Source: a virus
Taxonomy: Duplodnaviria; Heunggongvirae; Uroviricota; Caudoviricetes
Length of the DNA stretch: 15,204 nucleotides
Direction: 5' to 3' (one strand)
IMG/VR virus record: IMGVR_UViG_2913177423_000006
Span: 1 to 15,204 of that record
The number at the start of each line of letters is the position of its first letter. Within the stretch, counting starts at the first letter, position 1. The translations under genes and the position numbers were made by a program. Below are positions 1 through 15,204 of the stretch, in pieces. The notes beneath the pieces were generated by a model. That model saw nothing but the letters and a program-made list of their open reading frames with translations. It was not told the origin of the DNA and did no database searches.

Positions 1-555
1 ATGCTTATTGGCTATGTACGCGTATCAACAAATGACCAGAACACCGATCTACAACGTAATGCGTTGAACTGTGTAGGATGTGAACTGATTTTTGAAGACA
101 AGATAAGCGGTACGAAGTCCGAAAGGCCCGGACTGAAAAAACTGCTCAGGACATTATCGGCAGGTGACACACTGGTTGTCTGGAAGCTGGATCGGCTGGG
201 GCGTAGTATGCGGCATCTGGTCATTCTAGTTGAGGAGTTGCGCGAACGTGGCGTTAATTTTCGCAGCCTGACGGATGCTATTGATACCAGCACACCGATG
301 GGGCGTTTTTTCTTTCATGTGATGGGTGCCTTGGCTGAAATGGAACGAGAACTGATTGTTGAACGAACAAAAGCTGGACTGGAAGCTGCTCGCGCGCAGG
401 GACGAATTGGTGGACGTCGTCCCAAACTTACACCAGAACAATGGGCGCAGGCCGGGCGATTAATTGCATCAGGCGTTCCTCGCCAAAAGGTGGCGATCAT
501 CTATGATGTTGGTATATCGACACTGTATAAGAAGTTTCCGGTTGGAGATAAATGA
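1..555 (+). CDS. Serine-recombinase DNA invertase (Gin/Pin/Cin/Hin family), complete 184 aa
   Basis: Starts exactly at window position 1 with MLIGYVRVSTNDQNTDLQ (catalytic Ser in VRVST), conserved WKLDRLGRS and GRFFFHVMGALAEMERE resolvase-domain motifs, and a C-terminal HTH (GGRRPKLT...STLYKK). Near-colinear with Gin/Pin-type invertases as I recall them. Confidence 0.9.
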   Translation: MLIGYVRVSTNDQNTDLQRNALNCVGCELIFEDKISGTKSERPGLKKLLRTLSAGDTLVVWKLDRLGRSMRHLVILVEELRERGVNFRSLTDAIDTSTPMGRFFFHVMGALAEMERELIVERTKAGLEAARAQGRIGGRRPKLTPEQWAQAGRLIASGVPRQKVAIIYDVGISTLYKKFPVGDK

Positions 556-592
556 AACCGTAGCACGTCGTATGCAAGAACGTGCTACGGTT
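556..592. repeat. Perfect 13-bp inverted repeat (aaccgtagcacgt / acgtgctacggtt, 11-nt spacer) directly after the invertase stop codon
   Basis: Read directly: arms at 556-568 and 580-592 are exact reverse complements. No U-tract follows, so it is not a canonical intrinsic terminator; could be an RNA stem-loop or a protein-binding palindrome. Confidence 0.4.
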
Positions 593-718
593 AGCTGGTG
601 AAATGTCGATAGTGCGAGTGTTGAATAATTTCTAGCCGTTATTGATTTTACGTATTTTTGTATGAGATGATTTGCATCTCCTGTCACCGACCATCTATGA
701 CTATACGTCACCATTTCT

Positions 719-763
719 AGGGCTGCTATGTGCCAAGAGCGGTAATTGACAGAGAGCAGCCCT
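719..763. terminator. Possible bidirectional stem-loop between convergent invertase and SIR2 genes
   Basis: Perfect 9-bp stem agggctgct (719-727) / agcagccct (755-763) with a 27-nt loop, lying between the two convergent 3' ends; a T-run follows at 773-786 on the + strand. The loop is large, so assignment is weak. Confidence 0.25.
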
Positions 764-775
764 ATCTCAGTGGCT

Positions 776-3586
776 TTATTTTTTTAGAGATTGCATTCGT
801 TCATTGAATATGTCCAATGTGTCTTGAAATTCAACAAAGCCTCTATCCTTTATAAGGATTTTAATTAAGTTAGGAAAATCACTTTCTACACCAGCTGTAA
901 TGAAATCTAACTCGCCTAATTTATTCGGGATGTTTTCAGAAACAAATTTGTTAATAACCTCAAGAAATTGATCAGGCATGGCACATCCGCTTGCGACTAA
1001 ATGCAAACATTCCATAATATCGCTTACTGTTGCCAGTGGTAGGTTTAAAATATTACTGTTAATAAACTTGTCTATAATGTCAACGACCTCAGGAGAGCCA
1101 ATCCTTTTGATGTTCAATAATAAACTCTTAGTGATGGATCTTTTCCACTTATCATCAAATAATTGTATTTTTGTTAACGCTAATGTTAATAGTTCAGTGT
1201 TTTTGTATTCGTAATTATGATTCTCTGATAATATGTAAATGTTTCGTAAGATATTGGAGTTAATTACATGCTGGTCATAACCATTTAACTCTCCTGTATT
1301 GATTTTTATAAGTATTACATCCAGGATTTTTAACATATCATCATGGGATTTTTGATACAAAAACTCATTCACAGCTAGAAGATTATGTATGTTTTCATAA
1401 ATATTTATGTTATTAGTTCTGCCTTCTAACAAAGGAAGCAAACCATTTATTATTTTCTTTAACTGGTTTGAACTCCACGGAACACATCCTAATATAATCA
1501 ATAAATTATTGGTCCATCGATCTATTGAAGTGGTATGAATAAAATTTTTATTTTTCAACCTAATCAGGTTGCATATGTTTTCGAGAGAGTTGAGTAAATA
1601 TTTCTTAATATGGTGAACTTCTCTTTTGTCAAGTTTGCTGGTGCTGATTATTATTTTGTCTTTTATTACCTTACTTAAAAATTTTTTGAGTTTTTCTGTC
1701 TCGCAGTATTTTATTAACATAAATAGATCGATTCTATTAACATAGAATATCTCTTCGCATAGATAGTGTTCGAGGCTACTAAGAATATTAAATTCGAAAA
1801 ATTGTTTAACCTCTTTATATTCTTCAATTAAAATTTCGTTGCCTAAAATGAAATACACATAAGGGTACAGTTTCGCTCTTGTTTTAAATTCATCATTGGA
1901 AAATGCTATTCCACCACTCTTTCTTATTTGTGAGTACCCTAAATTCTTCTTCGATTCAACGTCAAATCGATAGTAAGCTTTGTATATTTCATTAAATTCA
2001 AGCATCTTTACTAATTCTTGTAGCTCACTTTGCACCCCCCGTGGAAAATCAATTATTTTACTTTTAAACTCAAATGGAGTATGGCTTTCCATTATTGATT
2101 TACAATCTTCATCAATGTCCTTACCGTTACAGTGTAAATCCGACTTCAACATCCTGTAAGCATAATCAAAATTAGACATGTGAATGGTGGCGAGAATATA
2201 GTTTCTCTCATTAAGATGAAGCTTTACTTTCGAAATAAGAATATCGAGAAGTTTGCCATATTCCTTGTTAATAAGAAGTATTTCAGCATTATCCTTTGAA
2301 TAAGCGAAAGAAATCTTATTGTATAGCTCAGACTCTAATTCTGAAGAACTAATCACCTCATACAGTTTCGAGTCATAACTAACTGTATTTATAAATGCCT
2401 TTTCCAAAATAGATGAGAATGTCTTTTTTAAGTGAGTATTTTTACTCAAAATGTCATTAAGGTATATGCTATTTATTTTCCTGCTATACTCGTCATAATC
2501 AGTCGTCAAAATATTATTGTGGGAGGTTAGTTTAACCCCAGACTTATCATAATCAATGGTACTATTAGTTAATTTTTTACTGATCTGCTCAGGGAGCAAT
2601 ACTTTGTATTGTGTTAATGCTTTTAGTTTGCTATCAACATATTTATTTATTTTTTTTGTTACAATACATTGAATATCATTCTTCAATTTATTTTTATCAA
2701 AATCAGACATTCTCAGGTCATCTTCTATTTTTTTTACCTTTGACTCAGTATAGATCAGGGTCCTCTTTATAAACTCATCTTGGTTTTTAACAAGCTTGAA
2801 ATCACTGAAAAATTTTGAATAAAGATCATGATAGCTAATGTCAGTATTCATCGGTGTCAACAAGGATATCCCATGATTTCTTAAGTAAAGAGCCTGGGCT
2901 GCATCATGATTTTTCTGGAGCAAATATTTTCTTGGTGTTGCTTTTGATATAGTTGTAACCCATGAAACAATCTGTTTTAAATCATAATCACTATAAGAGT
3001 ATCCTAAAAACACAACAGTGTTTGTTGAGAATATTCCTTTTATAAAATTTTCGATAAGTGGAAAATTTTGGCTGTACTGTAAGTAATCATCCTCTTTAAA
3101 AACAAAATTATTCTGTCGAAAATCCCCATGCATCTTTATAATTTTCTTGTCCAAATGACTTTGTGCCAGGTCCACGTCAGAACTAACTAAATCATAAGCC
3201 AATCCTATGTCTTGTGCAGTTTTTTCAAGCAAACTATCCCAGTTGGTTGTAATTATATAGTGGGGGTTTAATTCAAATAGCATCTTATGAAAAAGACTTG
3301 GTTTCAAATCTCTAATTATTGATTTGACTTTTTTAACATAAGAGTTTTGTCCGTATTGAAGAAAGTAAAGTTGGGCTATTTTTAAATAATCATTTTCTTC
3401 AGACAATCCTAAGTCGTCTTTTAGCTCATTTATTAACTCCCTCCAGGTTGGTATTTTTATTAATTCCGTTTCGCTGAATTTAGAAAAACCAGCACCAATA
3501 AAAAGAACTAACTTATTATCTTGACTGGCATTCAATATTTCGTTCAAGTCATATTCAGAAAAAGAAAGTGGATTTAAATTTATCAT
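776..3586 (-). CDS. SIR2-domain protein, 936 aa: N-terminal SIR2-type NAD+-hydrolase domain plus ~650-aa helical C-terminal region; candidate single-gene antiphage defence protein (DSR1/DSR2-like)
   Basis: Long uninterrupted ORF. N-terminus carries SIR2-type motifs: glycine-rich LVLFIGAGFS (res 26-35), IITTNWDSLLE (Asn115), IIKMHGDF (His153), VVFLGYSYSDYDL. Asn-His spacing of 38 residues. The gene is visibly far more AT-rich than its neighbours (by eye, roughly 25-30% GC against about 50%). No partner gene (TIR, HerA, Argonaute) nearby. Confidence 0.8.
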   Translation of the reverse strand: MINLNPLSFSEYDLNEILNASQDNKLVLFIGAGFSKFSETELIKIPTWRELINELKDDLGLSEENDYLKIAQLYFLQYGQNSYVKKVKSIIRDLKPSLFHKMLFELNPHYIITTNWDSLLEKTAQDIGLAYDLVSSDVDLAQSHLDKKIIKMHGDFRQNNFVFKEDDYLQYSQNFPLIENFIKGIFSTNTVVFLGYSYSDYDLKQIVSWVTTISKATPRKYLLQKNHDAAQALYLRNHGISLLTPMNTDISYHDLYSKFFSDFKLVKNQDEFIKRTLIYTESKVKKIEDDLRMSDFDKNKLKNDIQCIVTKKINKYVDSKLKALTQYKVLLPEQISKKLTNSTIDYDKSGVKLTSHNNILTTDYDEYSRKINSIYLNDILSKNTHLKKTFSSILEKAFINTVSYDSKLYEVISSSELESELYNKISFAYSKDNAEILLINKEYGKLLDILISKVKLHLNERNYILATIHMSNFDYAYRMLKSDLHCNGKDIDEDCKSIMESHTPFEFKSKIIDFPRGVQSELQELVKMLEFNEIYKAYYRFDVESKKNLGYSQIRKSGGIAFSNDEFKTRAKLYPYVYFILGNEILIEEYKEVKQFFEFNILSSLEHYLCEEIFYVNRIDLFMLIKYCETEKLKKFLSKVIKDKIIISTSKLDKREVHHIKKYLLNSLENICNLIRLKNKNFIHTTSIDRWTNNLLIILGCVPWSSNQLKKIINGLLPLLEGRTNNINIYENIHNLLAVNEFLYQKSHDDMLKILDVILIKINTGELNGYDQHVINSNILRNIYILSENHNYEYKNTELLTLALTKIQLFDDKWKRSITKSLLLNIKRIGSPEVVDIIDKFINSNILNLPLATVSDIMECLHLVASGCAMPDQFLEVINKFVSENIPNKLGELDFITAGVESDFPNLIKILIKDRGFVEFQDTLDIFNERMQSLKK

Positions 3587-4026
3587 TTTATAACTCTATG
3601 CATGTCTTAAAATTCATTGCTTCCATCAATATTAGCATAATTAAGTATTTCAAATCATAACGATGCTTAATTTATCATTATAATCCATTAACTTGTTCCA
3701 AGTACACCGTCTGCTAGTAATTTCTCCATTAACTGACTTATAAAGTGGGGGACTTCCGTCTCTCTCTCATAACAGACATTCACTACAGTTATGGCAGAAA
3801 GGTATGCAAGCCGGGTGTGGGAAAGTATGAAAGAAAAGAAGACTGCTGCGCCGTTTGTCGTCACATTTATCTTCATTGGCTATGCAAGTCGTAATACAAG
3901 GTGGGACAAAACTGAGACACATAAGGCCTCGCAATGGCTTGCAAGGCTTTACATGTTTTGATGTGGCGGGACGTGTGAGCGCAGTGTTGATGGGGTAATG
4001 CTTTGAATTAGAATCGGATTCTTATA

Positions 4027-4072
4027 ATTCGTAATGCGAAGGTCGTAGGTTCGACTCCTATTATCGGCACCA
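4027..4072 (+). tRNA. 3'-terminal fragment (~46 nt) of tRNA-Thr(CGU), thrW-like; att-type junction, not a complete tRNA gene
   Basis: attcgtaatgcgaaggtcgtaggttcgactcctattatcggcacca gives an anticodon loop ttCGTaa, T-arm gtagg-ttcgact-cctat, 3' acceptor strand tatcggc, discriminator a and CCA. The required 5' acceptor strand gccgata and the D-arm are absent upstream, and the 5' half of the anticodon stem does not pair (tataa vs tgcga). Confidence 0.75.
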
Positions 4073-4237
4073 TTTCAACGTCTTTTCCCGTCTATTAAAA
4101 TCCAACAAACCCGCATATACTCTAGCTTTGAGCGCCCCAGATAGTGTTTTAACGTCTATCAATATCTCCTAAAATCCACGTCTTTTGGGGGGATATTCGG
4201 GGGTATATGCTGTGTGGGCTACTGGAGATACCCCCAA

Positions 4238-5428
4238 ATGAAACTAAATGCCCGTCAGGTCGATACGGCCAAACCGAAAGAAAAACCCTATAAACTGGCC
4301 GATGGTGGTGGGCTTTATCTGCTTGTTAATCCCAATGGTTCCCGGTACTGGCGTTTAAAGTACCGGGTAGCCGGAAAAGAAAAGCTGTTGGCGCTGGGGG
4401 TATATCCCGATGTAACCCTGGCTGATGCCAGGGCGAAACGAGATGAGGCCAAAAGGGGTATGGCTGGGGGGATCGACCCGAACGAAGCGAAGCGGGAAGA
4501 AAAATTGAACCGCGAAGCGCAAATCAAAAACACCTTCGAAGAAATCGCCAGAGAGTGGCATACAGAACGGCAGAAGAAATGGTCTGAGGGGTACGCCTCG
4601 GACATTCTGGAAGCATTCAGTAAAGACATATTCCCTTGGATTGGAAAACGCCCCATCACGGAAATAAAGCCCCTTGATTTGCTGAATACGCTTAAACGCA
4701 TCGAGAATAGGGGAGCGACTGAAAAGGCCCGTAAGGTTCGCCAGTGGTGCGGGGAGGTCTGGAAGTATGCGATCGTTACCGCCCGCGCAGAATATAACCC
4801 CGCCCCTGATCTATCTGTGGCTATGGAAGGACACGAAGGGGAGCACTTCCCCCATCTGGAAGCCGAAGAGTTACCCGAATTTTTCCAGACGCTGGCGACG
4901 GCAAAAAGTAACGTTCAGGTTATTTTGGGGCTGCGTCTGCTTATTCTTGTGGGGTTACGTCCGGTTGAATTACGCGCGGCCCCGTGGTCAGAGATTGATT
5001 TTGATAATGCCTTGTGGGAGATCCCCAAAGAGCGAATGAAGAAAAGACGTCCGCACGTTGTCCCGCTTTCTCGCCAGGCTATGGTTATTCTCGGGCAATT
5101 AAAAGAGTTGTCGGGCCGCAATCCTTTCATTTTTCCGGGCCGGAACGACCCGCGAAAGCCAATGAGTGAAGGAGCAATTAATCAGCTAATAAAGCGACTC
5201 GGGTATAAGGGCAAAGCTTGCGGGCATGGTTTCCGACATACCATGAGCACAATTTTGTATGAGAAAGGGTATAACACCGAATGGATCGAAACCCAGCTTG
5301 CACATGTTGATAAAAATACCATCCGTGGCACATATAATCATGCCCGCTATCTGGATGGACGCCGGGAAATGCTTCAATGGTATGCCGACTATATGGAATC
5401 GCTGGCGAGTGGCAGGGTAAAAGATTAG
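4238..5428 (+). CDS. int: Tyrosine integrase, P4/CP4-57 IntA type (396 aa)
   Basis: N-terminus MKLNARQVDTAKPKEKPYKLADGGGLYLLVNPNGSRYWRLKYR is the classic P4-type integrase arm-binding start; C-terminal catalytic region has HGFRHT and a conserved Tyr in RGTYNHARY. GGAGA Shine-Dalgarno 10 nt upstream of the ATG at 4238; the ORF-track start at 4214 is a GTG extension. Sits immediately downstream of the tRNA fragment. Confidence 0.9.
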   Translation: MKLNARQVDTAKPKEKPYKLADGGGLYLLVNPNGSRYWRLKYRVAGKEKLLALGVYPDVTLADARAKRDEAKRGMAGGIDPNEAKREEKLNREAQIKNTFEEIAREWHTERQKKWSEGYASDILEAFSKDIFPWIGKRPITEIKPLDLLNTLKRIENRGATEKARKVRQWCGEVWKYAIVTARAEYNPAPDLSVAMEGHEGEHFPHLEAEELPEFFQTLATAKSNVQVILGLRLLILVGLRPVELRAAPWSEIDFDNALWEIPKERMKKRRPHVVPLSRQAMVILGQLKELSGRNPFIFPGRNDPRKPMSEGAINQLIKRLGYKGKACGHGFRHTMSTILYEKGYNTEWIETQLAHVDKNTIRGTYNHARYLDGRREMLQWYADYMESLASGRVKD

Positions 5429-5468
5429 AGAAGGTCTAAGACGGGAATACCGCTAAATTAGATGTTAG

Positions 5469-5505
5469 GCGTGGACACTCAGCATCCACGCTTAAACTTT
5501 TTATT
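5469..5505 (+). terminator. Rho-independent terminator downstream of int
   Basis: 7-bp stem gcgtgga (5469-5475) / tccacgc (5485-5491), 9-nt loop, followed by ttaaactttttatt. Confidence 0.6.
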
Positions 5506-5998
5506 ATCATTTTCAATGAATTATGATTTTGGAAATTTTATAAAAAACACCAAGATTACTAATCTATTGATTAATATGAAATATTTCTTTTTTTGATTAT
5601 TAATTGTGCTCTTGATTGTTGTTTTTATGGTGTTAATTTATAAAAATCTTATTTATAGGAATTAACATTATATAGTTGGCACTTTTTGCTAAAATCTGTT
5701 TTTATTGTGTTTTATTTTTATTTCATTTTTGTTGTTGTTTGTTTGATTTTTAGTGTCTTTATATCTGGCTAATTGATTTCACTCAAACCATAAATCCTTT
5801 CAGAGGCTTCTAGAGTCTTCCTGAGGCTTAAATTGACTTAACTAAAAGTCAAGCCCCACATCCCACATACATCTTTTTGACATGCACTTATGGCGTGAAT
5901 AACAATGACTTCATCCAATCTACAGGCATCCTATAAAGTCAATGTCTGTATATAGAAAGATATTACATAACGTTTGAATGTTAATAGCGGGTGTGAAT

Positions 5999-6217
5999 AT
6001 GAGAAATGATGCAATGCAGCTTTTAAACCAAGGAAAAAGATTGATCCGCCTGCCTGAAGTTATGATGCTTACGGGGCGGTGTCGCGCCAGTATTTATAAA
6101 GATATCAATGCAAATGTCTTTCCAAAGCCGATTAAAACCGGCCCGCGTTCTGTCGCATGGGTTGAGGGTGAGATCAGCGACTGGATCGACAACAAAATCA
6201 AAGAGCGCAAAGTGTAA
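5999..6217 (+). CDS. alpA: AlpA/Vis-family phage transcriptional regulator (excision activator-like), ~72 aa
   Basis: RLIRLPEVMMLTGRCRASIYKDINANVFPKPIKTGPRSVAWVEGEISDWI matches the AlpA-family pattern (RLP.V...TG..R.TIY.....FP.P...G.R.V.W...E...W), in the usual position after a P4-type int. Start chosen at the ATG at 5999 (MRNDAMQ...); the ORF-track start at 5978 lacks an SD. Confidence 0.75.
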   Translation: MRNDAMQLLNQGKRLIRLPEVMMLTGRCRASIYKDINANVFPKPIKTGPRSVAWVEGEISDWIDNKIKERKV

Positions 6218-6416
6218 ATCTGATTTTATTCAGAGATGAATATGATTTATTTGAATGCTAAGGATTTTGTGTATTCTTTTTGTTGTAAATACTCGTAGCA
6301 TGGGGAGTTGGCAGTATTTATTCAGTATTAGGTTAAGTGGTTACAAAATACCAGGCAATGCCGGTTTATGCAGTGTTTAATATATTTGTTGCTGGCGAAA
6401 ATTTACGGAAAATTAA

Positions 6417-7289
6417 ATGAACATTACTGATATTATCAGCCATCGCGTATATCGTGATGCGGATCTTGCTGTCATTAATAACACGGCATTTATTCAGCCT
6501 TATGACGGTTGTCACCGTGGTTTGTATGAAATGCGCGTTATTGAACTTTATCGCCTGAATAAAATGATGCACCTTACCCACGAATATAAATCTATTTCCG
6601 GGGAAAGCGTAGGCATTCCGGCGACTAAAGAGGAACTGTTTACACTGGTTAATAAAGGGCATGAACTTTGCCAGTCTGAACGGGAAAAGCTGGCGGCACT
6701 TGAAGCAGAATTGCAGCGTCTGCCAAGCCCGGCTGTAATTCCTGCGCCGCAGACGATTAAAGAAGCACAGCAGGCCCGTAAATCACTAGAAGATGAAAGA
6801 TTCAGACTGCATCACGCAGCAATTAAAAATCAAGTCAAGGCACAGCAGGAAGAGTTATCCATCAGACAAAACATTCTGGCATTGCTCGCGCCGGTTATTG
6901 ATGTGTTGTTGGCCGTGGAAGATGTGGAACTGCTCGATCTGCGCCGTTCCCTGCCTAAGTCATCCCTCGATGCTAAGGCATTCAAAAAGGCGATTTCTGA
7001 AATTGAGTGTGCTGACCTTGCCTGGCAGAAAATGGATAAACTGGAGATTGCCCTTAACAAGGTGGTGAACAACTGCACATATCGCCCGGAAGGAAGCATT
7101 AATCCCCGTTTTGTTAACCCTCTTAATGAAGATAAGCGGGAACGCGCCGAAATATCACGCGATTATTACAGCTCTGAAATGGCCTTTATTCATACGGTGA
7201 TGAGTGCAGATGAATATTTAAATTATATGTTGCCGATCCGTCACCAGCAGCGCGCGCAACGACTCACATTAGAAAGAAATATCAACTAA
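6417..7289 (+). CDS. Hypothetical 290-aa protein with a central coiled-coil-like region; possible scaffold-like partner of the downstream capsid-family gene
   Basis: Clean ORF whose stop lies 10 bp before the next gene, which has an AAGGAAG SD. Middle segment (ELCQSEREKLAALEAELQRL ... QVKAQQEELSIRQNILALL) is heptad-like. No family recognised by eye; functional call is inference from adjacency and size only. Confidence 0.6.
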   Translation: MNITDIISHRVYRDADLAVINNTAFIQPYDGCHRGLYEMRVIELYRLNKMMHLTHEYKSISGESVGIPATKEELFTLVNKGHELCQSEREKLAALEAELQRLPSPAVIPAPQTIKEAQQARKSLEDERFRLHHAAIKNQVKAQQEELSIRQNILALLAPVIDVLLAVEDVELLDLRRSLPKSSLDAKAFKKAISEIECADLAWQKMDKLEIALNKVVNNCTYRPEGSINPRFVNPLNEDKRERAEISRDYYSSEMAFIHTVMSADEYLNYMLPIRHQQRAQRLTLERNIN

Positions 7290-7298
7290 GGAAGAATT

Positions 7299-8306
7299 AT
7301 GTCTTATGTAACACCAGATTATTTAACGCAGTATCACGAAAACCTGATTAAGTCTTTTAATATTAAATATAAAAACGAAGATACGGGGTATTTCACCATA
7401 TCACAGCCGGAAAAAGCATCTCCGGATGCATGGGGATGTTCCACGCTTGATGTTAAAGGCTCGTCCTGGCTGATTGATAATATTTCATTACTGGACATTA
7501 CCGGTGCGGATGGCACGACGATCACCATCGGTGATGGTTCCCTTTATACAGGCCGTGCAAAGGAAGGTCGCTTTCATAAGAAACTAAAAACCAACGGAAC
7601 ACCTTTTTTATTATCAGAAACGGATTCCTGCGCCTCATTGACTTATGAAGAAATGGCGGTAATGGCAAACGCGAAAAATTTCAGTAATGAAATGATCATT
7701 TTTTTCAAGAAGGCCGTGGTGCGGGATATGCTCCGTATTGGATTTAACGGCAAGATGATTGCCGAAAATACCAACCCGGAACAATATAAAAACGGCGAAG
7801 ATATCAATATTGGCTGGCACTCGCTGGCAAAAACATTCAATAACGGTTCACAAATTATTTCTGATGCTTTCGCACTGGGGAAAGGGGGTGATTTTGCCGA
7901 TGTTCACGATCTGGCTGATTGCCTCATCACGTCAAAAATCCCCGAAGGTCAGCGCGAAGATCCGGGCCTTGTGGTGATGGTTGGCGCGCAGCTTGCCGCC
8001 CGCGAACGCCTGAAACTGTTCAACATGGCCGATCAACCACTGACGCTGACGGCGGGGGATATGTTGACAAGCAGTGTCGCCGGTCGTTTTGCCTTTATCC
8101 CGCCGTTTATGCCGGGTAAGCGCCTGGCTGTTACGACGCTGAAAAATTTGCAGATCCTGACGCTGAAACACAGCCAACACTACCGCGCGGAGGATATCCC
8201 GCAACGAGGTGTTTATGAGCATGGCTATTTACGTGAAGAAGGTTACGCGCTGGGGGATGGCTATCTTTACGCGGCCAGCGATGAGAACGCCGTGACGCTG
8301 GTTTAA
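7299..8306 (+). CDS. P2 GpN-like major capsid-family protein homologue (335 aa)
   Basis: Colinear motif matches to my recollection of P2 GpN: RIGFNG vs AGFNG; NIGWHSL vs AVGWLQK; LGKGGDFADVHDLAD vs VGKGGDYASLDALVMD; EDPGLVVMVGAQLAA vs EDPDLVVIVGRQLLA; TTLKNLQI vs ITKLENLSI. AAGGAAG SD 5 nt upstream. Recalled-sequence comparison, not a search, so moderate confidence. Confidence 0.55.
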   Translation: MSYVTPDYLTQYHENLIKSFNIKYKNEDTGYFTISQPEKASPDAWGCSTLDVKGSSWLIDNISLLDITGADGTTITIGDGSLYTGRAKEGRFHKKLKTNGTPFLLSETDSCASLTYEEMAVMANAKNFSNEMIIFFKKAVVRDMLRIGFNGKMIAENTNPEQYKNGEDINIGWHSLAKTFNNGSQIISDAFALGKGGDFADVHDLADCLITSKIPEGQREDPGLVVMVGAQLAARERLKLFNMADQPLTLTAGDMLTSSVAGRFAFIPPFMPGKRLAVTTLKNLQILTLKHSQHYRAEDIPQRGVYEHGYLREEGYALGDGYLYAASDENAVTLV

Positions 8307-8477
8307 AACCTGCTGCAGTACAGCCAGCTTTGACAGTGTTGACCAGATAAAAGAAAACCCCCTCACCGGAACGAACAAGAAACGATGAGAGGGTTTATCA
8401 GGAAGATGATTCTACGCGATGAATTATACCGGGATACAACCGATGCTTACCAGCATAACCACACGACGTAAAAGGGG

Positions 8478-8663
8478 TTATTCCTTTATCGTGTCCAGTT
8501 TCTTACGGCGTTGGCGGCGCTTTATCTCACCCTTTGCCGCAGTTACTAAGAAACCGGCTGTACTTTCTCCAGTTTCCTTTAACTGTTCTATATCCTCCAT
8601 AACCTCATGGGGGATTCTGACGGTGGTCATTTGCGATTTTGCATTCTTCGCACCTGTTGCCAT
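8478..8663 (-). CDS. Ribbon-helix-helix (CopG/Arc-like) DNA-binding protein, 61 aa
   Basis: Minus-strand translation MATGAKNAKSQMTTVRIPHEVMEDIEQLKETGESTAGFLVTAAKGEIKRRQRRKKLDTIKE has the RHH beta-strand/helix pattern (TTVRIP.E....IE.L). GGAGA SD 6 nt upstream of the ATG at 8663. Divergent from the small-gene operon. Confidence 0.5.
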   Translation of the reverse strand: MATGAKNAKSQMTTVRIPHEVMEDIEQLKETGESTAGFLVTAAKGEIKRRQRRKKLDTIKE

Positions 8664-8787
8664 TACTGTTCTCCACTCGAATAGGTGTATTTCAGTATAC
8701 GCAACTAAAAAACAGAAAAAAAGACTTGAAGTGTATTTCACCATACGTGTAGGATTGATTTGCAAGGTGACATACACCTGTAAAGTA

Positions 8788-8820
8788 AAGCCCGGCAGTG
8801 TGGGGACACTAACCGGGCTT
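8788..8820 (+). promoter_or_regulatory. Strong nested hairpin/palindrome in the divergent control region upstream of the small-gene operon
   Basis: Outer stem aagcccgg (8788-8795) / ccgggctt (8813-8820), inner stem agtgt/acact with gggg loop. No U-tract follows, so it is more likely an operator or structured leader than a terminator. Confidence 0.35.
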
Positions 8821-8849
8821 CTGACCAACACGTTAACAGGACTAACGCT

Positions 8850-9053
8850 ATGGCTAAGCCGAAGTGTAACCAAACTCACCCTAAAAATCGCGTATTTCTC
8901 TTTCTTGCGGTATCAAGGGCTGACATGCAGGACAAACCACACCGCGAACAAATCACCGCGTACAGCGAACAGGAAGCCCGTTCCATGCTGGCCGGTCGCT
9001 TTATCCTCTGCTTTGCTGGCTGTCTGCCGGTTCAGGAGGCGCGCCATGTTTAA
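8850..9053 (+). CDS. Possible small leader ORF (67 aa, or 42 aa from ATG at 8925); stop overlaps next gene's start (ATGTTTAA)
   Basis: Open frame whose TAA (9051-9053) overlaps the ATG at 9046. No recognisable domain; C-terminal hydrophobic stretch RFILCFAGCLPV. May be non-coding leader. Confidence 0.3.
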   Translation: MAKPKCNQTHPKNRVFLFLAVSRADMQDKPHREQITAYSEQEARSMLAGRFILCFAGCLPVQEARHV

Positions 9054-9294
9054 CCCACTGGACAACCGTAAAGCGGCGGCGCTTAACCCGTTCCACGATG
9101 ACTGTTACGATCCGCCAGCCTTTATTAAACCGGGTTCAAAAGTAGTGGTTGAAATTGATTCCCGTGAAATGGAAGTCGCTATTCTAGCCGCTTATGACTA
9201 CGGACTGGACGCGCTGAACGACGATGGCCGGGAAGAGCTTAACCGCTTAATTGCTGACCTGAAAGACCAGATAACGGAGGCGCGGTATGCATAA
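9046..9294 (+). CDS. Hypothetical small protein (82 aa), first gene of the translationally coupled operon
   Basis: AGGAGG SD 6 nt upstream of the ATG at 9046. Stop overlaps the next start (ATGCATAA at 9287-9294). The ORF-track start at 8419 is a stop-free upstream extension. Confidence 0.65.
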   Translation: MFNPLDNRKAAALNPFHDDCYDPPAFIKPGSKVVVEIDSREMEVAILAAYDYGLDALNDDGREELNRLIADLKDQITEARYA

Positions 9295-9712
9295 TCTGCT
9301 TAATTCACCGTTGCCAGTGTCTATGGATCTCTTTCAGGCTGGCGAGATGTGCGGGCATTTTGTCGCGCGGTTAACGGATGAAAGTTGTGTTGACGAGACT
9401 GAACGCGTCGCACTTTGCGGACGTCTGGCTTTTGCCCTGCGTTCTCTTTCATCTCTTTGTGATACAGACTATCCATCGCATATCCAGGCGCAATTAACCG
9501 CGACTGCTATTCCTGCTCCCTGCGTACCTGATGAGTGGATCGACGCGACGATCATGACGGGCTATTGCACCGCCTTAAATGATGCGCTGCTTAGTCGCTC
9601 CCTTCGTATGGACGTTGAAACACAATTACGCTGGCTTTTGCATGACATGATTAATTTACTTGTCAGATATCTGAAACAGCCTTGTATTAAGGCGGGAGTA
9701 GATCATGTCTGA
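9287..9712 (+). CDS. Hypothetical Cys-rich protein (141 aa)
   Basis: Start overlaps the previous stop and its own stop overlaps the next start (ATGTCTGA at 9705-9712). No family recognised. Confidence 0.6.
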   Translation: MHNLLNSPLPVSMDLFQAGEMCGHFVARLTDESCVDETERVALCGRLAFALRSLSSLCDTDYPSHIQAQLTATAIPAPCVPDEWIDATIMTGYCTALNDALLSRSLRMDVETQLRWLLHDMINLLVRYLKQPCIKAGVDHV

Positions 9713-10112
9713 AATTATGCTCACACCGTTTCACGTTGACCGCCATTTTTACGATCTGGTTTACGGTGCTTCATTTTTTGCGGATGCATTACCTGCAATG
9801 AATGATATCAAGCAGCAGCGGCTTTATTGTCGATTATTGCAATTAAATCTGGTTGTTTTATTTGAAAAACGGTCGCGGGATATTCCCCCAATTCAGTCGA
9901 GTAAAATAAAAATCGCTGATGAGGTTATATTTCTTAATGTCGATAATATTTATCATGCGCTTTCCCTGACTGCCGGGCTGATAAGTCAGGATATCAGTAA
10001 GGGGATTGAAAAAGAACTGGCTGAATATATCAGGGATATTATTAGTATTATTTTTAATGAAATGCGAATGCAGATGGTTGATTATGATCCCTATGAAATG
10101 TGGGACGACTAA
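9705..10112 (+). CDS. Hypothetical protein (135 aa), acidic C-terminus
   Basis: Translationally coupled to the upstream gene; no family recognised. Confidence 0.6.
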   Translation: MSEIMLTPFHVDRHFYDLVYGASFFADALPAMNDIKQQRLYCRLLQLNLVVLFEKRSRDIPPIQSSKIKIADEVIFLNVDNIYHALSLTAGLISQDISKGIEKELAEYIRDIISIIFNEMRMQMVDYDPYEMWDD

Positions 10113-10199
10113 AACAATAATCGATTTATAAGAACTGAAAAACATTTAATTATAACCGTATTTTAACGGGGAGTAATTACGCCCCTGTAAGGAAAATAT

Positions 10200-10469
10200 A
10201 TGTCTGATTTGAATACCATTGCTGTTAATAGTGCTGAAAAATATCTTAGCCTTGAGTGCTTCCATAAACTCAACCGCGCAAGGAATGTTTCATTCCAGAT
10301 GCATTTACAGATCCGTCAGTGTGAGATAAACGGCCTGCCACTTTTATGGATTCCAGATATTTTCAGCTATATCAGCGAAGACATATCCGCCGTTCTGGAA
10401 GAAGCCAAAGTACTTGGCCTTTGCGATAAGTTCACAGGCGAAGCCCGGATCGGTCAGGTCAGTCTTTAA
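10200..10469 (+). CDS. Hypothetical protein (89 aa) upstream of the primase
   Basis: ORF with a GGAAAA region before the ATG; followed by a T-run and GC-rich palindrome gcgccgc-ccgct-gcggcgc (10483-10501) before the primase start. Confidence 0.5.
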   Translation: MSDLNTIAVNSAEKYLSLECFHKLNRARNVSFQMHLQIRQCEINGLPLLWIPDIFSYISEDISAVLEEAKVLGLCDKFTGEARIGQVSL

Positions 10470-10532
10470 TTTTTTGTATTCCGCGCCGCCCGCTGCGGCG
10501 CATTGTCTTACCCATTAATAAAGGTCATACCG

Positions 10533-13265
10533 ATGCAAGGTAAAAAAGTTTCACAGACAGCAGGACGCGCAGCGGGCCAGTGGGAAAATATTCTTGAACA
10601 CCTGGGGATTACTGTTCCTGCGGGTGGTCTTCATGGCCCCTGCCCGATCTGCGGCGGTAAAGATCGTTTTCGCTTTGATAATAAAAAAGGGCGTGGAACC
10701 TGGTTCTGCAACCAGTGCGGCCACGGTGACGGGCTGGATCTGGTCAAACTGGCGCTTTCGCTGGACACCGGGCCAGCCGCTGATCGAGTTGCTGAATTAC
10801 TTCCGGCCCTTCCTCCGCCTGCGGTCATGCAGCCTGCCAGAAAAGAAGCCAGTGACGAAGGTCGCCCACATGACTACTGGCAACGCCTCTTTGCCCGTAC
10901 TCAGCCGGGGGAAAGCCCTTACCTTACGGCGCGGGGGCTGACAGGTTTTGAACTGCCGCTGACCGTTCAGGAGATGAAAACCGCTGGCGGTGTTTTTCCG
11001 GCTGGTTCGCTTTTATTACCGATCACGGACACCGAAGGACGGATGACCGGTGCACAGCTTATCGGCCCGGACAAGGTAAAAGGCTTATGTGCTGGCACCA
11101 GGAAAAAAGGGCGTTTTATCTCTGTCGGGCCGTTCCCGGTGAAAACGCCCGCGCGGATCATTATCTCGGAAGGCTTTGCCACTGCGTTAAGCGCATCCCT
11201 GCTTTCAGAGGGCTGGAGTATTGCGGCGCTGGATAAAGGCAACCTGAAAGACGTTGCGGAGCAAATCCGCCAGAAATGGCCGGACGTGCAGATCGTTATT
11301 GCCGGTGATAATGACTTTTCTGACGGTAAACCCAATCAGGGGAAAGAGTCTGCGATCAAAGCTGCACTGGCCGTTAAGGGATGGATGACCATTCCTCCCG
11401 GACGGATCAAAGTTGACTGGGATGATTACCGCCGTGAATTTGGCCTCCAGCGCGCCCGTGACGCATTCGCGGAAGAACTGCTTAACCCGGCAGACACCGA
11501 AACGCGTTTACCGCATGGTTTCCGCCTGACGAAGGATTATCTTTGGTTTGATCGCCCGCTCAGTGACGGTAGCGAAAGCGGCCAGACTCGCCAGGTGAAG
11601 ATATGTAGCCCGCTCAAAGTGACGGCCATCACCAGCGACGGCGAAGGCGGTAAATTCGGGCGTCTGCTTGAGTGGGAAGACTCCAGCGGATTACGGCATG
11701 AATGGGCGATGCCAATGACAGTGCTTGCCGGAAGCGGTCAGGAGCTGCGGGAGGTTCTGCTTGATAACGGAATGCACTTTATCAGCGTGAACGGCGCGGC
11801 GCGTAGCTATCTGATGGAATACATTTCTAACTGTCGCCCGGTTCGCCGCGTCACCTGCGTTGAAAAAACAGGCTGGTTTAGCGGTGCATATGTTCTCCAG
11901 GATGAGGTGATCGGCAGCGATGCCGGATCGGTGATCCTTCAGTCTGCTATGTCGTCTAAAAATGACTTCCGGGTGAGCGGAACGGCGGCGGAATGGGCGC
12001 AACACGTCGGGCGCTATTGCGCCGGTAATTCCCGCCTGGTGTTCTGCGTCAGTCTGGCGCTGGCCGCGCCGTTGCTGAATCTTATCGGCGTGGGCGGCGG
12101 CGGTTATCACCTTAAGGGCGAATCCACGGACGGCAAGACAACCACAATGAAGGTGGCGGCGTCAGTCTGCGGCGGGCCTGATTTCTGGAAAACGTGGCGG
12201 GCAACCGGAAACGCGCTGGAAGGTATTGCGCTACGCCGTAATGATGCCGCCCTGATGCTGGATGAAATCAGCGAAGTTGACGGCAGAGAGGCCAGCCGGA
12301 TCGCCTATATGCTGGGGAACGGGCAGGGCAAAGCAAGGGGGCGCGTTGATGGCAGCGTCCGCGATCCGGTGACCTGGACATTGCTTTACCTGTCCACCGG
12401 GGAAATCTCTATTGCGGAACATGCCGCCGAAGCCGGAGAAAAGCGAACCGGCGCGGGTGTCGGTGTGCGTATGGTGCAAATACTCAGCGATACCGGAAAA
12501 CATGGCGCTTTCGAAAATCTCCACGGCATGGAAGGCGGTAAAGCGTTTGCGGAATACCTTGAACAGTCCTGTAAACAGTATCACGGTGCGCCGTTCCGCG
12601 AATGGTTGCGCTGGCTGGCGGCAAACCTGACGGAAACTGCGAACCGGGCGCGGGCAATGAAAAAAGAGTATGAACGGACATTATTACCCGAAGATTCCGG
12701 CAAGCAGGTCGGGCGCATTGTGGATCGCTTTGCGCTGTTAGCCGTTGCGGGGGAACTGGCAAGCGAAGCGGGGATCACCGGCTGGCTACCCGGTGAAGCG
12801 TATAACGCTGCAAGAAGCTGTCTGGCGGCATGGCTTAACGATCGCGGACATGCGGCCAACCAGGAAGAAGCCGACGCGCTGGAGAAGGTGCGGCGCTTTA
12901 TTACGGCGAATCAGTACACACGCTTTGCTGACTGGTATGACGAGAAAAACCGCCCGTCAAATATGGTTGGTTTTCGCCGGGTGGAGAAAGGCGGGAACGG
13001 TATCGGCATGAGCAAGAAGGAGAACAGCGGCGATACTGTTAAAGACGGGGACGCCACTAAAGAGCCGGAAACCACATTTTATATCCTGCCCAGCGGATGG
13101 AAGGAGATTTGCGGGACGTCGGACAGCGTTAAAACGGCGAGACTATGCGACGAGGCTGGATGGCTTGTAAAGGATGAAGATCGCCAGCGCCTACAACGTA
13201 CAGTAAGACTACCGGAAATTGGCTTAAAGAAAGTGTATGTGTTCAGCGGCGAAGTGATCGGATAA
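10533..13265 (+). CDS. P4 alpha-type DNA primase/helicase (zinc-binding domain, Toprim primase, P-loop NTPase)
   Basis: Zinc ribbon CPICGGKDRFRFDNKKGRGTWFCNQCGHGDGLD; Toprim motifs IIISEGFATA and VIAGDNDF; Walker A GESTDGKTT and Walker B LMLDEI. Start set at ATG 10533 (MQGKK...); the ORF-track start at 10503 is a TTG. Confidence 0.9.
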   Translation: MQGKKVSQTAGRAAGQWENILEHLGITVPAGGLHGPCPICGGKDRFRFDNKKGRGTWFCNQCGHGDGLDLVKLALSLDTGPAADRVAELLPALPPPAVMQPARKEASDEGRPHDYWQRLFARTQPGESPYLTARGLTGFELPLTVQEMKTAGGVFPAGSLLLPITDTEGRMTGAQLIGPDKVKGLCAGTRKKGRFISVGPFPVKTPARIIISEGFATALSASLLSEGWSIAALDKGNLKDVAEQIRQKWPDVQIVIAGDNDFSDGKPNQGKESAIKAALAVKGWMTIPPGRIKVDWDDYRREFGLQRARDAFAEELLNPADTETRLPHGFRLTKDYLWFDRPLSDGSESGQTRQVKICSPLKVTAITSDGEGGKFGRLLEWEDSSGLRHEWAMPMTVLAGSGQELREVLLDNGMHFISVNGAARSYLMEYISNCRPVRRVTCVEKTGWFSGAYVLQDEVIGSDAGSVILQSAMSSKNDFRVSGTAAEWAQHVGRYCAGNSRLVFCVSLALAAPLLNLIGVGGGGYHLKGESTDGKTTTMKVAASVCGGPDFWKTWRATGNALEGIALRRNDAALMLDEISEVDGREASRIAYMLGNGQGKARGRVDGSVRDPVTWTLLYLSTGEISIAEHAAEAGEKRTGAGVGVRMVQILSDTGKHGAFENLHGMEGGKAFAEYLEQSCKQYHGAPFREWLRWLAANLTETANRARAMKKEYERTLLPEDSGKQVGRIVDRFALLAVAGELASEAGITGWLPGEAYNAARSCLAAWLNDRGHAANQEEADALEKVRRFITANQYTRFADWYDEKNRPSNMVGFRRVEKGGNGIGMSKKENSGDTVKDGDATKEPETTFYILPSGWKEICGTSDSVKTARLCDEAGWLVKDEDRQRLQRTVRLPEIGLKKVYVFSGEVIG

Positions 13266-13362
13266 GACCTGCTGACACCGCTATAACTAACGGTGTTGGC
13301 CAGCTTCCGGTCCTGGAAACATAGCCAGCCAGGAAGAAGTGATCGCACGTATCATATTTTTT

Positions 13363-13575
13363 AGTGGGAACAGTGGGAACATAGGGAACAGACTTGATTT
13401 ATAAAAGTTTTATTTGTTCCCAATTACTGTTCCCATATGGTAACAGGTGGTAATGTATTTTAAATCATATGGTTATGTTGATATGCAAAGCGTTGTTCCC
13501 AGTTGTAAAAGAGAGATGGGAACAGGAAAAAGGTATAAATATCAACACTGTTACCATTGTTCCCACTGTTTCCAC
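13363..13575. repeat. Iteron-like array: about 10 copies of octamer TGGGAACA / TGTTCCCA in both orientations; candidate ori/crr-type primase-binding region or integrase arm-type sites
   Basis: Read directly: direct copies at 13366, 13375, 13384 (9-bp period); inverted copies tgttccca at 13415, 13428, 13494; tgggaaca at 13517; tgttacca / tgttccca / tgtttcca at 13549, 13558, 13567 (9-bp period). Confidence 0.7.
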
Positions 13576-13649
13576 CATTTTTGACAATAACAATGTTTAA
13601 TTTCGGGGAAAATGCTTTTCCCTGGCTGGCTAACATCAAAGGTGAAGAA

Positions 13650-14198
13650 ATGAGCATCAAGAAACGTCCTGATGGAAAATGGCTGGTAGATATCCGCCCC
13701 AATGGGCGGAACGGGAAACGCGTTAGGCGTGTTTTTATGCTTAAGCGTGAGGCTGAAAGTTTCATAAGATATACAAAGTGGCGAGCAATGCAGTCTGAAC
13801 CCACAAGAACAATCAAACCAGCATTTGAATATTATACCCTTTATGAAGCGTGTGAAATCTGGTGGCGTTTAGTGGGTCATACAAGAATTAACGCAGAAAC
13901 TGAAAAGCGTCAGCTTGAAAAGACTATCAGGCAAATGGGGAATCCTTATGTTATGGAACTTAAATATACACAATTAATTCAATTTGTAATGTTACGATTA
14001 TATTCATGCAATAAATATGTTTCTATTCGGCGTGATCTTTACAGGCTGTCAGGTATGTTTCGTGATCTGATAAAAATAGGTGAATATAATTCTAACCCCA
14101 TGAAAGGGGTTGGTTCATTAATGAACGAATGTAACCGACGTTTAGCCATACACGTTAGCAATCCTTGCTGGGTTCAATGGTGGAGAGGGGTAAAATAA
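13650..14198 (+). pseudogene. Tyrosine-integrase N-terminal fragment (arm-binding plus core-binding region, 182 aa), lacking the catalytic domain; probable integrase remnant or stand-alone DNA-binding protein
   Basis: MSIKKRPDGKWLVDIRPNGRNGKRVRRVFMLKREAESFIRYTKW is the typical P2-type integrase arm-binding N-terminus. The ORF stops after ~180 aa with no R..HxxR..Y catalytic region. AGGTG SD before the ATG at 13650. Confidence 0.5.
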
Positions 14199-14217
14199 AT
14201 GGGAGTAATAAGTGATA

Positions 14218-14475
14218 TCAGTTTTGAAGCAATTCTTTTATCATTGTTTTTTGTTCCGGCGTCATCATGTCAATCATTGTTTTTACTGCTTTCTCCCCAG
14301 TCAGCGCGCTGGGGCTTAGCGTATGGGAGAACGTCATATTCATAACGAAGGTATGCCCACATTCAACATTATTACAGGCACAATACATATCAGACAGGTG
14401 TGGATGCTTGCGTACTGTCTTTTTTGTTGTTGAATTACTTCCACACTCAGGACAAACAATTTTATGGCTGCGCAT
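14218..14475 (-). CDS. Ogr/Delta-family zinc-finger transcriptional activator (85 aa)
   Basis: MRSHKIVCPECGSNS...YCACNNVECGHTF gives Cys spacing C-x2-C-x20-C-x-C-x4-C with the NV.C motif of P2 Ogr / P4 Delta. GGTGA SD 5 nt upstream of the ATG at 14475; the ORF-track start at 14529 is probably an upstream extension. Confidence 0.7.
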   Translation of the reverse strand: MRSHKIVCPECGSNSTTKKTVRKHPHLSDMYCACNNVECGHTFVMNMTFSHTLSPSALTGEKAVKTMIDMMTPEQKTMIKELLQN

Positions 14476-14895
14476 AATAATCACCACTCGTAAAAGGCGC
14501 ATTATTATACCACTATTTGCATTAAACAAAAAAAGAAGTTGATATAAATTATCAATAATATCATCGTATTATGTTATTCCATTCTTTCCTTGCTTTTATC
14601 TTAGTGTCACGTAATTTGATTTTTTTTTATTTTAATTTTCATGTGGTTACGTTATTTTTGTTAAAGATTGAATTTTACGAAGACTGAAATTACTGAAATC
14701 CTTTGCAATTGATTGCATTTTTTTCAGTCTCAAATTTCATGTAAAACCCCGTTTAACGCCTGTTCTGGCGGTTCTTTCCTGCAATTTTCCAAACTGAAAA
14801 AATTCTCACTACGTAAACACCGTGGGCGTGCGGGTGAGCGCGGTTTTGGTCCCGCTGGCGTTTGCGTCGTAACAAGTCAGAAACATACAACCACA

Positions 14896-14914
14896 TGTAC
14901 AACTAGCTGTACAT
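14896..14914 (+). promoter_or_regulatory. Putative yefM-type operator: two TGTACA hexamers 13 bp apart, ~45 bp upstream of the antitoxin start
   Basis: catGTACAActagcTGTACAtatg read directly. The E. coli yefM-yoeB operator is known to be built from TGTACA-core palindromes. Confidence 0.5.
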
Positions 14915-14958
14915 ATGCAATACTTACGACGTAATAACTTGGCGGACGGAAAAACACT

Positions 14959-15204
14959 ATGCAACACGTAAACTATACCGATGCTCGACAGCATTTAGCT
15001 GACCTGATGCAGCAGGCTAATGATGATCGTGCCCCAATCCTGGTTACGCGTAAGGGTGCTAAAAGCGTAGTAATGATCGATGCGGAAGAGTTCGCATCGA
15101 TTCAGGAAACGTTACACCTGTTCAGTAACCCGGCGAACGCCGCACACATTGAAGCCAGCCTTGCATCGCTCGAACGCGGCGATTATGAGGAACTGGACAT
15201 TTAA
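14959..15204 (+). CDS. yefM: YefM/Phd-family type II antitoxin (81 aa)
   Basis: MQHVNYTDARQHLADLMQQANDDRAPILVTRKGAKSVVMIDAEEFASIQETLHLFSNPANAAHIEASL aligns with E. coli YefM as I recall it. Stop codon is the last triplet of the window, so the cognate toxin would lie beyond the window end. Confidence 0.85.
   Translation: MQHVNYTDARQHLADLMQQANDDRAPILVTRKGAKSVVMIDAEEFASIQETLHLFSNPANAAHIEASLASLERGDYEELDI

Follow-up and report, generated by a model that had tools for sequence, protein, structure and literature searches.

Of the bacterial defence systems described so far, DSR2 is the closest to the gene that we present here. It works as a single protein, which depletes the NAD+ of the cell once its trigger, a phage tail tube protein, is bound, and to our knowledge it has been studied so far in one Bacillus protein with this one trigger. 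The roles of the catalytic and interface residues of this protein have been reported (PMC11850899, PMC11263360), and changing N202, R86 or Y260 disrupts it (PMC11263360). Other defence proteins are also built on a SIR2 domain. DSR1 lowers NAD+ in a transient and non-lethal way (Garb et al. preprint), and ThsA (Thoeris) and KomC (Kongming) belong to multi-gene systems, where activation follows a nucleotide signal through a SLOG domain or partner proteins. The Sir2 homologue of Vassallo et al. 2022 appears to be part of PD-T7-2, which was likened there to Sir2/HerA. In our search of the literature we found no paper naming WP_000609167, the protein considered below, or testing its subfamily.

The gene lies in a stretch of viral DNA of 15,204 nucleotides (IMGVR_UViG_2913177423_000006, hereafter the window), and had initially been annotated as a candidate single-gene NAD+-depleting antiphage system. 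Our computational analysis shows a predicted SIR2 NADase fused to a helical region modelled with the fold of the middle and C-terminal parts of DSR2, with no conserved partner gene. The computational checks proposed with the initial annotation all turned out in its favour. The gene is intact and its predicted product is built like DSR2 overall; we regard it as a distant and uncharacterised relative of DSR2 and not as a new kind of system, and the novelty implied by the initial annotation was too high for a protein with the DSR2 architecture from end to end.

A cargo gene at the right end of a tRNA-Thr prophage

Between pinE and attR of an E. coli prophage integrated at tRNA-Thr, the SIR2 gene forms the last of the cargo (Table 1). 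The chromosome of strain UMNK88 is 100% identical to the window over positions 1 to 4075, where the match ends. Its prophage begins with an intact tRNA-Thr and an integrase gene, goes on with genes for lysis, head and contractile tail, and ends in pinE, the SIR2 gene and a tRNA fragment, directly after which the chromosome continues with a LysR pseudogene and paoD. In the window, the same att core has taken up a P4-like satellite, with genes for an integrase (4214 to 5428), AlpA, a P2-family capsid protein, a derepression protein, a DUF927 primase and Ogr/Delta. The initial annotation had placed the SIR2 gene at a tRNA att junction. The att remnant does exist, 441 nt upstream of the SIR2 start codon, but it is a 3′ fragment of tRNA-Thr and not a tRNA gene: neither ARAGORN nor Rfam at its gathering threshold finds a tRNA in the window, and Rfam at a permissive E-value gives a weak tRNA-like match only. 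The assignment as an att-site remnant follows from the identity of these 48 nt with the 3′ end of tRNA-Thr genes annotated in further E. coli strains.

Table 1. Features of the cargo slot and of the SIR2 gene, in positions of the window
Feature	Position	Strand	Basis
pinE serine invertase, last conserved gene of the tail-fibre module	1-555	plus	Pfam Resolvase and HTH_7; RefSeq
Hairpin with 12-bp stem directly after the pinE stop, left edge of the cassette	557-591		sequence
SIR2-domain gene, 936 aa plus stop	776-3586	minus	ORF call and translation; stop at 776-778; ATG start
C-terminal alpha-solenoid (HEAT-like), ~aa 531-936, presumed trigger-binding sensor; limits approximate	779-1996	minus	
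Middle helical region, ~aa 269-530; limits approximate	1997-2782	minus	DSSP on AF2 model
N-terminal SIR2 NADase domain, ~aa 1-268	2783-3586	minus	predicted catalytic S35, N115, W116, D117, H153
AT-rich upstream region moving with the SIR2 gene, presumed promoter and 5′ UTR	3587-3766	minus	
Conserved right prophage end, between cargo slot and att core	3767-4026		
att core, 3′ 48 nt of tRNA-Thr; prophage attR and satellite junction	4027-4074	plus	

Comparison among strains delimits the cassette. Homology to strains that carry the SIR2 cassette after a GIY-YIG gene begins at position 554, next to the hairpin, copies of which also flank neighbouring cassettes in L003 and L010. On the other side, homology to strains with other cargo resumes only at 3767, and the conserved segment that starts there is present at a coverage of at least 80% in 1021 of 5426 E. 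coli genomes, beside differing cargo genes. Depending on the strain, the slot is filled by a GIY-YIG nuclease, in some cases joined by an AraC regulator, a DUF262 (GmrSD-type) protein, a SMODS and SLATT pair, a 1083-aa hypothetical protein, or a GIY-YIG gene together with the same SIR2 gene.

The claim that the SIR2 gene is far more AT-rich than everything around it holds for the neighbouring genes (30.3% GC, compared with 49-56% for pinE, the integrase and the primase) but not for the whole window, where the stretch 5251-6000 is likewise low, at 27-32% GC. With such a composition the gene may be silenced in E. coli, and we found no convincing sigma-70 promoter for it on the minus strand.

The protein and its predicted structure

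The reading frame lies where it was initially called and is intact, and its product is 100% identical to UMNK88 WP_000609167.1, which RefSeq names simply “SIR2 family protein”. The SIR2 assignment is borne out by a Pfam SIR2_2 match over residues 111-242 (E 3.9e-24), and the motifs that had been read from the sequence are all in place: GAGFS at 31-35, TTNWD at 113-117 with N115, and KMHGD at 151-155 with H153, giving an Asn-His spacing of 38 residues. The rest of the protein had been described as helical and unassigned, and residues 271-936 indeed match nothing in Pfam, NCBIfam or PADLOC, while the AlphaFold2 (AF2) model shows almost all of the ~670 residues beyond the SIR2 domain as helix.

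This model, built on the family alignment, has a pLDDT of 87.1 and a pTM of 0.77. When it was compared with the PDB by Foldseek, the top 44 matches were all full-length DSR2 chains (E from ~1e-20 to 3e-22, TM 0.63-0.65, ~960 columns), whereas DSR2 chains holding the SIR2 domain only reached a TM of 0.25. The superposition on full-length chains, in which the cavity-forming regions are included, indicates that the remaining two-thirds of the protein has the predicted fold of the DSR2 middle and C-terminal regions, so that the C-terminal part, whose fold the initial annotation had left to be checked, corresponds to the MID-CTD sensor of DSR2. All elements of a DSR2-type helical fold are found in the model, namely a helix-turn-helix with beta-hairpin, a helix bundle, HEAT-like repeats and a C-terminal domain. 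By DSSP, the middle region consists of helices and two beta-hairpins (342-355 and 399-410) followed by a helix bundle, and superposes on the helix-turn-helix and helix-bundle domains of DSR2, whose domain limits we took from PMC11263360.

Sequence comparison with DSR2

The protein shares 17% of its residues with the B. subtilis 29R DSR2 (PDB 8k98, 8wy8, 8ygk and others) over the full length, and ~28% when the SIR2 domain alone is compared. For this domain, B. subtilis DSR2 is the closest solved structure in a phmmer search (E 6e-35, residues 14-273 against 30-302). The alignment sets S35, N115, D117 and H153 against DSR2 S51, N133, D135 and H171, in agreement with the catalytic pair proposed from the spacing, and the alanine of the DSR2 H171A mutant chain stands opposite H153. 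The four residues are invariant among 62 aligned homologues, drawn from a family of more than 1000. A KEDDY motif is also common to both proteins.

The residues of the subunit interfaces have their counterparts as well. Those of the DSR2 dimer interface, P198, L199, N202 and W231, correspond to P176, L177, N180 and W209, and those of the tetramer interface, R86, Q89, I90 and Y260, to K69, Q72, L73 and Y234; across the family these positions vary little or not at all. A putative DSR2-like oligomerisation is supported indirectly, by the conservation of these counterparts. Some positions differ: Y134 of DSR2 is replaced by W116, a Trp that is invariant across the family, the tetramer-contact residue N226 by K204, and T206 by Gly.

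Past the SIR2 domain, no likeness in sequence is detectable. A profile alignment to DSR2 over positions 13-749 has an E-value of 2e-60, which we rejected as a sign of homology beyond the SIR2 domain, since the helical part alone gives 7.2 bits: its profile (aa 271-936) against DSR2 298-764 has an E-value of 12, a result that the best of 2000 shuffles also reaches. As the helical region does no better than shuffles, a common descent of the two sensors is suggested by predicted structure only. Two distant relatives considered as bridges, P0191 and P0165, match DSR2 in the SIR2 domain only.

Family models and other SIR2 systems

The NCBIfam model of Dsr2 (NF041819, 1215 positions) scores the protein at 67.7 bits (E 5.5e-19), far under its cut-off of 1400, with the match limited to profile positions 8-217, and no Dsr model of PADLOC matches it. 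As a control, we used a fragment of B. subtilis DSR2 (residues 29-764, 736 residues, transcribed from printed alignments). This fragment also misses the NCBIfam Dsr2 and PADLOC Dsr models, and has the same list of PADLOC SIR2-only matches as the 936-aa protein. The Dsr2 models describe another clade, and failing them says little about whether a protein works like DSR2; the name “DSR2” itself already spans clades that do not recognise each other by sequence. The NCBIfam and PADLOC models of Dsr1 do not match the protein either.

As to the remaining systems, the models of ThsA match the SIR2 part only (positions 11-229 of 478), which speaks against a SLOG signal-binding domain, and no TIR gene occurs in the window or beside the homologues. 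The protein has neither the SLOG domain nor the partners by which ThsA and KomC are activated. The window and the neighbourhoods of the homologues also lack the HerA ATPase of SIR2-HerA (Nezha) and the short Argonaute of SPARSA, and the absence of TIR, HerA and Argonaute partners from the window had already been pointed out by the initial annotation. Unlike Avs5 (SIR2-STAND), the 936-aa protein has no Walker A motif or NTPase fold, its middle part being made of helices and two beta-hairpins. Nor does it show the four-Cys zinc-binding small domain, or the close fold match to Sir2/CobB, of a canonical sirtuin deacylase.

Homologues and genomic contexts

More than 1000 homologues of ~920-950 aa occur in Enterobacterales, Aeromonas, Acinetobacter, Gilliamella, Pasteurellaceae and Neisseria. 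Mean identity in the family is 65% for the SIR2 domain, 36% for the middle region and 36-39% for the helical regions overall, and this pattern of a conserved SIR2 domain and varied helical regions fits what would be expected of an effector joined to a sensor. Within E. coli the gene is rare, being carried by 14 of 5426 complete genomes, always on the chromosome and with at least 99% identity. The allele of EH09-18-41 differs from ours in 11 synonymous and 9 non-synonymous codons; eight of the nine replacements, small numbers indeed, fall within residues 590-914, and N3E is the sole one before 590. In sequenced phage genomes we found just two weak matches, both to the SIR2 domain only.

Eight genomic contexts from seven genera have no neighbour gene in common. 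The Aeromonas homologue lies in a chromosomal insertion, that of Yersinia in a MobA/TraD island, that of Avibacterium in an IS-flanked locus near GmrSD, that of Enterobacter in the replication-to-nin region of a lambdoid prophage, that of Acinetobacter in an integrase-bearing island, and that of Neisseria among housekeeping genes. The gene had been said to stand without partners, and this stood up to the comparison: none is conserved across the eight contexts, and there is no credible small flanking ORF. A candidate of 62 aa (3688-3876) was discarded, because it straddles the breakpoint between cargo and backbone at 3767 and is not annotated in UMNK88; nor is it related to an ORF of 61 aa that precedes the Neisseria homologue.

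Among 1.84 billion clusters, we found 83 representative relatives of the helical region. Ten of them were scanned against Pfam and none showed an alternative effector domain, so we set aside the idea of effector swapping. All four full-length relatives (~900-980 aa) carry a complete SIR2_2; among the six shorter ones, four have no Pfam match and two have a partial SIR2_2, consistent with N-truncated fragments.

Proposed mechanism and alternative explanations

We think it likely that this cargo gene of a temperate phage codes for an abortive-infection protein of DSR2 type that acts alone. Besides the domain make-up, the catalytic residues and the predicted fold, its place in a slot that other strains fill with further defence-type genes is in favour of this reading. 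If B. subtilis DSR2 is a guide, the protein is predicted to assemble by means of its SIR2 domains into an autoinhibited dimer of dimers. A protein of the infecting phage would be caught in the cavity of the HEAT-like and C-terminal regions, and its binding would open the NAD+ pocket. Hydrolysis of NAD+ to ADP-ribose and nicotinamide would leave an infected cell that no longer supports phage replication, and both the lysogen and its prophage would thereby be shielded from competing phages.

The trigger may be another matter. In contrast to the Bacillus system, the gene is borne by a prophage in a Gram-negative host, and the SPR tail tube protein and DSAD1 are not relevant in E. coli. Since the helical region of the clade is unrecognisable from DSR2 by sequence, we tentatively propose, as a real though far from certain possibility, that the sensor of the enterobacterial clade takes another class of phage protein than the siphovirus tail tube, and that the carrier prophage, which has a contractile tail with a tube protein of its own, WP_000090998.1 in UMNK88, has to escape its own cargo. 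If true, the gene would offer a second model, native to E. coli, of how a SIR2 scaffold is retargeted and how a prophage avoids self-activation.

A protein with the DSR2 fold could also have a different output or logic, such as a transient and non-lethal lowering of NAD+ as in DSR1, the ADP-ribosylation of a target, or the sensing of a host perturbation in place of a phage protein. A sensor beyond sequence recognition from DSR2, the invariant Trp in place of Y134, and the example of DSR1, by which a SIR2 defence protein can spare the cell (Garb et al. preprint), would all be in keeping with this; we nevertheless judge it unlikely, as catalytic and interface residues alike are conserved, the superposition on DSR2 is global, cavity-forming regions included, and no specific alternative is indicated by the data. 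Very improbable is an effector of the Thoeris type, whose SIR2 domain would be activated by a small molecule that a TIR protein encoded elsewhere makes, and not by direct binding of a phage protein: the ThsA matches stop at the SIR2 part with no SLOG domain and are equally obtained with the B. subtilis DSR2 fragment, none of the eight contexts has an adjacent TIR gene, and the C-terminal fold is that of DSR2.

The rarity of the gene in E. coli, together with the lack of a clear promoter and an AT-richness by which it is maybe silenced, could be those of a silent or decaying passenger without current function. This is hard to reconcile with a 2.8-kb reading frame that is intact in all 14 genomes, with full-length homologues in many genera whose catalytic residues are invariant, and with an EH09-18-41 allele where synonymous changes outnumber the non-synonymous ones and a single replacement precedes residue 590, so that we hold such a fate for very improbable. 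The bare RefSeq name, and a model of NAD-dependent deacylases that weakly matches the related DSR2 fragment, are what could be adduced for a deacylase of proteins that takes no part in defence and serves as a housekeeping or regulatory sirtuin; this reading seems to us extremely improbable. The preferred reading thus remains a DSR2-type abortive-infection protein.

Automated pipelines name the members of this clade “SIR2 family protein”, and the NCBIfam and PADLOC models of DSR2 miss it, whereas its more than 1000 homologues share a predicted DSR2 architecture. With the large coliphage collections at hand, a model of DSR2 type native to E. coli could reveal the target of a second sensor and how general the activation of SIR2 is. 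The slot between pinE and attR of tRNA-Thr prophages, which swaps defence-type genes between strains, is therefore useful for finding more systems. A similar arrangement is that of mcrA in E. coli K-12, a defence gene that directly follows the pin invertase where e14, a related prophage, ends; its product, a modification-dependent restriction nuclease, is a protein unrelated to that of the SIR2 gene.

Base composition and neighbourhood of the SIR2 homologues

The SIR2 gene family is AT-rich irrespective of the host, as seen in the three genera compared: the homologue from Aeromonas (L005) has 30% GC against 62% in its flanks, that from Yersinia (L006) 27% against 36%, and that from Avibacterium (L008) 25% against 41%. 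In a contig of Acinetobacter lwoffii (L016 2430-14332), an integrase gene is followed by three overlapping genes without assigned function (517, 719 and 139 aa) and then by the SIR2 homologue, after which come an HTH gene and another one for a 904-aa AAA_23/SMC_N/PHP protein, a gene order resembling that of a defence island.

Other cargo of the carrier prophage and its edges

In other strains, the prophage slot between pinE, the serine invertase gene, and attR holds different occupants (see table). The carrier prophage of UMNK88, moreover, encodes a second defence-like cargo pair, which has the Q antiterminator on one side and the holin on the other. The hairpin following pinE has further copies between cassettes in other strains. 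A search of 5426 E. coli genomes showed it in 823 of them, at no more than three copies in each, and it could be either a shared terminator or a recombination point for the stacking of cassettes.

Coordinates of cargo, hairpins and satellite features
Feature	Location	Strand	Context
TIR-domain protein and caspase-family protein	L014 20287-21664		UMNK88 carrier prophage
1083-aa hypothetical protein	L012 3084-6335		Alternative slot occupant, strain GZ04-0086
SMODS nucleotidyltransferase and SLATT pair	L013 2640-4080		Alternative slot occupant, strain C288
Hairpin, 12-bp stem	window 557-591		Immediately 3′ of the pinE stop codon
Hairpin copies	L003 10983-11020, 11999-12041		Between adjoining cargo cassettes
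Hairpin copies	L010 3261-3302, 4283-4323		Between adjoining cargo cassettes
P2-family major capsid protein, full-length	window 7299-8306		Satellite-encoded; Pfam E 1e-54
291-aa ORF	window 8419-9294	+	
Phd/YefM antitoxin gene	window 14959-15204		Cut by the window end

The P4-like satellite

The P4-like satellite (window 4075-15204) is integrated in tandem, using the same tRNA-Thr att core as the prophage. It carries its own P2-family major capsid protein gene, whereas classical P4 is not known to have one. Its further genes include those for AlpA, a derepression protein, a DUF927 primase and Ogr/Delta. The interval that separates the satellite's integrase from the AlpA gene (window 5430-5977) is AT-rich (27-32% GC) and contains no ORF of at least 60 aa. 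As for the 291-aa ORF, which gave no match in either Pfam or PADLOC, small RefSeq genes of related strains (Icd-like and others) overlap it in a different frame, and it is probably spurious. The antitoxin gene belongs to the distal end of the satellite, and in related strains the gene of the YoeB toxin comes after it.

Follow-up and report, generated by a model that had tools for sequence, protein, structure and literature searches.

The stretch of DNA analysed here, called the window throughout, is 15,204 nt long and is 100% identical to positions 82–15285 of RHJQ01000037.1 (assembly GCA_004211995.1). Its left part carries the end of a prophage and its right part a P4-like satellite, with a partial copy of the tRNA gene thrW between them. 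The features are as follows.

1–555, plus strand: pin-type DNA invertase (Pfam Resolvase and HTH_7), the pinE gene that closes the tail-fibre module in UMNK88
776–3586, minus strand: cargo protein of 936 aa with an N-terminal SIR2 domain (Pfam SIR2_2, 3.9e-24)
3762–4026, no strand assigned: P arm of the prophage att site, conserved phage sequence directly left of the core
4027–4072, plus strand: 3′ segment of thrW and core of the prophage attR (46/46 to thrW; 106 phage records)
4054–4075, plus strand: putative attL core of the satellite, imperfectly repeated at its right end, with the crossover provisionally placed in CACCATTT (4068–4075)
4073–4237, plus strand: probable P′ arm of the satellite and region upstream of its int gene, the same sequence following intact thrW elsewhere
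4238–5428, plus strand: P4-type tyrosine integrase, 396 aa (Pfam Arm-DNA-bind_3, Phage_int_M and Phage_integrase)
5999–15204, plus strand: body of the satellite, cut by the window end (Pfam, PHROG, and BLASTP against P4 proteins), including the features below
6417–7289: ORF of 290 aa that adjoins the capsid gene and forms a conserved pair with it
7299–8306: P2-family major capsid protein (Pfam, 1.3e-54)
8478–8663, minus strand: YlcI/YnfO-like gene of 61 aa (61–63 aa across relatives)
8850–9053: Icd-like/cI-like gene of 67 aa, as called in relatives
9046–9294: gene of 82 aa, as called in relatives
10533–13265: primase with zinc-ribbon, Toprim and DUF927 domains
13650–14198: truncated second integrase-like gene, 182 aa, with an Int_N domain only

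The sequence at 4027–4072, ATTCGTAATGCGAAGGTCGTAGGTTCGACTCCTATTATCGGCACCA, was compared with thrW (76 nt) from three complete E. coli genomes; in Z1323HEC0462, the genome used for the alignment, the gene is annotated as tRNA-Thr and lies downstream of proA. All 46 nucleotides match the 3′ end of thrW, which encodes tRNA-Thr(CGU), and the copy spans tRNA positions 31–76, including the CGT anticodon and running through the CCA end. The 30 nt to the left of the copy (3997–4026) have no likeness to the 5′ half of thrW, and in the alignment the 5′ acceptor strand, the D arm and the 5′ strand of the anticodon stem are all missing left of 4027. ARAGORN called no tRNA gene in the whole window, while reporting tRNA-Thr(cgt) in related loci that have the complete gene, and Rfam gave no tRNA match at E≤1. 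The region 3990–4075 did not fold better than shuffled sequences (z = 0.08), and no cloverleaf was formed. A 25-nt sub-pattern of the copy occurs once in the window and found no match in 200 shuffles, which excludes a chance match. A functional tRNA-Thr(CGU) gene was therefore rejected, given the restriction to positions 31–76 together with the ARAGORN, Rfam and folding results. A preliminary description of this DNA had placed a thrW-type 3′ half at the same coordinates and had read it as an att repeat rather than a gene. The alignment to thrW confirms the coordinates and the description of the segment, and the att-repeat reading holds, since the 5′ half is absent; a complete tRNA was sought with ARAGORN and by folding, and none was found.

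A full-length, 100% identical copy of the 46 nucleotides is present in 106 phage records, and the segment is annotated as the attP core in P22, ES18, HK542 and phage L. Window positions 1–4075 are 100% identical to E. coli UMNK88, in which the matching stretch is the right end of a prophage of approximately 39 kb with an HK97-type head, a Mu-like contractile tail, an invertible tail-fibre segment, pinE and a SIR2-family gene. The left end of the UMNK88 prophage is marked by proA, intact thrW and then a tyrosine integrase gene on the opposite strand; to the right of the 46-nt copy lies chromosome (a LysR fragment, then paoD). The prophage Int is 98–99.7% identical to the Int proteins of SfIV, SfII, SfI and SfV (99.2% for SfI) and approximately 90% identical to those of P22-like Salmonella phages. 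The SfIV prophage has a 46-bp att sequence at both ends in thrW, identical to the att of SfI and SfV (PMC3851460).

The DNA directly left of the core is also of phage origin. Positions 3762–4026 are approximately 99% common to the prophages of PapRG-04-4 and JNEC-KY203, whose cargo differs, and the isolated phage phi458 matches 3752–4074 at 89.6%. This P arm sequence is absent in the genomes where the satellite follows intact thrW. Both prophage attR features, the 46-bp core and the phage DNA to its left, are thus present in the window; the cognate int gene and intact thrW at the other prophage end are found in UMNK88 and PapRG-04-4, and the source contig itself starts 81 nt before the window. 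The 46-nt copy is the attR of an SfV-like prophage with a P22/SfV-type att core, and the pin invertase is among the last genes of that prophage. It follows that the length of the repeat and its left edge at 4027 are set by the P22-type attP core, not by the satellite. The preliminary description spoke of an upstream island that carries the invertase and SIR2 genes and ends in this repeat; that outline is kept, and the island can now be specified as a complete-type SfV-like prophage with a P22-type core.

To the right of the copy, the integrase gene starts at ATG 4238, not at GTG 4214 as in the mechanical ORF list. In BLASTP comparisons the satellite proteins resembled those of P4: the integrase is 43% identical to P4 Int (E = 1.8e-114), the AlpA protein 39% identical to P4 orf88 (E = 2e-15), the derepression protein 45% identical to P4 epsilon (E = 2e-19), the N-terminus of the primase 37% identical to P4 alpha (E = 3.6e-48), and the Ogr protein 30% identical to P4 delta (E = 3.6e-4). 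Pfam identified AlpA, Derepression, Zn_Ribbon_Prim, Toprim and DUF927 (the last three in the primase) and Ogr_Delta. The genes are arranged in the order AlpA, the 290-aa ORF, the P2-family major capsid gene, the YlcI/YnfO-like gene (minus strand), the Icd-like gene, the epsilon-like derepression gene, the primase gene, the truncated second integrase gene, Ogr/Delta (minus strand) and Phd. This order is conserved in more than 15 loci. The satellite is approximately 11.6 kb long and ends in a Phd/YoeB pair, of which the window holds only the start of Phd.

No homologue of Sid or Psu was found by BLASTP against P4 proteins at E≤1 or by Pfam. In place of sid and psu the satellite has the P2-family major capsid gene and the 290-aa ORF, a pair kept in more than 15 related loci. 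The nearest phage relative of the capsid protein is ESSI-2-like and only approximately 41% identical; the 290-aa ORF had no match in Pfam, PHROG, PADLOC or the phage genomes. We found no description of P4-like satellites with a capsid gene of their own in the literature searched, an absence that is not proof of novelty. The neighbouring prophage was considered as a helper for the satellite and judged unlikely: the functions encoded by the satellite are of P2 type (capsid gene, Ogr/Delta), unlike the HK97-type head and Mu-like tail of the prophage. Two open reading frames in the satellite were set aside as mechanical. One, of 291 aa (8419–9294), gave no match in the look-ups, and relatives have shorter genes there, namely the 61-aa minus-strand gene and the 67-aa and 82-aa genes listed above. 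The other, of 213 aa (13557–14198), likewise had no match, and relatives carry the 182-aa Int_N fragment instead. In loci L007, L008 and L012 the second integrase is 321 aa long and includes the catalytic domain.

From position 4073 the sequence is identical or nearly so to the DNA that follows intact thrW in satellite-only genomes. This region contains candidate arm-type Int sites: TGGGGGGAT at 4186, CGGGGGTAT at 4198 and an inverted ATACCCCCA at 4228–4236. The GGGGG-containing repeats at 4186 and 4198 are spaced 12 nt apart, and the inverted copy abuts the integrase start. The opposite arm, close to the right end of the satellite, contains a further pair with the same 12-nt spacing. ACGTCT repeats occur at 4078, 4152 and 4178, with a CGTCT variant at 4089. 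In the annotation of P4, the 12-nt ‘attP arm sequence repeats’ are TTGGGGGCATAA and variants of it, laid out as two tandem repeats per arm with one inverted copy over the int start, and the layout in the window matches. The stretch 4073–4237 is therefore best regarded as a putative P′ arm, judged from these repeats.

The right end of the satellite was less readily identified. Exact and fuzzy searches with 25-, 20- and 16-mers, allowing up to five substitutions, gave no second copy of the tRNA 3′ end in the window or in the first loci. A repeat was revealed by aligning the chromosomal flank of UMNK88, which has the prophage only, to the flank of JNEC-KY203 beyond the satellite; the simple searches had missed it because it contains an indel. 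Twelve related loci, the source contig included, were then compared. Only an imperfect stretch of approximately 19 nt (4054–4072) is common to the satellite's left junction and its right end. The right ends have GCATGTTTA, followed by ACTC(T/C)TATTATCG-CACCA and then TTT, or are more decayed, compared with ACTCCTATTATCGGCACCA in thrW. In relatives the right copy is 18 nt long with one mismatch and one missing G, and loci of the Z1323HEC0462 type retain ACTCTTATTATCGCACCATTT. The differences (T for C, one missing G) all lie left of CACCATTT, and the left junction is a perfect tRNA sequence. These two observations together suggest that the satellite strand exchange takes place within CACCATTT, at approximately 4068–4075. 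The satellite attP would then match the tRNA only imperfectly left of CACCATTT, and satellite-specific DNA would begin at approximately 4073–4076. The attR variants (the missing G, and deletions of 3 nt or more) could instead reflect decay after integration, not inheritance from attP, in which case the crossover would be less securely placed.

Of the right repeat, the source contig retains only a 12-nt vestige, ACTCTTATTATC, at window-equivalent positions 15661–15672, approximately 460 nt past the window end. Beyond this vestige come a diverged P4-type P′ arm and a truncated P4-type integrase gene (together with the vestige, 15129–15600 of locus L023, window-equivalent 15661–16130), which belong to a third, older element. 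As the crossover segment is gone from the right junction, the satellite in the source strain can probably no longer excise precisely. The second repeat predicted downstream in the preliminary description thus exists, in degenerate form (18 nt in relatives, 12 nt in the source contig). The left boundary that this description gave the satellite, at about 4027–4072, needs correction: 4027 is the edge of the prophage core, and the satellite crossover is more likely to lie nearer 4068–4075.

Complete genomes show the thrW site in three states, with the prophage alone (UMNK88), with the satellite alone (Z1323HEC0462), and with both in tandem. The satellite directly follows intact thrW in Z1323HEC0462 and in eight further genomes, reached via the integrase and a second satellite protein, so that the expected position of a P4-type integrase element, after complete thrW, is borne out in nine distinct genomes. 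The tandem state is complete in the finished chromosome of PapRG-04-4, which contains, in order, proA, intact thrW (4650044–4650119), an SfV-type int gene, a prophage of approximately 40 kb ending in pinE and cargo, the P arm, the 46-nt copy and the satellite. Tandem occupation of thrW, as the preliminary description had proposed, and the intact tRNA-Thr gene that it expected upstream are both found in this chromosome. The same junction is carried by JNEC-KY203 and three draft genomes; with the source of the window, the 46-nt junction is present in five further genomes that have no upstream tRNA in view. In one draft with the junction a lambdoid morphogenesis module replaces the Mu-like tail. 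A 241-nt probe across the junction was covered to at least 80% in 8 of 5,426 complete E. coli genomes, and a junction-specific pattern had no match in a contig collection with one genome per species. A reverse array was seen in Z1323HEC0462 and several other genomes, where the satellite right repeat is followed by TTTAAATCAATAAGTTACACATCA and then by a phage integrase remnant. TTTAAATCAATAAGTTACACATCA matches exactly the SfV-type P′ arm found after thrW in UMNK88; in these arrays the satellite had entered the intact thrW of a site already occupied by a phage.

These results, taken together, indicate that the partial tRNA is not a gene but a scar common to two integrated elements, at once the attR of the phage and the attL of the satellite, a reading to which we assign a probability of about 0.88. 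An SfV-like temperate phage with a P22-type integrase, and with the last 46 nt of thrW in its attP, would have recombined with the chromosomal thrW. Integration would have restored a complete thrW at attL, the left end of the prophage, which lies outside the window, with the 46-nt copy remaining at attR. The DNA to the right of the copy would be the left end of the P4-like satellite, not chromosome, and the satellite would use the extreme 3′ end of the same thrW gene as its attachment site. Because both elements use the 3′ end of thrW, the same bases would serve as prophage attR and satellite attL. The sequence identities and the three configurations of the site are direct observations; the prophage integrase gene and intact thrW of the source strain are presumed from the other genomes. 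Excision of the prophage by Int and Xis, through recombination between thrW and the copy, would be expected to bring an intact tRNA gene back beside the satellite, with thrW followed directly by TTTCAACGTC.

Either order of integration yields the same junction sequence. We somewhat favour a resident satellite and later arrival of the phage at intact thrW, on the basis of precedent and of the layering in other genomes. In Shigella flexneri, every lysogen tested, comprising a constructed one and all 24 converted serotype X isolates, had SfI inserted at the attL of the resident SfX, where thrW is intact (PMC3306764). In loci L002 and L015–L019 the satellite right end is followed by the SfV-type P′ arm, with the satellite at the intact thrW of a resident prophage, of which most of these loci retain only a remnant; these arrays are therefore as expected if a newcomer inserts at the intact gene. 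UMNK88 has the identical prophage end next to a different chromosomal flank and no satellite, and 100% identity across unrelated backgrounds suggests that the phage was transferred recently.

In the opposite order the SfV-like prophage would have come first, and the satellite would then have entered the 46-nt attR copy as a secondary attB. The 19-nt satellite core lies entirely within the copy, which would have had the native downstream flank beside it, so that the satellite Int may not distinguish the copy from thrW; the final sequence would be the same. We regard this order as possible but the less probable one, as the satellite in L002 and L015–L019 chose intact thrW at a phage-occupied site, the precedent from thrW phages places the newcomer at attL, and the identity to UMNK88 in an unrelated background points to recent phage transfer. 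An integrase element inserted at the repeat, as the preliminary description put it, is thus correct as to the tandem arrangement; the order that it implies is one of two that the sequence allows, and the reverse agrees better with the SfI precedent (PMC3306764) and with the layering in other genomes. The more general proposal that partial tRNA copies left by prophages act as secondary landing pads, the satellite here having entered attR and not thrW, seems to us rather unlikely. If it were true, prophage scars would multiply integration sites and couple satellites to phages that are not their helpers.

Two further explanations were considered. A truncated tRNA pseudogene, produced by a deletion or IS event and not by site-specific recombination, would account for the missing 5′ half, and IS fragments lie near the junction in PapRG-04-4, but the break coincides exactly with the left edge of the 46-nt P22-type attP core, the sequence to its left is a conserved phage P arm also present in the isolated phage phi458, and related finished genomes have intact thrW at the other prophage end, which makes this origin very improbable. 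An assembly chimera, joining a prophage contig to a satellite contig via the shared tRNA repeat, might be suspected in a draft whose contig starts in the invertible tail-fibre region, the more so as some short-read contigs break in the repeat (L012 and L013 both begin 27 nt ahead of CCA); since the P arm, the 46 nt and the satellite P′ arm are found together in PapRG-04-4, JNEC-KY203 and six more finished genomes, an artefact of assembly is excluded as the origin of the junction, and we give this explanation scarcely any weight.

The shared scar is thus real but ordinary, and belongs to a kind already known from K-12 ptwF and from tandem SfI-SfX lysogens; no new mechanism is implied, as it is textbook knowledge that elements can occupy thrW in tandem and that partial tRNA copies mark their ends. 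Compared with other P22/SfV-type attR sites in thrW, the site in the window has the identical 46-nt core, an associated Int nearly identical to those of SfI, SfII, SfIV and SfV, and variable cargo beside attR. It differs in that the DNA right of the core is another mobile element and not chromosome, and in that the cargo is a SIR2-domain gene and not O-antigen modification genes. The SfI-SfX lysogens at Shigella flexneri thrW (PMC3306764) likewise have two elements in series with an att copy between them, the later arrival adjoining the intact tRNA gene. In that case two phages share one type of att core, whereas the second element here, a P4-like satellite, has a different integrase, and its core is imperfect and much shorter. 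P4 itself, at leuX, also has its integrase gene beside the tRNA 3′ end, a core ending in TCGGCACCA, and paired 12-nt GGGGG-containing repeats in each arm with an inverted copy overlapping the int start; its Int, orf88 (AlpA), epsilon, alpha and delta all have homologues in the satellite. The satellite in the window differs in targeting thrW and not leuX, in its imperfect right-end repeat, and in having a P2-family capsid gene and no Sid or Psu homologue. Tandem elements have been noted in surveys of P4-like satellites (PMC8628076, PMC10085698).

E. coli K-12 (NC_000913.3) has a second, 49-nt copy of the thrW 3′ end at 297206–297254 (37207–37255 of locus L025), at the far end of CP4-6. This partial copy has been named ptwF (PMC2951348), and the name is also used in phage annotations. 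Like the copy in the window, ptwF is a non-functional thrW 3′ copy that bounds an integrated element, in that case the cryptic prophage CP4-6; unlike it, ptwF adjoins chromosome (yagP, paoD) and lies next to intF, and the copy in the window adjoins a second element. According to a 2026 paper (PMC13170351), K-12 ptwF and thrW are transcribed in both the sense and the antisense direction, and the antisense RNA contains a candidate site of TadA-dependent editing. The copy in the window could not form an equivalent hairpin, because it starts at position 31 and does not have the 5′ strand of the anticodon stem.

The value of the junction lies mainly in annotation, as it allows two mobile elements to be delimited at base level. 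The end of the prophage is at 4072, satellite-specific DNA would run from approximately 4073, and the right end of the satellite falls beyond the window, at the vestigial repeat described above. At least three layers occupy thrW in the source strain: the SfV-like prophage, the P4-like satellite and an older P4-type integrase remnant. The boundaries also place the SIR2 gene in a variable cargo slot beside the prophage attR. This slot, between pin and attR, is filled by a SIR2-domain protein in the window and in UMNK88; elsewhere it holds GIY-YIG plus AraC, DUF262, DUF4145, DUF6602 or ‘4-fold beta flower’ genes. Shigella phages have gtr serotype-conversion (O-antigen modification) genes in the same position next to attR (PMC3851460, PMC3306764). 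In PADLOC the SIR2 protein resembled ThsA in the SIR2 domain only, and no complete defence system was recognised around the gene. The slot looks like a possible hotspot for defence or other cargo genes.

Two minor observations concern the DNA on either side of the SIR2 gene. A sub-threshold Rfam match to CssrB at 533–589 (36.7 bits, against a gathering score of 76) covers only the 3′ terminator-like hairpin of the model and a few terminal bases; it lies at the end of the pin gene and is most likely just the pin terminator. Within the prophage P arm, two overlapping terminator-like hairpins are present on the minus strand at 3914–3947, oriented to stop transcription entering from the att side before it reaches the SIR2 gene.

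Follow-up and report, generated by a model that had tools for sequence, protein, structure and literature searches.

The element analysed here is best explained as a P4-like satellite of ESSI-2-like peduoviruses that carries its own capsid subunit and a putative assembly partner in place of Sid and Psu, a reading to which we give a probability of roughly 65%. Most of it lies in the window, a stretch of viral DNA of 15,204 nucleotides (IMGVR_UViG_2913177423_000006:1-15204). Its helpers are most likely ESSI-2-like (Seongnamvirus-type) peduoviruses and not P2 itself. As far as we found, the subfamily of P4-like satellites to which it belongs is widespread yet undescribed: the literature searched contains no description of a P4-like variant with its own major capsid protein (MCP), a helical partner and an ESSI-2-like cos-like site.

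The backbone of the element consists of the following integration, regulation and replication features:

4238-5428, plus strand: P4-type tyrosine integrase (Arm-DNA-bind_3, Phage_int_M and Phage_integrase domains)
5978-6217, plus strand: AlpA/Vis-type regulator and excisionase (PF05930, 1.5e-18)
8478-8663, minus strand: YlcI/YnfO-family small protein, divergent from the early operon (NF041551, 5.5e-18)
8850-9053, plus strand: Icd-like (P4 kil-like) leader gene of the early operon, 67 aa (NF033153, 5.1e-18)
9046-10112, plus strand: three overlapping small early-operon ORFs of 82, 141 and 135 aa (from the ORF list)
10200-10469, plus strand: epsilon-type helper derepression protein, 89 aa (PF25738, 3e-22)
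10503-13265, plus strand: alpha-type primase/helicase (Zn_Ribbon_Prim, Toprim_3 and DUF927; phrog_1139, 4.4e-167)
13366-13564, both strands: iteron cluster of eight TGTTCCC copies directly 3′ of alpha
13557-14198, plus strand: truncated Int_N-type tyrosine recombinase (PF24624, 4.7e-16)
14218-14529, minus strand: Ogr/Delta zinc-finger late-gene activator, with its start at 14475 in RefSeq relatives (PF04606, 6.2e-15; phrog_603)

Domain matches, identities to P4 and the iteron count bear out the P4-type integrase, AlpA, primase/helicase, iteron array and Ogr/Delta activator named in the initial annotation. The integrase shares 44% identity with P4 Int and 65-66% with the integrases of two thrW elements (L003 and L012), AlpA is 39% identical to P4 ORF88/vis, the Icd-like protein is 38% identical to the C-terminal part of the P4 'cI' ORF region, and the epsilon-type protein is 45% identical to P4 epsilon (2.8e-17). 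The N-terminal 320 aa of the primase/helicase align with P4 alpha (37% identity, E 8e-50), and its DUF927-type C-terminal part gave no tblastn alignment to P4 alpha. TGTTCCC is present eight times between 13366 and 13564, where chance predicts 1.64 copies for the entire window and 0 of 200 shuffles reached eight; the sequence that follows alpha in a Salmonella element with the same alpha type (L014) is 71% identical to this region. Profile searches gave no family matches for the 82-, 141- and 135-aa ORFs, of which the latter two are kept in Salmonella element L016 with dN/dS of 0.11-0.20. The YlcI/YnfO-family gene, also annotated in a RefSeq relative, is a candidate immunity regulator, and an Rfam scan (E ≤ 1) found no C4/cI-type immunity RNA. 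Only the N-terminal part of the post-alpha recombinase is present, with no catalytic (Phage_integrase) domain matched; Salmonella element L019 has a full-length 328-aa homologue at the same place.

Because epsilon-type and Icd/kil-like genes were identified, the early operon can be recognised as collinear with that of P4. The non-P4 gene order first proposed therefore does not hold for alpA (vis), the icd/kil-like gene, epsilon, alpha and the iterons, which follow the P4 early operon and crr; it does hold in that a psu-delta-sid operon is lacking and ogr sits after alpha. Nor are all genes from alpA to the primase on the plus strand, as had been stated, since the YlcI/YnfO-family gene is on the minus strand. 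A Delta-like gene does lie beyond the primase on the opposite strand, but this is not unique to the element: Salmonella argW relatives (L015-L017) also have a minus-strand ogr, there too followed by yefM-yoeB. The Ogr protein, 85-103 aa long, shares 57-60% identity with its counterparts on a P2-like phage fragment and in satellite L003, and matches P4 Delta weakly (E 0.008), being closer to phage Ogr (57%). Recognisable Sid and Psu had been reported missing, and six-frame tblastn gave no match to either even at E ≤ 10, nor did Pfam or PHROG searches. Of the three proteins whose canonical arrangement had been named as evidence for an ordinary P4 copy, an Epsilon homologue was found in its canonical position and Sid and Psu were not found. 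The real departure from P4 is the presence of an MCP gene and a conserved partner ORF, together with replacement of the sid-delta-psu operon by a single ogr followed by an ESSI-2-like cos-like site.

The element spans about 11.6 kb, from a thrW fragment to a point beyond the window end, with yefM-yoeB inside it; bounds of 4238-14529, as first proposed, are too narrow, leaving out the thrW fragment on the left and the cos-like site, yefM-yoeB and a degenerate thrW repeat on the right. Two further features mark this extent:

4028-4073, plus strand: left attachment site, the 3′ 46 nt of tRNA-Thr (thrW), read from the sequence
14959-15204, plus strand: yefM antitoxin gene, cargo inside the element (PF02604, 2.3e-22)

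The thrW 3′ end has one exact match in the window, where a tRNA search found no whole tRNA, and the fragment matches attP of SfII/SfV/P22-type phages. Its last 19 nt (4055-4073) are the counterpart of the att repeat TCCTATTATCGGCACCATC, also 19 nt long, that bounds a Salmonella thrW relative (L012, 11,262 bp). For the sequence to the right of the window we used an E. coli record that is 98.8% identical (L001); it contains yoeB and, about 470 bases past the window end, the degenerate thrW repeat ACTCTTATTATCACCATTA. The same block of minus-strand ogr and yefM-yoeB lies inside an att-bounded Salmonella element of 11,669 bp (L016). Besides its full extent, the MCP, the epsilon-type protein and the cos-like element had gone unrecognised in the initial annotation.

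Between alpA and the immunity region lie the two genes that set the element apart:

6417-7289, plus strand: ORF290, a conserved all-helical protein of no recognised family, always directly upstream of the MCP gene
7299-8306, plus strand: P2-family MCP with an HK97 fold, 335 aa (PF05125, 1.3e-54; phrog_70, 3.3e-72)

The MCP covers the PF05125 profile at full length (positions 3-324 of 327) and matches gpN of the P4 procapsid structure 7jw1 (2.6e-12). It is 41-49% identical to the MCPs of ESSI-2-like phages and 22-23% identical to P2 gpN, and eight satellite MCPs form a single clade in a tree, sister to the ESSI-2-like phage MCPs and remote from P2 gpN. Comparison with a Salmonella relative reveals purifying selection on both genes (dN/dS 0.11 for the MCP and 0.17 for ORF290). 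We propose that ORF290, which has no homologue in the 50,697 phage records searched, is a capsid-assembly partner, potentially a scaffold, size determinant or decoration protein. An hhalign comparison of the ORF290 profile with Sid gave a probability below 1%. Pfam and PHROG searches of the ORFs, and tblastn, found no portal, terminase, protease or head-completion genes, with zero tblastn matches in the window to P2 Q, P, O, M and L; the lone MCP would therefore have to fit the parts of helpers whose own MCPs are only about 45% identical to it. In the related Pectobacterium satellite L009 a gpO_N protease-domain gene adjoins the MCP gene, which argues for a head-assembly role of the module. 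No TGT-N12-ACA Ogr-type box was found upstream of alpA or ORF290 in any family member, and late-gene control of the capsid operon is therefore unsupported.

An MCP unaccompanied by portal, protease and connector genes might instead serve mainly in interference or defence, as a dominant-negative subunit that co-assembles into helper capsids, poisoning them or altering their size, and not as a building block of satellite particles, with ORF290 acting as its chaperone or as an inhibitor of the helper scaffold. Such a role would suit the divergence of the protein, which scores under the TIGR01551 equivalog cut-off (156 versus 220 bits) and is only 41-48% identical to the MCP of the putative helpers, as well as the defence cargo borne by family members (retron Ec48, GmrSD and toxin-antitoxin pairs) and the view that capsid-related 'morphogenesis' genes of proteobacterial PICIs modify hijacked capsids (PMC10085698). 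We nevertheless regard it as distinctly unlikely to be the main function, as the full-length profile match and the dN/dS of the MCP fit a protein that still needs to assemble, and retention of a helper-type cos-like site and a P4-sized genome is sensible only for elements that undergo packaging. The two roles can coexist, as in P4 Sid, which combines interference with self-packaging.

Elements in Escherichia, Salmonella, Pectobacterium, Serratia and Phytobacter have the same module: alpA, an ORF of about 290 codons and the MCP gene, followed by primase, Ogr, cos and cargo. Their ORF290 counterparts are about 285-311 aa long. This synteny was read in Pectobacterium L009, Serratia L013, Salmonella L012, L014, L015-17 and L019, Phytobacter L003 and E. 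coli ST131 L020, and relatives bounded by att repeats measure 11,262, 11,956, 11,604, 10,098 and 11,669 bp (10.1-12.0 kb). The original view of a satellite-like element, separate as a family from canonical P4, is upheld by this compact, att-bounded layout of 10-12 kb without Sid or Psu in five genera. A degraded P2-like prophage, of which the capsid gene and ogr survived and were fused by chance to a P4-like island, could account for MCP and Ogr being the sole P2-type genes, flanking P4-type genes, and for the truncated phage-type integrase fragment that adjoins ogr. That account, a possibility raised at the outset, is effectively refuted: at least five genera have elements of this compact layout, with intact att repeats and sizes of 10.1-12.0 kb, the satellite MCPs are monophyletic and apart from phage MCPs, ORF290 is absent from phage records and tblastn found no further P2 structural gene fragment. 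Distant relatives of the capsid gene are present in 515 of 5,426 complete E. coli genomes, and the one of these inspected, an ST131 strain, carries a satellite of the same family. Defence and toxin-antitoxin cargo of family members adjoins cos. No virome-derived satellite contig was found, the single 11.2-kb IMG/VR match coming from an isolate genome.

Every family satellite that was read has a conserved cos-like element downstream of ogr:

14690-14865, plus strand: cos-like site common to ESSI-2-like peduoviruses, a conserved non-coding element
14792-14801: AACTGAAAAA box of the site
14824-14843: G-rich core of the site, GGGCGTGCGGGTGAGCGCGG

Viral contigs with the same element number at least 120, many being 29-34 kb in length, and it matches the genome termini of Cronobacter phage ESSI-2 and similar phages of 30-33 kb; no P2 or P4 cos is present in the satellite. 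The linear record of Cronobacter phage ESSI-2 starts with GCGGGTGCGGTGTAGTGCCG and ends with GCAGGCGGGTGCGGTGTAG, repeating 15 nt at both ends, and its termini therefore lie inside the conserved core; judging from this terminal repeat, the record ends probably represent physical cohesive ends. Core variants co-vary between satellites and phages, one type being shared by the window, Salmonella satellite L016 and phage L143 and the other by L009, L012, ESSI-2, L035 and L038. The window's variant is found in viral contigs of 32.5 and 32.9 kb, one with ESSI-2-like tail genes, and a 37-nt stretch of its core is identical in the 32.9-kb phage contig.

Even if the family is functional, the copy in the window could be a decaying, immobile remnant beside another prophage. 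Its right att is degenerate (ACTCTTATTATCACCATTA versus ACTCCTATTATCGGCACCATT), the post-alpha recombinase is truncated, and the subfamily occurs in only 4 of 5,426 complete E. coli genomes; no complete E. coli genome contains a phage of the matching cos variant, the sole matches being the four satellite-bearing genomes. We consider this somewhat doubtful and favour a copy that is probably still mobile: its main ORFs are all intact, the four E. coli copies are 94-99% identical across most of their length, its genes are under purifying selection relative to Salmonella, and its cos core retains the 37-nt identity to a phage.

Taken as a P4-like satellite of ESSI-2-like phages, the element would be placed at thrW by its P4-type integrase, with AlpA serving excision and regulation. 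The P4-collinear early operon would provide helper derepression and satellite replication, with alpha acting on the adjacent TGTTCCC iterons, and Ogr may cross-activate late genes. Helper terminase would then cut the copied helper cos and package the genome of about 11.6 kb, while the satellite MCP and ORF290 would build, or co-assemble into, satellite-sized heads on the helper portal, in place of external remodelling of helper capsids by Sid or Psu; the helper would also contribute protease/scaffold and terminase as well as head-completion proteins and tails. The MCP would be incorporated into particles, and the capsids would presumably be small. More tentatively, the family may be a 'minimal capsid-forming' lineage in which the MCP and its partner of about 290 aa redirect ESSI-2-like head assembly, so that the subunit and not an external cage sets size, a possible refinement that we hold at less than even odds. 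The helical partner may then be a deep relative of the Sid/Psu fold, and the capsid would probably be T=4 for about 11 kb.

Among known satellites there are two routes to a small capsid: scaffolds that reshape the helper capsid protein, as with P4 Sid and SaPI CpmAB, and a complete head module, as in cf-PICIs. The minimal capsid-forming lineage, if real, would follow a third strategy, midway between remodelling of the P4/SaPI type and the complete heads of cf-PICIs; about 9% of complete E. coli genomes, ST131 among them, and many Salmonella would harbour it. Such a lineage poses the structural question of how a foreign MCP uses the helper portal, protease and terminase, and of what sets the T-number. 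The cos variant names a concrete helper group, the ESSI-2-like peduoviruses, which makes mobilisation experiments easy to design.

Seven components, Int, Psu, Delta, Sid, AlpA, Ash/epsilon and Alpha, form the SatelliteFinder P4-like core (PMC8628076, PMC10085698), of which the element has Int, AlpA, epsilon and Alpha and lacks Sid and Psu; census tools that depend on Psu and Sid are likely to overlook the lineage or to under-classify it. Like P4 (11,624 bp) and P4-like satellites (PMC8628076, PMC10085698), it is about 11.6 kb long and integrated in a tRNA gene by a P4-type Int, with AlpA/Vis, an Icd/kil-like leader, epsilon, an alpha primase domain, iterons placed just after alpha like crr, an Ogr/Delta-family activator, a cos-like site apparently copied from its helper lineage and a cargo/defence hotspot beside it. 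Unlike P4, it lacks Sid, Psu, a divergent psu-delta-sid operon and a detectable C4/cI immunity RNA, has a single-domain Ogr in place of tandem Delta and a DUF927-type alpha C terminus, carries a P2-family MCP gene and ORF290 between alpA and the immunity region, and has a cos-like site of the ESSI-2-like phage type and not the cos of P2/P4.

With cf-PICIs such as EcCIEDL933 (bioRxiv 10.1101/2022.09.08.507074, PMC10085698) the element shares an MCP of its own and a backbone of int, alpA and primase. By contrast, cf-PICIs encode portal, protease, head-tail adaptor and connector, TerS, TerL and HNH and take only tails from the helper (bioRxiv 10.1101/2022.09.08.507074, PMC10085698), whereas the element has only an MCP and one partner, with no portal, prohead protease, adaptor/connector, TerS or TerL among the ORFs scanned; its MCP is of the P2 family, and Ogr, epsilon and cos tie it to a peduovirus. 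Those Gram-negative PICIs that have a 'capsid morphogenesis' gene (PMC10085698) resemble it in their int, alpA and primase core and in this capsid-related gene, presumed to change capsid morphology, but the packaging specificity of the element apparently derives from its cos copy, no small terminase, Rpp packaging-redirection gene or other terminase-related family appearing in any ORF scanned, and its regulators are P4-type (epsilon and Ogr). ESSI-2-like peduoviruses (Seongnamvirus; NC_047854) are 29-33 kb long with full head, tail, lysis and replication (gpA) genes, of which the element holds none except MCP and ogr; with these phages it shares a sister MCP, a homologous Ogr and a cos-like element that corresponds down to its core variants.

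The region under study lies at the thrW locus of an Escherichia chromosome and combines P4-type modules with the gene for a P2-family major capsid protein (MCP). The initial annotation had described a satellite-like element with P4-type modules, a non-P4 gene order and no recognizable psu or sid. Each module it listed is present, namely a P4-type integrase, AlpA, a primase/helicase, iterons and a minus-strand Ogr/Delta gene, and P4 Sid and Psu have no six-frame match in the window, even at E ≤ 10. Its proposal of a distinct satellite family holds in outline; the observation was real but incompletely read, having missed the MCP gene and the epsilon-family and Icd-like open reading frames (ORFs). 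The principal genes are:

4238–5428, P4-type integrase, 44% identity to P4 Int
5978–6217, AlpA, 39% match to P4 ORF88/Vis
6417–7289, ORF290, always directly upstream of the MCP gene
7299–8306, full-length P2-family MCP, 335 aa (PF05125, 1.3e-54, profile positions 3–324 of 327)
8478–8663, minus strand, YlcI/YnfO-family gene
8850–9053, Icd-like ORF of 67 aa, 38% to the P4 kil/Icd region
10200–10469, ORF of 89 aa in the derepression (P4 epsilon) family, 45% to P4 epsilon
10503–13265, primase/helicase of 920 aa (zinc-ribbon primase, Toprim, DUF927), 37% to the P4 alpha primase region
14218–14529, minus strand, Ogr/Delta zinc-finger gene

Identification of the epsilon-family and Icd-like ORFs makes the early operon (Icd/kil-like gene, small ORFs, epsilon, alpha and iterons) collinear with that of P4, so the non-P4 gene order stands for the capsid-related part and falls for the early operon. 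Directly after the primase gene, eight copies of the heptamer TGTTCCC occur on both strands within 13366–13564, compared with 1.64 copies expected in the whole window (eight were reached in 0 of 200 shuffles), in a position matching that of the crr repeats that follow alpha in P4. Rfam detects no C4/cI-type immunity RNA in the window. An Int_N-type tyrosine recombinase recurs in the satellite family: it is truncated in the window directly after the iterons (13557–14198), full-length at the same position in the Salmonella relative L019 (15691–16677) and the sole integrase of the Salmonella relative L014 (2403–3401). This protein may serve as a second integrase or a resolvase, or be left over from module exchange.

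Comparison with chromosomes defines the left end of the element and suggests a right end. E. coli JNEC-KY203 matches window 4000–15204 at 98.8% identity, and its region is flanked by a prophage tail-fibre/invertase end and by yagP′/paoD genes; coverage of this interval reaches 80% in only 3 of 5,426 complete E. coli genomes. The window contains no complete tRNA, and sequence comparison locates the 3′ 46 nt of thrW at 4028–4073. The phage sequence that lies 5′ of this fragment is identical to the attP region in SfII/SfIV/SfV-type phages, and the fragment therefore joins the right end of the upstream prophage to the left end of the element, whose left att is at 4055–4073. A search for a clean right repeat found no good second att copy inside the window, and the best candidate is a degenerate copy, ACTCTTATTATCACCATTA, located after yoeB about 470 bases past the window end in the near-identical E. 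coli record L001, giving an element of about 11.6 kb. Short GGGGG(A)TA-type repeats just upstream of int (4186–4236, ggggggatattcgggggtatatg) resemble others near the degenerate right att (L001 23583–23603, gggggtacaattgggggtacg), and may be arm-type sites of the integrase. Relatives of the element are bounded by clean att repeats:

L012, Salmonella, thrW, 19-nt repeat, 11,262 bp
L009, Pectobacterium, tRNA-Arg, 23-nt repeat, 11,956 bp
L013, Serratia, tRNA-Arg, 36-nt repeat, 11,604 bp
L014, Salmonella, non-tRNA site, 30-nt repeat, 10,098 bp
L016, Salmonella, argW, 18-nt repeat, 11,669 bp

The P4 genome, at 11,624 bp, falls within this range of sizes. In the Salmonella argW relative the minus-strand ogr and yefM-yoeB likewise lie within the att repeats, indicating that they are subfamily traits and no accident of the window copy. 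A degenerate attR and a truncated second recombinase would both fit a window copy that has become a locked-in remnant, which we regard as possible but doubtful; the copy would more probably still be mobile.

The prophage upstream has features of its own. A Hin/Pin-type serine invertase gene (1–555) closes its tail-fibre region, and a hairpin just after this gene (533–589) gives a sub-threshold Rfam CssrB match that spans only the terminal stem-loop (36.7 bits, where the gathering score is 76). A block of 30% GC separates the invertase gene from the thrW fragment and encodes on the minus strand (776–3586) a 936-aa protein that carries a SIR2_2/ThsA-like domain at its N terminus (Pfam 3.9e-24; PADLOC ThsA 4.4e-29). 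The otherwise near-identical E. coli record has a DUF262 protein in this slot, and this end of the prophage resembles a variable defence slot.

Several lines of evidence identify the capsid gene. The MCP matches PHROG 70 'major head protein' (3.3e-72) and, in sequence, gpN of the P4 procapsid structure 7JW1 (2.6e-12), and its RefSeq relatives are already annotated as P2-family major capsid protein; its score against the NCBI equivalog for P2 capsids, 156 bits, is below the cut-off of 220 bits. Comparison with a Salmonella relative gives dN/dS values of 0.11 for the MCP and 0.17 for ORF290. In a neighbour-joining tree, a simple method applied here to a small sampling, eight satellite MCPs form one clade that is sister to the MCPs of ESSI-2-like phages, with which they share 41–48% identity, compared with 22% for P2 gpN. 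At the nucleotide level, the window resembles five P2-like phage loci only within the MCP and ogr genes. No family member has an Ogr-type TGT-N12-ACA box upstream of alpA or ORF290. Close behind the MCP stop codon lies an inverted repeat (ccccctca...tgagaggg, 8350–8398) that a consensus terminator scan does not list; it may be the terminator of an alpA-ORF290-MCP transcription unit.

ORF290 accompanies the MCP throughout the family. In other subfamilies, homologues with 20–27% identity occupy the same position upstream of the MCP gene. The ORF290 family comprises 91 clusters at 90% identity. A set of 1.84 billion proteins contains only 19 of its representatives at 50% identity, each of 278–308 aa except for one 46-aa fragment. 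ORF290 has no match in Pfam, PHROG, NCBIfam or PADLOC or among PDB sequences, and is absent from 50,697 phage records. Profile comparisons with Sid, Psu and gpO (the last as an alignment) gave no signal, with probabilities below 1%. An AlphaFold2 model built from a diverse alignment is confident and all-helical (pLDDT 82.9, pTM 0.75), superseding a first model from a shallow alignment that was unusable (pLDDT 53); Foldseek searches of the PDB and BFVD with the model returned nothing significant, only non-specific helical matches. In the Pectobacterium relative L009 an extra 169-aa gene after the MCP gene (3563–4072) corresponds to P2 gpO in the N-terminal (protease) domain alone, supporting a role for the MCP module in head assembly.

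The same architecture recurs across enterobacterial genomes. We detected 199 clusters of MCP homologues and examined the genomic context of nine. Seven contexts are satellites, from Pectobacterium (L009), E. coli (L010), Salmonella (L012, L014, L015–L017 and L019) and Serratia (L013), in the order alpA, an unannotated ORF of 273–311 aa, MCP, immunity region, [DUF5375 or epsilon], alpha and [Ogr], with cargo and int at one end. Elements from Phytobacter (L003) and E. coli ST131 (L020) share this order. The remaining two contexts, which include portal, terminase, gpO and tail genes, belong to ordinary phages (L018; L002, L005 and L006). Recurrence of so compact an architecture is the reason that we consider refuted the explanation of the region as a degraded P2-like prophage. 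The exact subfamily of the window is rare in complete E. coli genomes (4 of 5,426), and more distant relatives of the MCP gene occur in 515 of them; the one inspected, an ST131 strain, carries a satellite of the same family at argW. Cargo in the slot between the putative cos and the element end differs by relative:

Window 14866–15204 and beyond, yefM-yoeB
L012 16070–17626, GmrSD
L009 9539–11436, retron Ec48
L020 14822–16675, sce7726/sce7725
L019 18038–18621, MazEF

This slot looks equivalent to the defence hotspot that adjoins cos in P4.

A shared non-coding sequence connects the satellites to a probable helper group. Neither a 19-mer search that allowed as many as 3 mismatches nor blastn-short with the cos regions of P4 and P2 detected a P2 or P4 cos in the window. 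Scanning distant satellites for shared k-mers revealed a conserved non-coding element downstream of ogr, at about 14690–14865 in the window, which has a G-rich core (GGGCGTGCGGGTGAGCGCGG at 14824–14843) in addition to a short palindrome and two boxes of the AACTGAAAAA type. Blastn of this region against the phage collection gave no match; its phage counterparts were found through the conserved-k-mer scan and exact-pattern scans. The core type of the window occurs in three viral contigs, two of them of 32.5 and 32.9 kb. IMG/VR has at least 120 viral contigs with another core type, GGCGGGTGCGGTGTAGTGC, and many of them measure 29–34 kb. Viral contigs of 10–15 kb with the core were considered as possible packaged satellites; neither the satellite MCP nor alpha is present in them, and they resemble phage fragments. 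In alignment, core type co-varies between satellites and phages, and the window is identical over the 37-nt core to L143, one of the phage contigs with its core type. L143 codes for DUF2586, tape-measure, Baseplate_J and tail-fibre proteins, a combination typical of ESSI-2-like peduoviruses. In GenBank, Cronobacter phage ESSI-2 (NC_047854) is a linear record that begins GCGGGTGCGGTGTAGTGCCG and ends ...AACTGAAAAAATTTTGCGATCCAAAACTTGCAGGCGGGTGCGGTGTAG. Both ends fall inside the conserved core and carry the identical 15 nt GCGGGTGCGGTGTAG (1–20 and 28751–28765), as for cohesive-ended DNA, which argues that the conserved element is a putative cos and suggests that the deposited record retains a cohesive end that was read twice in sequencing. 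We found no paper mapping the termini of ESSI-2-like phages. Among complete E. coli genomes, only the four satellite carriers hold the cos variant of the window; a helper would need to enter by infection. In the ESSI-2-like phage contig L018 from E. coli, ParM/StbA-like and plasmid-stability proteins adjoin gpA (2108–3386) and the part read contains no integrase; phages of this group may persist as plasmid prophages.

In the best-supported reading, the element is a P4-like satellite with ESSI-2-like peduoviruses as its helpers. Integration and excision would fall to Int and AlpA, epsilon would derepress a helper prophage, alpha and the iterons would replicate the element, Ogr would cross-activate late genes, and the cos copy would give access to the helper terminase. 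The satellite MCP, with ORF290, would build or co-assemble satellite-sized heads, for which the helper would supply portal, protease/scaffold, terminase, head completion and tails. An MCP that acts chiefly as a dominant-negative interference factor, rather than as a building block of such heads, seems to us quite unlikely.

Papers on P4-like satellites base their definition on Int, Psu, Delta, Sid, AlpA, epsilon/Ash and Alpha and assign helper subversion to the psu-delta-sid operon (PMC8628076, PMC10085698, PMC13586616). The element has five of these seven core components if its Ogr/Delta gene, which is Ogr-sized and matches P4 Delta weakly, is counted as Delta; it lacks Sid and Psu, and its late-operon order also departs from the P4-like one. 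A 2023 census described distinctive 'Type C' subfamilies from Salmonella and Escherichia that lack two core genes, stated that complementation of the missing functions 'remains unknown', and mentioned no capsid gene. No P4-like satellite with a P2-family MCP is described in the literature that we covered; as that literature is incomplete, this is an absence of evidence. According to the cf-PICI preprint, all satellite systems analysed before cf-PICIs made satellite-sized capsids from phage proteins (bioRxiv 10.1101/2022.09.08.507074). The core components of cf-PICIs include a whole head and packaging set (2023 census, PMC10085698); the element has no portal, protease, connector or terminase genes and thus lies outside the cf-PICI and PICI definitions. 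We file it as a capsid-gene-bearing P4-like satellite tied to ESSI-2-like helpers, a variant of a known satellite type.

Follow-up and report, generated by a model that had tools for sequence, protein, structure and literature searches.

The window, i.e. the complete stretch of 15,204 nucleotides analysed here, carries two adjacent and co-oriented genes encoding proteins of 290 and 335 amino acids, subsequently designated X and ORF335 (Table 1). Both open reading frames exist as the sequence-only reading had described them, and both are also called in the NCBI annotation of an E. coli locus that is 99.6% identical. The genes are separated by 9 nt, and an AAGGAA ribosome-binding site is located ahead of the capsid gene ORF335. 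The pair lies between the Vis/alpA gene and the early (cI/kil) region, inside a left operon of P4 type. Folding of the RNA from position 8300 to 8410 predicted a hairpin behind ORF335 (MFE -23.9 kcal/mol, z -2.2; the T-run, UUUAUC, is weak), which is a candidate terminator of alpA-X-capsid. Ogr/Delta-type sites (TGT-N12-ACA) were found neither near the candidate promoter of alpA nor upstream of alpA or X in the window. Seven of nine loci lack such a site upstream of alpA or X, and loci L011 and L003 contain one match each within 450 bp upstream of alpA. In the window as a whole the motif is not enriched (7 occurrences versus 3.3 expected, a number reached in 11 of 200 shuffles). A long open reading frame at 8419-9294 (291 aa), which overlaps three short annotated genes, was rejected as spurious.

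Table 1. Features of the satellite element in the window, with their positions, strands and the basis of each assignment.
Feature	Position	Strand	Basis or remark
attL, last 47 nt of tRNA-Thr (thrW), left end of satellite	4027..4073	+	BLAST
Tyrosine integrase, P4-int type	4214..5428	+	Pfam Arm-DNA-bind_3, Phage_int_M, Phage_integrase
Sigma-70-like promoter candidate, TTGACA-18-AACAAT	5877..5906	+	upstream of alpA; consensus scan only
AlpA/Vis-type regulator, first gene of X-capsid operon	5978..6217	+	Pfam Phage_AlpA 1.5e-18
X	6417..7289	+	290-aa ORF
Satellite capsid gene (ORF335)	7299..8306	+	335-aa ORF
Hairpin, candidate terminator for alpA-X-capsid	8357..8395	+	RNA fold
Icd-like / P4 kil-cI-region homologue	8846..9049	+	annotated in 98.7%-identical locus L001
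Epsilon (helper derepression protein)	10200..10469	+	Pfam Derepression PF25738 3e-22
Alpha-type primase-helicase	10503..13265	+	Zn_Ribbon_Prim, Toprim_3, DUF927; phrog_1139 4e-167
Origin-like iterons GGGAACA/TGTTCCC	13350..13580	.	sequence and inverted repeats, downstream of alpha
Ogr/Delta-type late-gene activator	14218..14529	-	annotated Ogr/Delta in L001 and L021
cos-like packaging region	14679..14844	+	nhmmer profile match

The genes surrounding the pair form an integrative element of about 11-12 kb. Its left end is marked by the attL remnant of thrW: thrW from the related locus L020 aligned with the window at 94.5% identity over 91 nt, flank included, and E. coli Eco_24-2013 carries this satellite immediately next to an intact thrW. 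ARAGORN detected no complete tRNA in the window. A SIR2 gene was rejected as cargo of the satellite: it is located outside, on the left side of the attL derived from thrW, and DUF262 takes its place in a strain that carries the same satellite. The integrase shares 44% identity with P4 Int (E 6e-117), epsilon 45% with P4 epsilon (8e-21), and the primase-helicase 37% with the primase domain of P4 alpha, while the AlpA/Vis regulator is homologous to P4 orf88/Vis (phmmer 9e-12, 39% identity). The short Icd-like gene at the start of the early, PLE-like section of this operon matches a P4 cI-region ORF (phmmer 7e-5). In Serratia locus L004, GGTAACA repeats occupy the region equivalent to the iterons downstream of alpha. 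A P4 CI/C4-type immunity RNA was not detected by Rfam search.

Of the seven core components that SatelliteFinder lists for P4-like satellites, the window contains five, which would correspond to the weakest P4-like class of that tool; the element would work like a P4-type satellite, yet is a non-canonical member of the group. The component list comprises int, alpA, epsilon, alpha, delta, sid and psu (PMC10085698), of which the last two are missing. Indeed, neither the window nor any of the related satellite loci yielded a homologue of Sid or Psu. The scanned proteins of the window gave no match to a terminase family, phmmer with P2 gpM found nothing in the satellites, and genes for a protease, a portal, a head-tail adaptor/connector, TerS/TerL or an HNH protein were likewise absent from the window. 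Of the set of protease, adaptor/connector, TerS/TerL and HNH genes, the related loci too contained nothing except a protease-only gene in the Pectobacterium relatives.

P4 is the textbook example of a satellite without a capsid gene, which shrinks the capsid of its helper with Sid. The present element shares with P4 the homologous integrase, Vis/AlpA, epsilon and alpha, as well as an Ogr/Delta activator, iterons following alpha, a candidate cos-type site and an overall length of about 11-12 kb. It differs by the lack of Sid and Psu, by its own P2-family capsid gene, which is inserted together with X between Vis and cI/kil, and by an integrase gene that in the sub-type of the window is located upstream and co-oriented, as in PICIs.

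Two further features link the element to a putative helper. First, the Ogr/Delta activator and its ogr-like counterpart in phage ESSI2_ev015 share 57% identity at the protein level and 82% nucleotide identity over 86 nt. Second, the cos-like region was recognised with a profile built from five satellites and the terminus of ESSI2_ev015 (nhmmer E 5.5e-9; a weak score of 33 bits, spanning the full model). The underlying element of 145-165 bp is shared by the satellites, among them loci L001, L019, L020 and L021/L022, and the genome end of ESSI2_ev015, which relates the region to the genomes of ESSI-2-like peduoviruses, at their physical right end. The match to the flank of P4 cos is weak, and BLAST searches of the window and the satellites for a P2/P4 cos core, with the junction of P4 cos and the left end of P2 as queries, gave only chance-level hits. 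Both the cos-like region and Ogr resemble those of ESSI-2/HP1-like peduoviruses rather than those of P2. With a length of about 11-12 kb, the satellite compares to 30.6 kb for the putative helper. Taken together, the data support assignment of the element to P4-type satellites with peduovirus helpers implied, in line with the earlier proposal of a satellite of P2-like helpers.

ORF335 was assigned to the P2 capsid family by several comparisons. It matches Phage_cap_P2 (PF05125) with an E-value of 1.3e-54 and 186 bits (cutoff 27) over positions 3-324 of the 327 profile positions, phrog_70 'major head protein' with 3.3e-72, and the solved structure of P2 gpN (7jw1) by sequence with 2.6e-12. An AlphaFold2 model was obtained with a pLDDT of 80.7 and a pTM of 0.82, and Foldseek placed 7jw1 gpN (E 2.8e-21, TM 0.67-0.79) and 7oz4 at the top of the matches. 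The Foldseek list also includes 7rwz and 9gyi, which are relevant to the comparisons with SaPIbov5 Ccm and cf-PICIs, respectively. By sequence and predicted structure, ORF335 thus is a full-length major capsid protein of the P2 family with a predicted HK97 fold. The sequence-only reading had staked its capsid claim on just this outcome, i.e. a predicted HK97 fold, a match to Phage_cap_P2 and no homology to Sid or Psu.

The resemblance to P2 itself holds for the family and not for the closest relative. ORF335 is 41-49% identical to the capsid proteins of ESSI-2/HP1-like peduoviruses, but only 23-24% identical to P2 gpN. In the tree, the satellite capsid proteins form one satellite-only clade, sister to the ESSI-2/HP1-like capsids, and no satellite member exceeds 49% identity to any phage capsid. 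Against NCBIfam TIGR01551, the equivalog of P2-family phage capsids, ORF335 scored 156.4 bits, which is below the cutoff of 219.65. The protein is therefore homologous yet outside of the phage equivalog, in agreement with a separate satellite clade.

The partner X could not be connected to any known protein. Scans of Pfam, PHROGs, NCBIfam and PADLOC and a profile search of the PDB retrieved nothing, and X was absent from 50,697 phage records and from the phage loci examined. Only 49 clusters among 1.84 billion proteins belong to its family. X thus appears, at the level of sequence, to be an orphan family without detectable relatives beyond this small group. The sequence-only reading had likened the two genes to the O-N pair of P2, in which the scaffold precedes the capsid protein. 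Size and gene order indeed agree, as ESSI-2 likewise has a protein of ~285 aa encoded upstream of a capsid gene of the same family. However, X is not a homologue of GpO: hhalign returned probabilities of 1.3% for P2 GpO, 0.1% for ESSI-2 GpO and 0.1% for a four-member GpO alignment, and the GpO domain PF05929 (Phage_GPO_N) was not matched in Pfam. A further difference from the peduovirus pair is the score of the satellite capsid protein below the NCBI phage-equivalog cutoff. Comparison of X with Sid and with Psu by hhalign revealed no homology either. The description of X as rich in coiled coils is only partly borne out by its AlphaFold2 model, in which 73% of the residues are helical and one helix extends over 52 residues, but the pLDDT is only 65, i.e. 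of low confidence. As X resembles neither GpO nor Sid nor Psu and its model is of low confidence, it is only through its linkage to the capsid gene that a role can be suggested. We propose that X is a scaffold or size determinant for the satellite capsid.

This linkage is strict. Homologues of X comprise 273-311 aa, and at each satellite locus examined their gene immediately precedes that of the capsid protein. In ten aligned X-capsid pairs from E. coli, Salmonella, Pectobacterium, Serratia and metagenomes, the gap between the genes ranges from -4 to 37 nt, and X is additionally present at loci of Yersinia (L014), Pectobacterium (L013/L015) and Salmonella (L021/L023). The two genes are thus inherited together and in conserved order at all of these satellite loci, in at least four enterobacterial genera; members of the lineage also occur in Dickeya and Providencia. 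Purifying selection acts on both genes, with dN/dS values of 0.09-0.11 for the capsid gene and 0.17-0.25 for X. Moreover, the pair remained 82-97% identical while int (40%), alpA (53%) and alpha (of a different type) were exchanged around it. Three satellites of Pectobacterium carry in addition a GpO protease domain, 50% identical to ESSI-2 GpO, that lacks the scaffolding C-terminus; most satellites including the one in the window have no protease of their own. Three candidates for free or packaged satellite genomes were rejected: 'Salmonella phage S.Kent 1-2-1' (15.4 kb) is a fragment of a P2-like phage with portal, terminase, GpO and capsid genes, Logan/ENA contigs of ~11.5 kb represent integrated copies with flanking genes, and the single IMG/VR match was called as a provirus in the genome of an isolate.

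Originally the pair had been placed in an int-proximal cargo position, with a role in defence regarded as equally possible. Both views have to be revised, since the pair follows alpA in the left operon and is kept across genera. The variable defence cargo of related elements, which includes retron Ec48, GmrSD and sce7725/7726, resides elsewhere, between Ogr/Delta and int. Neither X nor the capsid protein matched a defence family of PADLOC-DB at an E-value of 0.01 or better. We conclude that the X-capsid pair is a conserved core module of the satellite lineage and not cargo. These observations also bear on a reading in which the capsid homologue and X would serve interference only: as a decoy or poison subunit they would disrupt head assembly of the helper, thereby protecting the host population or biasing packaging, and would not be needed for satellite particles. 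Satellites often interfere with their helpers (PMC6092414), and a capsid mimic, as suggested in the sequence-only reading, would be compatible with a divergent protein whose predicted HK97 fold appears competent for assembly. However, besides the missing matches to PADLOC or other defence families, the pair has a constant place in the core operon whereas the genuine defence cargo is variable and lies at a different site. In addition, Sid and Psu were lost but a P4-like genome size and a cos-like region were kept, so that some route to small heads is still required, and a decoy has no obvious need for a conserved 290-aa partner or, in some members, a protease. We therefore regard interference as the sole function as improbable.

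The absence of Sid and Psu makes a capsid-forming or capsid-redirecting role the leading reading. We tentatively favour, at somewhat less than an even chance, that X and the capsid gene together serve as head-morphogenesis module in a P4-type satellite lineage devoid of Sid and Psu, making satellite-sized heads. X and the satellite capsid protein would stand in for Sid and Psu and would build on portal, terminase and tail of the helper. According to this model, alpA-X-capsid would be expressed when an ESSI-2/HP1-like peduovirus helper reaches its late phase. X would then act as dedicated scaffold or size determinant of the satellite's own capsid protein, and both proteins together would form a small, satellite-sized shell on the portal of the helper, with an expected triangulation number of T=4 for about 11.5 kb as compared to T=7 for about 30 kb. 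The helper would provide the tail, the proteins for head completion, the terminase that cuts the cos of the satellite, and the protease; some Pectobacterium satellites carry a protease-only GpO gene of their own. Such a protease-only GpO would be expected if X took over scaffolding. As a small shell shuts out the helper genome, the module would at the same time interfere with the helper.

Divergence along the capsid protein is consistent with such a partnership. The 80 N-terminal residues show 21-33% identity as compared to 49-63% for the body, and diverge about as fast as X. In coat proteins with an HK97-type fold, scaffolds generally contact the N-terminal region. Relative to ESSI-2/HP1-like phage capsids, the body of the satellite proteins retains 47-52% identity, while the N-terminal 80 residues are only ~20% identical to phage capsids. 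A different outcome would be mixed capsids, in which the satellite capsid protein co-assembles with that of the helper, e.g. in the pentamers, to yield a smaller triangulation number, with X acting as chaperone or external cage. In SaPIbov5, the capsid-protein homologue Ccm indeed occupies the pentamers of T=4 procapsids (PMC8569155). The identity of the capsid bodies may suffice for co-assembly, and because the satellite in the window lacks further head genes such as those for a protease and a portal, helper head proteins are necessarily involved. Nevertheless, co-variation of the N-terminal residues with X and their distance to phage capsids suggest a private scaffold-coat pair, and the protease-only gene of the Pectobacterium satellites suggests that the helper GpO is kept out. 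We consider mixed capsids rather unlikely, although the genomic evidence fits this reading as well as the preferred one.

It is also conceivable that the capsid gene is a late gene of a helper that was acquired through recombination, as in many Gram-negative PICIs, and kept without essential role, accompanied by X as an unrelated satellite gene. A capsid gene is present in 21 of 29 reference Gram-negative PICIs and is not required for helper-assisted transfer (PMC10111431), and deletion of c1499 in EcCICFT073 failed to restore plaque formation by lambda (PMC6092414). However, the capture looks single and ancient, given that the satellite proteins form one clade so distant from any phage capsid, and the dN/dS of ~0.1 is held between the capsid genes of Escherichia and Salmonella. 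In all loci X neighbours the capsid gene, and the two show a similar pattern of divergence (Spearman 0.80-0.85, values inflated by shared ancestry). Furthermore, of 5426 complete E. coli genomes, 449 (about 8%) carry one and the same allele at ≥95% identity. A dispensable passenger is thus quite unlikely, and formation of satellite-sized heads by X and the capsid protein remains our preferred reading.

Several known satellites provide points of comparison for this reading. In SaPIbov5, Ccm is a satellite homologue of the helper capsid protein with HK97 fold and redirects capsid size (PMC8569155). The lineage described here likewise encodes a capsid homologue and would be packaged through a helper-type cos, as SaPIbov5 is (PMC8569155). 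It differs in sequence family, host and helper, which are unrelated; while Ccm turns prolate heads isometric, the change expected here would be from T=7 to T=4 with X as an obligatory partner. With a myovirus helper of T=7, PmCI172 gives rise to heads of T=4 size; the island encodes a capsid-like protein, but neither Sid nor CpmAB (PMC6893505). Gram-negative PICIs further share the co-oriented order of int, alpA and primase, an origin downstream and a capsid homologue (PMC6092414, PMC10111431, PMC10085698). In contrast to these islands, the present lineage has a P2-family capsid, epsilon, Ogr/Delta and a putative peduovirus-type cos, and lacks terS and Rpp. Capsid genes of the EcCICFT073 type belong to a PICI helped by lambdoid phages (PMC6092414, PMC10111431), whereas PmCI172 has a Mu-like helper. 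A family corresponding to X does not feature in the published descriptions of the PmCI172 and EcCICFT073 islands. The capsid-forming cf-PICIs (EcCIEDL933, EcCI2) likewise have their own HK97-fold capsid and steal other virion parts (10.1101/2022.09.08.507074; PMC10085698). They possess, however, a full set of capsid, protease, head-tail adaptor/connector, terS, terL and HNH genes and steal only tails, whereas the lineage described here contributes only the capsid protein and X, joined by a protease domain in some relatives (Pectobacterium).

More speculatively, and with less confidence than in the head-morphogenesis module itself, it is possible that a widespread P4-type lineage swapped the external scaffold Sid/Psu for a 'half capsid-forming' strategy, with X as a scaffold of orphan fold. 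If so, such half-capsid-forming satellites would represent an evolutionary intermediate between P4 and cf-PICIs, linking 'capsid-stealing' to 'capsid-forming' satellites, and X would constitute a tractable new family of scaffolds or size determinants. Production of satellite-sized heads by the pair would add a third route of capsid size redirection to the P2/P4 world.

In the literature accessible without subscription we found no description of a P4-like satellite with a P2-family capsid, and the lineage of P4-type satellites carrying the X-capsid pair is apparently undescribed. It represents a common sister lineage that shares the P4 backbone but, in place of Sid and Psu, keeps a capsid protein of its own together with the partner X. 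Since the NCBI pipeline names the satellite capsid protein as a phage capsid, these elements can be mistaken for prophage remnants. They could also mobilise their defence cargo, i.e. retron Ec48, GmrSD and sce7725/7726, among enterobacteria.

The two adjacent plus-strand ORFs proposed from sequence alone, encoding 290 and 335 aa, were confirmed and are separated by 9 nt, with an AAGGAA ribosome-binding site preceding the second (ORF335). The assignment of the 335-aa product to the P2 capsid family likewise held: along its entire length ORF335 aligns to Pfam Phage_cap_P2 (E = 1.3e-54; 186 bits, cutoff 27) and PHROG 70 'major head protein' (3.3e-72), it matches PHROG as noted, and its sequence matches the solved structures 7jw1 (P2 gpN chain in the P4 procapsid) and 7oz4 (phiRSA1). 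The AlphaFold model (pLDDT 80.7, pTM 0.82), proposed as a check for the HK97 fold, has its best match in 7jw1 (Foldseek E = 2.8e-21, TM 0.67-0.79); the next matches are other HK97-fold capsids. Identity to P2 gpN is 23%, and the score of 156 bits lies below the NCBI equivalog cutoff of 219.65 for phage P2-family capsids. Judged by sequence and predicted fold, ORF335 is a P2-family capsid protein, though a divergent one. In a 99.6%-identical E. coli locus, NCBI annotates the same two genes as 'hypothetical protein' and 'P2 family phage major capsid protein'.

The upstream partner, ORF290 (subsequently designated X), had no match in Pfam, PHROGs, NCBIfam, PADLOC or PDB sequences. Its structure model is weak (pLDDT 65) and supports a helical protein (73% helix, including a single 52-residue helix). 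The suggested analogy of X to the P2 scaffold (O) is one of position only. Searched exhaustively with an HMM, 1.84 billion representative proteins yielded only 49 clusters of X, nearly all of 273-300 aa. Those members that have a name belong to Escherichia, Salmonella, Pectobacterium, Brenneria, Dickeya, Serratia, Yersinia and Providencia, and each is annotated as hypothetical. X was not found in 50,697 phage records.

By sequence similarity, the genes around the pair are those of a P4-type satellite. They include an integrase (44% identity to P4 Int), an AlpA homologous to P4 Vis/orf88 (39%), an Icd-like gene, an epsilon derepression protein (45% identity to that of P4), an alpha primase-helicase (37%, measured against the primase domain of P4 alpha) and, on the minus strand, an Ogr/Delta zinc-finger gene. 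Homologues of Sid or Psu were absent from the window and from every related locus. A Serratia relative carries GGTAACA iterons in the position equivalent to those behind alpha. A 291-aa ORF at 8419-9294 (+) was rejected as spurious, as L001, a nearly identical locus, has three other annotated genes there: a short YlcI/YnfO-family gene (minus strand), the Icd-like gene and a small hypothetical gene.

Features of the window and its satellite
Feature	Position	Strand	Remark
Hin/Gin-type serine invertase	1-555	+	
SIR2_2/ThsA-like protein	776-3586	-	936 aa
attL	4027-4073		3' end of tRNA-Thr (thrW), 47-nt copy; left end of satellite
X (ORF290)	6417-7289	+	290 aa; orphan protein upstream of capsid gene
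Capsid gene (ORF335)	7299-8306	+	335 aa; P2-family capsid protein
alpha primase-helicase	10503-13265		Zn ribbon, Toprim, DUF927
Iterons GGGAACA/TGTTCCC	13350-13580		direct and inverted cluster right after alpha; probably ori/crr equivalent, judged by sequence
Truncated second integrase	13557-14198	+	between origin and delta
cos-like element	14679-14844		full-length but weaker profile match, E 5.5e-9
yefM antitoxin	14959-15204	+	right end of satellite; yoeB beyond window end

Satellites located via capsid homologues at 46-56% identity share one gene order: alpA, an X-like protein (273-311 aa), the capsid gene, (epsilon/DUF5375), alpha and Ogr/Delta. This order is seen in Pectobacterium, Serratia and six Salmonella loci, at the E. 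coli argW site and in three metagenome contigs. The X-like proteins are true ORF290 homologues (BLASTP 8e-17 to 4e-22), and the X profile has a match immediately before the capsid gene at each satellite locus but at no phage locus. Set against the left operon of P4, X and the capsid gene form an insertion that separates Vis from the cI/kil early region. Recognisable defence cargo of the related elements (retron Ec48, sce7725/7726, GmrSD, HATPase or AAA genes) lies between Ogr/Delta and int, adjoining cos as in P4, and not at the capsid position. The sequence-only reading, which placed the pair in a variable cargo slot and held defence equally likely, was wrong on this point. The pair is a conserved two-gene core module of a P4-type satellite lineage devoid of Sid and Psu, and this module is probably morphogenetic. 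The spacer between alpA and X (window 6218-6416) measures about 200 bp in the E. coli version and contains a small hairpin at about 6350-6365; Salmonella has 35 bp between the two genes, and other relatives have 1-17 bp.

Both genes bear the mark of purifying selection. Between the window and a 93%-identical E. coli copy, dN/dS was 0.088 for the capsid gene and 0.25 for X; relative to a Salmonella copy, the values were 0.11 (31 non-synonymous and 66 synonymous changes) and 0.17 (66 and 81), respectively, similar to those of epsilon and delta. In the same elements int shares only 40% identity and alpA 53%. Moreover, the DUF927-type alpha of the window is replaced by a Toprim_2-type protein (23% identity) in the close relatives L020 (13681-16350) and L022 (13859-16528), which share 82-97% identity with the window in their X and capsid proteins; these sequences indicate modular recombination within the lineage. 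Since int, alpA and alpha have diverged or been swapped between the same elements, the pair has been retained through module shuffling.

The lineage has lost Sid/Psu, the only known route of P4 to small heads, and has gained the capsid protein and X. It has kept a cos-like site and the genome size of P4 (about 11-12 kb; the helper genome has about 30 kb). In the satellite capsids the N-terminal 80 residues have diverged at about the rate of X, with 21-33% identity to the window protein vs 49-63% for the body; in the HK97 fold, scaffolds generally contact coat proteins at the N-terminal region. Three Pectobacterium satellites (L003, 3563-4072; L013; L015) encode, immediately behind the capsid gene, a GpO protease domain of 169 aa that has 50% identity to ESSI-2 GpO residues 1-124 and lacks the C-terminal scaffolding part. 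A protease without scaffold domain would be expected if X had replaced GpO as scaffold. Taken together, P4-like size and cos, absence of Sid/Psu, N-terminal divergence and the scaffold-less protease lead us to read X, on the basis of linkage, as most likely a scaffold or size determinant dedicated to the satellite capsid protein. X and this protein would build small shells on the helper portal; helper terminase would then fill the shells, and helper tails would be attached. Such a shell would also exclude the helper genome. Three rivals remain. The satellite protein might enter a mixed capsid, like SaPIbov5 Ccm, a satellite capsid-protein homologue filling the pentamers of T=4 procapsids (PMC8569155), the pair might act as a pure interference decoy, or the capsid gene might be a dispensable captured late gene, as reported for capsid genes of lambda-type PICIs (PMC6092414, PMC10111431). 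Regarding expression, a sigma-70-like promoter candidate precedes alpA and a weak hairpin follows the capsid gene; in the window, neither alpA nor X has an Ogr-type site (TGT-N12-ACA) upstream of it.

A neighbour-joining tree groups the satellite capsids in a single clade whose sister group consists of ESSI-2/HP1-like peduovirus capsids (41-49% identity), with P2 gpN far outside; the first database relative within a genuine phage shares only 45% identity. Several satellites also have a non-coding element of 145-165 bp in common with the physical right end of the phage ESSI2_ev015 genome (L012, 30437-30584; 72-80% identity). It sits just after Ogr/Delta and before the cargo, i.e. at the P4 cos position, and its profile also matches the E. 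coli and Salmonella relatives of the window and, faintly, the P4 cos flank. The window delta is 57% identical to the Ogr-like protein of ESSI2_ev015. The cos-like element, the delta identity and the GpO protease domain point to the ESSI-2/HP1-like group as putative helper, whose terminase would package the satellite. Prophages of the ESSI-2/HP1-like kind do occur in E. coli (about 29-48 and 41-43 of 5426 genomes), though less often than the satellites. The GenBank record of ESSI2_ev015 starts with TCGTCGGCAGCGTCAGATGTGTATAAGAGACAG, which resembles a Nextera adapter remnant.

The defining components of P4-like satellites are int, alpA, epsilon, alpha, delta, sid and psu (PMC10085698); the window element has five of these seven, four of the five PICI components and none of the extra components of cf-PICIs, which encode whole heads (PMC10085698). 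Capsid-like genes occur in other satellites: PmCI172 combines one with T=4-sized heads (PMC6893505), and a 'capsid morphogenesis' gene has been described in enterobacterial PICIs (PMC10085698). Surveys in the openly accessible literature make no mention of a capsid gene in P4-like satellites, and a P4-type satellite with a P2-family capsid protein and X was not found there; an earlier description is possible in subscription-only papers, which lay outside the search. Interest in the module stems from the orphan status of X and from how common the lineage is: the argW allele occurs in 449 of 5426 complete E. coli genomes, and the window allele, rare in E. coli (4/5426), is common in Salmonella.

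With only 47 nt of the tRNA at attL, ARAGORN reports none there. A copy of this satellite lies directly at thrW in E. coli Eco_24-2013, and the arrangement implies a tandem array of prophage and satellite at this tRNA gene. Given attL at the thrW 3' end, the SIR2 gene and the invertase to its left, where GC content is about 30%, are part of a neighbouring prophage or island. With the same satellite, E. coli JNEC-KY203 carries a DUF262 gene in the SIR2 slot and a truncated invertase; this looks like a variable defence slot outside the satellite, belonging to the terminal part of a Mu-like-tail prophage that separates thrW from the satellite. A sub-threshold Rfam match to the Shigella sRNA CssrB at the invertase 3' end (533-589, +; 36.7 bits, gathering score 76) is probably not meaningful. 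The Salmonella version, about 11.3 kb long, keeps the right part of the element (truncated second integrase, delta, yefM-yoeB), and yefM is conserved in the E. coli and Salmonella versions. The second integrase is full-length (321 aa) in Eco_24-2013, and its type (Int_N + Phage_integrase) recurs in two Salmonella satellites. Just upstream of yefM lies a palindrome, TGTACA-N6-TGTACA (14896-14913).

Follow-up and report, generated by a model that had tools for sequence, protein, structure and literature searches.

The window, the whole 15,204-nt stretch of DNA analysed here, is a P4-like satellite island of the E. coli chromosome. By DNA comparison, the island is ~99.8% identical across the region in E. 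coli JNEC-KY203, where it adjoins paoD. It carries the genes by which P4-like satellites are recognised: an integrase, an AlpA/Vis-like regulator, epsilon, an alpha-type primase and an Ogr/Delta-type gene. Sid and psu were not recognised in the window, which contains a P2-family capsid gene instead. The genes are arranged as follows:

776–3586, minus strand: SIR2-like cargo gene
4214–5428, plus strand: integrase
5978–6217, plus strand: AlpA/Vis-like regulator
6417–7289, plus strand: 290-residue protein, no assignment
7299–8306, plus strand: P2-family major capsid protein
8478–8663, minus strand: 61-residue ribbon-helix-helix (RHH) protein, YlcI/YnfO family (NCBIfam), candidate repressor
8850–9053, plus strand: Icd-like gene, first of the early operon (NCBIfam NF033153, 64.9 bits)
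9046–9294, 9287–9712 and 9705–10112, plus strand: three ORFs without assignment
10200–10469, plus strand: epsilon (‘Derepression’)
10503–13265, plus strand: alpha-type primase
13557–14198, plus strand: short integrase-like ORF
14218–14475, minus strand: Ogr/Delta-like gene

The RHH and Icd-like genes diverge from a 186-bp intergenic region. This region, the sequences that flank it and the first codons of the Icd-like gene contain the following features, those of the minus strand including a predicted RNA related to SymR, an antisense RNA of E. coli K-12:

8355–8396, minus strand: likely intrinsic terminator of the RHH gene, a hairpin followed by UUUUCUUUU
8684–8696, plus strand: predicted operator O1, GGTGTATTTCAGT, overlapping the −10 and start of the RHH promoter
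8694–8699, minus strand: candidate −10 of the RHH promoter, TATACT
8726–8755, plus strand: early-operon promoter, with −35 TTGAAG (8726–8731), an 18-nt spacer and −10 TAGGAT (8750–8755)
8730–8742, plus strand: predicted operator O2, AGTGTATTTCACC, in the early-promoter spacer directly after the −35
8766–8778, minus strand: predicted operator O3, GGTGTATGTCACC on the minus strand, inverted
8780–8855, minus strand: predicted SymR-like cis-antisense RNA of about 72–76 nt
8788–8820, minus strand: nested palindrome, read as the terminator stem-loop of the antisense RNA
8863–8868, minus strand: candidate −10 of the antisense promoter, TACACT, at nt 14–19 of the Icd-like ORF

The presence of a 61-residue RHH gene on the minus strand, divergent from the small-gene operon, had been anticipated by a sequence-only reading of this DNA and is confirmed by the ORF itself, its ribosome-binding site, family membership and fold. 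The ORF product begins MATGAKNAKSQMTTVRIPHEV, and a Shine–Dalgarno sequence (GGAG, 8671–8674) lies 7 nt upstream of the ORF. The protein belongs to NCBIfam NF041551 (YlcI/YnfO; 64.7 bits, E = 5.5e-18, cutoff 30 bits), in agreement with the RefSeq label ‘YlcI/YnfO family protein’ in the 99.8% identical E. coli element, and it has 134 homologues across Enterobacterales. It also matches PHROG 949, which is annotated ‘unknown function’. A Pfam search gave no match for the 61-residue protein, a phmmer search against PDB sequences gave a chance match only, and the literature on YlcI/YnfO yielded no relevant account of function. The inverted repeat at 8355–8396 sits between the convergent capsid and RHH genes, and the minus-strand fold of 8330–8480 has a z-score of −5.3.

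The AlphaFold (AF2) model of the RHH protein, built on 25 homologues (pLDDT 80), predicts an RHH topology: an extended N-terminal segment (residues 12–18) is followed by two helices (residues 19–31 and 35–60), which are connected by a G-x-S/T turn (G32-E-S-T35) that is conserved among the homologues. The best Foldseek matches in the PDB are all RHH proteins (Arc, CopG, AmrZ, CdbA, AtaR and ParD), with E-values of 0.1–5 that are weak, as is usual for proteins of 60 residues. Arc is the best structural match, with a probability of 0.94 and 21% identity in the structural alignment. The protein consists of the RHH fold and a basic tail, with no extra domain.

The intergenic region contains three copies of a 13-bp element with the consensus GGTGTATTTCACC. 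Each of the copies, O1, O2 and O3, has at most 2 mismatches to this consensus, and the predicted operator has the form GGTG-N5-CACC. O1 overlaps the −10 and start region of the RHH promoter, suggesting that the RHH protein regulates its own synthesis. The candidate RHH promoter has no clear −35, and a T-rich tract lies upstream; TATnnT is found at the position of its −10 in 60 of 64 distinct intergenic regions. The early promoter conforms to the pattern TTGnnn-17/18-TAnnnT in 62 of 64 loci. Early transcription would start at about 8762, which places O3 just after the early −10, at about +4 to +17 of the transcript. A simple consensus scan for promoters and terminators called nothing in the intergenic region and missed the early promoter, its rules being too strict for these elements; its two terminator-like matches fall inside the Icd-like gene. 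The operators consist of RHH-type repeats and are not LexA boxes. The layout of the three sites is that expected of a repressor that closes the early operon and limits its own synthesis.

The comparison loci comprise the window and 4 E. coli loci found by DNA similarity, 62 loci from other Enterobacterales found by protein similarity and 3 more E. coli variants. An automatic search for repeated 10-mers, covering about 65 related loci, found at least three copies of one 10-mer in 59 of 65, positioned at ~+20, +65 and +90 to +105 from the RHH ATG. The GGTG...CACC flanks and the neighbouring promoter hexamers are constant among the loci, and the five central bases vary. The variation of this core proceeds in step with RHH residues 11–15, the predicted DNA-reading β-strand. 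Loci with the same β-strand have the same core and loci with a different strand have a different core, giving at least 15 specificity types. Further strand/core pairs exist beyond those given here, which form part of this set:

β-strand MTTVRIP: operator core GTGTATTTCA
β-strand KLEARVP: operator core GTGGCTGACA
β-strand QLNARFP: operator core GTGCGATTCA
β-strand LQVSVRLP: operator core GTGGTGTTCA
β-strand QIVSRVP: operator core GTGGCATTCA
β-strand KMSARVP: operator core TGGGTGCCAG
β-strand SVTARIA: operator core GTGTAAGACA
β-strand YKGIRFP: operator core TGTTTAAACA
β-strand IAARIP: operator core GTGTTCAACAC

Some loci are 95% identical to the window downstream, yet they carry another RHH/operator pair, and homology resumes exactly at position 8788. 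This exchange indicates that the N-terminal half of the RHH protein and its operators travel as one cassette. Co-variation of protein and operator is partly expected from their physical linkage, but linkage does not explain the joint change of three separated sites while the sequence between them stays the same. In loci of other types, the type-specific sites are confined to the intergenic region. A possible fourth operator in the capsid gene (7385–7397, 1 mismatch) was rejected, since loci of other RHH types contain this sequence too. From the arrangement of the sites and their co-variation, the RHH protein is a strong candidate for the repressor of the early operon, and it probably shuts the early promoter at these three sites.

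Ten genomes contain several of these elements. Pairs of the same type were observed 0 times among them against 2.15 expected (P about 0.10, not significant), a pattern that agrees in direction with heteroimmunity and is only suggestive.

The nested palindrome lies downstream of the operators. Its outer arms (8788–8795 and 8813–8820) are complementary at all 8 of 8 positions, and an inner AGTGT/ACACT helix contributes 5 bp. The 101-nt context of the palindrome folds better than shuffled sequences on both strands (z = −2.3 for the plus strand and −4.6 for the minus strand), and 62 distinct related loci retain the hairpin, with compensatory changes. The fold scores and this conservation place the palindrome far beyond chance, which upholds the earlier proposal of a structured element at 8788–8820.

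Conservation of the hairpin also distinguishes between the strands. The segment that extends from the hairpin to the start codon of the Icd-like gene was aligned in 62 distinct copies, and the 19 pairs of its two hairpins were scored. The 19 pairs in 62 loci give 1048 Watson–Crick cells and 130 non-Watson–Crick cells; 114 of the latter are A·C on the plus strand, equivalent to G·U on the minus strand, while 2 are G·U on the plus strand and 14 are others. Standard pairs occupy 98.0% of the cells on the minus strand versus 89.1% on the plus strand. Double (compensatory) changes on the minus strand are found in 16 of 23 pairs; the covariation values were reached by none of 500 shuffles, and no slid register came close. 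The mean hairpin energy over the 62 loci is −22.0 kcal/mol for the minus strand versus −16.5 kcal/mol for the plus strand, with the minus-strand form more stable in 60 of 62. The 10 nt that follow the hairpin contain on average 5.0 T on the minus strand versus 1.4 on the plus strand, and the loci with at least 5 T there number 43 of 62 for the minus strand and 0 of 62 for the plus strand. This asymmetry indicates a structured minus-strand RNA; neither a DNA palindrome nor a plus-strand RNA would yield it. An unannotated, SymR-like antisense RNA probably has this palindrome as its terminator.

The sequence-only reading had taken the whole segment for a likely immunity or control region. That proposal stands for the segment as the control region of the early operon of a P4-like satellite and for the RHH protein, now a repressor candidate with three co-varying sites in a comparison of about 65 loci. 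It does not stand for the palindrome as an RHH binding site, since the type-matched sites are O1–O3 and the hairpin sequence is unchanged across RHH specificity types, nor for the palindrome as a terminator in a plus-strand leader, given the missing T-run and the A·C mismatches on that strand. A trans partner of the hairpin loop, or of the CA-rich linker, was sought elsewhere in the window, and only chance-level matches were found (e.g. 13293–13303, 1 mismatch).

The predicted antisense RNA would start at A 8855 and end near 8780–8784. Its 5′ sequence, AGCCAU, is complementary to the AUG and codon 2 of the Icd-like gene, and is followed by an anti-Shine–Dalgarno hairpin (8830–8849), a linker, and the terminator hairpin with UUUACUUUAC after it. 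The segment folds at −35.4 kcal/mol (z = −5.1). In the window, the U-tail that follows the hairpin on the minus strand is interrupted.

Comparison with known RNA families indicates that this predicted minus-strand RNA is related to the SymR antisense RNA. Five relatives give full-length matches to Rfam SymR (RF01809) on the predicted strand and over the predicted span, at 35.9–39.1 bits (E = 1.5e-4 to 4e-4 in a 12.7-kb search), all five below the gathering threshold of 61 bits. The window copy is the most divergent and escapes the Rfam SymR model at E ≤ 10; its assignment rests on alignment with the relatives and on a covariance model, R1. This model was built from satellite loci alone and finds K-12 symR at 36.2 bits (E about 2e-7, a rough value); it finds nothing in P4. 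Direct alignment shows that K-12 symR and the satellite RNAs share the 5′ AGyCAU, the anti-Shine–Dalgarno hairpin, the UUGUGrUUAG segment and the terminator, and that GUGUUGGCGCAC is identical between K-12 symR and some satellite loci. The SymR-type placement is also found, with the 5′ end over the AUG and codon 2 and the −10 inside codons 5–7. The same holds for the two-part fold, in which an outer helix containing the anti-Shine–Dalgarno hairpin precedes the terminator hairpin and the pairs co-vary on the minus strand.

The candidate antisense promoter is embedded in the Icd-like coding sequence. In nearly all loci, the minus strand has TAnnCT at ORF nucleotides 14–19, and the third codon positions at this site are invariant although the encoded residues vary, a signature of an embedded promoter. 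The −10 (TACACT) was also recovered by a promoter scan, with a weak −35 (GCGATT, 8886–8891; 3.4 bits). Two silent changes in symE codons 5–6, CATTCT to CACTCC, abolished the symR promoter (Kawano et al. 2007, PMC1891008), and the window TACACT occupies the same ORF position as the −10 defined by those mutations. A second candidate, promoter B (TTGGTT-17-TAGCGT, 8845–8873), scores higher in the window and was kept as an alternative only. It is disfavoured because it would cut off half of the anti-Shine–Dalgarno hairpin that co-varies on the minus strand and because its start would not match that of SymR.

The textbook satellite, P4, has an immunity that relies on RNA only. The sequence-only reading had contrasted this RNA-based immunity with a different control logic in the analogous place of the window, and the comparison agrees on both points. 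P4 itself, the positive control, gives Rfam C4-type matches at 74.9, 60.8 and 44.1 bits, corresponding to the CI RNA and the isrK/c4-a1b1 target motifs, which P4 carries downstream of its early promoter and ahead of its first early ORF. No C4/CI-type RNA (RF01695, RF03163) was detected in the whole window at E ≤ 1 or in 8600–9100 at E ≤ 10, and a C4/CI-like RNA in the leader was rejected on this basis. The first ORF of the P4 left operon and the Icd-like protein of the window share 38% identity, which makes the two control regions positional counterparts.

We consider it likely, from the features described above, that 8478–8870 forms a two-layer lock on the early operon of the satellite, which includes the Icd-like, epsilon and primase genes. 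The Icd-like gene would be the target of both controls. In the first layer, RHH dimers made from their own promoter (−10 TATACT) would bind the three GGTG-N5-CACC sites. O2 and O3 bracket the early-promoter −10, so that dimers bound there would block transcription, and a dimer on O1, over the start of the RHH promoter itself, would provide autoregulation. The N5 core would be read by the variable β-strand residues, so that every satellite lineage would have a repressor/operator specificity, and with it an immunity type, of its own.

In the second layer, a short RNA would be transcribed leftwards from the promoter embedded in codons 5–7 of the Icd-like gene, cross the start codon and Shine–Dalgarno sequence of that gene and end at the 8788–8820 hairpin. 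An early transcript that escaped the repressor would be met by this SymR-like RNA, which would pair with the leader and block Icd-like translation. At symE, SymR mainly blocks translation (PMC1891008). A block of Icd-like translation would probably lower expression of the genes behind it as well, keeping epsilon and primase silent. We infer this silencing from the polarity on downstream genes that Biere et al. are said to have reported in 1992 for a translational block of P1 icd.

Two other readings assign the hairpin a different role. In one, which we regard as unlikely, it acts in the leader of the plus-strand early mRNA as an attenuator, terminator or stabiliser, perhaps as an RHH target, and there is no antisense RNA. 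The hairpin does lie 25 nt downstream of the predicted early start, the plus strand also folds (−20 kcal/mol; z = −2.3), and its C/A-rich, G-poor sequence there would suit a Rho loading site. Set against this are the T-run, present after the hairpin on the plus strand in 0 of 62 loci, the mismatches (114 A·C on the plus strand versus 2 G·U), the constancy of the hairpin while the RHH type changes, and the kinship with SymR, itself a minus-strand RNA. The other reading, to which we give equally little weight, retains the minus-strand structure and makes it part of a long 5′ leader from a second, upstream RHH promoter, with the hairpin as an attenuator or processing site. Such a promoter would resemble an establishment promoter that reads through the first early gene in antisense. 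The structure shares its strand with the RHH gene and precedes it by only 125 nt, and the U-tail, imperfect in the window, is missing from some loci (e.g. L004 and L009), which makes read-through plausible. Nevertheless, the TATnnT −10 conserved at O1 in 60 of 64 loci points to a promoter local to the RHH gene, the SymR homologue is a discrete RNA of 77 nt, and the 10 nt after the hairpin contain at least 5 T in 43 of 62 loci.

Least probable of all is that the RHH protein is antitoxin-like and, rather than repressing the early operon, either autoregulates its own gene only or directly neutralises the Icd-like protein. Antitoxins are common among RHH proteins, AtaR, ParD, TacA and VapB appear in the fold matches, and Icd-like proteins are toxic cell-division inhibitors (family name; Silas et al. 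bioRxiv). The RHH and Icd-like genes, however, diverge and are not transcribed together, the −10 flanked by two of the three sites is that of the early promoter rather than of the RHH promoter, and the protein lacks any domain beyond the RHH fold and basic tail. The two-layer lock is our preferred reading of the locus.

As proposed, the arrangement would work like the immunity I region of phage P22 and like the double lock of LexA and SymR on symE. The arrangement of the P22 sar antisense RNA and ant was reportedly described by Liao et al. in 1987. Immunity I has, as proposed for the window, a divergent RHH repressor with an operator over the controlled promoter, and a small antisense RNA (sar) that begins inside the operon and covers the ribosome-binding site (PMC2629481). 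The resemblance is one of design: identity to Arc is only 21% in the structural alignment, which does not establish sequence homology, and within the tests made sar and SymR are unrelated. P22 has two repressors, Mnt and Arc, whereas the window has one, and the controlled genes differ.

SymE–SymR, a type I toxin–antitoxin system (Kawano, Aravind & Storz 2007, PMC1891008) in which SymR, a discrete 77-nt antisense RNA, represses symE in E. coli K-12 (PMC1891008), is the closer parallel for the second layer. The K-12 RNA (RF01809) and the predicted satellite RNA are both cis-antisense RNAs of ~75 nt with a 5′ end complementary to the AUG and codon 2. In both, the −10 lies at ORF nt 14–19, the anti-Shine–Dalgarno hairpin is placed inside an outer helix and the terminator hairpin follows. 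Covariance-model detection between symR and the satellite loci is reciprocal, with scores below the Rfam gathering threshold. A protein operator lies directly beside the RNA 3′ end in both, for LexA at symE and for the RHH protein in the window. The systems differ in that the repressor of symE is the host LexA whereas that of the window is element-encoded, and in that SymE is an AbrB-fold protein from a single gene whereas the window target is an Icd-like protein whose gene heads a long replication/derepression operon.

The C4/CI systems of P1/P7 (c4-icd-ant), N15 (cA-icd-antA) and P4 (CI RNA-kil) also place an RNA block before an Icd-like ORF, which heads an early or antirepressor operon, the same position as in the window. 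Their RNAs are processed from the sense transcript and act via short loop–target pairings, whereas the RNA of the window is predicted to be a true antisense transcript; the C4/target motif is not detectable in the window, and a protein repressor is added. Like the window RHH protein, Stl and Rpr of SaPIs and Gram-positive PICIs are satellite-encoded, divergent from the excision/replication operon and present in many specificity variants. Stl proteins are larger and of the helix-turn-helix class, unlike the window RHH protein, and derepression by a helper protein has been shown for Stl.

The founding paper on Gram-negative PICIs described the global repressor as ‘unclear’ (PMC6092414). The published surveys of P4-like satellites that were consulted do not discuss this control region; beyond the works cited, our literature search found nothing on RHH proteins in P4-like satellites or on Icd-like genes in satellites, and no link of SymR to satellites. 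The parts of the lock are of known kinds, and the combination, the hypervariable repressor family and the reuse of a SymR cassette appear to be undescribed. It is possible, at somewhat less than even odds in our judgement, that YlcI/YnfO RHH proteins are the missing master repressors of P4- and PICI-like satellites, made heteroimmune by swaps of strand/operator cassettes, with SymR serving as a portable safety catch. If so, mobile elements have joined the SymR RNA, together with its leader and embedded promoter, to dangerous genes of unrelated kinds: symE in the restriction island of K-12 and, in satellites, icd-like genes. SymE–SymR would then represent a single case of a broader regulatory module and not a stand-alone toxin–antitoxin pair.

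A candidate repressor with readable operator rules would allow satellites to be sorted into immunity groups from sequence alone, and the specificity types would provide a natural set of at least 15 orthogonal 60-residue repressor/operator pairs. This reading would also assign a function to a family known only by the label YlcI/YnfO, or ‘unknown’ in PHROGs, and would extend the SymR antisense RNA beyond symE. The embedded antisense promoter would explain why synonymous sites are frozen in the first codons of Icd-like genes. An Icd-like protein of this kind has been reported as a cell-death effector of a prophage-encoded system (bioRxiv 10.1101/2023.04.06.535777), suggesting that the lock may also gate an abortive-infection response.

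The leader/antisense segment is present in 376 of 5426 complete E. coli genomes, where it always adjoins Icd-like genes, and has relatives in many other Enterobacterales. The P4-type C4 leader is commoner, occurring in 1331 to 3003 of the complete E. coli genomes. At the loci that were inspected, the segment lies beside a divergent YlcI/YnfO gene inside islands that carry integrase, AlpA and primase genes.

Codons 5–12 of the Icd-like gene that heads the early operon (window 8863–8885) have invariant third positions, in the pattern CAG-nnT-ACC-CAA-ACT, while the encoded residues vary (33 distinct sequences). Part of this invariance is accounted for by the candidate −10 of the antisense promoter, which would drive the SymR-like RNA. 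Immediately past this −10, ACCCAAAC is conserved within the Icd-like ORF, beyond what the −10 accounts for.

PHROGs 1743 and 6928 give Icd-like proteins the label ‘transcriptional repressor’, as do the P4 and N15 records. The proteins carrying this label are:

Window 8850–9053, plus strand: Icd-like protein
P4 8168–8584: Icd-like protein
N15 gene 32: Icd-like protein

The label, which can mislead annotation, looks like a relic of the period in which cI and cA, the RNA immunity genes, were taken to encode proteins.

The SymR-like segment is kept in two E. coli variants whose layout is non-standard. In one of them (L071, 2425–2569) the RHH protein is very divergent, and a 145-bp spacer contains two perfect TGGTACGTACCA palindromes. 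The RHH protein of the other (L070, 3553–3855) is 100 aa long and extended at its C-terminus, and the ATGTATATCAC site occurs four times. In L070, a weak second match to R1, the covariance model built from satellite loci, immediately adjoins the main SymR-like RNA at the same locus (3867–3968, minus strand; 24.8 bits) and may be a degenerate duplicate or a chance match. As many as four elements of this kind occur in one genome, and no two of them have the same RHH/operator type, as in:

Xenorhabdus innexi: L019, L034, L036 and L063
X. mauleonii: L021, L038, L050 and L058

Across 10 multi-copy genomes, no pair of elements sharing an RHH/operator type was found, against 2.15 expected (P about 0.10).

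A long hairpin (window 8404–8473, minus strand) separates the RHH stop codon from the likely RHH terminator, and the fold of window 8330–8480 has a z of −5.3. Window positions 533–589 (plus strand), where a phage-tail-like ORF ends, partially match the 3′ hairpin of CssrB, a Shigella sRNA (RF02799; 36.7 bits, gathering score 76). The Rfam ‘int-alpA RNA’ has no match in the window; it is found above threshold 3′ of the integrase gene in the related satellite L004 (782–848, plus strand; 57.6 bits against a gathering score of 35.8).

The P4-like satellite of the window itself encodes a P2-family major capsid protein (within 6417–8306; Pfam 1.3e-54), and neither sid nor psu was recognised in it. 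The 290-aa protein encoded upstream in the same interval is without a family match and may be a scaffold; the pair also occurs in L002, L003 and L005. The twin element L001 is 99.8% identical to the window except for the cargo gene, a difference that looks like a swapped defence slot. The 936-aa product of the window cargo gene (776–3586, minus strand) resembles SIR2/Dsr2 at its N-terminus (67.7 bits, well short of the Dsr2 cutoff); that of the L001 cargo gene (877–2766) is a DUF262 protein. The island carries a Phd/YefM-YoeB toxin–antitoxin pair at its right end (window 14959–15204; L001 15159–15664), where it adjoins a truncated LysR gene and the chromosomal neighbour paoD.

Follow-up and report, generated by a model that had tools for sequence, protein, structure and literature searches.

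An early operon of a P4-related integrative satellite with overlapping small genes between icd and epsilon homologues

Introduction

The early operon of a satellite decides how the satellite wakes and how it exploits its helper, and the locus described here raises the question of what the small genes in front of its primase contribute. It lies in a 15,204-nt stretch of the Caudoviricetes record IMGVR_UViG_2913177423_000006 (positions 1 to 15,204, hereafter the window), and the element in question parasitises phages and resides in E. coli as a prophage. An initial annotation had described positions 8850-10469 as an operon of tightly co-translated small genes upstream of the primase, none with a domain recognisable by eye, and had regarded the region as the counterpart of the P4 early region that encodes kil, immunity and Epsilon. 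Our analyses provide good support for assigning 8850-10469 to a P4-related integrative satellite as its early operon, which runs rightward. The reference for comparison is the left operon of P4, in which PLE, the CI RNA, kil, (eta), epsilon, orf151, cnr and alpha follow one another.

Gene content and junctions of the operon

The operon consists of the following genes.

8850..9053, plus strand: ORF1, 67 aa, Icd-like host cell-division inhibitor and P4 Kil homologue (NF033153)
9046..9294, plus strand: ORF2, 82 aa, acidic, pI 4.4 (gene call, dN/dS)
9287..9712, plus strand: ORF3, 141 aa, acidic, seven Cys residues, predicted up-down four-helix bundle, paralogue of ORF4
9705..10112, plus strand: ORF4, 135 aa, acidic, low GC (0.38), paralogue of ORF3
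10200..10469, plus strand: ORF5, 89 aa, P4 epsilon homologue, helper-prophage derepression protein (Pfam PF25738)
10533..13265, plus strand: alpha-like primase/replicase at the end of the operon (Zn_Ribbon_Prim, Toprim_3, DUF927; PHROG 1139)

The start/stop overlaps were exactly where the initial annotation had placed them. ATGTTTAA (9046-9053), ATGCATAA (9287-9294) and ATGTCTGA (9705-9712) are 8-nt ATGNNTRA junctions, at which the stop codon of each of the first three ORFs overlaps the ATG of the next, and a GGAGG/GGGAG Shine-Dalgarno motif is located 5-7 nt upstream of each of these ATG codons, within the preceding gene. These are the only ATGNNTRA junctions in the whole window (both strands, ORFs of at least 60 aa). 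When positions 8800-10200 were shuffled 2000 times with preservation of dinucleotides, 1996 shuffles contained no such junction, four contained one, and none contained two or more. Such a geometry is expected for translational coupling, and we infer from it that ORF2, ORF3 and ORF4 are coupled to Icd. The proposed tight co-translation does not extend to ORF5, which is not overlapped and follows ORF4 after an 87-nt gap with a ribosome-binding site of its own. The primase ATG at 10533 comes after a further 63-nt gap, and the placement of the operon 5' of an alpha-like primase was confirmed.

That the middle ORFs might be chance ORFs or decaying, non-functional remnants is suggested by their lack of family assignment and their very narrow distribution. 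Against this, pairwise dN/dS values versus diverged relatives ranged from 0.05 to 0.5 for all five ORFs, well below 1 at substantial dS, which indicates purifying selection and therefore that the five ORFs are real genes. The middle ORFs keep their lengths and start sites in E. coli, Salmonella, Enterobacter and Citrobacter alike, a 99.8% identical E. coli chromosome carries the same five gene calls from NCBI PGAP, and the shuffles described above did not reproduce even two of the junctions. We consider a lack of function effectively refuted by the selection analysis. A longer in-frame ORF (8419-9294) was judged spurious because it crosses the regulatory region as well as the YlcI gene on the other strand, and because all ORF2 homologues begin with MFNPLDN. 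In the phage collection, the 8850-10469 region has no nucleotide match.

The overlaps are not peculiar to this locus. In loci of the window's lineage as well as in Ash-type satellites (L009 and L010), all but two of the junctions from icd to the gene before epsilon are -8, whatever the neighbouring genes are, and in 52 further Icd loci the junctions are either -4 (65 cases) or -8 (54 cases). The annotated cI137/epsilon and epsilon/orf151 junctions of P4 itself are 8-nt overlaps too. Junctions of -4 or -8 are thus general in P4-like early operons; overlapped small early genes are the norm in such elements, and no new principle is involved.

Assigned genes and relation to known satellites

Profile searches, which the initial annotation had proposed, assigned ORF1 and ORF5 but left ORF2-4 without a match, so that the absence of a recognisable domain held for the three middle genes only. 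ORF1, the first translated gene of the operon, matches NCBIfam NF033153 (5.1e-18, 64.9 bits versus a cutoff of 25) and is 38% identical to residues 81-134, the Kil part, of the P4 'cI137' ORF; a sequence alignment supports the assignment. FtsZ is the target of Icd, and a division block has been demonstrated by experiment for P1 Icd only (PMC11897509). By homology, ORF1 would block division of the host in the manner of P1 Icd, which acts through FtsZ. ORF5 matches Pfam PF25738 (3e-22, 78.6 bits versus a cutoff of 27), is 45% identical to P4 epsilon over 76 aa (6.5e-19) and is named 'derepression protein' by PGAP; its homology suggests that its target is the repressor of a P2-type helper, which it would inactivate. 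The P4 counterpart therefore stands for kil and epsilon, and known P4 early proteins account for two of the five ORFs, not for all of them.

The primase, which by homology would replicate the element, matches the DNA primase family PHROG 1139 (4.6e-167). Its N-terminal 320 aa, comprising the Zn-ribbon and Toprim part, are 37% identical to P4 alpha, while the C-terminal DUF927 part is unrelated to the helicase/DNA-binding part of the P4 protein. The element further carries int, alpA, a 290-aa ORF, a P2-family capsid homologue and, on the opposite strand, ylcI, all of which precede the operon on the element map; an Ogr/Delta gene follows the primase. P4-like elements are recognised by int, psu, delta, sid, alpA, Ash (PF10554) and alpha (PF03288) (PMC8628076). 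Among the ORFs scanned, the SatelliteFinder markers int, AlpA and Ogr/Delta were present, but neither similarity to Psu/Sid nor Ash (PF10554) nor a PF03288 Pox_D5-type alpha was found. Since most satellite-finder markers are missing, this lineage has probably been under-counted.

With the P4 left operon the locus shares a Kil/Icd-type first gene, epsilon and a terminal primase whose Zn-ribbon/Toprim part is of the alpha type, all on one strand. It differs in that the epsilon homologue directly precedes the primase, whereas in P4 epsilon comes right after kil, and in the DUF927 C-terminus that takes the place of the P4 helicase domain. Moreover, orf151 and cnr (ORF106, DUF5375) are absent from this locus as judged by BLAST and hhalign, and three unrelated genes are present. 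Canonical Enterobacterales P4-like satellites also have an Icd-like gene, overlapped small genes and then the primase; their order is icd, a 75-aa gene, Cnr (106 aa) and a 777-aa alpha, with junctions of -4, -4 and +14. Those junctions are mostly -4 (ATGA), in contrast to -8 here, and neither their 75-aa family nor Cnr is related to ORF2-4.

Besides P4-like elements, the immI operon of P1 (c4 RNA, icd, ant1/2) resembles the locus in its Icd-family first gene, in the tying of translation to downstream genes and in an antirepressor in the same operon. In contrast to immI, however, a C4 RNA is lacking here, ORF2-5 contain no Ant, KilA or BRO domain, and the derepressor is of the epsilon type and not overlapped with icd. 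A module of YlcI/YnfO, Icd and antirepressor has been reported for Gram-negative cf-PICIs (PMC13612085). The present element is like these in combining a YlcI/YnfO protein and Icd in a satellite with its own capsid gene (PMC13612085), but it encodes a protein of the epsilon type together with Ogr/Delta, and its capsid gene is no more than a P2-family homologue.

Upstream control region

Three features were recognised upstream of icd.

8478..8663, minus strand: YlcI/YnfO-family protein, 61 aa, putative repressor (immunity protein) (NCBIfam NF041551, PHROG 949)
8684..8778, no strand assigned: three 13-bp operator-like repeats (pattern enrichment and covariation with the repressor allele)
8789..8819, plus strand: leader hairpin with a near-invariant stem (RNAalifold consensus structure)

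Immunity was the part of the proposed P4 counterpart that was not recovered. With the Rfam models of C4 (RF01695) and isrK-like RNA (RF01394), nothing was detected in 8400-10600 at the gathering threshold or at E<=10, nor in the relatives L003, L006 and L012, whereas the same models matched P4 and the Ash-type satellites L009 and L010, which served as positive controls. A P4-type immunity RNA 5' of icd was hence rejected. Where P4 has its CI/C4 and isrK RNAs, the window has a divergent YlcI/YnfO gene and operator-like repeats. The YlcI/YnfO assignment is above the family cutoff (NF041551, 5.5e-18), with PHROG 949 (5.6e-19) and the PGAP annotation in agreement. The repeats are located at 8684-8696 (GGTGTATTTCAGT), 8730-8742 (AGTGTATTTCACC) and, inverted, at 8766-8778 (GGTGTATGTCACC); their pattern has four matches in the window versus 0.3 expected, three of the four within 8684-8778, and a separate repeat analysis also listed two repeats there (D6 and I12). 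Repeat core and repressor allele change together in L003/L005 and in L006 (three repressor alleles). The repeats are thus probably bound by the YlcI/YnfO-family protein as putative operators, and the gene content and this covariation suggest that immunity is protein-based rather than provided by a CI/C4 RNA.

A candidate promoter read by eye (-35 TTGAAG at 8726-8731, -10 TAGGAT at 8750-8755) overlaps the repeats; it is weak, matching 8 of 12 consensus positions, and a consensus scan made no call there. The leader hairpin is situated in the untranslated leader directly 5' of the icd ribosome-binding site. No Rfam family matches this hairpin, and covariation is absent: its main-stem pairs are the same in all five lineages, with variation confined to the outermost and loop-closing pairs. 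One arm (8789-8804) is complementary to ORF4 (9964-9979) at 14 of 16 positions, which was judged coincidental; in relatives the figure is 11 of 16.

We propose that transcription would start in the 186-bp region that separates the divergent genes ylcI and icd, a region which the YlcI/YnfO-family protein, bound to the three operator-like repeats, would keep silent. Upon derepression, ribosomes would load at the icd Shine-Dalgarno sequence, and termination-reinitiation over the three ATGNNTRA overlaps would yield ORF2-4 in step with Icd, as the junction geometry suggests. Epsilon and the primase would be translated from their own ribosome-binding sites after short gaps. Taken as a whole, a P4-related satellite early operon working in this manner is the best explanation of the locus, and we regard it as very probable. 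In such an operon the P4 type appears to have been rebuilt in three respects: a presumed protein repressor where P4 has the classical immunity RNA, a gene common to the helper's own early operon (ORF2), and a duplicated, very rare family (ORF3/ORF4) that recurs beside a Cro/Ner-like regulator in defence islands.

ORF2 and its relatives in helper-type prophages

ORF2 has no family match in Pfam, NCBIfam, PHROGs or PADLOC, no fold match, and zero homologues among the sequenced phages of INPHARED. One of five AF2 models was confident. Its family comprises 22 clusters, all hypothetical, and dN/dS was 0.05-0.15 with saturated dS. Homologues of 61-69% identity were found in the early operons of two P2/186-like prophages (L007 and L008), as the second gene after cox. 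Early operons of this type have the order cox, small ORFs, Fil, ..., A, and the junctions around the ORF2 homologues are short gaps (+10, +7, +1) as opposed to the -8 overlaps of the window. Because the same gene occurs in helper-type early operons, its target may be one that helper and satellite share and may be a host factor or a defence system; this is a guess, and a tentative one.

Within the window's relatives, a 69-aa gene of L012 turned out by hhalign to be a divergent ORF2 relative, and ORF2 is missing from L006. In contrast to this single positive, hhalign comparisons of ORF2 and of ORF3/4 with the other small early families of P4-like elements (75-aa, Cnr, a 63/64-aa pair, 77-aa and others) were negative, as were BLAST and hhalign searches for a relationship between ORF2-4 and P4 orf151 or cnr.

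These comparisons bear on the possibility that ORF2-4 are replication-control partners of the alpha-like primase, in replacement of Cnr and the 75-aa protein. ORF2-4 do occupy the position of the 75-aa protein and Cnr in canonical P4-like loci, where cnr and the 75-aa family were reported by De Sousa and Rocha in 90% and 61% of P4-like elements, respectively (PMC8628076), and the ORF3 family is present in every relative with a DUF927-type primase. Nevertheless, ORF2-4 share no detectable similarity with Cnr, ORF151 or the 75-aa family, ORF3-family members also occur in islands that have no primase, and the P2-like prophages with ORF2 homologues use GpA for replication. A role in replication control is therefore quite improbable.

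ORF3 and ORF4 as a rare family

Neither ORF3 nor ORF4 has a significant match in Pfam, NCBIfam, PHROGs, PADLOC or the PDB sequences. ORF3 is predicted to form a four-helix bundle, fold searches with ORF2-4 were uninformative, and BFVD returned no significant match. In the INPHARED/phage collection there was no protein match to ORF4 and a single match to ORF3, on an unverified 1.5-kb fragment. ORF4 is represented by four clusters, and a profile search of 1.84 billion representatives retrieved only its own cluster and the family P0031 (5e-4). P0031, which fills the same slot in relatives, is 32% identical (4e-12), and a family alignment was made. The direct profile comparison of ORF3 with ORF4 was not significant. 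ORF3 and ORF4 are tandem paralogues of a very rare acidic family, a relationship that depends on P0031 as the one bridging sequence family.

Distant members of the ORF3/4 family are encoded 5' of a Ner-like HTH regulator in tRNA-borne islands with defence cargo, where the family is a conserved core gene, of 153 aa, and the first gene of the operon with the Ner/Cro-like regulator. The truncated Int_N gene of the window is unrelated to the 'integrase domain' gene of these islands. Because the family is otherwise the first gene of an operon with such a regulator, ORF3 and ORF4 may act as regulator-binding, antirepressor-like proteins, which is again a guess that we advance with caution.

A related reading takes ORF3 and ORF4, perhaps also ORF2, as extra helper-directed antirepressors or interference factors that widen the helper range beyond epsilon, in line with the expectation of the initial annotation that new helper-derepression or helper-interference factors would lie here. 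P1, P4 and cf-PICIs all have an antirepressor 3' of icd in the same operon, and a duplicated, diverging pair that is replaced in relatives has the look of specificity diversification. The operon already encodes an epsilon homologue, however, the ORF3 family also occurs in non-satellite islands, and no similarity to the Ant, KilA, BRO, Rha or epsilon families was detected, so that we find this reading rather unlikely. In addition, the occurrence of ORF2 in helper-type phages and of the ORF3/4 family in non-satellite islands argues against a purely helper-specific role.

The middle genes as a variable set

In L003 and L012, a 159-aa gene without relationship to ORF4 takes its place. This gene shares a C-terminal Y-x-x-YL motif with P4 orf151, but the similarity was not significant and homology was not accepted. 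Given that ORF2 is missing in L006 and ORF4 is replaced in L003 and L012, neither gene is essential to the element. The gene content from icd to epsilon is thus mosaic among relatives while the overlap geometry is kept. The ORF2-4 proteins are small, acidic and helical and bear no catalytic signature; binding to other proteins is our best guess at their mode of action.

One class of targets would be host defences, which ORF2-4 would neutralise as counter-defence proteins for satellite and helper alike, the variable content reflecting an arms race. The character of the three proteins, their expected immediate-early position, the mosaic content among close relatives and the occurrence of ORF2 in satellites as well as in phages of the helper type, as a function of benefit to both would predict, would all fit. 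On the other hand, ORF2-4 resemble no characterised protein, and regulation of the element accords better with the ORF3/4 family being a core gene beside a regulator in islands with defence cargo of their own. We consider counter-defence an improbable account of the set.

More speculatively, the icd-epsilon stretch could be a fast-shuffling 'toolbox' of small protein-binding effectors in one translational unit with -8 overlaps. ORF3 and ORF4 would then represent a new antirepressor-like, regulator-binding class, distributed over capsid-carrying P4-related satellites and tRNA-borne defence islands, that senses or triggers induction, and ORF2 would have been acquired from among the early genes of the helper. 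As a combined proposal it is doubtful. Whichever activity they have, ORF2-4 are concrete candidates for work on helper induction, host takeover and counter-defence.

A further minor feature lies in the 87-nt gap in front of epsilon.

10163..10190, plus strand: short G/C hairpin directly 5' of the epsilon ribosome-binding site (palindrome; weak evidence)

Shuffled sequences fold with an energy as good as that of the entire gap. Three intergenic sequence types that are unrelated to one another each have a hairpin at this position.

The overlapped junctions

The five small genes upstream of the primase all lie on the plus strand:

8850-9053, +, ORF1, Icd-like gene
9046-9294, +, ORF2
9287-9712, +, ORF3
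9705-10112, +, ORF4
10200-10469, +, ORF5, epsilon homologue, separated from ORF4 by an 87-nt gap

The start/stop overlaps described in the initial annotation were found exactly where it had placed them (ATGTTTAA at 9046-9053, ATGCATAA at 9287-9294 and ATGTCTGA at 9705-9712). These three were the complete yield of a scan of the window for ATGNNTRA junctions (both strands, ORFs of at least 60 aa), and two or more such junctions appeared in 0 of 2000 dinucleotide-preserving shuffles of 8800-10200. A Shine-Dalgarno sequence (GGAGG or GGGAG) is located within the upstream gene, 5-7 nt before every overlapped ATG. Moreover, PGAP made five identical gene calls in an E. coli chromosome 99.8% identical to the window, and comparison with diverged relatives gave dN/dS values of 0.05-0.5 for all five ORFs at substantial dS. 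Thus, the overlaps are confirmed, and ORF1-5 are real genes under purifying selection.

Known early genes and related systems

ORF1 matches the Icd-like model NF033153 (5e-18) and shares 38% identity with the C-terminal, Kil-encoding segment of the old P4 'cI137' ORF. ORF5 falls into the Derepression family PF25738 (3e-22) with 45% identity to P4 epsilon (6.5e-19), and the N-terminal part of the primase shares 37% identity with P4 alpha. Thus, the earlier analogy to the P4 early region proved correct, while the by-eye view that none of the ORFs has a recognisable domain held for ORF2-4 but not for ORF1 and ORF5, as two of the five match known P4 early proteins. P1 Icd binds FtsZ (PMC11897509), and by homology ORF1 is predicted to block host division; ORF5 would likewise inactivate the repressor of a P2-type helper. 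In P1, downstream antirepressor expression reportedly requires icd expression (PMC8201110).

Among known systems, the P4 left operon comes closest, having in common with the locus kil/icd, epsilon, an alpha-type primase domain and start/stop overlaps. In contrast to P4, the window contains no immunity RNA, cnr or orf151, its epsilon stands directly before the primase, and the helicase part of alpha is missing from this primase. The operon also resembles the immI operon of P1 and a module of YlcI, Icd and antirepressor genes described in cf-PICIs (PMC13612085). As De Sousa and Rocha had observed, uncharacterised small genes are frequent in the corresponding region of P4-like elements (PMC8628076).

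Variable gene content and constant overlaps

Genes between icd and epsilon in the window and in related satellite loci (L numbers)
Window: ORF2, ORF3, ORF4
L006: ORF3, ORF4
L005: ORF3, ORF2, ORF4
L003/L004: ORF3, ORF2, unrelated 159-aa gene
L012-L015: 69-aa ORF2-like gene, P0031, 159-aa gene
L009/L010: ORF2-like gene, 63-aa and 64-aa paralogue pair, 77-aa gene

Within a given locus pair, dS varies about ten-fold among genes, and ORF4 and epsilon form a low-GC block. Despite this gene shuffling, the 8-nt ATGNNTRA overlap recurs at nearly every junction in the relatives. Among 52 further Icd-bearing loci, drawn from species-representative genomes, junctions after icd overlap by 4 nt in 65 cases and by 8 nt in 54, the commonest layout being icd[-4]75 aa[-4]Cnr[+14]alpha (nt of overlap, -, or gap, +). 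Therefore, P4-like early operons share overlapped junctions as a general trait, and this locus is not unusual in having them. No member of the ORF3/4 family was present in the 52 loci. In the Ash-Icd-type satellites L009 and L010, the corresponding slot holds a separate pair of tandem paralogues (63/67 aa and 64 aa) with 8-nt overlaps (L009, 4694-5084; L010, 6248-6626); both satellites also have, downstream of the primase, a second integrase that is complete and P2-like.

The middle genes

ORF2 (82 aa, pI 4.4) has homologues in 22 clusters, every one hypothetical. Closer homologues are carried by Ash-Icd-type satellites; more distant ones (61-69% identical) occur outside satellites, in P2/186-like prophages, where the gene stands second behind cox in the early operon, before DUF4761 and Fil and upstream of gene A, with short gaps and no overlaps at its junctions. 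The gene is absent from all sequenced phages of the INPHARED collection. Its dN/dS is 0.05-0.15 with saturated dS. The AF2 model comprises three helices, reached confidence in a single run out of five, and gave no meaningful match in a fold search. The 69-aa gene of L012 (7799-8008) begins with the same 11 residues as ORF2 (MFNPLDNRKAA) and diverges afterwards. The hhalign probability is 95% for an alignment of 56 columns, and the gene is either a strongly diverged relative of ORF2 or a recombinant whose breakpoint falls just inside it.

In a set of 5.8 billion proteins, ORF3 (141 aa) and ORF4 (135 aa), both acidic, are each represented by just 3-4 clusters. The ORF4 profile, run against 1.84 billion representatives, recovered its own cluster and one protein, P0031 (5e-4). 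P0031 shares 37% identity with ORF3 (2e-28) and 32% with ORF4 (4e-12), and it takes the equivalent position in satellites related to this one. Through P0031, ORF3 and ORF4 are thus identified as tandem paralogues, even though comparing their profiles directly gave no significant result. ORF3 is modelled as an up-down four-helix bundle (pLDDT 74, pTM 0.68) with generic fold matches.

Distant ORF3-family members are 153-aa proteins (29-30% identical, 2e-13). Their gene comes first in a two-gene operon, overlapping by 4 nt the gene of a Ner/SfsB-like HTH protein, and this conserved module lies in integrase-bearing E. coli islands at the following positions:

L016, 9309-9988
L069, 8042-8706
L070, 8013-8725

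tRNA genes adjoin these islands where the flank was examined, L069 and L070 lying at tRNA-Asn and tRNA-Phe. The cargo is variable, and at least two of the three examined loci have a defence-like set: L069 and L070 carry HEPN, AbiE-type toxin, ATP-dependent nuclease and TerB-N genes, while L016 differs in having two large hypothetical genes. The module-bearing fragment has DNA matches in 24 of 5426 E. coli genomes, some not over the module itself. The islands seem to have this module as their regulatory core.

The best guess, though a doubtful one, is that ORF2-4 work by protein binding; ORF2 would act on a target common to helper and satellite, and ORF3/4 on a transcription regulator, each proposal being of similarly low probability. 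Alternatively, ORF2-4 might be counter-defence proteins, replication control factors or extra helper antirepressors.

The element and its distribution

The window is an integrative element of E. coli, in which the operon is accompanied by the following features:

4214-5428, integrase
5978-6217, AlpA gene
6417-8306, +, pair of an unassigned 290-aa ORF and the capsid homologue downstream of it
7299-8306, +, P2-family major-capsid homologue (PF05125, 1e-54, under the NCBIfam equivalog cutoff)
8478-8663, -, YlcI/YnfO-family gene
10533-13265, 910-aa primase with Zn-ribbon, Toprim and DUF927 domains
within 13557-14529, truncated second integrase fragment (Int_N-type) and Ogr/Delta zinc-finger gene (-)
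14959-15204, at the window edge, Phd/YefM antitoxin gene (YoeB partner present in relatives)

Of 5426 complete E. coli genomes, just 3-4 contain the operon region. Relatives are integrated beside a tRNA gene adjoining proBA; the window itself has no tRNA gene. No similarity to Psu or Sid was seen among the window ORFs scanned. Most SatelliteFinder P4-like markers are missing (the primase is of the DUF927 type and there is no Ash domain), so the element may escape current satellite surveys.

A 936-aa gene of very low GC (about 29%) adjoins the integrase (776-3586, -) and encodes an N-terminal SIR2/ThsA-like domain (PADLOC ThsA, 4e-29). The otherwise near-identical element of E. coli JNEC-KY203 has a DUF262 gene in its place, and therefore this flank looks like a variable defence-gene spot. 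The SIR2 and integrase pair also occurs in other E. coli genomes.

Putative immunity region and expression signals

Rfam found neither C4/CI nor isrK RNA in the window or in the relatives L003, L006 and L012, while the same search gives hits in P4 and in L009 and L010. The 186-bp ylcI-icd interval holds three 13-bp repeats (8684-8696, 8730-8742 and, inverted, 8766-8778), a pattern matched 4 times in the window where 0.3 matches would be expected; the fourth copy (GGGGTATTTCACC, 7385-7397) is within the capsid-homologue gene. These operator-like repeats co-vary with the YlcI repressor allele in three lineages, the core being GTGTATTTCA in the window and L012, GTGCGATTCA in L003 and L005, and of a third type beside the DUF3950-like allele of L006. 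Immunity thus appears to be protein-based, the YlcI/YnfO-family gene being paired with these repeats.

By eye, the middle repeat overlaps a promoter-like site (-35 TTGAAG, 8726-8731; -10 TAGGAT, 8750-8755), for which a consensus promoter scan made no call. We surmise that transcription would start from the divergent ylcI-icd region under YlcI control, that ribosomes would be handed over from icd through ORF4, and that epsilon and the primase would each initiate separately.

A leader hairpin (AGCCCGG...CCGGGCT, 8789-8819, +) and the TCTGACCAACACGTTA after it are almost invariant in five otherwise diverged lineages; the hairpin shows no covariation across them and no Rfam match. Another promoter-like site (10093-10121) is located at the gap before epsilon (10093-10199, +), where a G/C hairpin abuts the epsilon ribosome-binding site; three unrelated types of intergenic sequence each have a hairpin at this position. 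A further hairpin, 7 bp, all GC and with no T-run (10483-10501, +), follows epsilon ahead of the primase start. Either the pre-epsilon elements or this last hairpin could set epsilon or primase expression independently.

Follow-up and report, generated by a model that had tools for sequence, protein, structure and literature searches.

An octamer iteron array 3' of a DUF927 primase-helicase gene is very probably the replication origin of an integrated P4-like phage satellite

The stretch of DNA analyzed here (15,204 bases, hereafter the window) carries an array of octamer repeats just beyond a primase-helicase gene, and we consider it very probable that this array serves an integrated P4-like phage satellite as its origin of vegetative replication, paired with the initiator gene upstream of it. 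This reading, which comes from sequence comparison, is based on the enrichment of the octamer, its conserved position and architecture relative to the gene, a concerted change of its core between lineages, the outcome of a search made with DNA alone, the AT-rich spacers between the repeats, and the precedent of the E. coli satellite EcCICFT073.

Across the whole window, TGGGAACA (or, inverted, TGTTCCCA) is matched exactly seven times, at 13365+, 13374+, 13415-, 13428-, 13494-, 13517+ and 13558-, and all seven copies fall inside the 201 bp from 13365 to 13565. Only 0.56 copies are expected per window; in 200 dinucleotide-preserving shuffles the maximum was 4, and none reached seven. Allowing one mismatch added four sites to the array (13383+ AGGGAACA; 13438+ and 13549-, both TGGTAACA; 13567- TGGAAACA), for a total of 11 between 13363 and 13575, the limits drawn in an initial annotation of this DNA that had counted about ten octamers. 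Another one-mismatch match at 13314+ lies just outside these limits, and the remaining six are isolated matches dispersed over the window, no more than chance would give. Only alignment with four relatives (L006, L008, L009 and L013) reveals a twelfth copy, the decayed TGGTAATG at 13448-13455. The mixed orientation described in the initial annotation was not only evident but ordered, running +++ -- + to the left of the central AT-rich region and - + --- to its right, such that the outer triplets are convergent. The 9-bp spacing reported there held for the two outer triplets (13365/13374/13383 and 13549/13558/13567) but not for the inner sites, which are irregularly spaced. The right outer triplet was also recovered among the inverted repeats (I2, I4). 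The features of the region are as follows.

10533 to 13265, plus strand: primase-helicase, the proposed initiator, with a Zn-ribbon and Toprim primase domain, a DUF927 helicase and a Rep-like C-terminal domain
13342 to 13364, plus strand: conserved leader ATCGCACGTATCATATTTTTTAG, preceding the first iteron triplet
13365 to 13390, plus strand: left outer iteron triplet at a 9-bp step, TGGGAACA, TGGGAACA, AGGGAACA; the triplet is kept in relatives
13392 to 13414: AT-rich spacer of 23 bp, 13% GC, containing a conserved GATTTAT
13415 to 13455: inner left iterons, TGTTCCCA at 13415- and 13428-, TGGTAACA at 13438+, and the decayed TGGTAATG at 13448-13455
13456 to 13493: central AT-rich region, a candidate DNA-unwinding region; the 48-bp stretch 13446-13493 has 31% GC
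13494 to 13524: inner right iterons, TGTTCCCA at 13494- and TGGGAACA at 13517+
13549 to 13574, minus strand: right outer iteron triplet at a 9-bp step, inverted relative to the left one, TGTTACCA, TGTTCCCA, TGTTTCCA; kept in relatives
13650 to 14198, plus strand: truncated second tyrosine-recombinase gene, 182 aa, with arm-binding and Int_N domains (Int_N only in Pfam)

The array lies just downstream of the primase gene, as had been stated initially, with the first iteron at 13365 being 99 nt past the primase-helicase stop at 13265. RefSeq places no CDS between the primase-helicase and integrase-like genes in the near-identical locus L001, and the 65-aa hypothetical CDS that overlaps the right part of the array on the minus strand in the L167 copy is regarded as spurious. 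The leader of the window aligns with ATCGCGCG(A/T)GT.TTAT.TTTT in L006, L008, L009 and L013, and in L002, L003 and L004 the leader motif directly abuts the stop codon. About 75-90 nt are inserted between the primase stop and the leader in the window and in L006, whereas in other clades the leader abuts the stop, and the L006 insert bears a clear terminator hairpin, GGGGCGTAATGCCCCTTTTTTT. Two further repeats were observed around the array: an 18-nt inverted repeat (13322-13339 and 13615-13632; 12 nt perfect, TAGCCAGCCAGG and CCTGGCTGGCTA) brackets all of it and has its left arm partly kept in L006, and a 10-bp direct repeat, GAAGTGATCG (13251-13260 and 13336-13345), makes the last primase codons recur just before the origin leader.

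The proposed initiator is 910-920 aa long, depending on the start (the 920-aa ORF begins at 10503). The initial annotation had likened it to P4 alpha, and this was borne out for the primase domain, in which the first 322 residues are 37% identical to that of alpha, but not for the helicase and C-terminal domain, which are of the DUF927/SaPI-Rep type: Pfam places DUF927 (5e-88) in the part occupied by D5_N, DUF5906 and Pox_D5 in alpha. Only two relatives of solved structure were recognized by sequence, the helicase Cch of SCCmec (5dgk, 1e-13) and the Rep of a SaPI (8tch, 3e-12). The last part of the C-terminal domain is a beta-alpha-alpha-beta-beta module (about aa 855-920 of the 920-aa ORF), and in a predicted model, resting on a shallow alignment of the 18 mostly fragmentary proteins that the homologue search returned, the fold of the C-terminal domain resembles the SaPI Rep counterpart; the P4 origin-binding domain was absent from the top 60 structural matches. 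Together, these comparisons show what appears to be a hybrid, in which a P4-type primase domain is joined to a SaPI-type Rep helicase and served by a single Rep-style origin. In a set of 5,426 complete E. coli genomes, a DUF927 gene that is 60-80% identical centrally was found in about 900.

To collect relatives by way of the protein, we scanned one genome per species, which gave 80 loci, among them 54 Enterobacterales loci with enough downstream sequence. In fifty of these 54, a clade-specific core recurs 9-18 times in the 450 bp that follow the stop, supporting the initial proposal of a replication origin or cis-replication region. The commonest pattern, +++-++--+---, comprises twelve sites over about 189 bp and, as calculated from the site positions, is dyad-symmetric to within one base with six sites per half; in one example, sites 27, 36, 45, 76-, 100 and 109 mirror 126-, 136-, 160, 191-, 200- and 209-. 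The iteron core varies by clade (TGGTAACA, GGGTAACA, GGTGTAACA, GGTGGAACA, GTGGTACA, TGGATACA), and three E. coli representatives have a like array with another core in the 200 bp past the stop codon.

E. coli SE15, within 200 bp after the stop: core GGTAACA
P4-like element carrying sid/psu/delta, within 200 bp after the stop: core GGTGGAACA
PICI-like element, within 200 bp after the stop: core GTGGTACA/GTGGGACA

The next gene differs in each of the three (ogr/delta, sid(-psu) and ComEC), indicating that the array is conserved with the primase gene and not with its downstream neighbor. The same held across the loci, where the downstream gene and its orientation vary and the array stays at the primase 3' end. 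Three of the four exceptions among the Enterobacterales loci (Apirhabdus, Klebsiella spallanzanii and Scandinavium; 71-75% identity) do have an array, with 10-13 copies of TGGGAACA, located 1.1 kb downstream of the primase gene and past a full-length 335-aa tyrosine recombinase, and immediate adjacency of array and primase gene is therefore not obligatory.

The closest relative, from Intestinirhabdus (78% identical; L006), has its array placed as in the window, with TGGTAACA at every copy. When five arrays were aligned, the leader and spacer landmarks were homologous and the iteron positions were kept, while all of the L006 copies carried the same G-to-T change. A single-base difference shared by every copy between homologous flanks is a concerted change, the behavior predicted for sites that a single protein recognizes. 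Iteron type and overall protein similarity can diverge, in that the 78%-identical protein uses TGGTAACA whereas proteins only 24-43% identical use TGGGAACA; likewise, users of GGTGTAACA and GGTGGAACA differ at few C-terminal residues only, whereas the users of TGGGAACA are very divergent. In the window itself the array mixes core types (two TGGTAACA, one TGGAAACA, one AGGGAACA and one decayed copy) and is the least uniform of its clade, being exact at 7 of about 12 positions compared with 10-12 in relatives. Given that it is the most degenerate array of the clade, the window copy may be a weakened origin. At three Rahnella loci (L010-L012), whose protein is 80% identical to that of the window upstream of the C-terminal domain, a palindromic GTACTACATGTA-type iteron, not an asymmetric octamer, was found 35-250 nt past the stop.

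We also searched IMG/VR viral contigs with the iteron dimer TGGGAACAGTGGGAACA only, a query that did not presuppose any link of motif to gene, and obtained 80 loci. A primase-helicase homologue of 24-69% identity is encoded at 29 of them, and in 25 of these 29 the densest TGGGAACA cluster lies 3' of the homologue's stop, within 110 bp of it in 20. At the remaining four, either the locus is truncated at its end or the array is on a different piece of the contig. A recurrent group of viral loci (L091, L100, L107, L118, L119, L126 and L133, together with L140, L146, L149, L153, L155 and L158) showed TGGGAACA dimers in a divergent arrangement, with an inverted pair first and a direct pair 124 bp later. 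Most sample ids of this group lie in the 33000294xx-298xx range, and in the two loci where it is visible, the helicase directly upstream is only 26% identical.

Other readings of the repeats were weighed against that of an origin. The array could be a crr-like cis enhancer, bound by the initiator while replication starts at another locus of the element. P4 requires two cis elements for replication, and alpha binds crr; in P4 the iteron block that directly follows alpha on its 3' side is crr rather than ori1, the window array has the same position beside an alpha-like primase domain, and a single array could be one of two elements. However, the second octamer cluster that the initial annotation had proposed to look for, which would correspond to P4 ori1, was found neither in the window nor in the complete L001 element at zero or one mismatch (the 32.5-kb L001 locus, a 99.6%-identical E. 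coli copy, has one exact octamer outside the array). Moreover, the array lacks the pair of 120-bp direct repeats that defines crr, and the helicase and C-terminal domain are of the Rep type, in which the origin of the element is a single 3' array (PMC9371898, PMC6092414). We consider an enhancer role improbable. Quite improbable, too, is an operator or copy-control site only, acting in transcription regulation or handcuffing and having no origin function. Plasmid iterons commonly double as control sites, the array does lie upstream of the next gene, and one weak promoter-like match occurs on the minus strand (13379-13351), but promoter-like matches are at chance (1 found, 1.1 expected), the neighboring gene and its orientation vary while the array is fixed to the primase 3' end, and a dyad-symmetric layout of two halves with AT-rich spacers is that of an origin. 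Promoter and terminator matches were at chance level, and no plus-strand terminator was found between the primase gene and the array.

The initial annotation had offered as its own alternative that the repeats are arm-type sites for the integrase-like protein encoded downstream, and accessory sites for this tyrosine recombinase, for instance in integration or multimer resolution, would be a related case. A recombinase homologue always adjoins the array in the TGGGAACA clade of Enterobacterales, on either side, and the 13650-14198 protein retains an N-terminal region of the arm-binding type. This proposal nevertheless fell to the comparative data: more than 45 loci have like arrays and no recombinase homologue, as is also true of the close relative L006, the TGGGAACA arrays of viral contigs lie directly 3' of the helicase gene, and the recombinase gene of the window is a truncated remnant that lacks the catalytic domain. 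Sites of this kind should co-occur with the recombinase and have a crossover core at the element junction, but the gene is often absent and the array is internal to the element, the main integrase gene being about 8 kb away and the right end about 2 kb away in L001. Arm-type sites are therefore a very improbable explanation. No more probable is that the region works through single-strand folding, be it of a structured RNA or of an initiation signal in cruciform or ssDNA form, with the repeats merely its stems. The predicted fold is strong (-42.8 kcal/mol, z = -6.8 against shuffles), and the G-to-T change of L006, present on both arms, mimics a compensatory change. Stems, however, require complementarity and not identity, whereas all 11-13 copies share one sequence and change together even across different stems, and the spacers are not complementary; the best Rfam match scored 25 bits against a gathering score of 249, with no family at threshold. 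The strong fold is an automatic by-product of the inverted iterons. A P4-type packaging site was also considered and rejected, as the P4 cos site is absent from the window, and no similar DNA was found among phage GenBank records.

For the origin reading, we propose a mechanism in which DNA binding, melting, hexamer stoichiometry and origin firing are modeled on the precedents of SaPI, PICI and P4. After induction and excision, the primase-helicase would recognize the TGGGAACA octamers through its winged-helix-like C-terminal domain. The convergent outer triplets, together with the inner sites, would make up two half-origins, roughly mirror images with about six sites apiece, which would place two helicase hexamers so that they flank the AT-rich center. 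By analogy with SaPI and PICI origins, the central AT-rich region is a candidate unwinding site (PMC9371898, PMC6092414), at which the duplex would melt without DnaA and the helicases would load themselves; opening without DnaA is proposed because DnaA boxes and IHF sites were at chance level, with none inside the array. The fused Toprim primase domain would then lay the first primers, leading to bidirectional replication. As a tentative extension, which we think rather unlikely to hold, the array may be a fixed double-hexamer template of two times six octamers in which switches of the core define specificity groups and the window is in transition between them. If this were true, each subunit of two head-to-head helicase hexamers would have one octamer, and concerted single-position switches, such as the G to T that separates the window from its 78%-identical relative, would mark mutually incompatible replication-specificity groups that let several satellites share one cell. 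The window, with its mixed TGGGAACA and TGGTAACA copies, would then be caught between two specificities.

The genes around the array are, in order, those for the integrase, AlpA, a 290-aa protein and a P2-family major capsid protein; then those for an Icd-like protein, three small proteins, a derepression (epsilon-like) protein and the primase-helicase, followed by the array; and after it the 182-aa integrase-like ORF, an Ogr/Delta zinc-finger gene on the opposite strand and a Phd/YoeB pair. The recombinase gene at 13650-14198 is a neighbor of the origin, not a part of it. Its homologues, present in only a few loci, are full length in L009 (335 aa; 3403-4410) and in the E. coli PapRG-04-4 locus L167 (321 aa; 14951-15916), and the gene is truncated to 182 aa in the window and in L001. 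Within the TGGGAACA clade, this second recombinase gene follows the array in E. coli (primase-array-recombinase) and precedes it in Klebsiella spallanzanii, Apirhabdus and Scandinavium (primase-recombinase-array); multimer resolution beside the origin is one possibility for its role. Regulatory genes of the P4 kind (AlpA, Icd-like, derepression protein and Ogr/Delta) are present in the element, which has neither sid nor psu; in their place stands the P2-family major capsid gene, preceded by the 290-aa protein (window 6417-8306; L002 1-370). Such a gene content suggests that this P4-like satellite supplies capsid protein of its own. To the left of the integrase are a Pin-type serine invertase (window 1-555) and, on the minus strand, the gene for a 936-aa SIR2-domain protein (776-3586), likely a defense gene. 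No tRNA gene was found in the window, and the near-identical L001 element abuts tRNA-Thr. Upstream of sid in L003, the motif GCCAGCCA occurs within two TGT-N12-ACA dyads, which we take to resemble the Ogr/Delta-type sites of P2/P4.

An iteron origin 3' of its initiator is the usual design for such elements, making the present finding solid but ordinary. It locates an origin for common, little-studied enterobacterial satellites in which a DUF927 primase-helicase replaces P4 alpha, and in the literature searched we found no published account of this octamer as an iteron or of the origin of a DUF927 satellite. As a candidate self-contained replicon, the segment 10533-13600 could serve in vectors or in engineered P4-like particles, and the natural iteron variants, together with the closely related C-terminal domains, provide a data set on how initiators read DNA. 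The practical value is modest, and the understanding of how such origins work is unchanged.

An iteron array 3' of the initiator gene is a design that has been established experimentally in SaPI, in an E. coli PICI and in P4. In SaPIs, the C-terminal winged helix of Rep recognizes 6-12 iterons immediately downstream of rep, split by an AT-rich region and with at least two in opposite directions on each side (PMC9371898; PMC7581432); for SaPIbov1 and SaPI1, we rely on the origin of Ubeda et al. (2007) as those two papers summarize it. The window array likewise lies immediately 3' of the initiator gene and has 11 sites (12 with the decayed copy), with at least two opposed on each side, and opposed iteron sets around AT-rich DNA (13% GC at 13392-13414 and 31% at 13446-13493, compared with 56% in the primase gene). 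The initiator also conforms, as a predicted self-loading DUF927-family helicase (matches to 8tch and 5dgk) with a C-terminal winged-helix domain of similar modeled fold. Unlike the SaPI penta- or hexanucleotides (5-6 nt), the window iterons are octamers or nonamers (unit 8 nt) at a 9-bp step; the primase is a fused Toprim/Zn-ribbon domain of the P4-alpha type rather than the AEP primase of SaPIs, and the element has a Gram-negative host and regulatory genes resembling those of P4.

In EcCICFT073, a pri-rep-ori segment maintains a plasmid in E. coli, a function abolished by deletion of rep or ori (PMC6092414; Fillol-Salom et al., 2018). We found that the corresponding region (L166 13996-14285, E. 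coli CFT073) contains TGTCTACC/GGTAGACA octamers in 9-bp steps and in both orientations. This E. coli satellite thus resembles the window in having an octamer array directly 3' of the initiator, a 9-bp step and an AT-rich segment, but its initiator is of the D5_N/DUF5906/Pox_D5 type without a Toprim primase, and its iteron core, TGTCTACC, is unrelated to that of the window. Cch of SCCmec, a helicase of the DUF927 family, is the PDB entry that matches the window protein best by sequence, and Cch2 binds repeats just downstream of its own gene via its C-terminal domain; however, Cch and Cch2 have no fused primase, and only three 5-nt direct repeats have been reported at their putative origin, compared with the 11 octamers of the window, with replication in vivo not shown (PMC7581432).

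With P4, the window shares the homologous primase domain (37% identity over 322 aa), P4-like neighboring genes, an iteron block immediately 3' of the primase-helicase gene and a related octamer (GGTGAACA in P4, TGGGAACA in the window and GGTGGAACA in the sid/psu-carrying relative). The P4 facts stated in the initial annotation, namely the octamer and the location of crr, agree with the annotated P4 record, in which the type-1 octamer GGTGAACA/TGTTCACC is present in crr (4291-4590) and in a separate ori (9310-9413), crr lies immediately 3' of alpha (4636-6969, minus strand), and adjacent repeats follow at 9-bp steps. The octamers themselves differ, with TGTTCCCA and TGTTCACC being the same at 6 of 8 positions. 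P4 has two cis elements several kb apart (ori1 and crr), whereas the window has one dyad-symmetric array, and without a second cluster the two-part ori plus crr arrangement of P4 is not reproduced; crr consists of two 120-bp direct repeats, whereas no long direct repeat is found in the window array. Finally, alpha combines a D5-type SF3 helicase with a Pox_D5 C-terminal domain, whereas the window protein is of the DUF927/Rep type, with only the primase domain in common. Because the helicase and C-terminal domain are of the DUF927/SaPI-Rep type, the Rep-ori system of SaPIs and PICIs is a closer model than P4 ori/crr, and the window array is a further instance of a known origin design, attached to a hybrid initiator.

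Follow-up and report, generated by a model that had tools for sequence, protein, structure and literature searches.

Why should a phage satellite that integrates by its own integrase also keep the N-terminal half of an integrase of another family? The question is raised by an open reading frame, here called IntN, in a 15,204-nucleotide stretch of a Caudoviricetes virus record (IMG/VR IMGVR_UViG_2913177423_000006), the whole of which is referred to below as the window. The element that hosts IntN is a P4-like satellite, in which five hallmarks are present: a P4-type integrase, AlpA, epsilon/Ash, the alpha primase, and delta. Its own integrase (4214-5428) is of the P4 type by its Pfam domains (Arm-DNA-bind_3, Phage_int_M, and Phage_integrase), confirming the view in a preliminary description of this DNA that IntN comes from a different family. 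The other Pfam matches in the satellite were Phage_AlpA, Derepression, Zn_Ribbon_Prim/Toprim_3/DUF927, and Ogr_Delta. The element thus shares with P4 and P4-like satellites the P4-type int, AlpA, an epsilon-like derepression protein, an alpha-type primase with iterons, and Ogr/Delta. P4 itself lacks a second, P2-type integrase gene, whereas the element has one, together with a P2-family major capsid homologue (PF05125), and no detectable psu or sid (the ORFs at 6417-10112 gave no Pfam or PHROG match to either). Scanning the window for Rfam families and tRNAs returned zero matches, and no P2 cos-like sequence occurs in it. The features around IntN are listed in Table 1.

Table 1. Positions of IntN and its neighboring features in the window
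Feature	Position	Strand	Description
Octamer array GGGAACA/TGTTCCC	13314-13575		Between alpha and IntN; 8 exact copies and degenerate ones
Inverted repeat AGCCAGCCAGG, left arm	13323-13333	+	Conserved; brackets the iteron array
Inverted repeat AGCCAGCCAGG, right arm	13621-13631	-	18 nt upstream of the IntN start codon
Leader with ribosome-binding site	13584-13649	+	AAGGTG at 13641-13646; 90-100% identity across loci
IntN ORF	13650-14198	+	182 aa, ATG at 13650, stop at 14196-14198; arm-binding and core-binding domains only
Arm-binding domain, residues 1-46	13650-13787	+	Three strands and a helix (AF2 secondary structure; alignment)
Core-binding four-helix domain, residues 64-142	13839-14075	+	AF2 model; alignment; sliding identity
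Tail, ~25 aa	14121-14195	+	Beyond ~residue 158, where full-length integrase homology ends (tblastn)
IntN-delta spacer	14199-14217		19 bp between convergent stop codons
Ogr/Delta, single-domain zinc-finger late activator	14218-14475	-	85 aa as annotated in RefSeq relatives (L001/L002); PF04606, 6e-15; phrog_603, 2e-31

IntN consists of the arm-binding and core-binding parts of a P2-type integrase, as initially proposed. The Pfam family Int_N (PF24624) matched residues 63-157 (E = 3e-16; 60.3 bits, cutoff 27), and a profile of the family of short homologues matched the crystal structure of the P2 integrase (5c6k, E = 7e-12). In tblastn searches against phages, IntN showed 40-44% identity to P2-family integrases (SEN4/5, phiT5282H, P2, and Wphi), over residues 1-157 only. 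The AlphaFold model (pLDDT 78) contains a sheet and helix at residues 1-46 (strands 2-5, 11-15, and 25-29; helix 32-46), a linker, a four-helix domain at residues 64-142, and a helix in the tail. Among PDB entries, the best matches were full-length lambda Int, over ~158 columns; the fold matched integrase N-terminal halves only, and the winged helix of Xis/Cox was not matched. The motifs EKRQLxKTIRQM and RDxYRLSGMF are common to IntN and the P2-like integrases of the Peduoviridae (P2 Int, Wphi, SEN4/5, and the cpxP prophages), and the arm domain reads MSIKKRPDGKWLVDIRPNGRNGKRVRR in IntN versus MTIKKLDDGRYEVDIRPNGRNGKRIRR in the P2-like enzymes. Among the residues that discriminate arm sites, Y, D, and R mark the P2 type (sites tgTGGaCa) and W, E, and Y the 186 type (PMC3448106). 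IntN carries W11, D14, and R16, a mix of the two.

The protein ends before any catalytic domain, which agrees with the first account. IntN had no Pfam match to PF00589 (R-K-H-R-H/W-Y active site), and alignment with P2-family integrases placed the end of homology at residue 157-158. At 182 aa, compared with 320-340 aa for P2-like integrases, IntN is without their ~160-aa catalytic domain (R-K-H-R-H-Y), and the satellite integrates by the P4-type integrase instead. A search for residual P2-type catalytic-domain coding, which the preliminary description had proposed, found none in any frame of the window (best tblastn E = 0.06, far outside the region). The tail is conserved inside allele subgroups. 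Two candidate origins for it were considered, namely the extreme C-terminus of Int (an internal deletion) and the inter-domain linker; neither showed significant similarity, the HMM being only marginal relative to shuffled tails and nothing being significant past NPxKGxxxL. The IntN start codon follows a good Shine-Dalgarno sequence by 6 nt, and a search of the upstream + strand returned no sigma-70-like promoter.

The convergence of IntN with an Ogr/Delta gene 19 bp away was also borne out. The longest delta ORF spans 14218-14529 on the minus strand. This layout mirrors that of P2-like phages, as had been suggested: their int converges on an ogr-family gene, and in Wphi and SEN5 the two genes meet across a gap of ~275 bp holding attP. 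In contrast, IntN is without the phage attachment module. The 19-bp spacer is too small for attP, and no terminator-like hairpin was predicted in it. Related phages carry TGTCCAC repeats just after int, and the satellites are without them; even where a satellite has a full-length allele, its homology to phage int ends before the phage arm sites. P2-type arm sites (TGTGGACA-like, consensus tgTGGaCa, PMC3448106) were not enriched in the window (7, compared with 8.8 expected), and the delta-phd intergenic region had no phage match.

We identified eight short homologues (173-201 aa, identity down to ~43%) in the same slot of the same satellite family, with synteny common to all; their hosts are E. 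coli, Salmonella, and E. marmotae. Every one of these alleles is an intact ORF with conserved start and ribosome-binding site, and in each the Int homology ends at one point (~residue 158); in the comparison that located this point, the ORFs were 173-187 aa long. The alignment contains 61 invariant columns, including core-binding structural motifs, and 23 of the 27 residues that open the arm-binding domain do not vary. The core-binding domain is the most allele-variable part, yet keeps CEIWW, EKRxxEKTxRQM, and DxYRLSGMF. In P2-like phages, this domain is the variable part that determines specificity (PMC3448106).

The short alleles are monophyletic (bootstrap 100), even when the shared first 30 residues are removed. 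In an exhaustive HMM search of 1.84 billion representatives, no full-length protein belonging to this clade came up. The short family was represented by only two 50%-identity clusters (P0002, 9e-91; P0007, 1e-84), and the next matches, which dropped to E values of about 1e-32 to 1e-30, were fragments or ordinary P2-type integrases of full length. We conclude that the catalytic domain was lost a single time. Over codons 1-158, dN/dS was 0.28-0.52 with bootstrap 95% confidence intervals below 1 (omega ≥1 in at most 0.006 of the bootstraps); values of 0.3-0.5 denote moderate constraint only, and dS is near saturation for the deep pairs. The shallow pairs (window-L003, 0.40; L006-L044, 0.28; L037-L040, 0.36) share the same tail and therefore diverged after truncation. 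Among the short alleles, dS reaches about 1 or more while the ORFs stay intact. The deep allele groups have diverged under purifying selection since the loss of the catalytic domain.

This lineage is rare, the window allele occurring in 2 of 5426 complete E. coli genomes. Assemblies with the satellite include NZ_CP148331.1, NZ_AP045179.1, GCA_033379375.1, GCA_027678335.1, and GCA_024706755.1. Scans of the GTDB species representatives by protein pattern and by leader DNA were both empty, a metagenome scan gave just two matches, an identical copy and a distant phage int, and IMG/VR yielded only ordinary P2-like phage integrases at 25-34% identity. Other short Int_N proteins from the exhaustive HMM search were considered as a second conserved short family and set aside, as they look like contig-end fragments or frameshifted genes. 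The nearest full-length integrases show only 38-45% identity to the short alleles in residues 31-158, which is too low for assigning a particular helper integrase or attachment site to any of them; no helper integrase in the E. coli genomes matched the window allele at the DNA level. The gene set of the lineage comprises a P4-type int, AlpA, the P2-type capsid homologue, epsilon, the alpha primase, origin iterons, IntN convergent with delta, and Phd/YoeB. It is an under-described P4-like group carrying its own P2-type capsid gene, and IntN is a standing gene of this small satellite lineage. The literature searched held no description of a second or truncated integrase in P4-like satellites.

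Two loci, L001 and L044, have flanks 98-100% identical to those of the window around a gene body of only 25-65% identity, which indicates that the IntN gene behaves as a recombining allelic cassette. Its 5' homology flank is the leader with the first ~17-27 codons, and its 3' flank is the 3' end of delta (homology resumes at 14224). Alleles have been swapped between near-identical satellite backbones by recombination in these two flanks, and they reassort independently of the delta and alpha variants.

In a few satellites (E. coli PapRG-04-4, L001; Salmonella, L050; proteins P0157 and P0158), a full-length, catalytically intact P2-type integrase occupies the IntN slot. It resembles IntN in its position between the iterons and delta, its flanks, its P2 type, and the absence of a downstream attP. 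Unlike IntN, it has 321 aa and an intact set of catalytic motifs (TGAR...HVLRHTFASH...MIYAH). These alleles are 72-74% identical to integrases of P2-like prophages at cpxP (Klebsiella and Citrobacter), showing that the locus exchanges with helper-type phages; P2-like prophages integrating next to cpxP are the source of the full-length allele. Since they nest among phage integrases, outside the short clade, the full-length alleles represent a separate, more recent acquisition and not the ancestor of the short form. Derivation of the window gene from the L001 full-length gene by removal of 427 bp was rejected, because the two are different alleles; their homology breaks off at codon ~17 and is picked up again where delta ends.

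The array upstream of IntN contains 8 exact octamer matches, compared with 1.8 expected. Across nine loci, we distinguished four iteron types (GGGAACA; GGTAACA with GGGATCA; GGTAACA; GGCGACA), each paired with its own variant of the C-terminal ~45 residues of the alpha primase. Each iteron type occurs with several IntN allele groups, and the arm-binding N-terminus is near-constant. P4 alpha binds type I iterons (TGTTCACC) via its C-terminal domain, and the window octamers resemble this iteron equally well as the P2 arm consensus. They are origin iterons matched to alpha, not to IntN.

An ORF that stays intact under selection and is swapped as very different versions is probably a DNA-binding protein rather than a dead remnant. 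The survival of IntN as a DNA-binding factor, one of the fates considered at the outset, is thus favored by its evolution (at least eight diverged alleles in the same slot, dN/dS below 1, and monophyly). We propose, with moderate confidence, that IntN derives from a P2-type (Peduovirus) integrase, has been retained as a non-catalytic DNA-binding protein, and would act on the P2-type attachment sites of the helper. It would bind DNA in the fashion of an integrase without cutting. Because the satellite contains no P2-type attP or arm sites and the neighbors of IntN do not covary with its allele, the likeliest substrates are the attachment sites of the helper, comprising arm sites (TGTGGACA) and core. 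There IntN might compete with or poison the helper integrase, so that excision or integration of the helper would be modulated, most likely blocked, and the variable core-binding domain may set which helper attachment type is targeted.

A more specific form of this proposal, which we advance only tentatively and consider rather unlikely, casts IntN as an integrase decoy of the satellite. IntN would hold the arm and core sites of the helper attL/attR (or attP) uncut, leaving a derepressed helper unable to excise or re-lysogenise and turning it into a mere late-protein factory for the satellite. The hypervariable core-binding domain could then have arisen in an arms race against the attachment-site types of helpers, and the rare full-length alleles might reflect the opposite strategy, in which an active helper-type integrase is supplied in trans.

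There is a precedent for a trans-acting, non-catalytic integrase fragment. Sarkar, Radman-Livaja and Landy reportedly described the isolated N-terminal domain of lambda Int in vitro in 2001 as a 'context-sensitive modulator'. This Int fragment is said to bind arm DNA and to alter the full-length recombinase; it was a laboratory construct of ~64 residues without the core-binding domain, whereas IntN is a naturally maintained gene. RDFs such as P2 Cox and lambda Xis are likewise small, non-catalytic DNA-binding proteins at att sites, where they decide between integration and excision. They have an unrelated winged-helix fold, while IntN is the DNA-binding half of an integrase itself.

Alternatively, IntN could regulate the satellite, either as a transcription factor on its promoters (delta/late, possibly with helper Cox) or through convergent transcription that damps delta; we judge this unlikely. 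The tight convergence with delta across 19 bp without a predicted terminator is compatible with such a role, as is the invariant arm-binding N-terminus, which would suit a target that stays constant within the element. The origin is also flanked by the conserved inverted repeat AGCCAGCCAGG, the right arm of which lies just upstream of IntN, and Cox is known to bind cooperatively with P2 Int and to activate P4 PLL (PMC3936717). However, the independent reassortment of IntN alleles from delta and alpha variants and the lack of P2-type arm sites in the window argue against it, a constant internal target would leave the hypervariable core-binding domain unexplained, and an RNA-level or interference role alone fails to explain selection at the amino-acid level.

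IntN might instead be a functionless, decaying pseudogene, a scar that persists from a P2-like integrase after ancient recombination with a helper. Neither a catalytic domain nor attP is present, the IntN region is rich in AT (its GC content is 35-43%, compared with 52-62% in alpha), the gene is labeled a hypothetical protein in one RefSeq genome, and databases commonly contain P2-type int fragments that are truncated or frameshifted. Nevertheless, this explanation appears quite improbable: the eight diverged alleles are all intact and of similar length, with start and ribosome-binding site kept while dS rises to about 1 or higher, even the pairs that diverged after truncation have dN/dS significantly below 1, the 61 invariant columns persist, and the short clade is both monophyletic and old. 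The scar reading of the preliminary description therefore does not hold as stated; IntN is derived from a P2-like integrase but is not decaying.

It is improbable that IntN is defence or counter-defence cargo, acting as a decoy against lysogenisation by incoming non-helper P2-like phages or as a partner or RDF-like factor for the P4-type integrase of the satellite. Conflict loci typically show allelic turnover of this cassette-like kind between conserved flanks, and the IntN locus adjoins a TA module and a slot that is variable among relatives. Yet PADLOC models detected 0 families at E ≤ 0.001, and P4 has its known defence hotspot at a different place, between int and psu (PMC13586616). The integrase-half fold of IntN speaks against an RDF-like role, and the different arm-binding domains of P4-type and P2-type integrases against a partnership. 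Binding of IntN to the immediately adjacent octamer array, as the preliminary description had envisaged, with control of replication, is very improbable and we reject it, because iteron type covaries with the alpha C-terminus and not with the integrase allele and the arm-binding N-terminus hardly varies while iteron types differ, although the octamer GTGGGAACA loosely resembles the P2 arm consensus (6/8 positions).

Satellites are known to hijack the gene expression, capsid size, and packaging of their helpers. Control of helper site-specific recombination by a domesticated, dead helper-type integrase was undescribed in the literature searched. Should the helper attachment sites prove to be its targets, IntN would bring a further level to the conflict between satellite and helper and provide a natural case of a recombinase turned into a pure DNA-binding regulator. 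Mechanism aside, the locus is a clean example of a gene that lost a domain, was then retained over the long term, and is exchanged as an allelic cassette.

The window carries a P4-like satellite, which looks like an under-described lineage bringing its own capsid protein. Near-identical copies adjoin tRNA-Thr/proA in two of 5426 complete E. coli genomes, although the window itself has no tRNA gene; RefSeq annotates delta in these copies as 85 aa (14218-14475). Neither psu nor sid was detectable in the satellite. The full-length capsid homologue is preceded by a 290-aa ORF, i.e., where a scaffold gene would be, and both are kept in all related loci. The SIR2_2 protein to the left has a ThsA-like N-terminus and possibly serves a neighbouring element as a defence gene.

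Features of the window (nucleotide positions)
Feature	Position	Strand	Match
Pin-type serine invertase/resolvase, left of the satellite	1-555		
SIR2_2 protein, 936 aa, left of the satellite	776-3586	-	PADLOC ThsA, 4e-29
P4-type integrase	4214-5428		
AlpA	5978-6217		
290-aa ORF	6417-7289		no family match
P2-family major capsid homologue	7299-8306		PF05125, 1e-54; phrog_70, 3e-72
Several small ORFs	8419-10112		
Epsilon-type derepression protein	10200-10469		
Alpha-type primase/helicase, 920 aa	10503-13265		
Octamer array	13314-13575		
IntN, 182 aa (ATG 13650, stop codon 14196-14198)	13650-14198	+	PF24624, 3e-16
Delta, Ogr/Delta zinc-finger protein	14218-14475 (longest ORF 14218-14529)	-	PF04606, 6e-15
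Phd/YefM antitoxin	14959 onward		

A good ribosome-binding site lies upstream of the IntN start codon (AAAGGTGAAGAA-ATG). PF24624 (Int_N, the core-binding domain of phage integrases; residues 63-157) was the sole Pfam domain, and the catalytic PF00589 domain was absent from the Pfam search of IntN. Against 50,697 phage records, tblastn aligned IntN with P2-like phage integrases (SEN4/5, phiT5282H, P2, Wphi, and fiAA91-ss) at 40-44% identity, over residues 1-157 every time and never beyond. The P2 integrase crystal structure 5c6k was matched by a profile of IntN and its short relatives (E = 7e-12). In the AlphaFold model (mean pLDDT 78), a three-stranded sheet and a helix (residues 1-46) are followed by a flexible linker, a four-helix bundle (64-142), and a tail helix. 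The top PDB matches were full-length lambda integrase chains, with ~158 aligned columns corresponding to the arm-binding and core-binding domains. IntN is a P2-type member of the Int_N family with an arm-binding domain, and it does not belong to the tyrosine recombinases: their defining catalytic domain was tested for and is absent. A tblastn search with four catalytic domains of related integrases detected no remnant in the whole window, and the stop codons of IntN and delta are separated by 19 bp. The preliminary description of a P2-type integrase N-terminal part, ending before the catalytic domain and convergent with an Ogr/Delta gene, thus holds in full. A perfect 12-bp palindrome, TTCATTAATGAA (14114-14125), within a 20-bp near-palindrome, sits exactly at the end of homology to full-length integrases (codons ~155-159).

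In Wphi and SEN5, the gene order is C repressor, int, ~275 bp with attP, and ogr on the opposite strand; the satellite int/delta pair is thus the phage arrangement minus the catalytic domain and minus attP.

Among 5.8 billion proteins searched, eight relatives came up, each 173-201 aa long with Int_N as its only domain (the 195-201 aa versions differ only in having been called from an ATG farther upstream). Every placeable one occupies the same slot in the same satellite family, in Salmonella enterica, Escherichia marmotae, and E. coli, with identical synteny: alpha, iterons, IntN convergent with delta, and Phd/YoeB. The short alleles form three groups, each with its own ~25-aa tail, and in all of them homology to full-length integrases ends just past NPxKxxGxL (residue ~158). 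Only two 50%-identity clusters of the short family (P0002, 9e-91; P0007, 1e-84) emerged from an exhaustive HMM search across 1.84 billion cluster representatives; below these, matches fall to 1e-32 and beyond, comprising fragments and ordinary full-length P2-type integrases. The short form is no isolated truncation event.

In a neighbour-joining tree (residues 31-158), the eight short alleles formed one clade (100% bootstrap), whose sister (72%) comprised integrases of P2-like prophages integrating beside cpxP in Klebsiella and Citrobacter. Identity between the two main subclades of short alleles is a mere 42-45% over these residues. The short alleles have 61 invariant columns, among them CEIWW, EKRxxEKTxRQM, and DxYRLSGMF. 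Nei-Gojobori dN/dS values among short alleles were 0.28-0.52, with bootstrap 95% intervals below 1: window versus L003, 0.40 (0.24-0.70); L006 versus L044, 0.28 (0.16-0.49); and L037 versus L040, 0.36 (0.17-0.72). These three shallow pairs of satellite loci diverged after loss of the catalytic domain, because both members share the tail and stop codon. Values stayed below 1 without the conserved first 27 codons; the constraint is moderate. The earlier suggestion of a scar of a P2-like element, taken as a decaying remnant, is contradicted by the intact ORFs, the dN/dS, and the monophyly. The simplest history is a single catalytic-domain loss, after which the short gene was long retained and diversified deeply.

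In the alpha 3' end, iteron region, leader, and delta, L001 (E. coli PapRG-04-4) and L044 match the window at 98-100% identity, whereas identity drops to 25-65% from about codon 17 to the delta stop codon. The remaining loci show a like pattern in other combinations, and the IntN locus has therefore been exchanged by recombination in the conserved flanks. In two E. coli genomes and in Salmonella loci such as L050, the slot holds a 321-aa integrase (L001, 15351-16316; L050, 7907-8872), apparently active and with an intact active-site motif set. It nests with the cpxP-type prophage integrases (L051 and L052; 72-74% identity), outside the short clade, and was acquired separately, from helper-type phages. 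In L001, the copy is a chimera with short-type sequence in its first ~14 codons. No attP was found even beside the full-length allele, whose homology to phage int ends 70-90 nt short of the phage gene's end, at the spot of the TGTCCAC arm repeats in the phages. In some relatives (L040-L043), delta and phd are separated by an additional ORF (181-184 aa, family unknown), a hint of a small variable cargo slot at this point. In the window, this region (14530-14958) is AT-rich (29-34% GC) with a GC-rich island (14810-14870) and several direct and inverted repeats, including a 31-nt repeat at 14614 and 14712 and two copies of ACTGAAAT; no P2 cos-like sequence was found, and the cos site of the satellite was not located. 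At its right end, the satellite finishes with a Phd/YefM-YoeB toxin-antitoxin pair (14959-15204).

The octamer array is real, with eight exact copies of GGGAACA (1.8 expected), all inside 13366-13565. Across nine loci, repeat positions are constant and the sequence varies: GGGAACA in the window, L001, L037, and L044; GGTAACA with GGGATCA in L003, L040, and L050; GGTAACA in L006; and GGCGACA in L042. These four types match exactly four versions of the alpha C-terminus (last ~45 residues), e.g., ...GWLVKDEDRQRL...IGLKK... and ...GWIKTDEDKRRL...IGAKK...; in the window, the alpha end and the iterons together span 13109-13575. Each type occurs with different IntN allele groups, the full-length one included, and the arm-binding N-terminus is nearly constant across short alleles. 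This identifies the octamers as origin iterons paired with alpha, not as IntN sites; P4 is arranged likewise, its alpha binding TGTTCACC iterons via its own C-terminal domain. The one-to-one covariation, independent of the IntN allele, contradicts the proposal that the truncated protein acts on the adjacent array. The four types with their matching alpha ends represent a natural set of paired initiators and iterons. An 11-nt perfect inverted repeat, AGCCAGCCAGG (13323-13333 and 13621-13631; 287 nt spacing), flanks the array and is kept in eight loci, also where iterons differ; its right arm is degenerate in L050, whose int 5' end is phage-type.

IntN is the two-domain DNA-binding half of an integrase, without catalysis, under selection, and exchanged as divergent alleles. 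We consider it likely that the short protein is functional. A role at promoters of the satellite itself, or in controlling delta through convergent transcription, is possible, but leaves both the hypervariable core-binding domain and the selection on protein sequence unexplained. Against a role as a partner of the P4-type integrase or as defence cargo stand a fold unlike that of directionality factors, the different arm-binding families of P4-type and P2-type integrases, and the absence of any PADLOC match. IntN resembles directionality factors in role only. IntN is alike in principle to the isolated lambda Int N-domain, which modulates recombination in vitro. The searchable literature on P4-like satellites and P2-like integrases describes no satellite with a second integrase of P2 type or in truncated form.

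The IntN allele type is uncoupled from alpha, iterons, and delta, and a search of the satellite found no P2-type arm or attP sequences; the partner of IntN therefore probably lies outside the element. IntN would bind DNA in the manner of an integrase, and the attachment sites of a P2-like helper are the obvious candidate targets. In P2-like phages, arm sites are conserved (tgTGGaCa) and core specificity is set by the variable core-binding domain (PMC3448106); the helper-type P2 integrase binds cooperatively with Cox (PMC3936717). Occupation of helper sites by IntN, with the consequences described below, is in our view a rather doubtful hypothesis. The closest helper integrase shares no more than about 45% identity with IntN, the arm-discriminator residues of IntN are mixed (W-D-R), no promoter was predicted for it, and the satellite lineage is rare. 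On helper sites, IntN, unable to cut, would compete with the helper integrase and hinder helper excision or integration. The helper would thereby be left as a source of late proteins, with fewer helper progeny.
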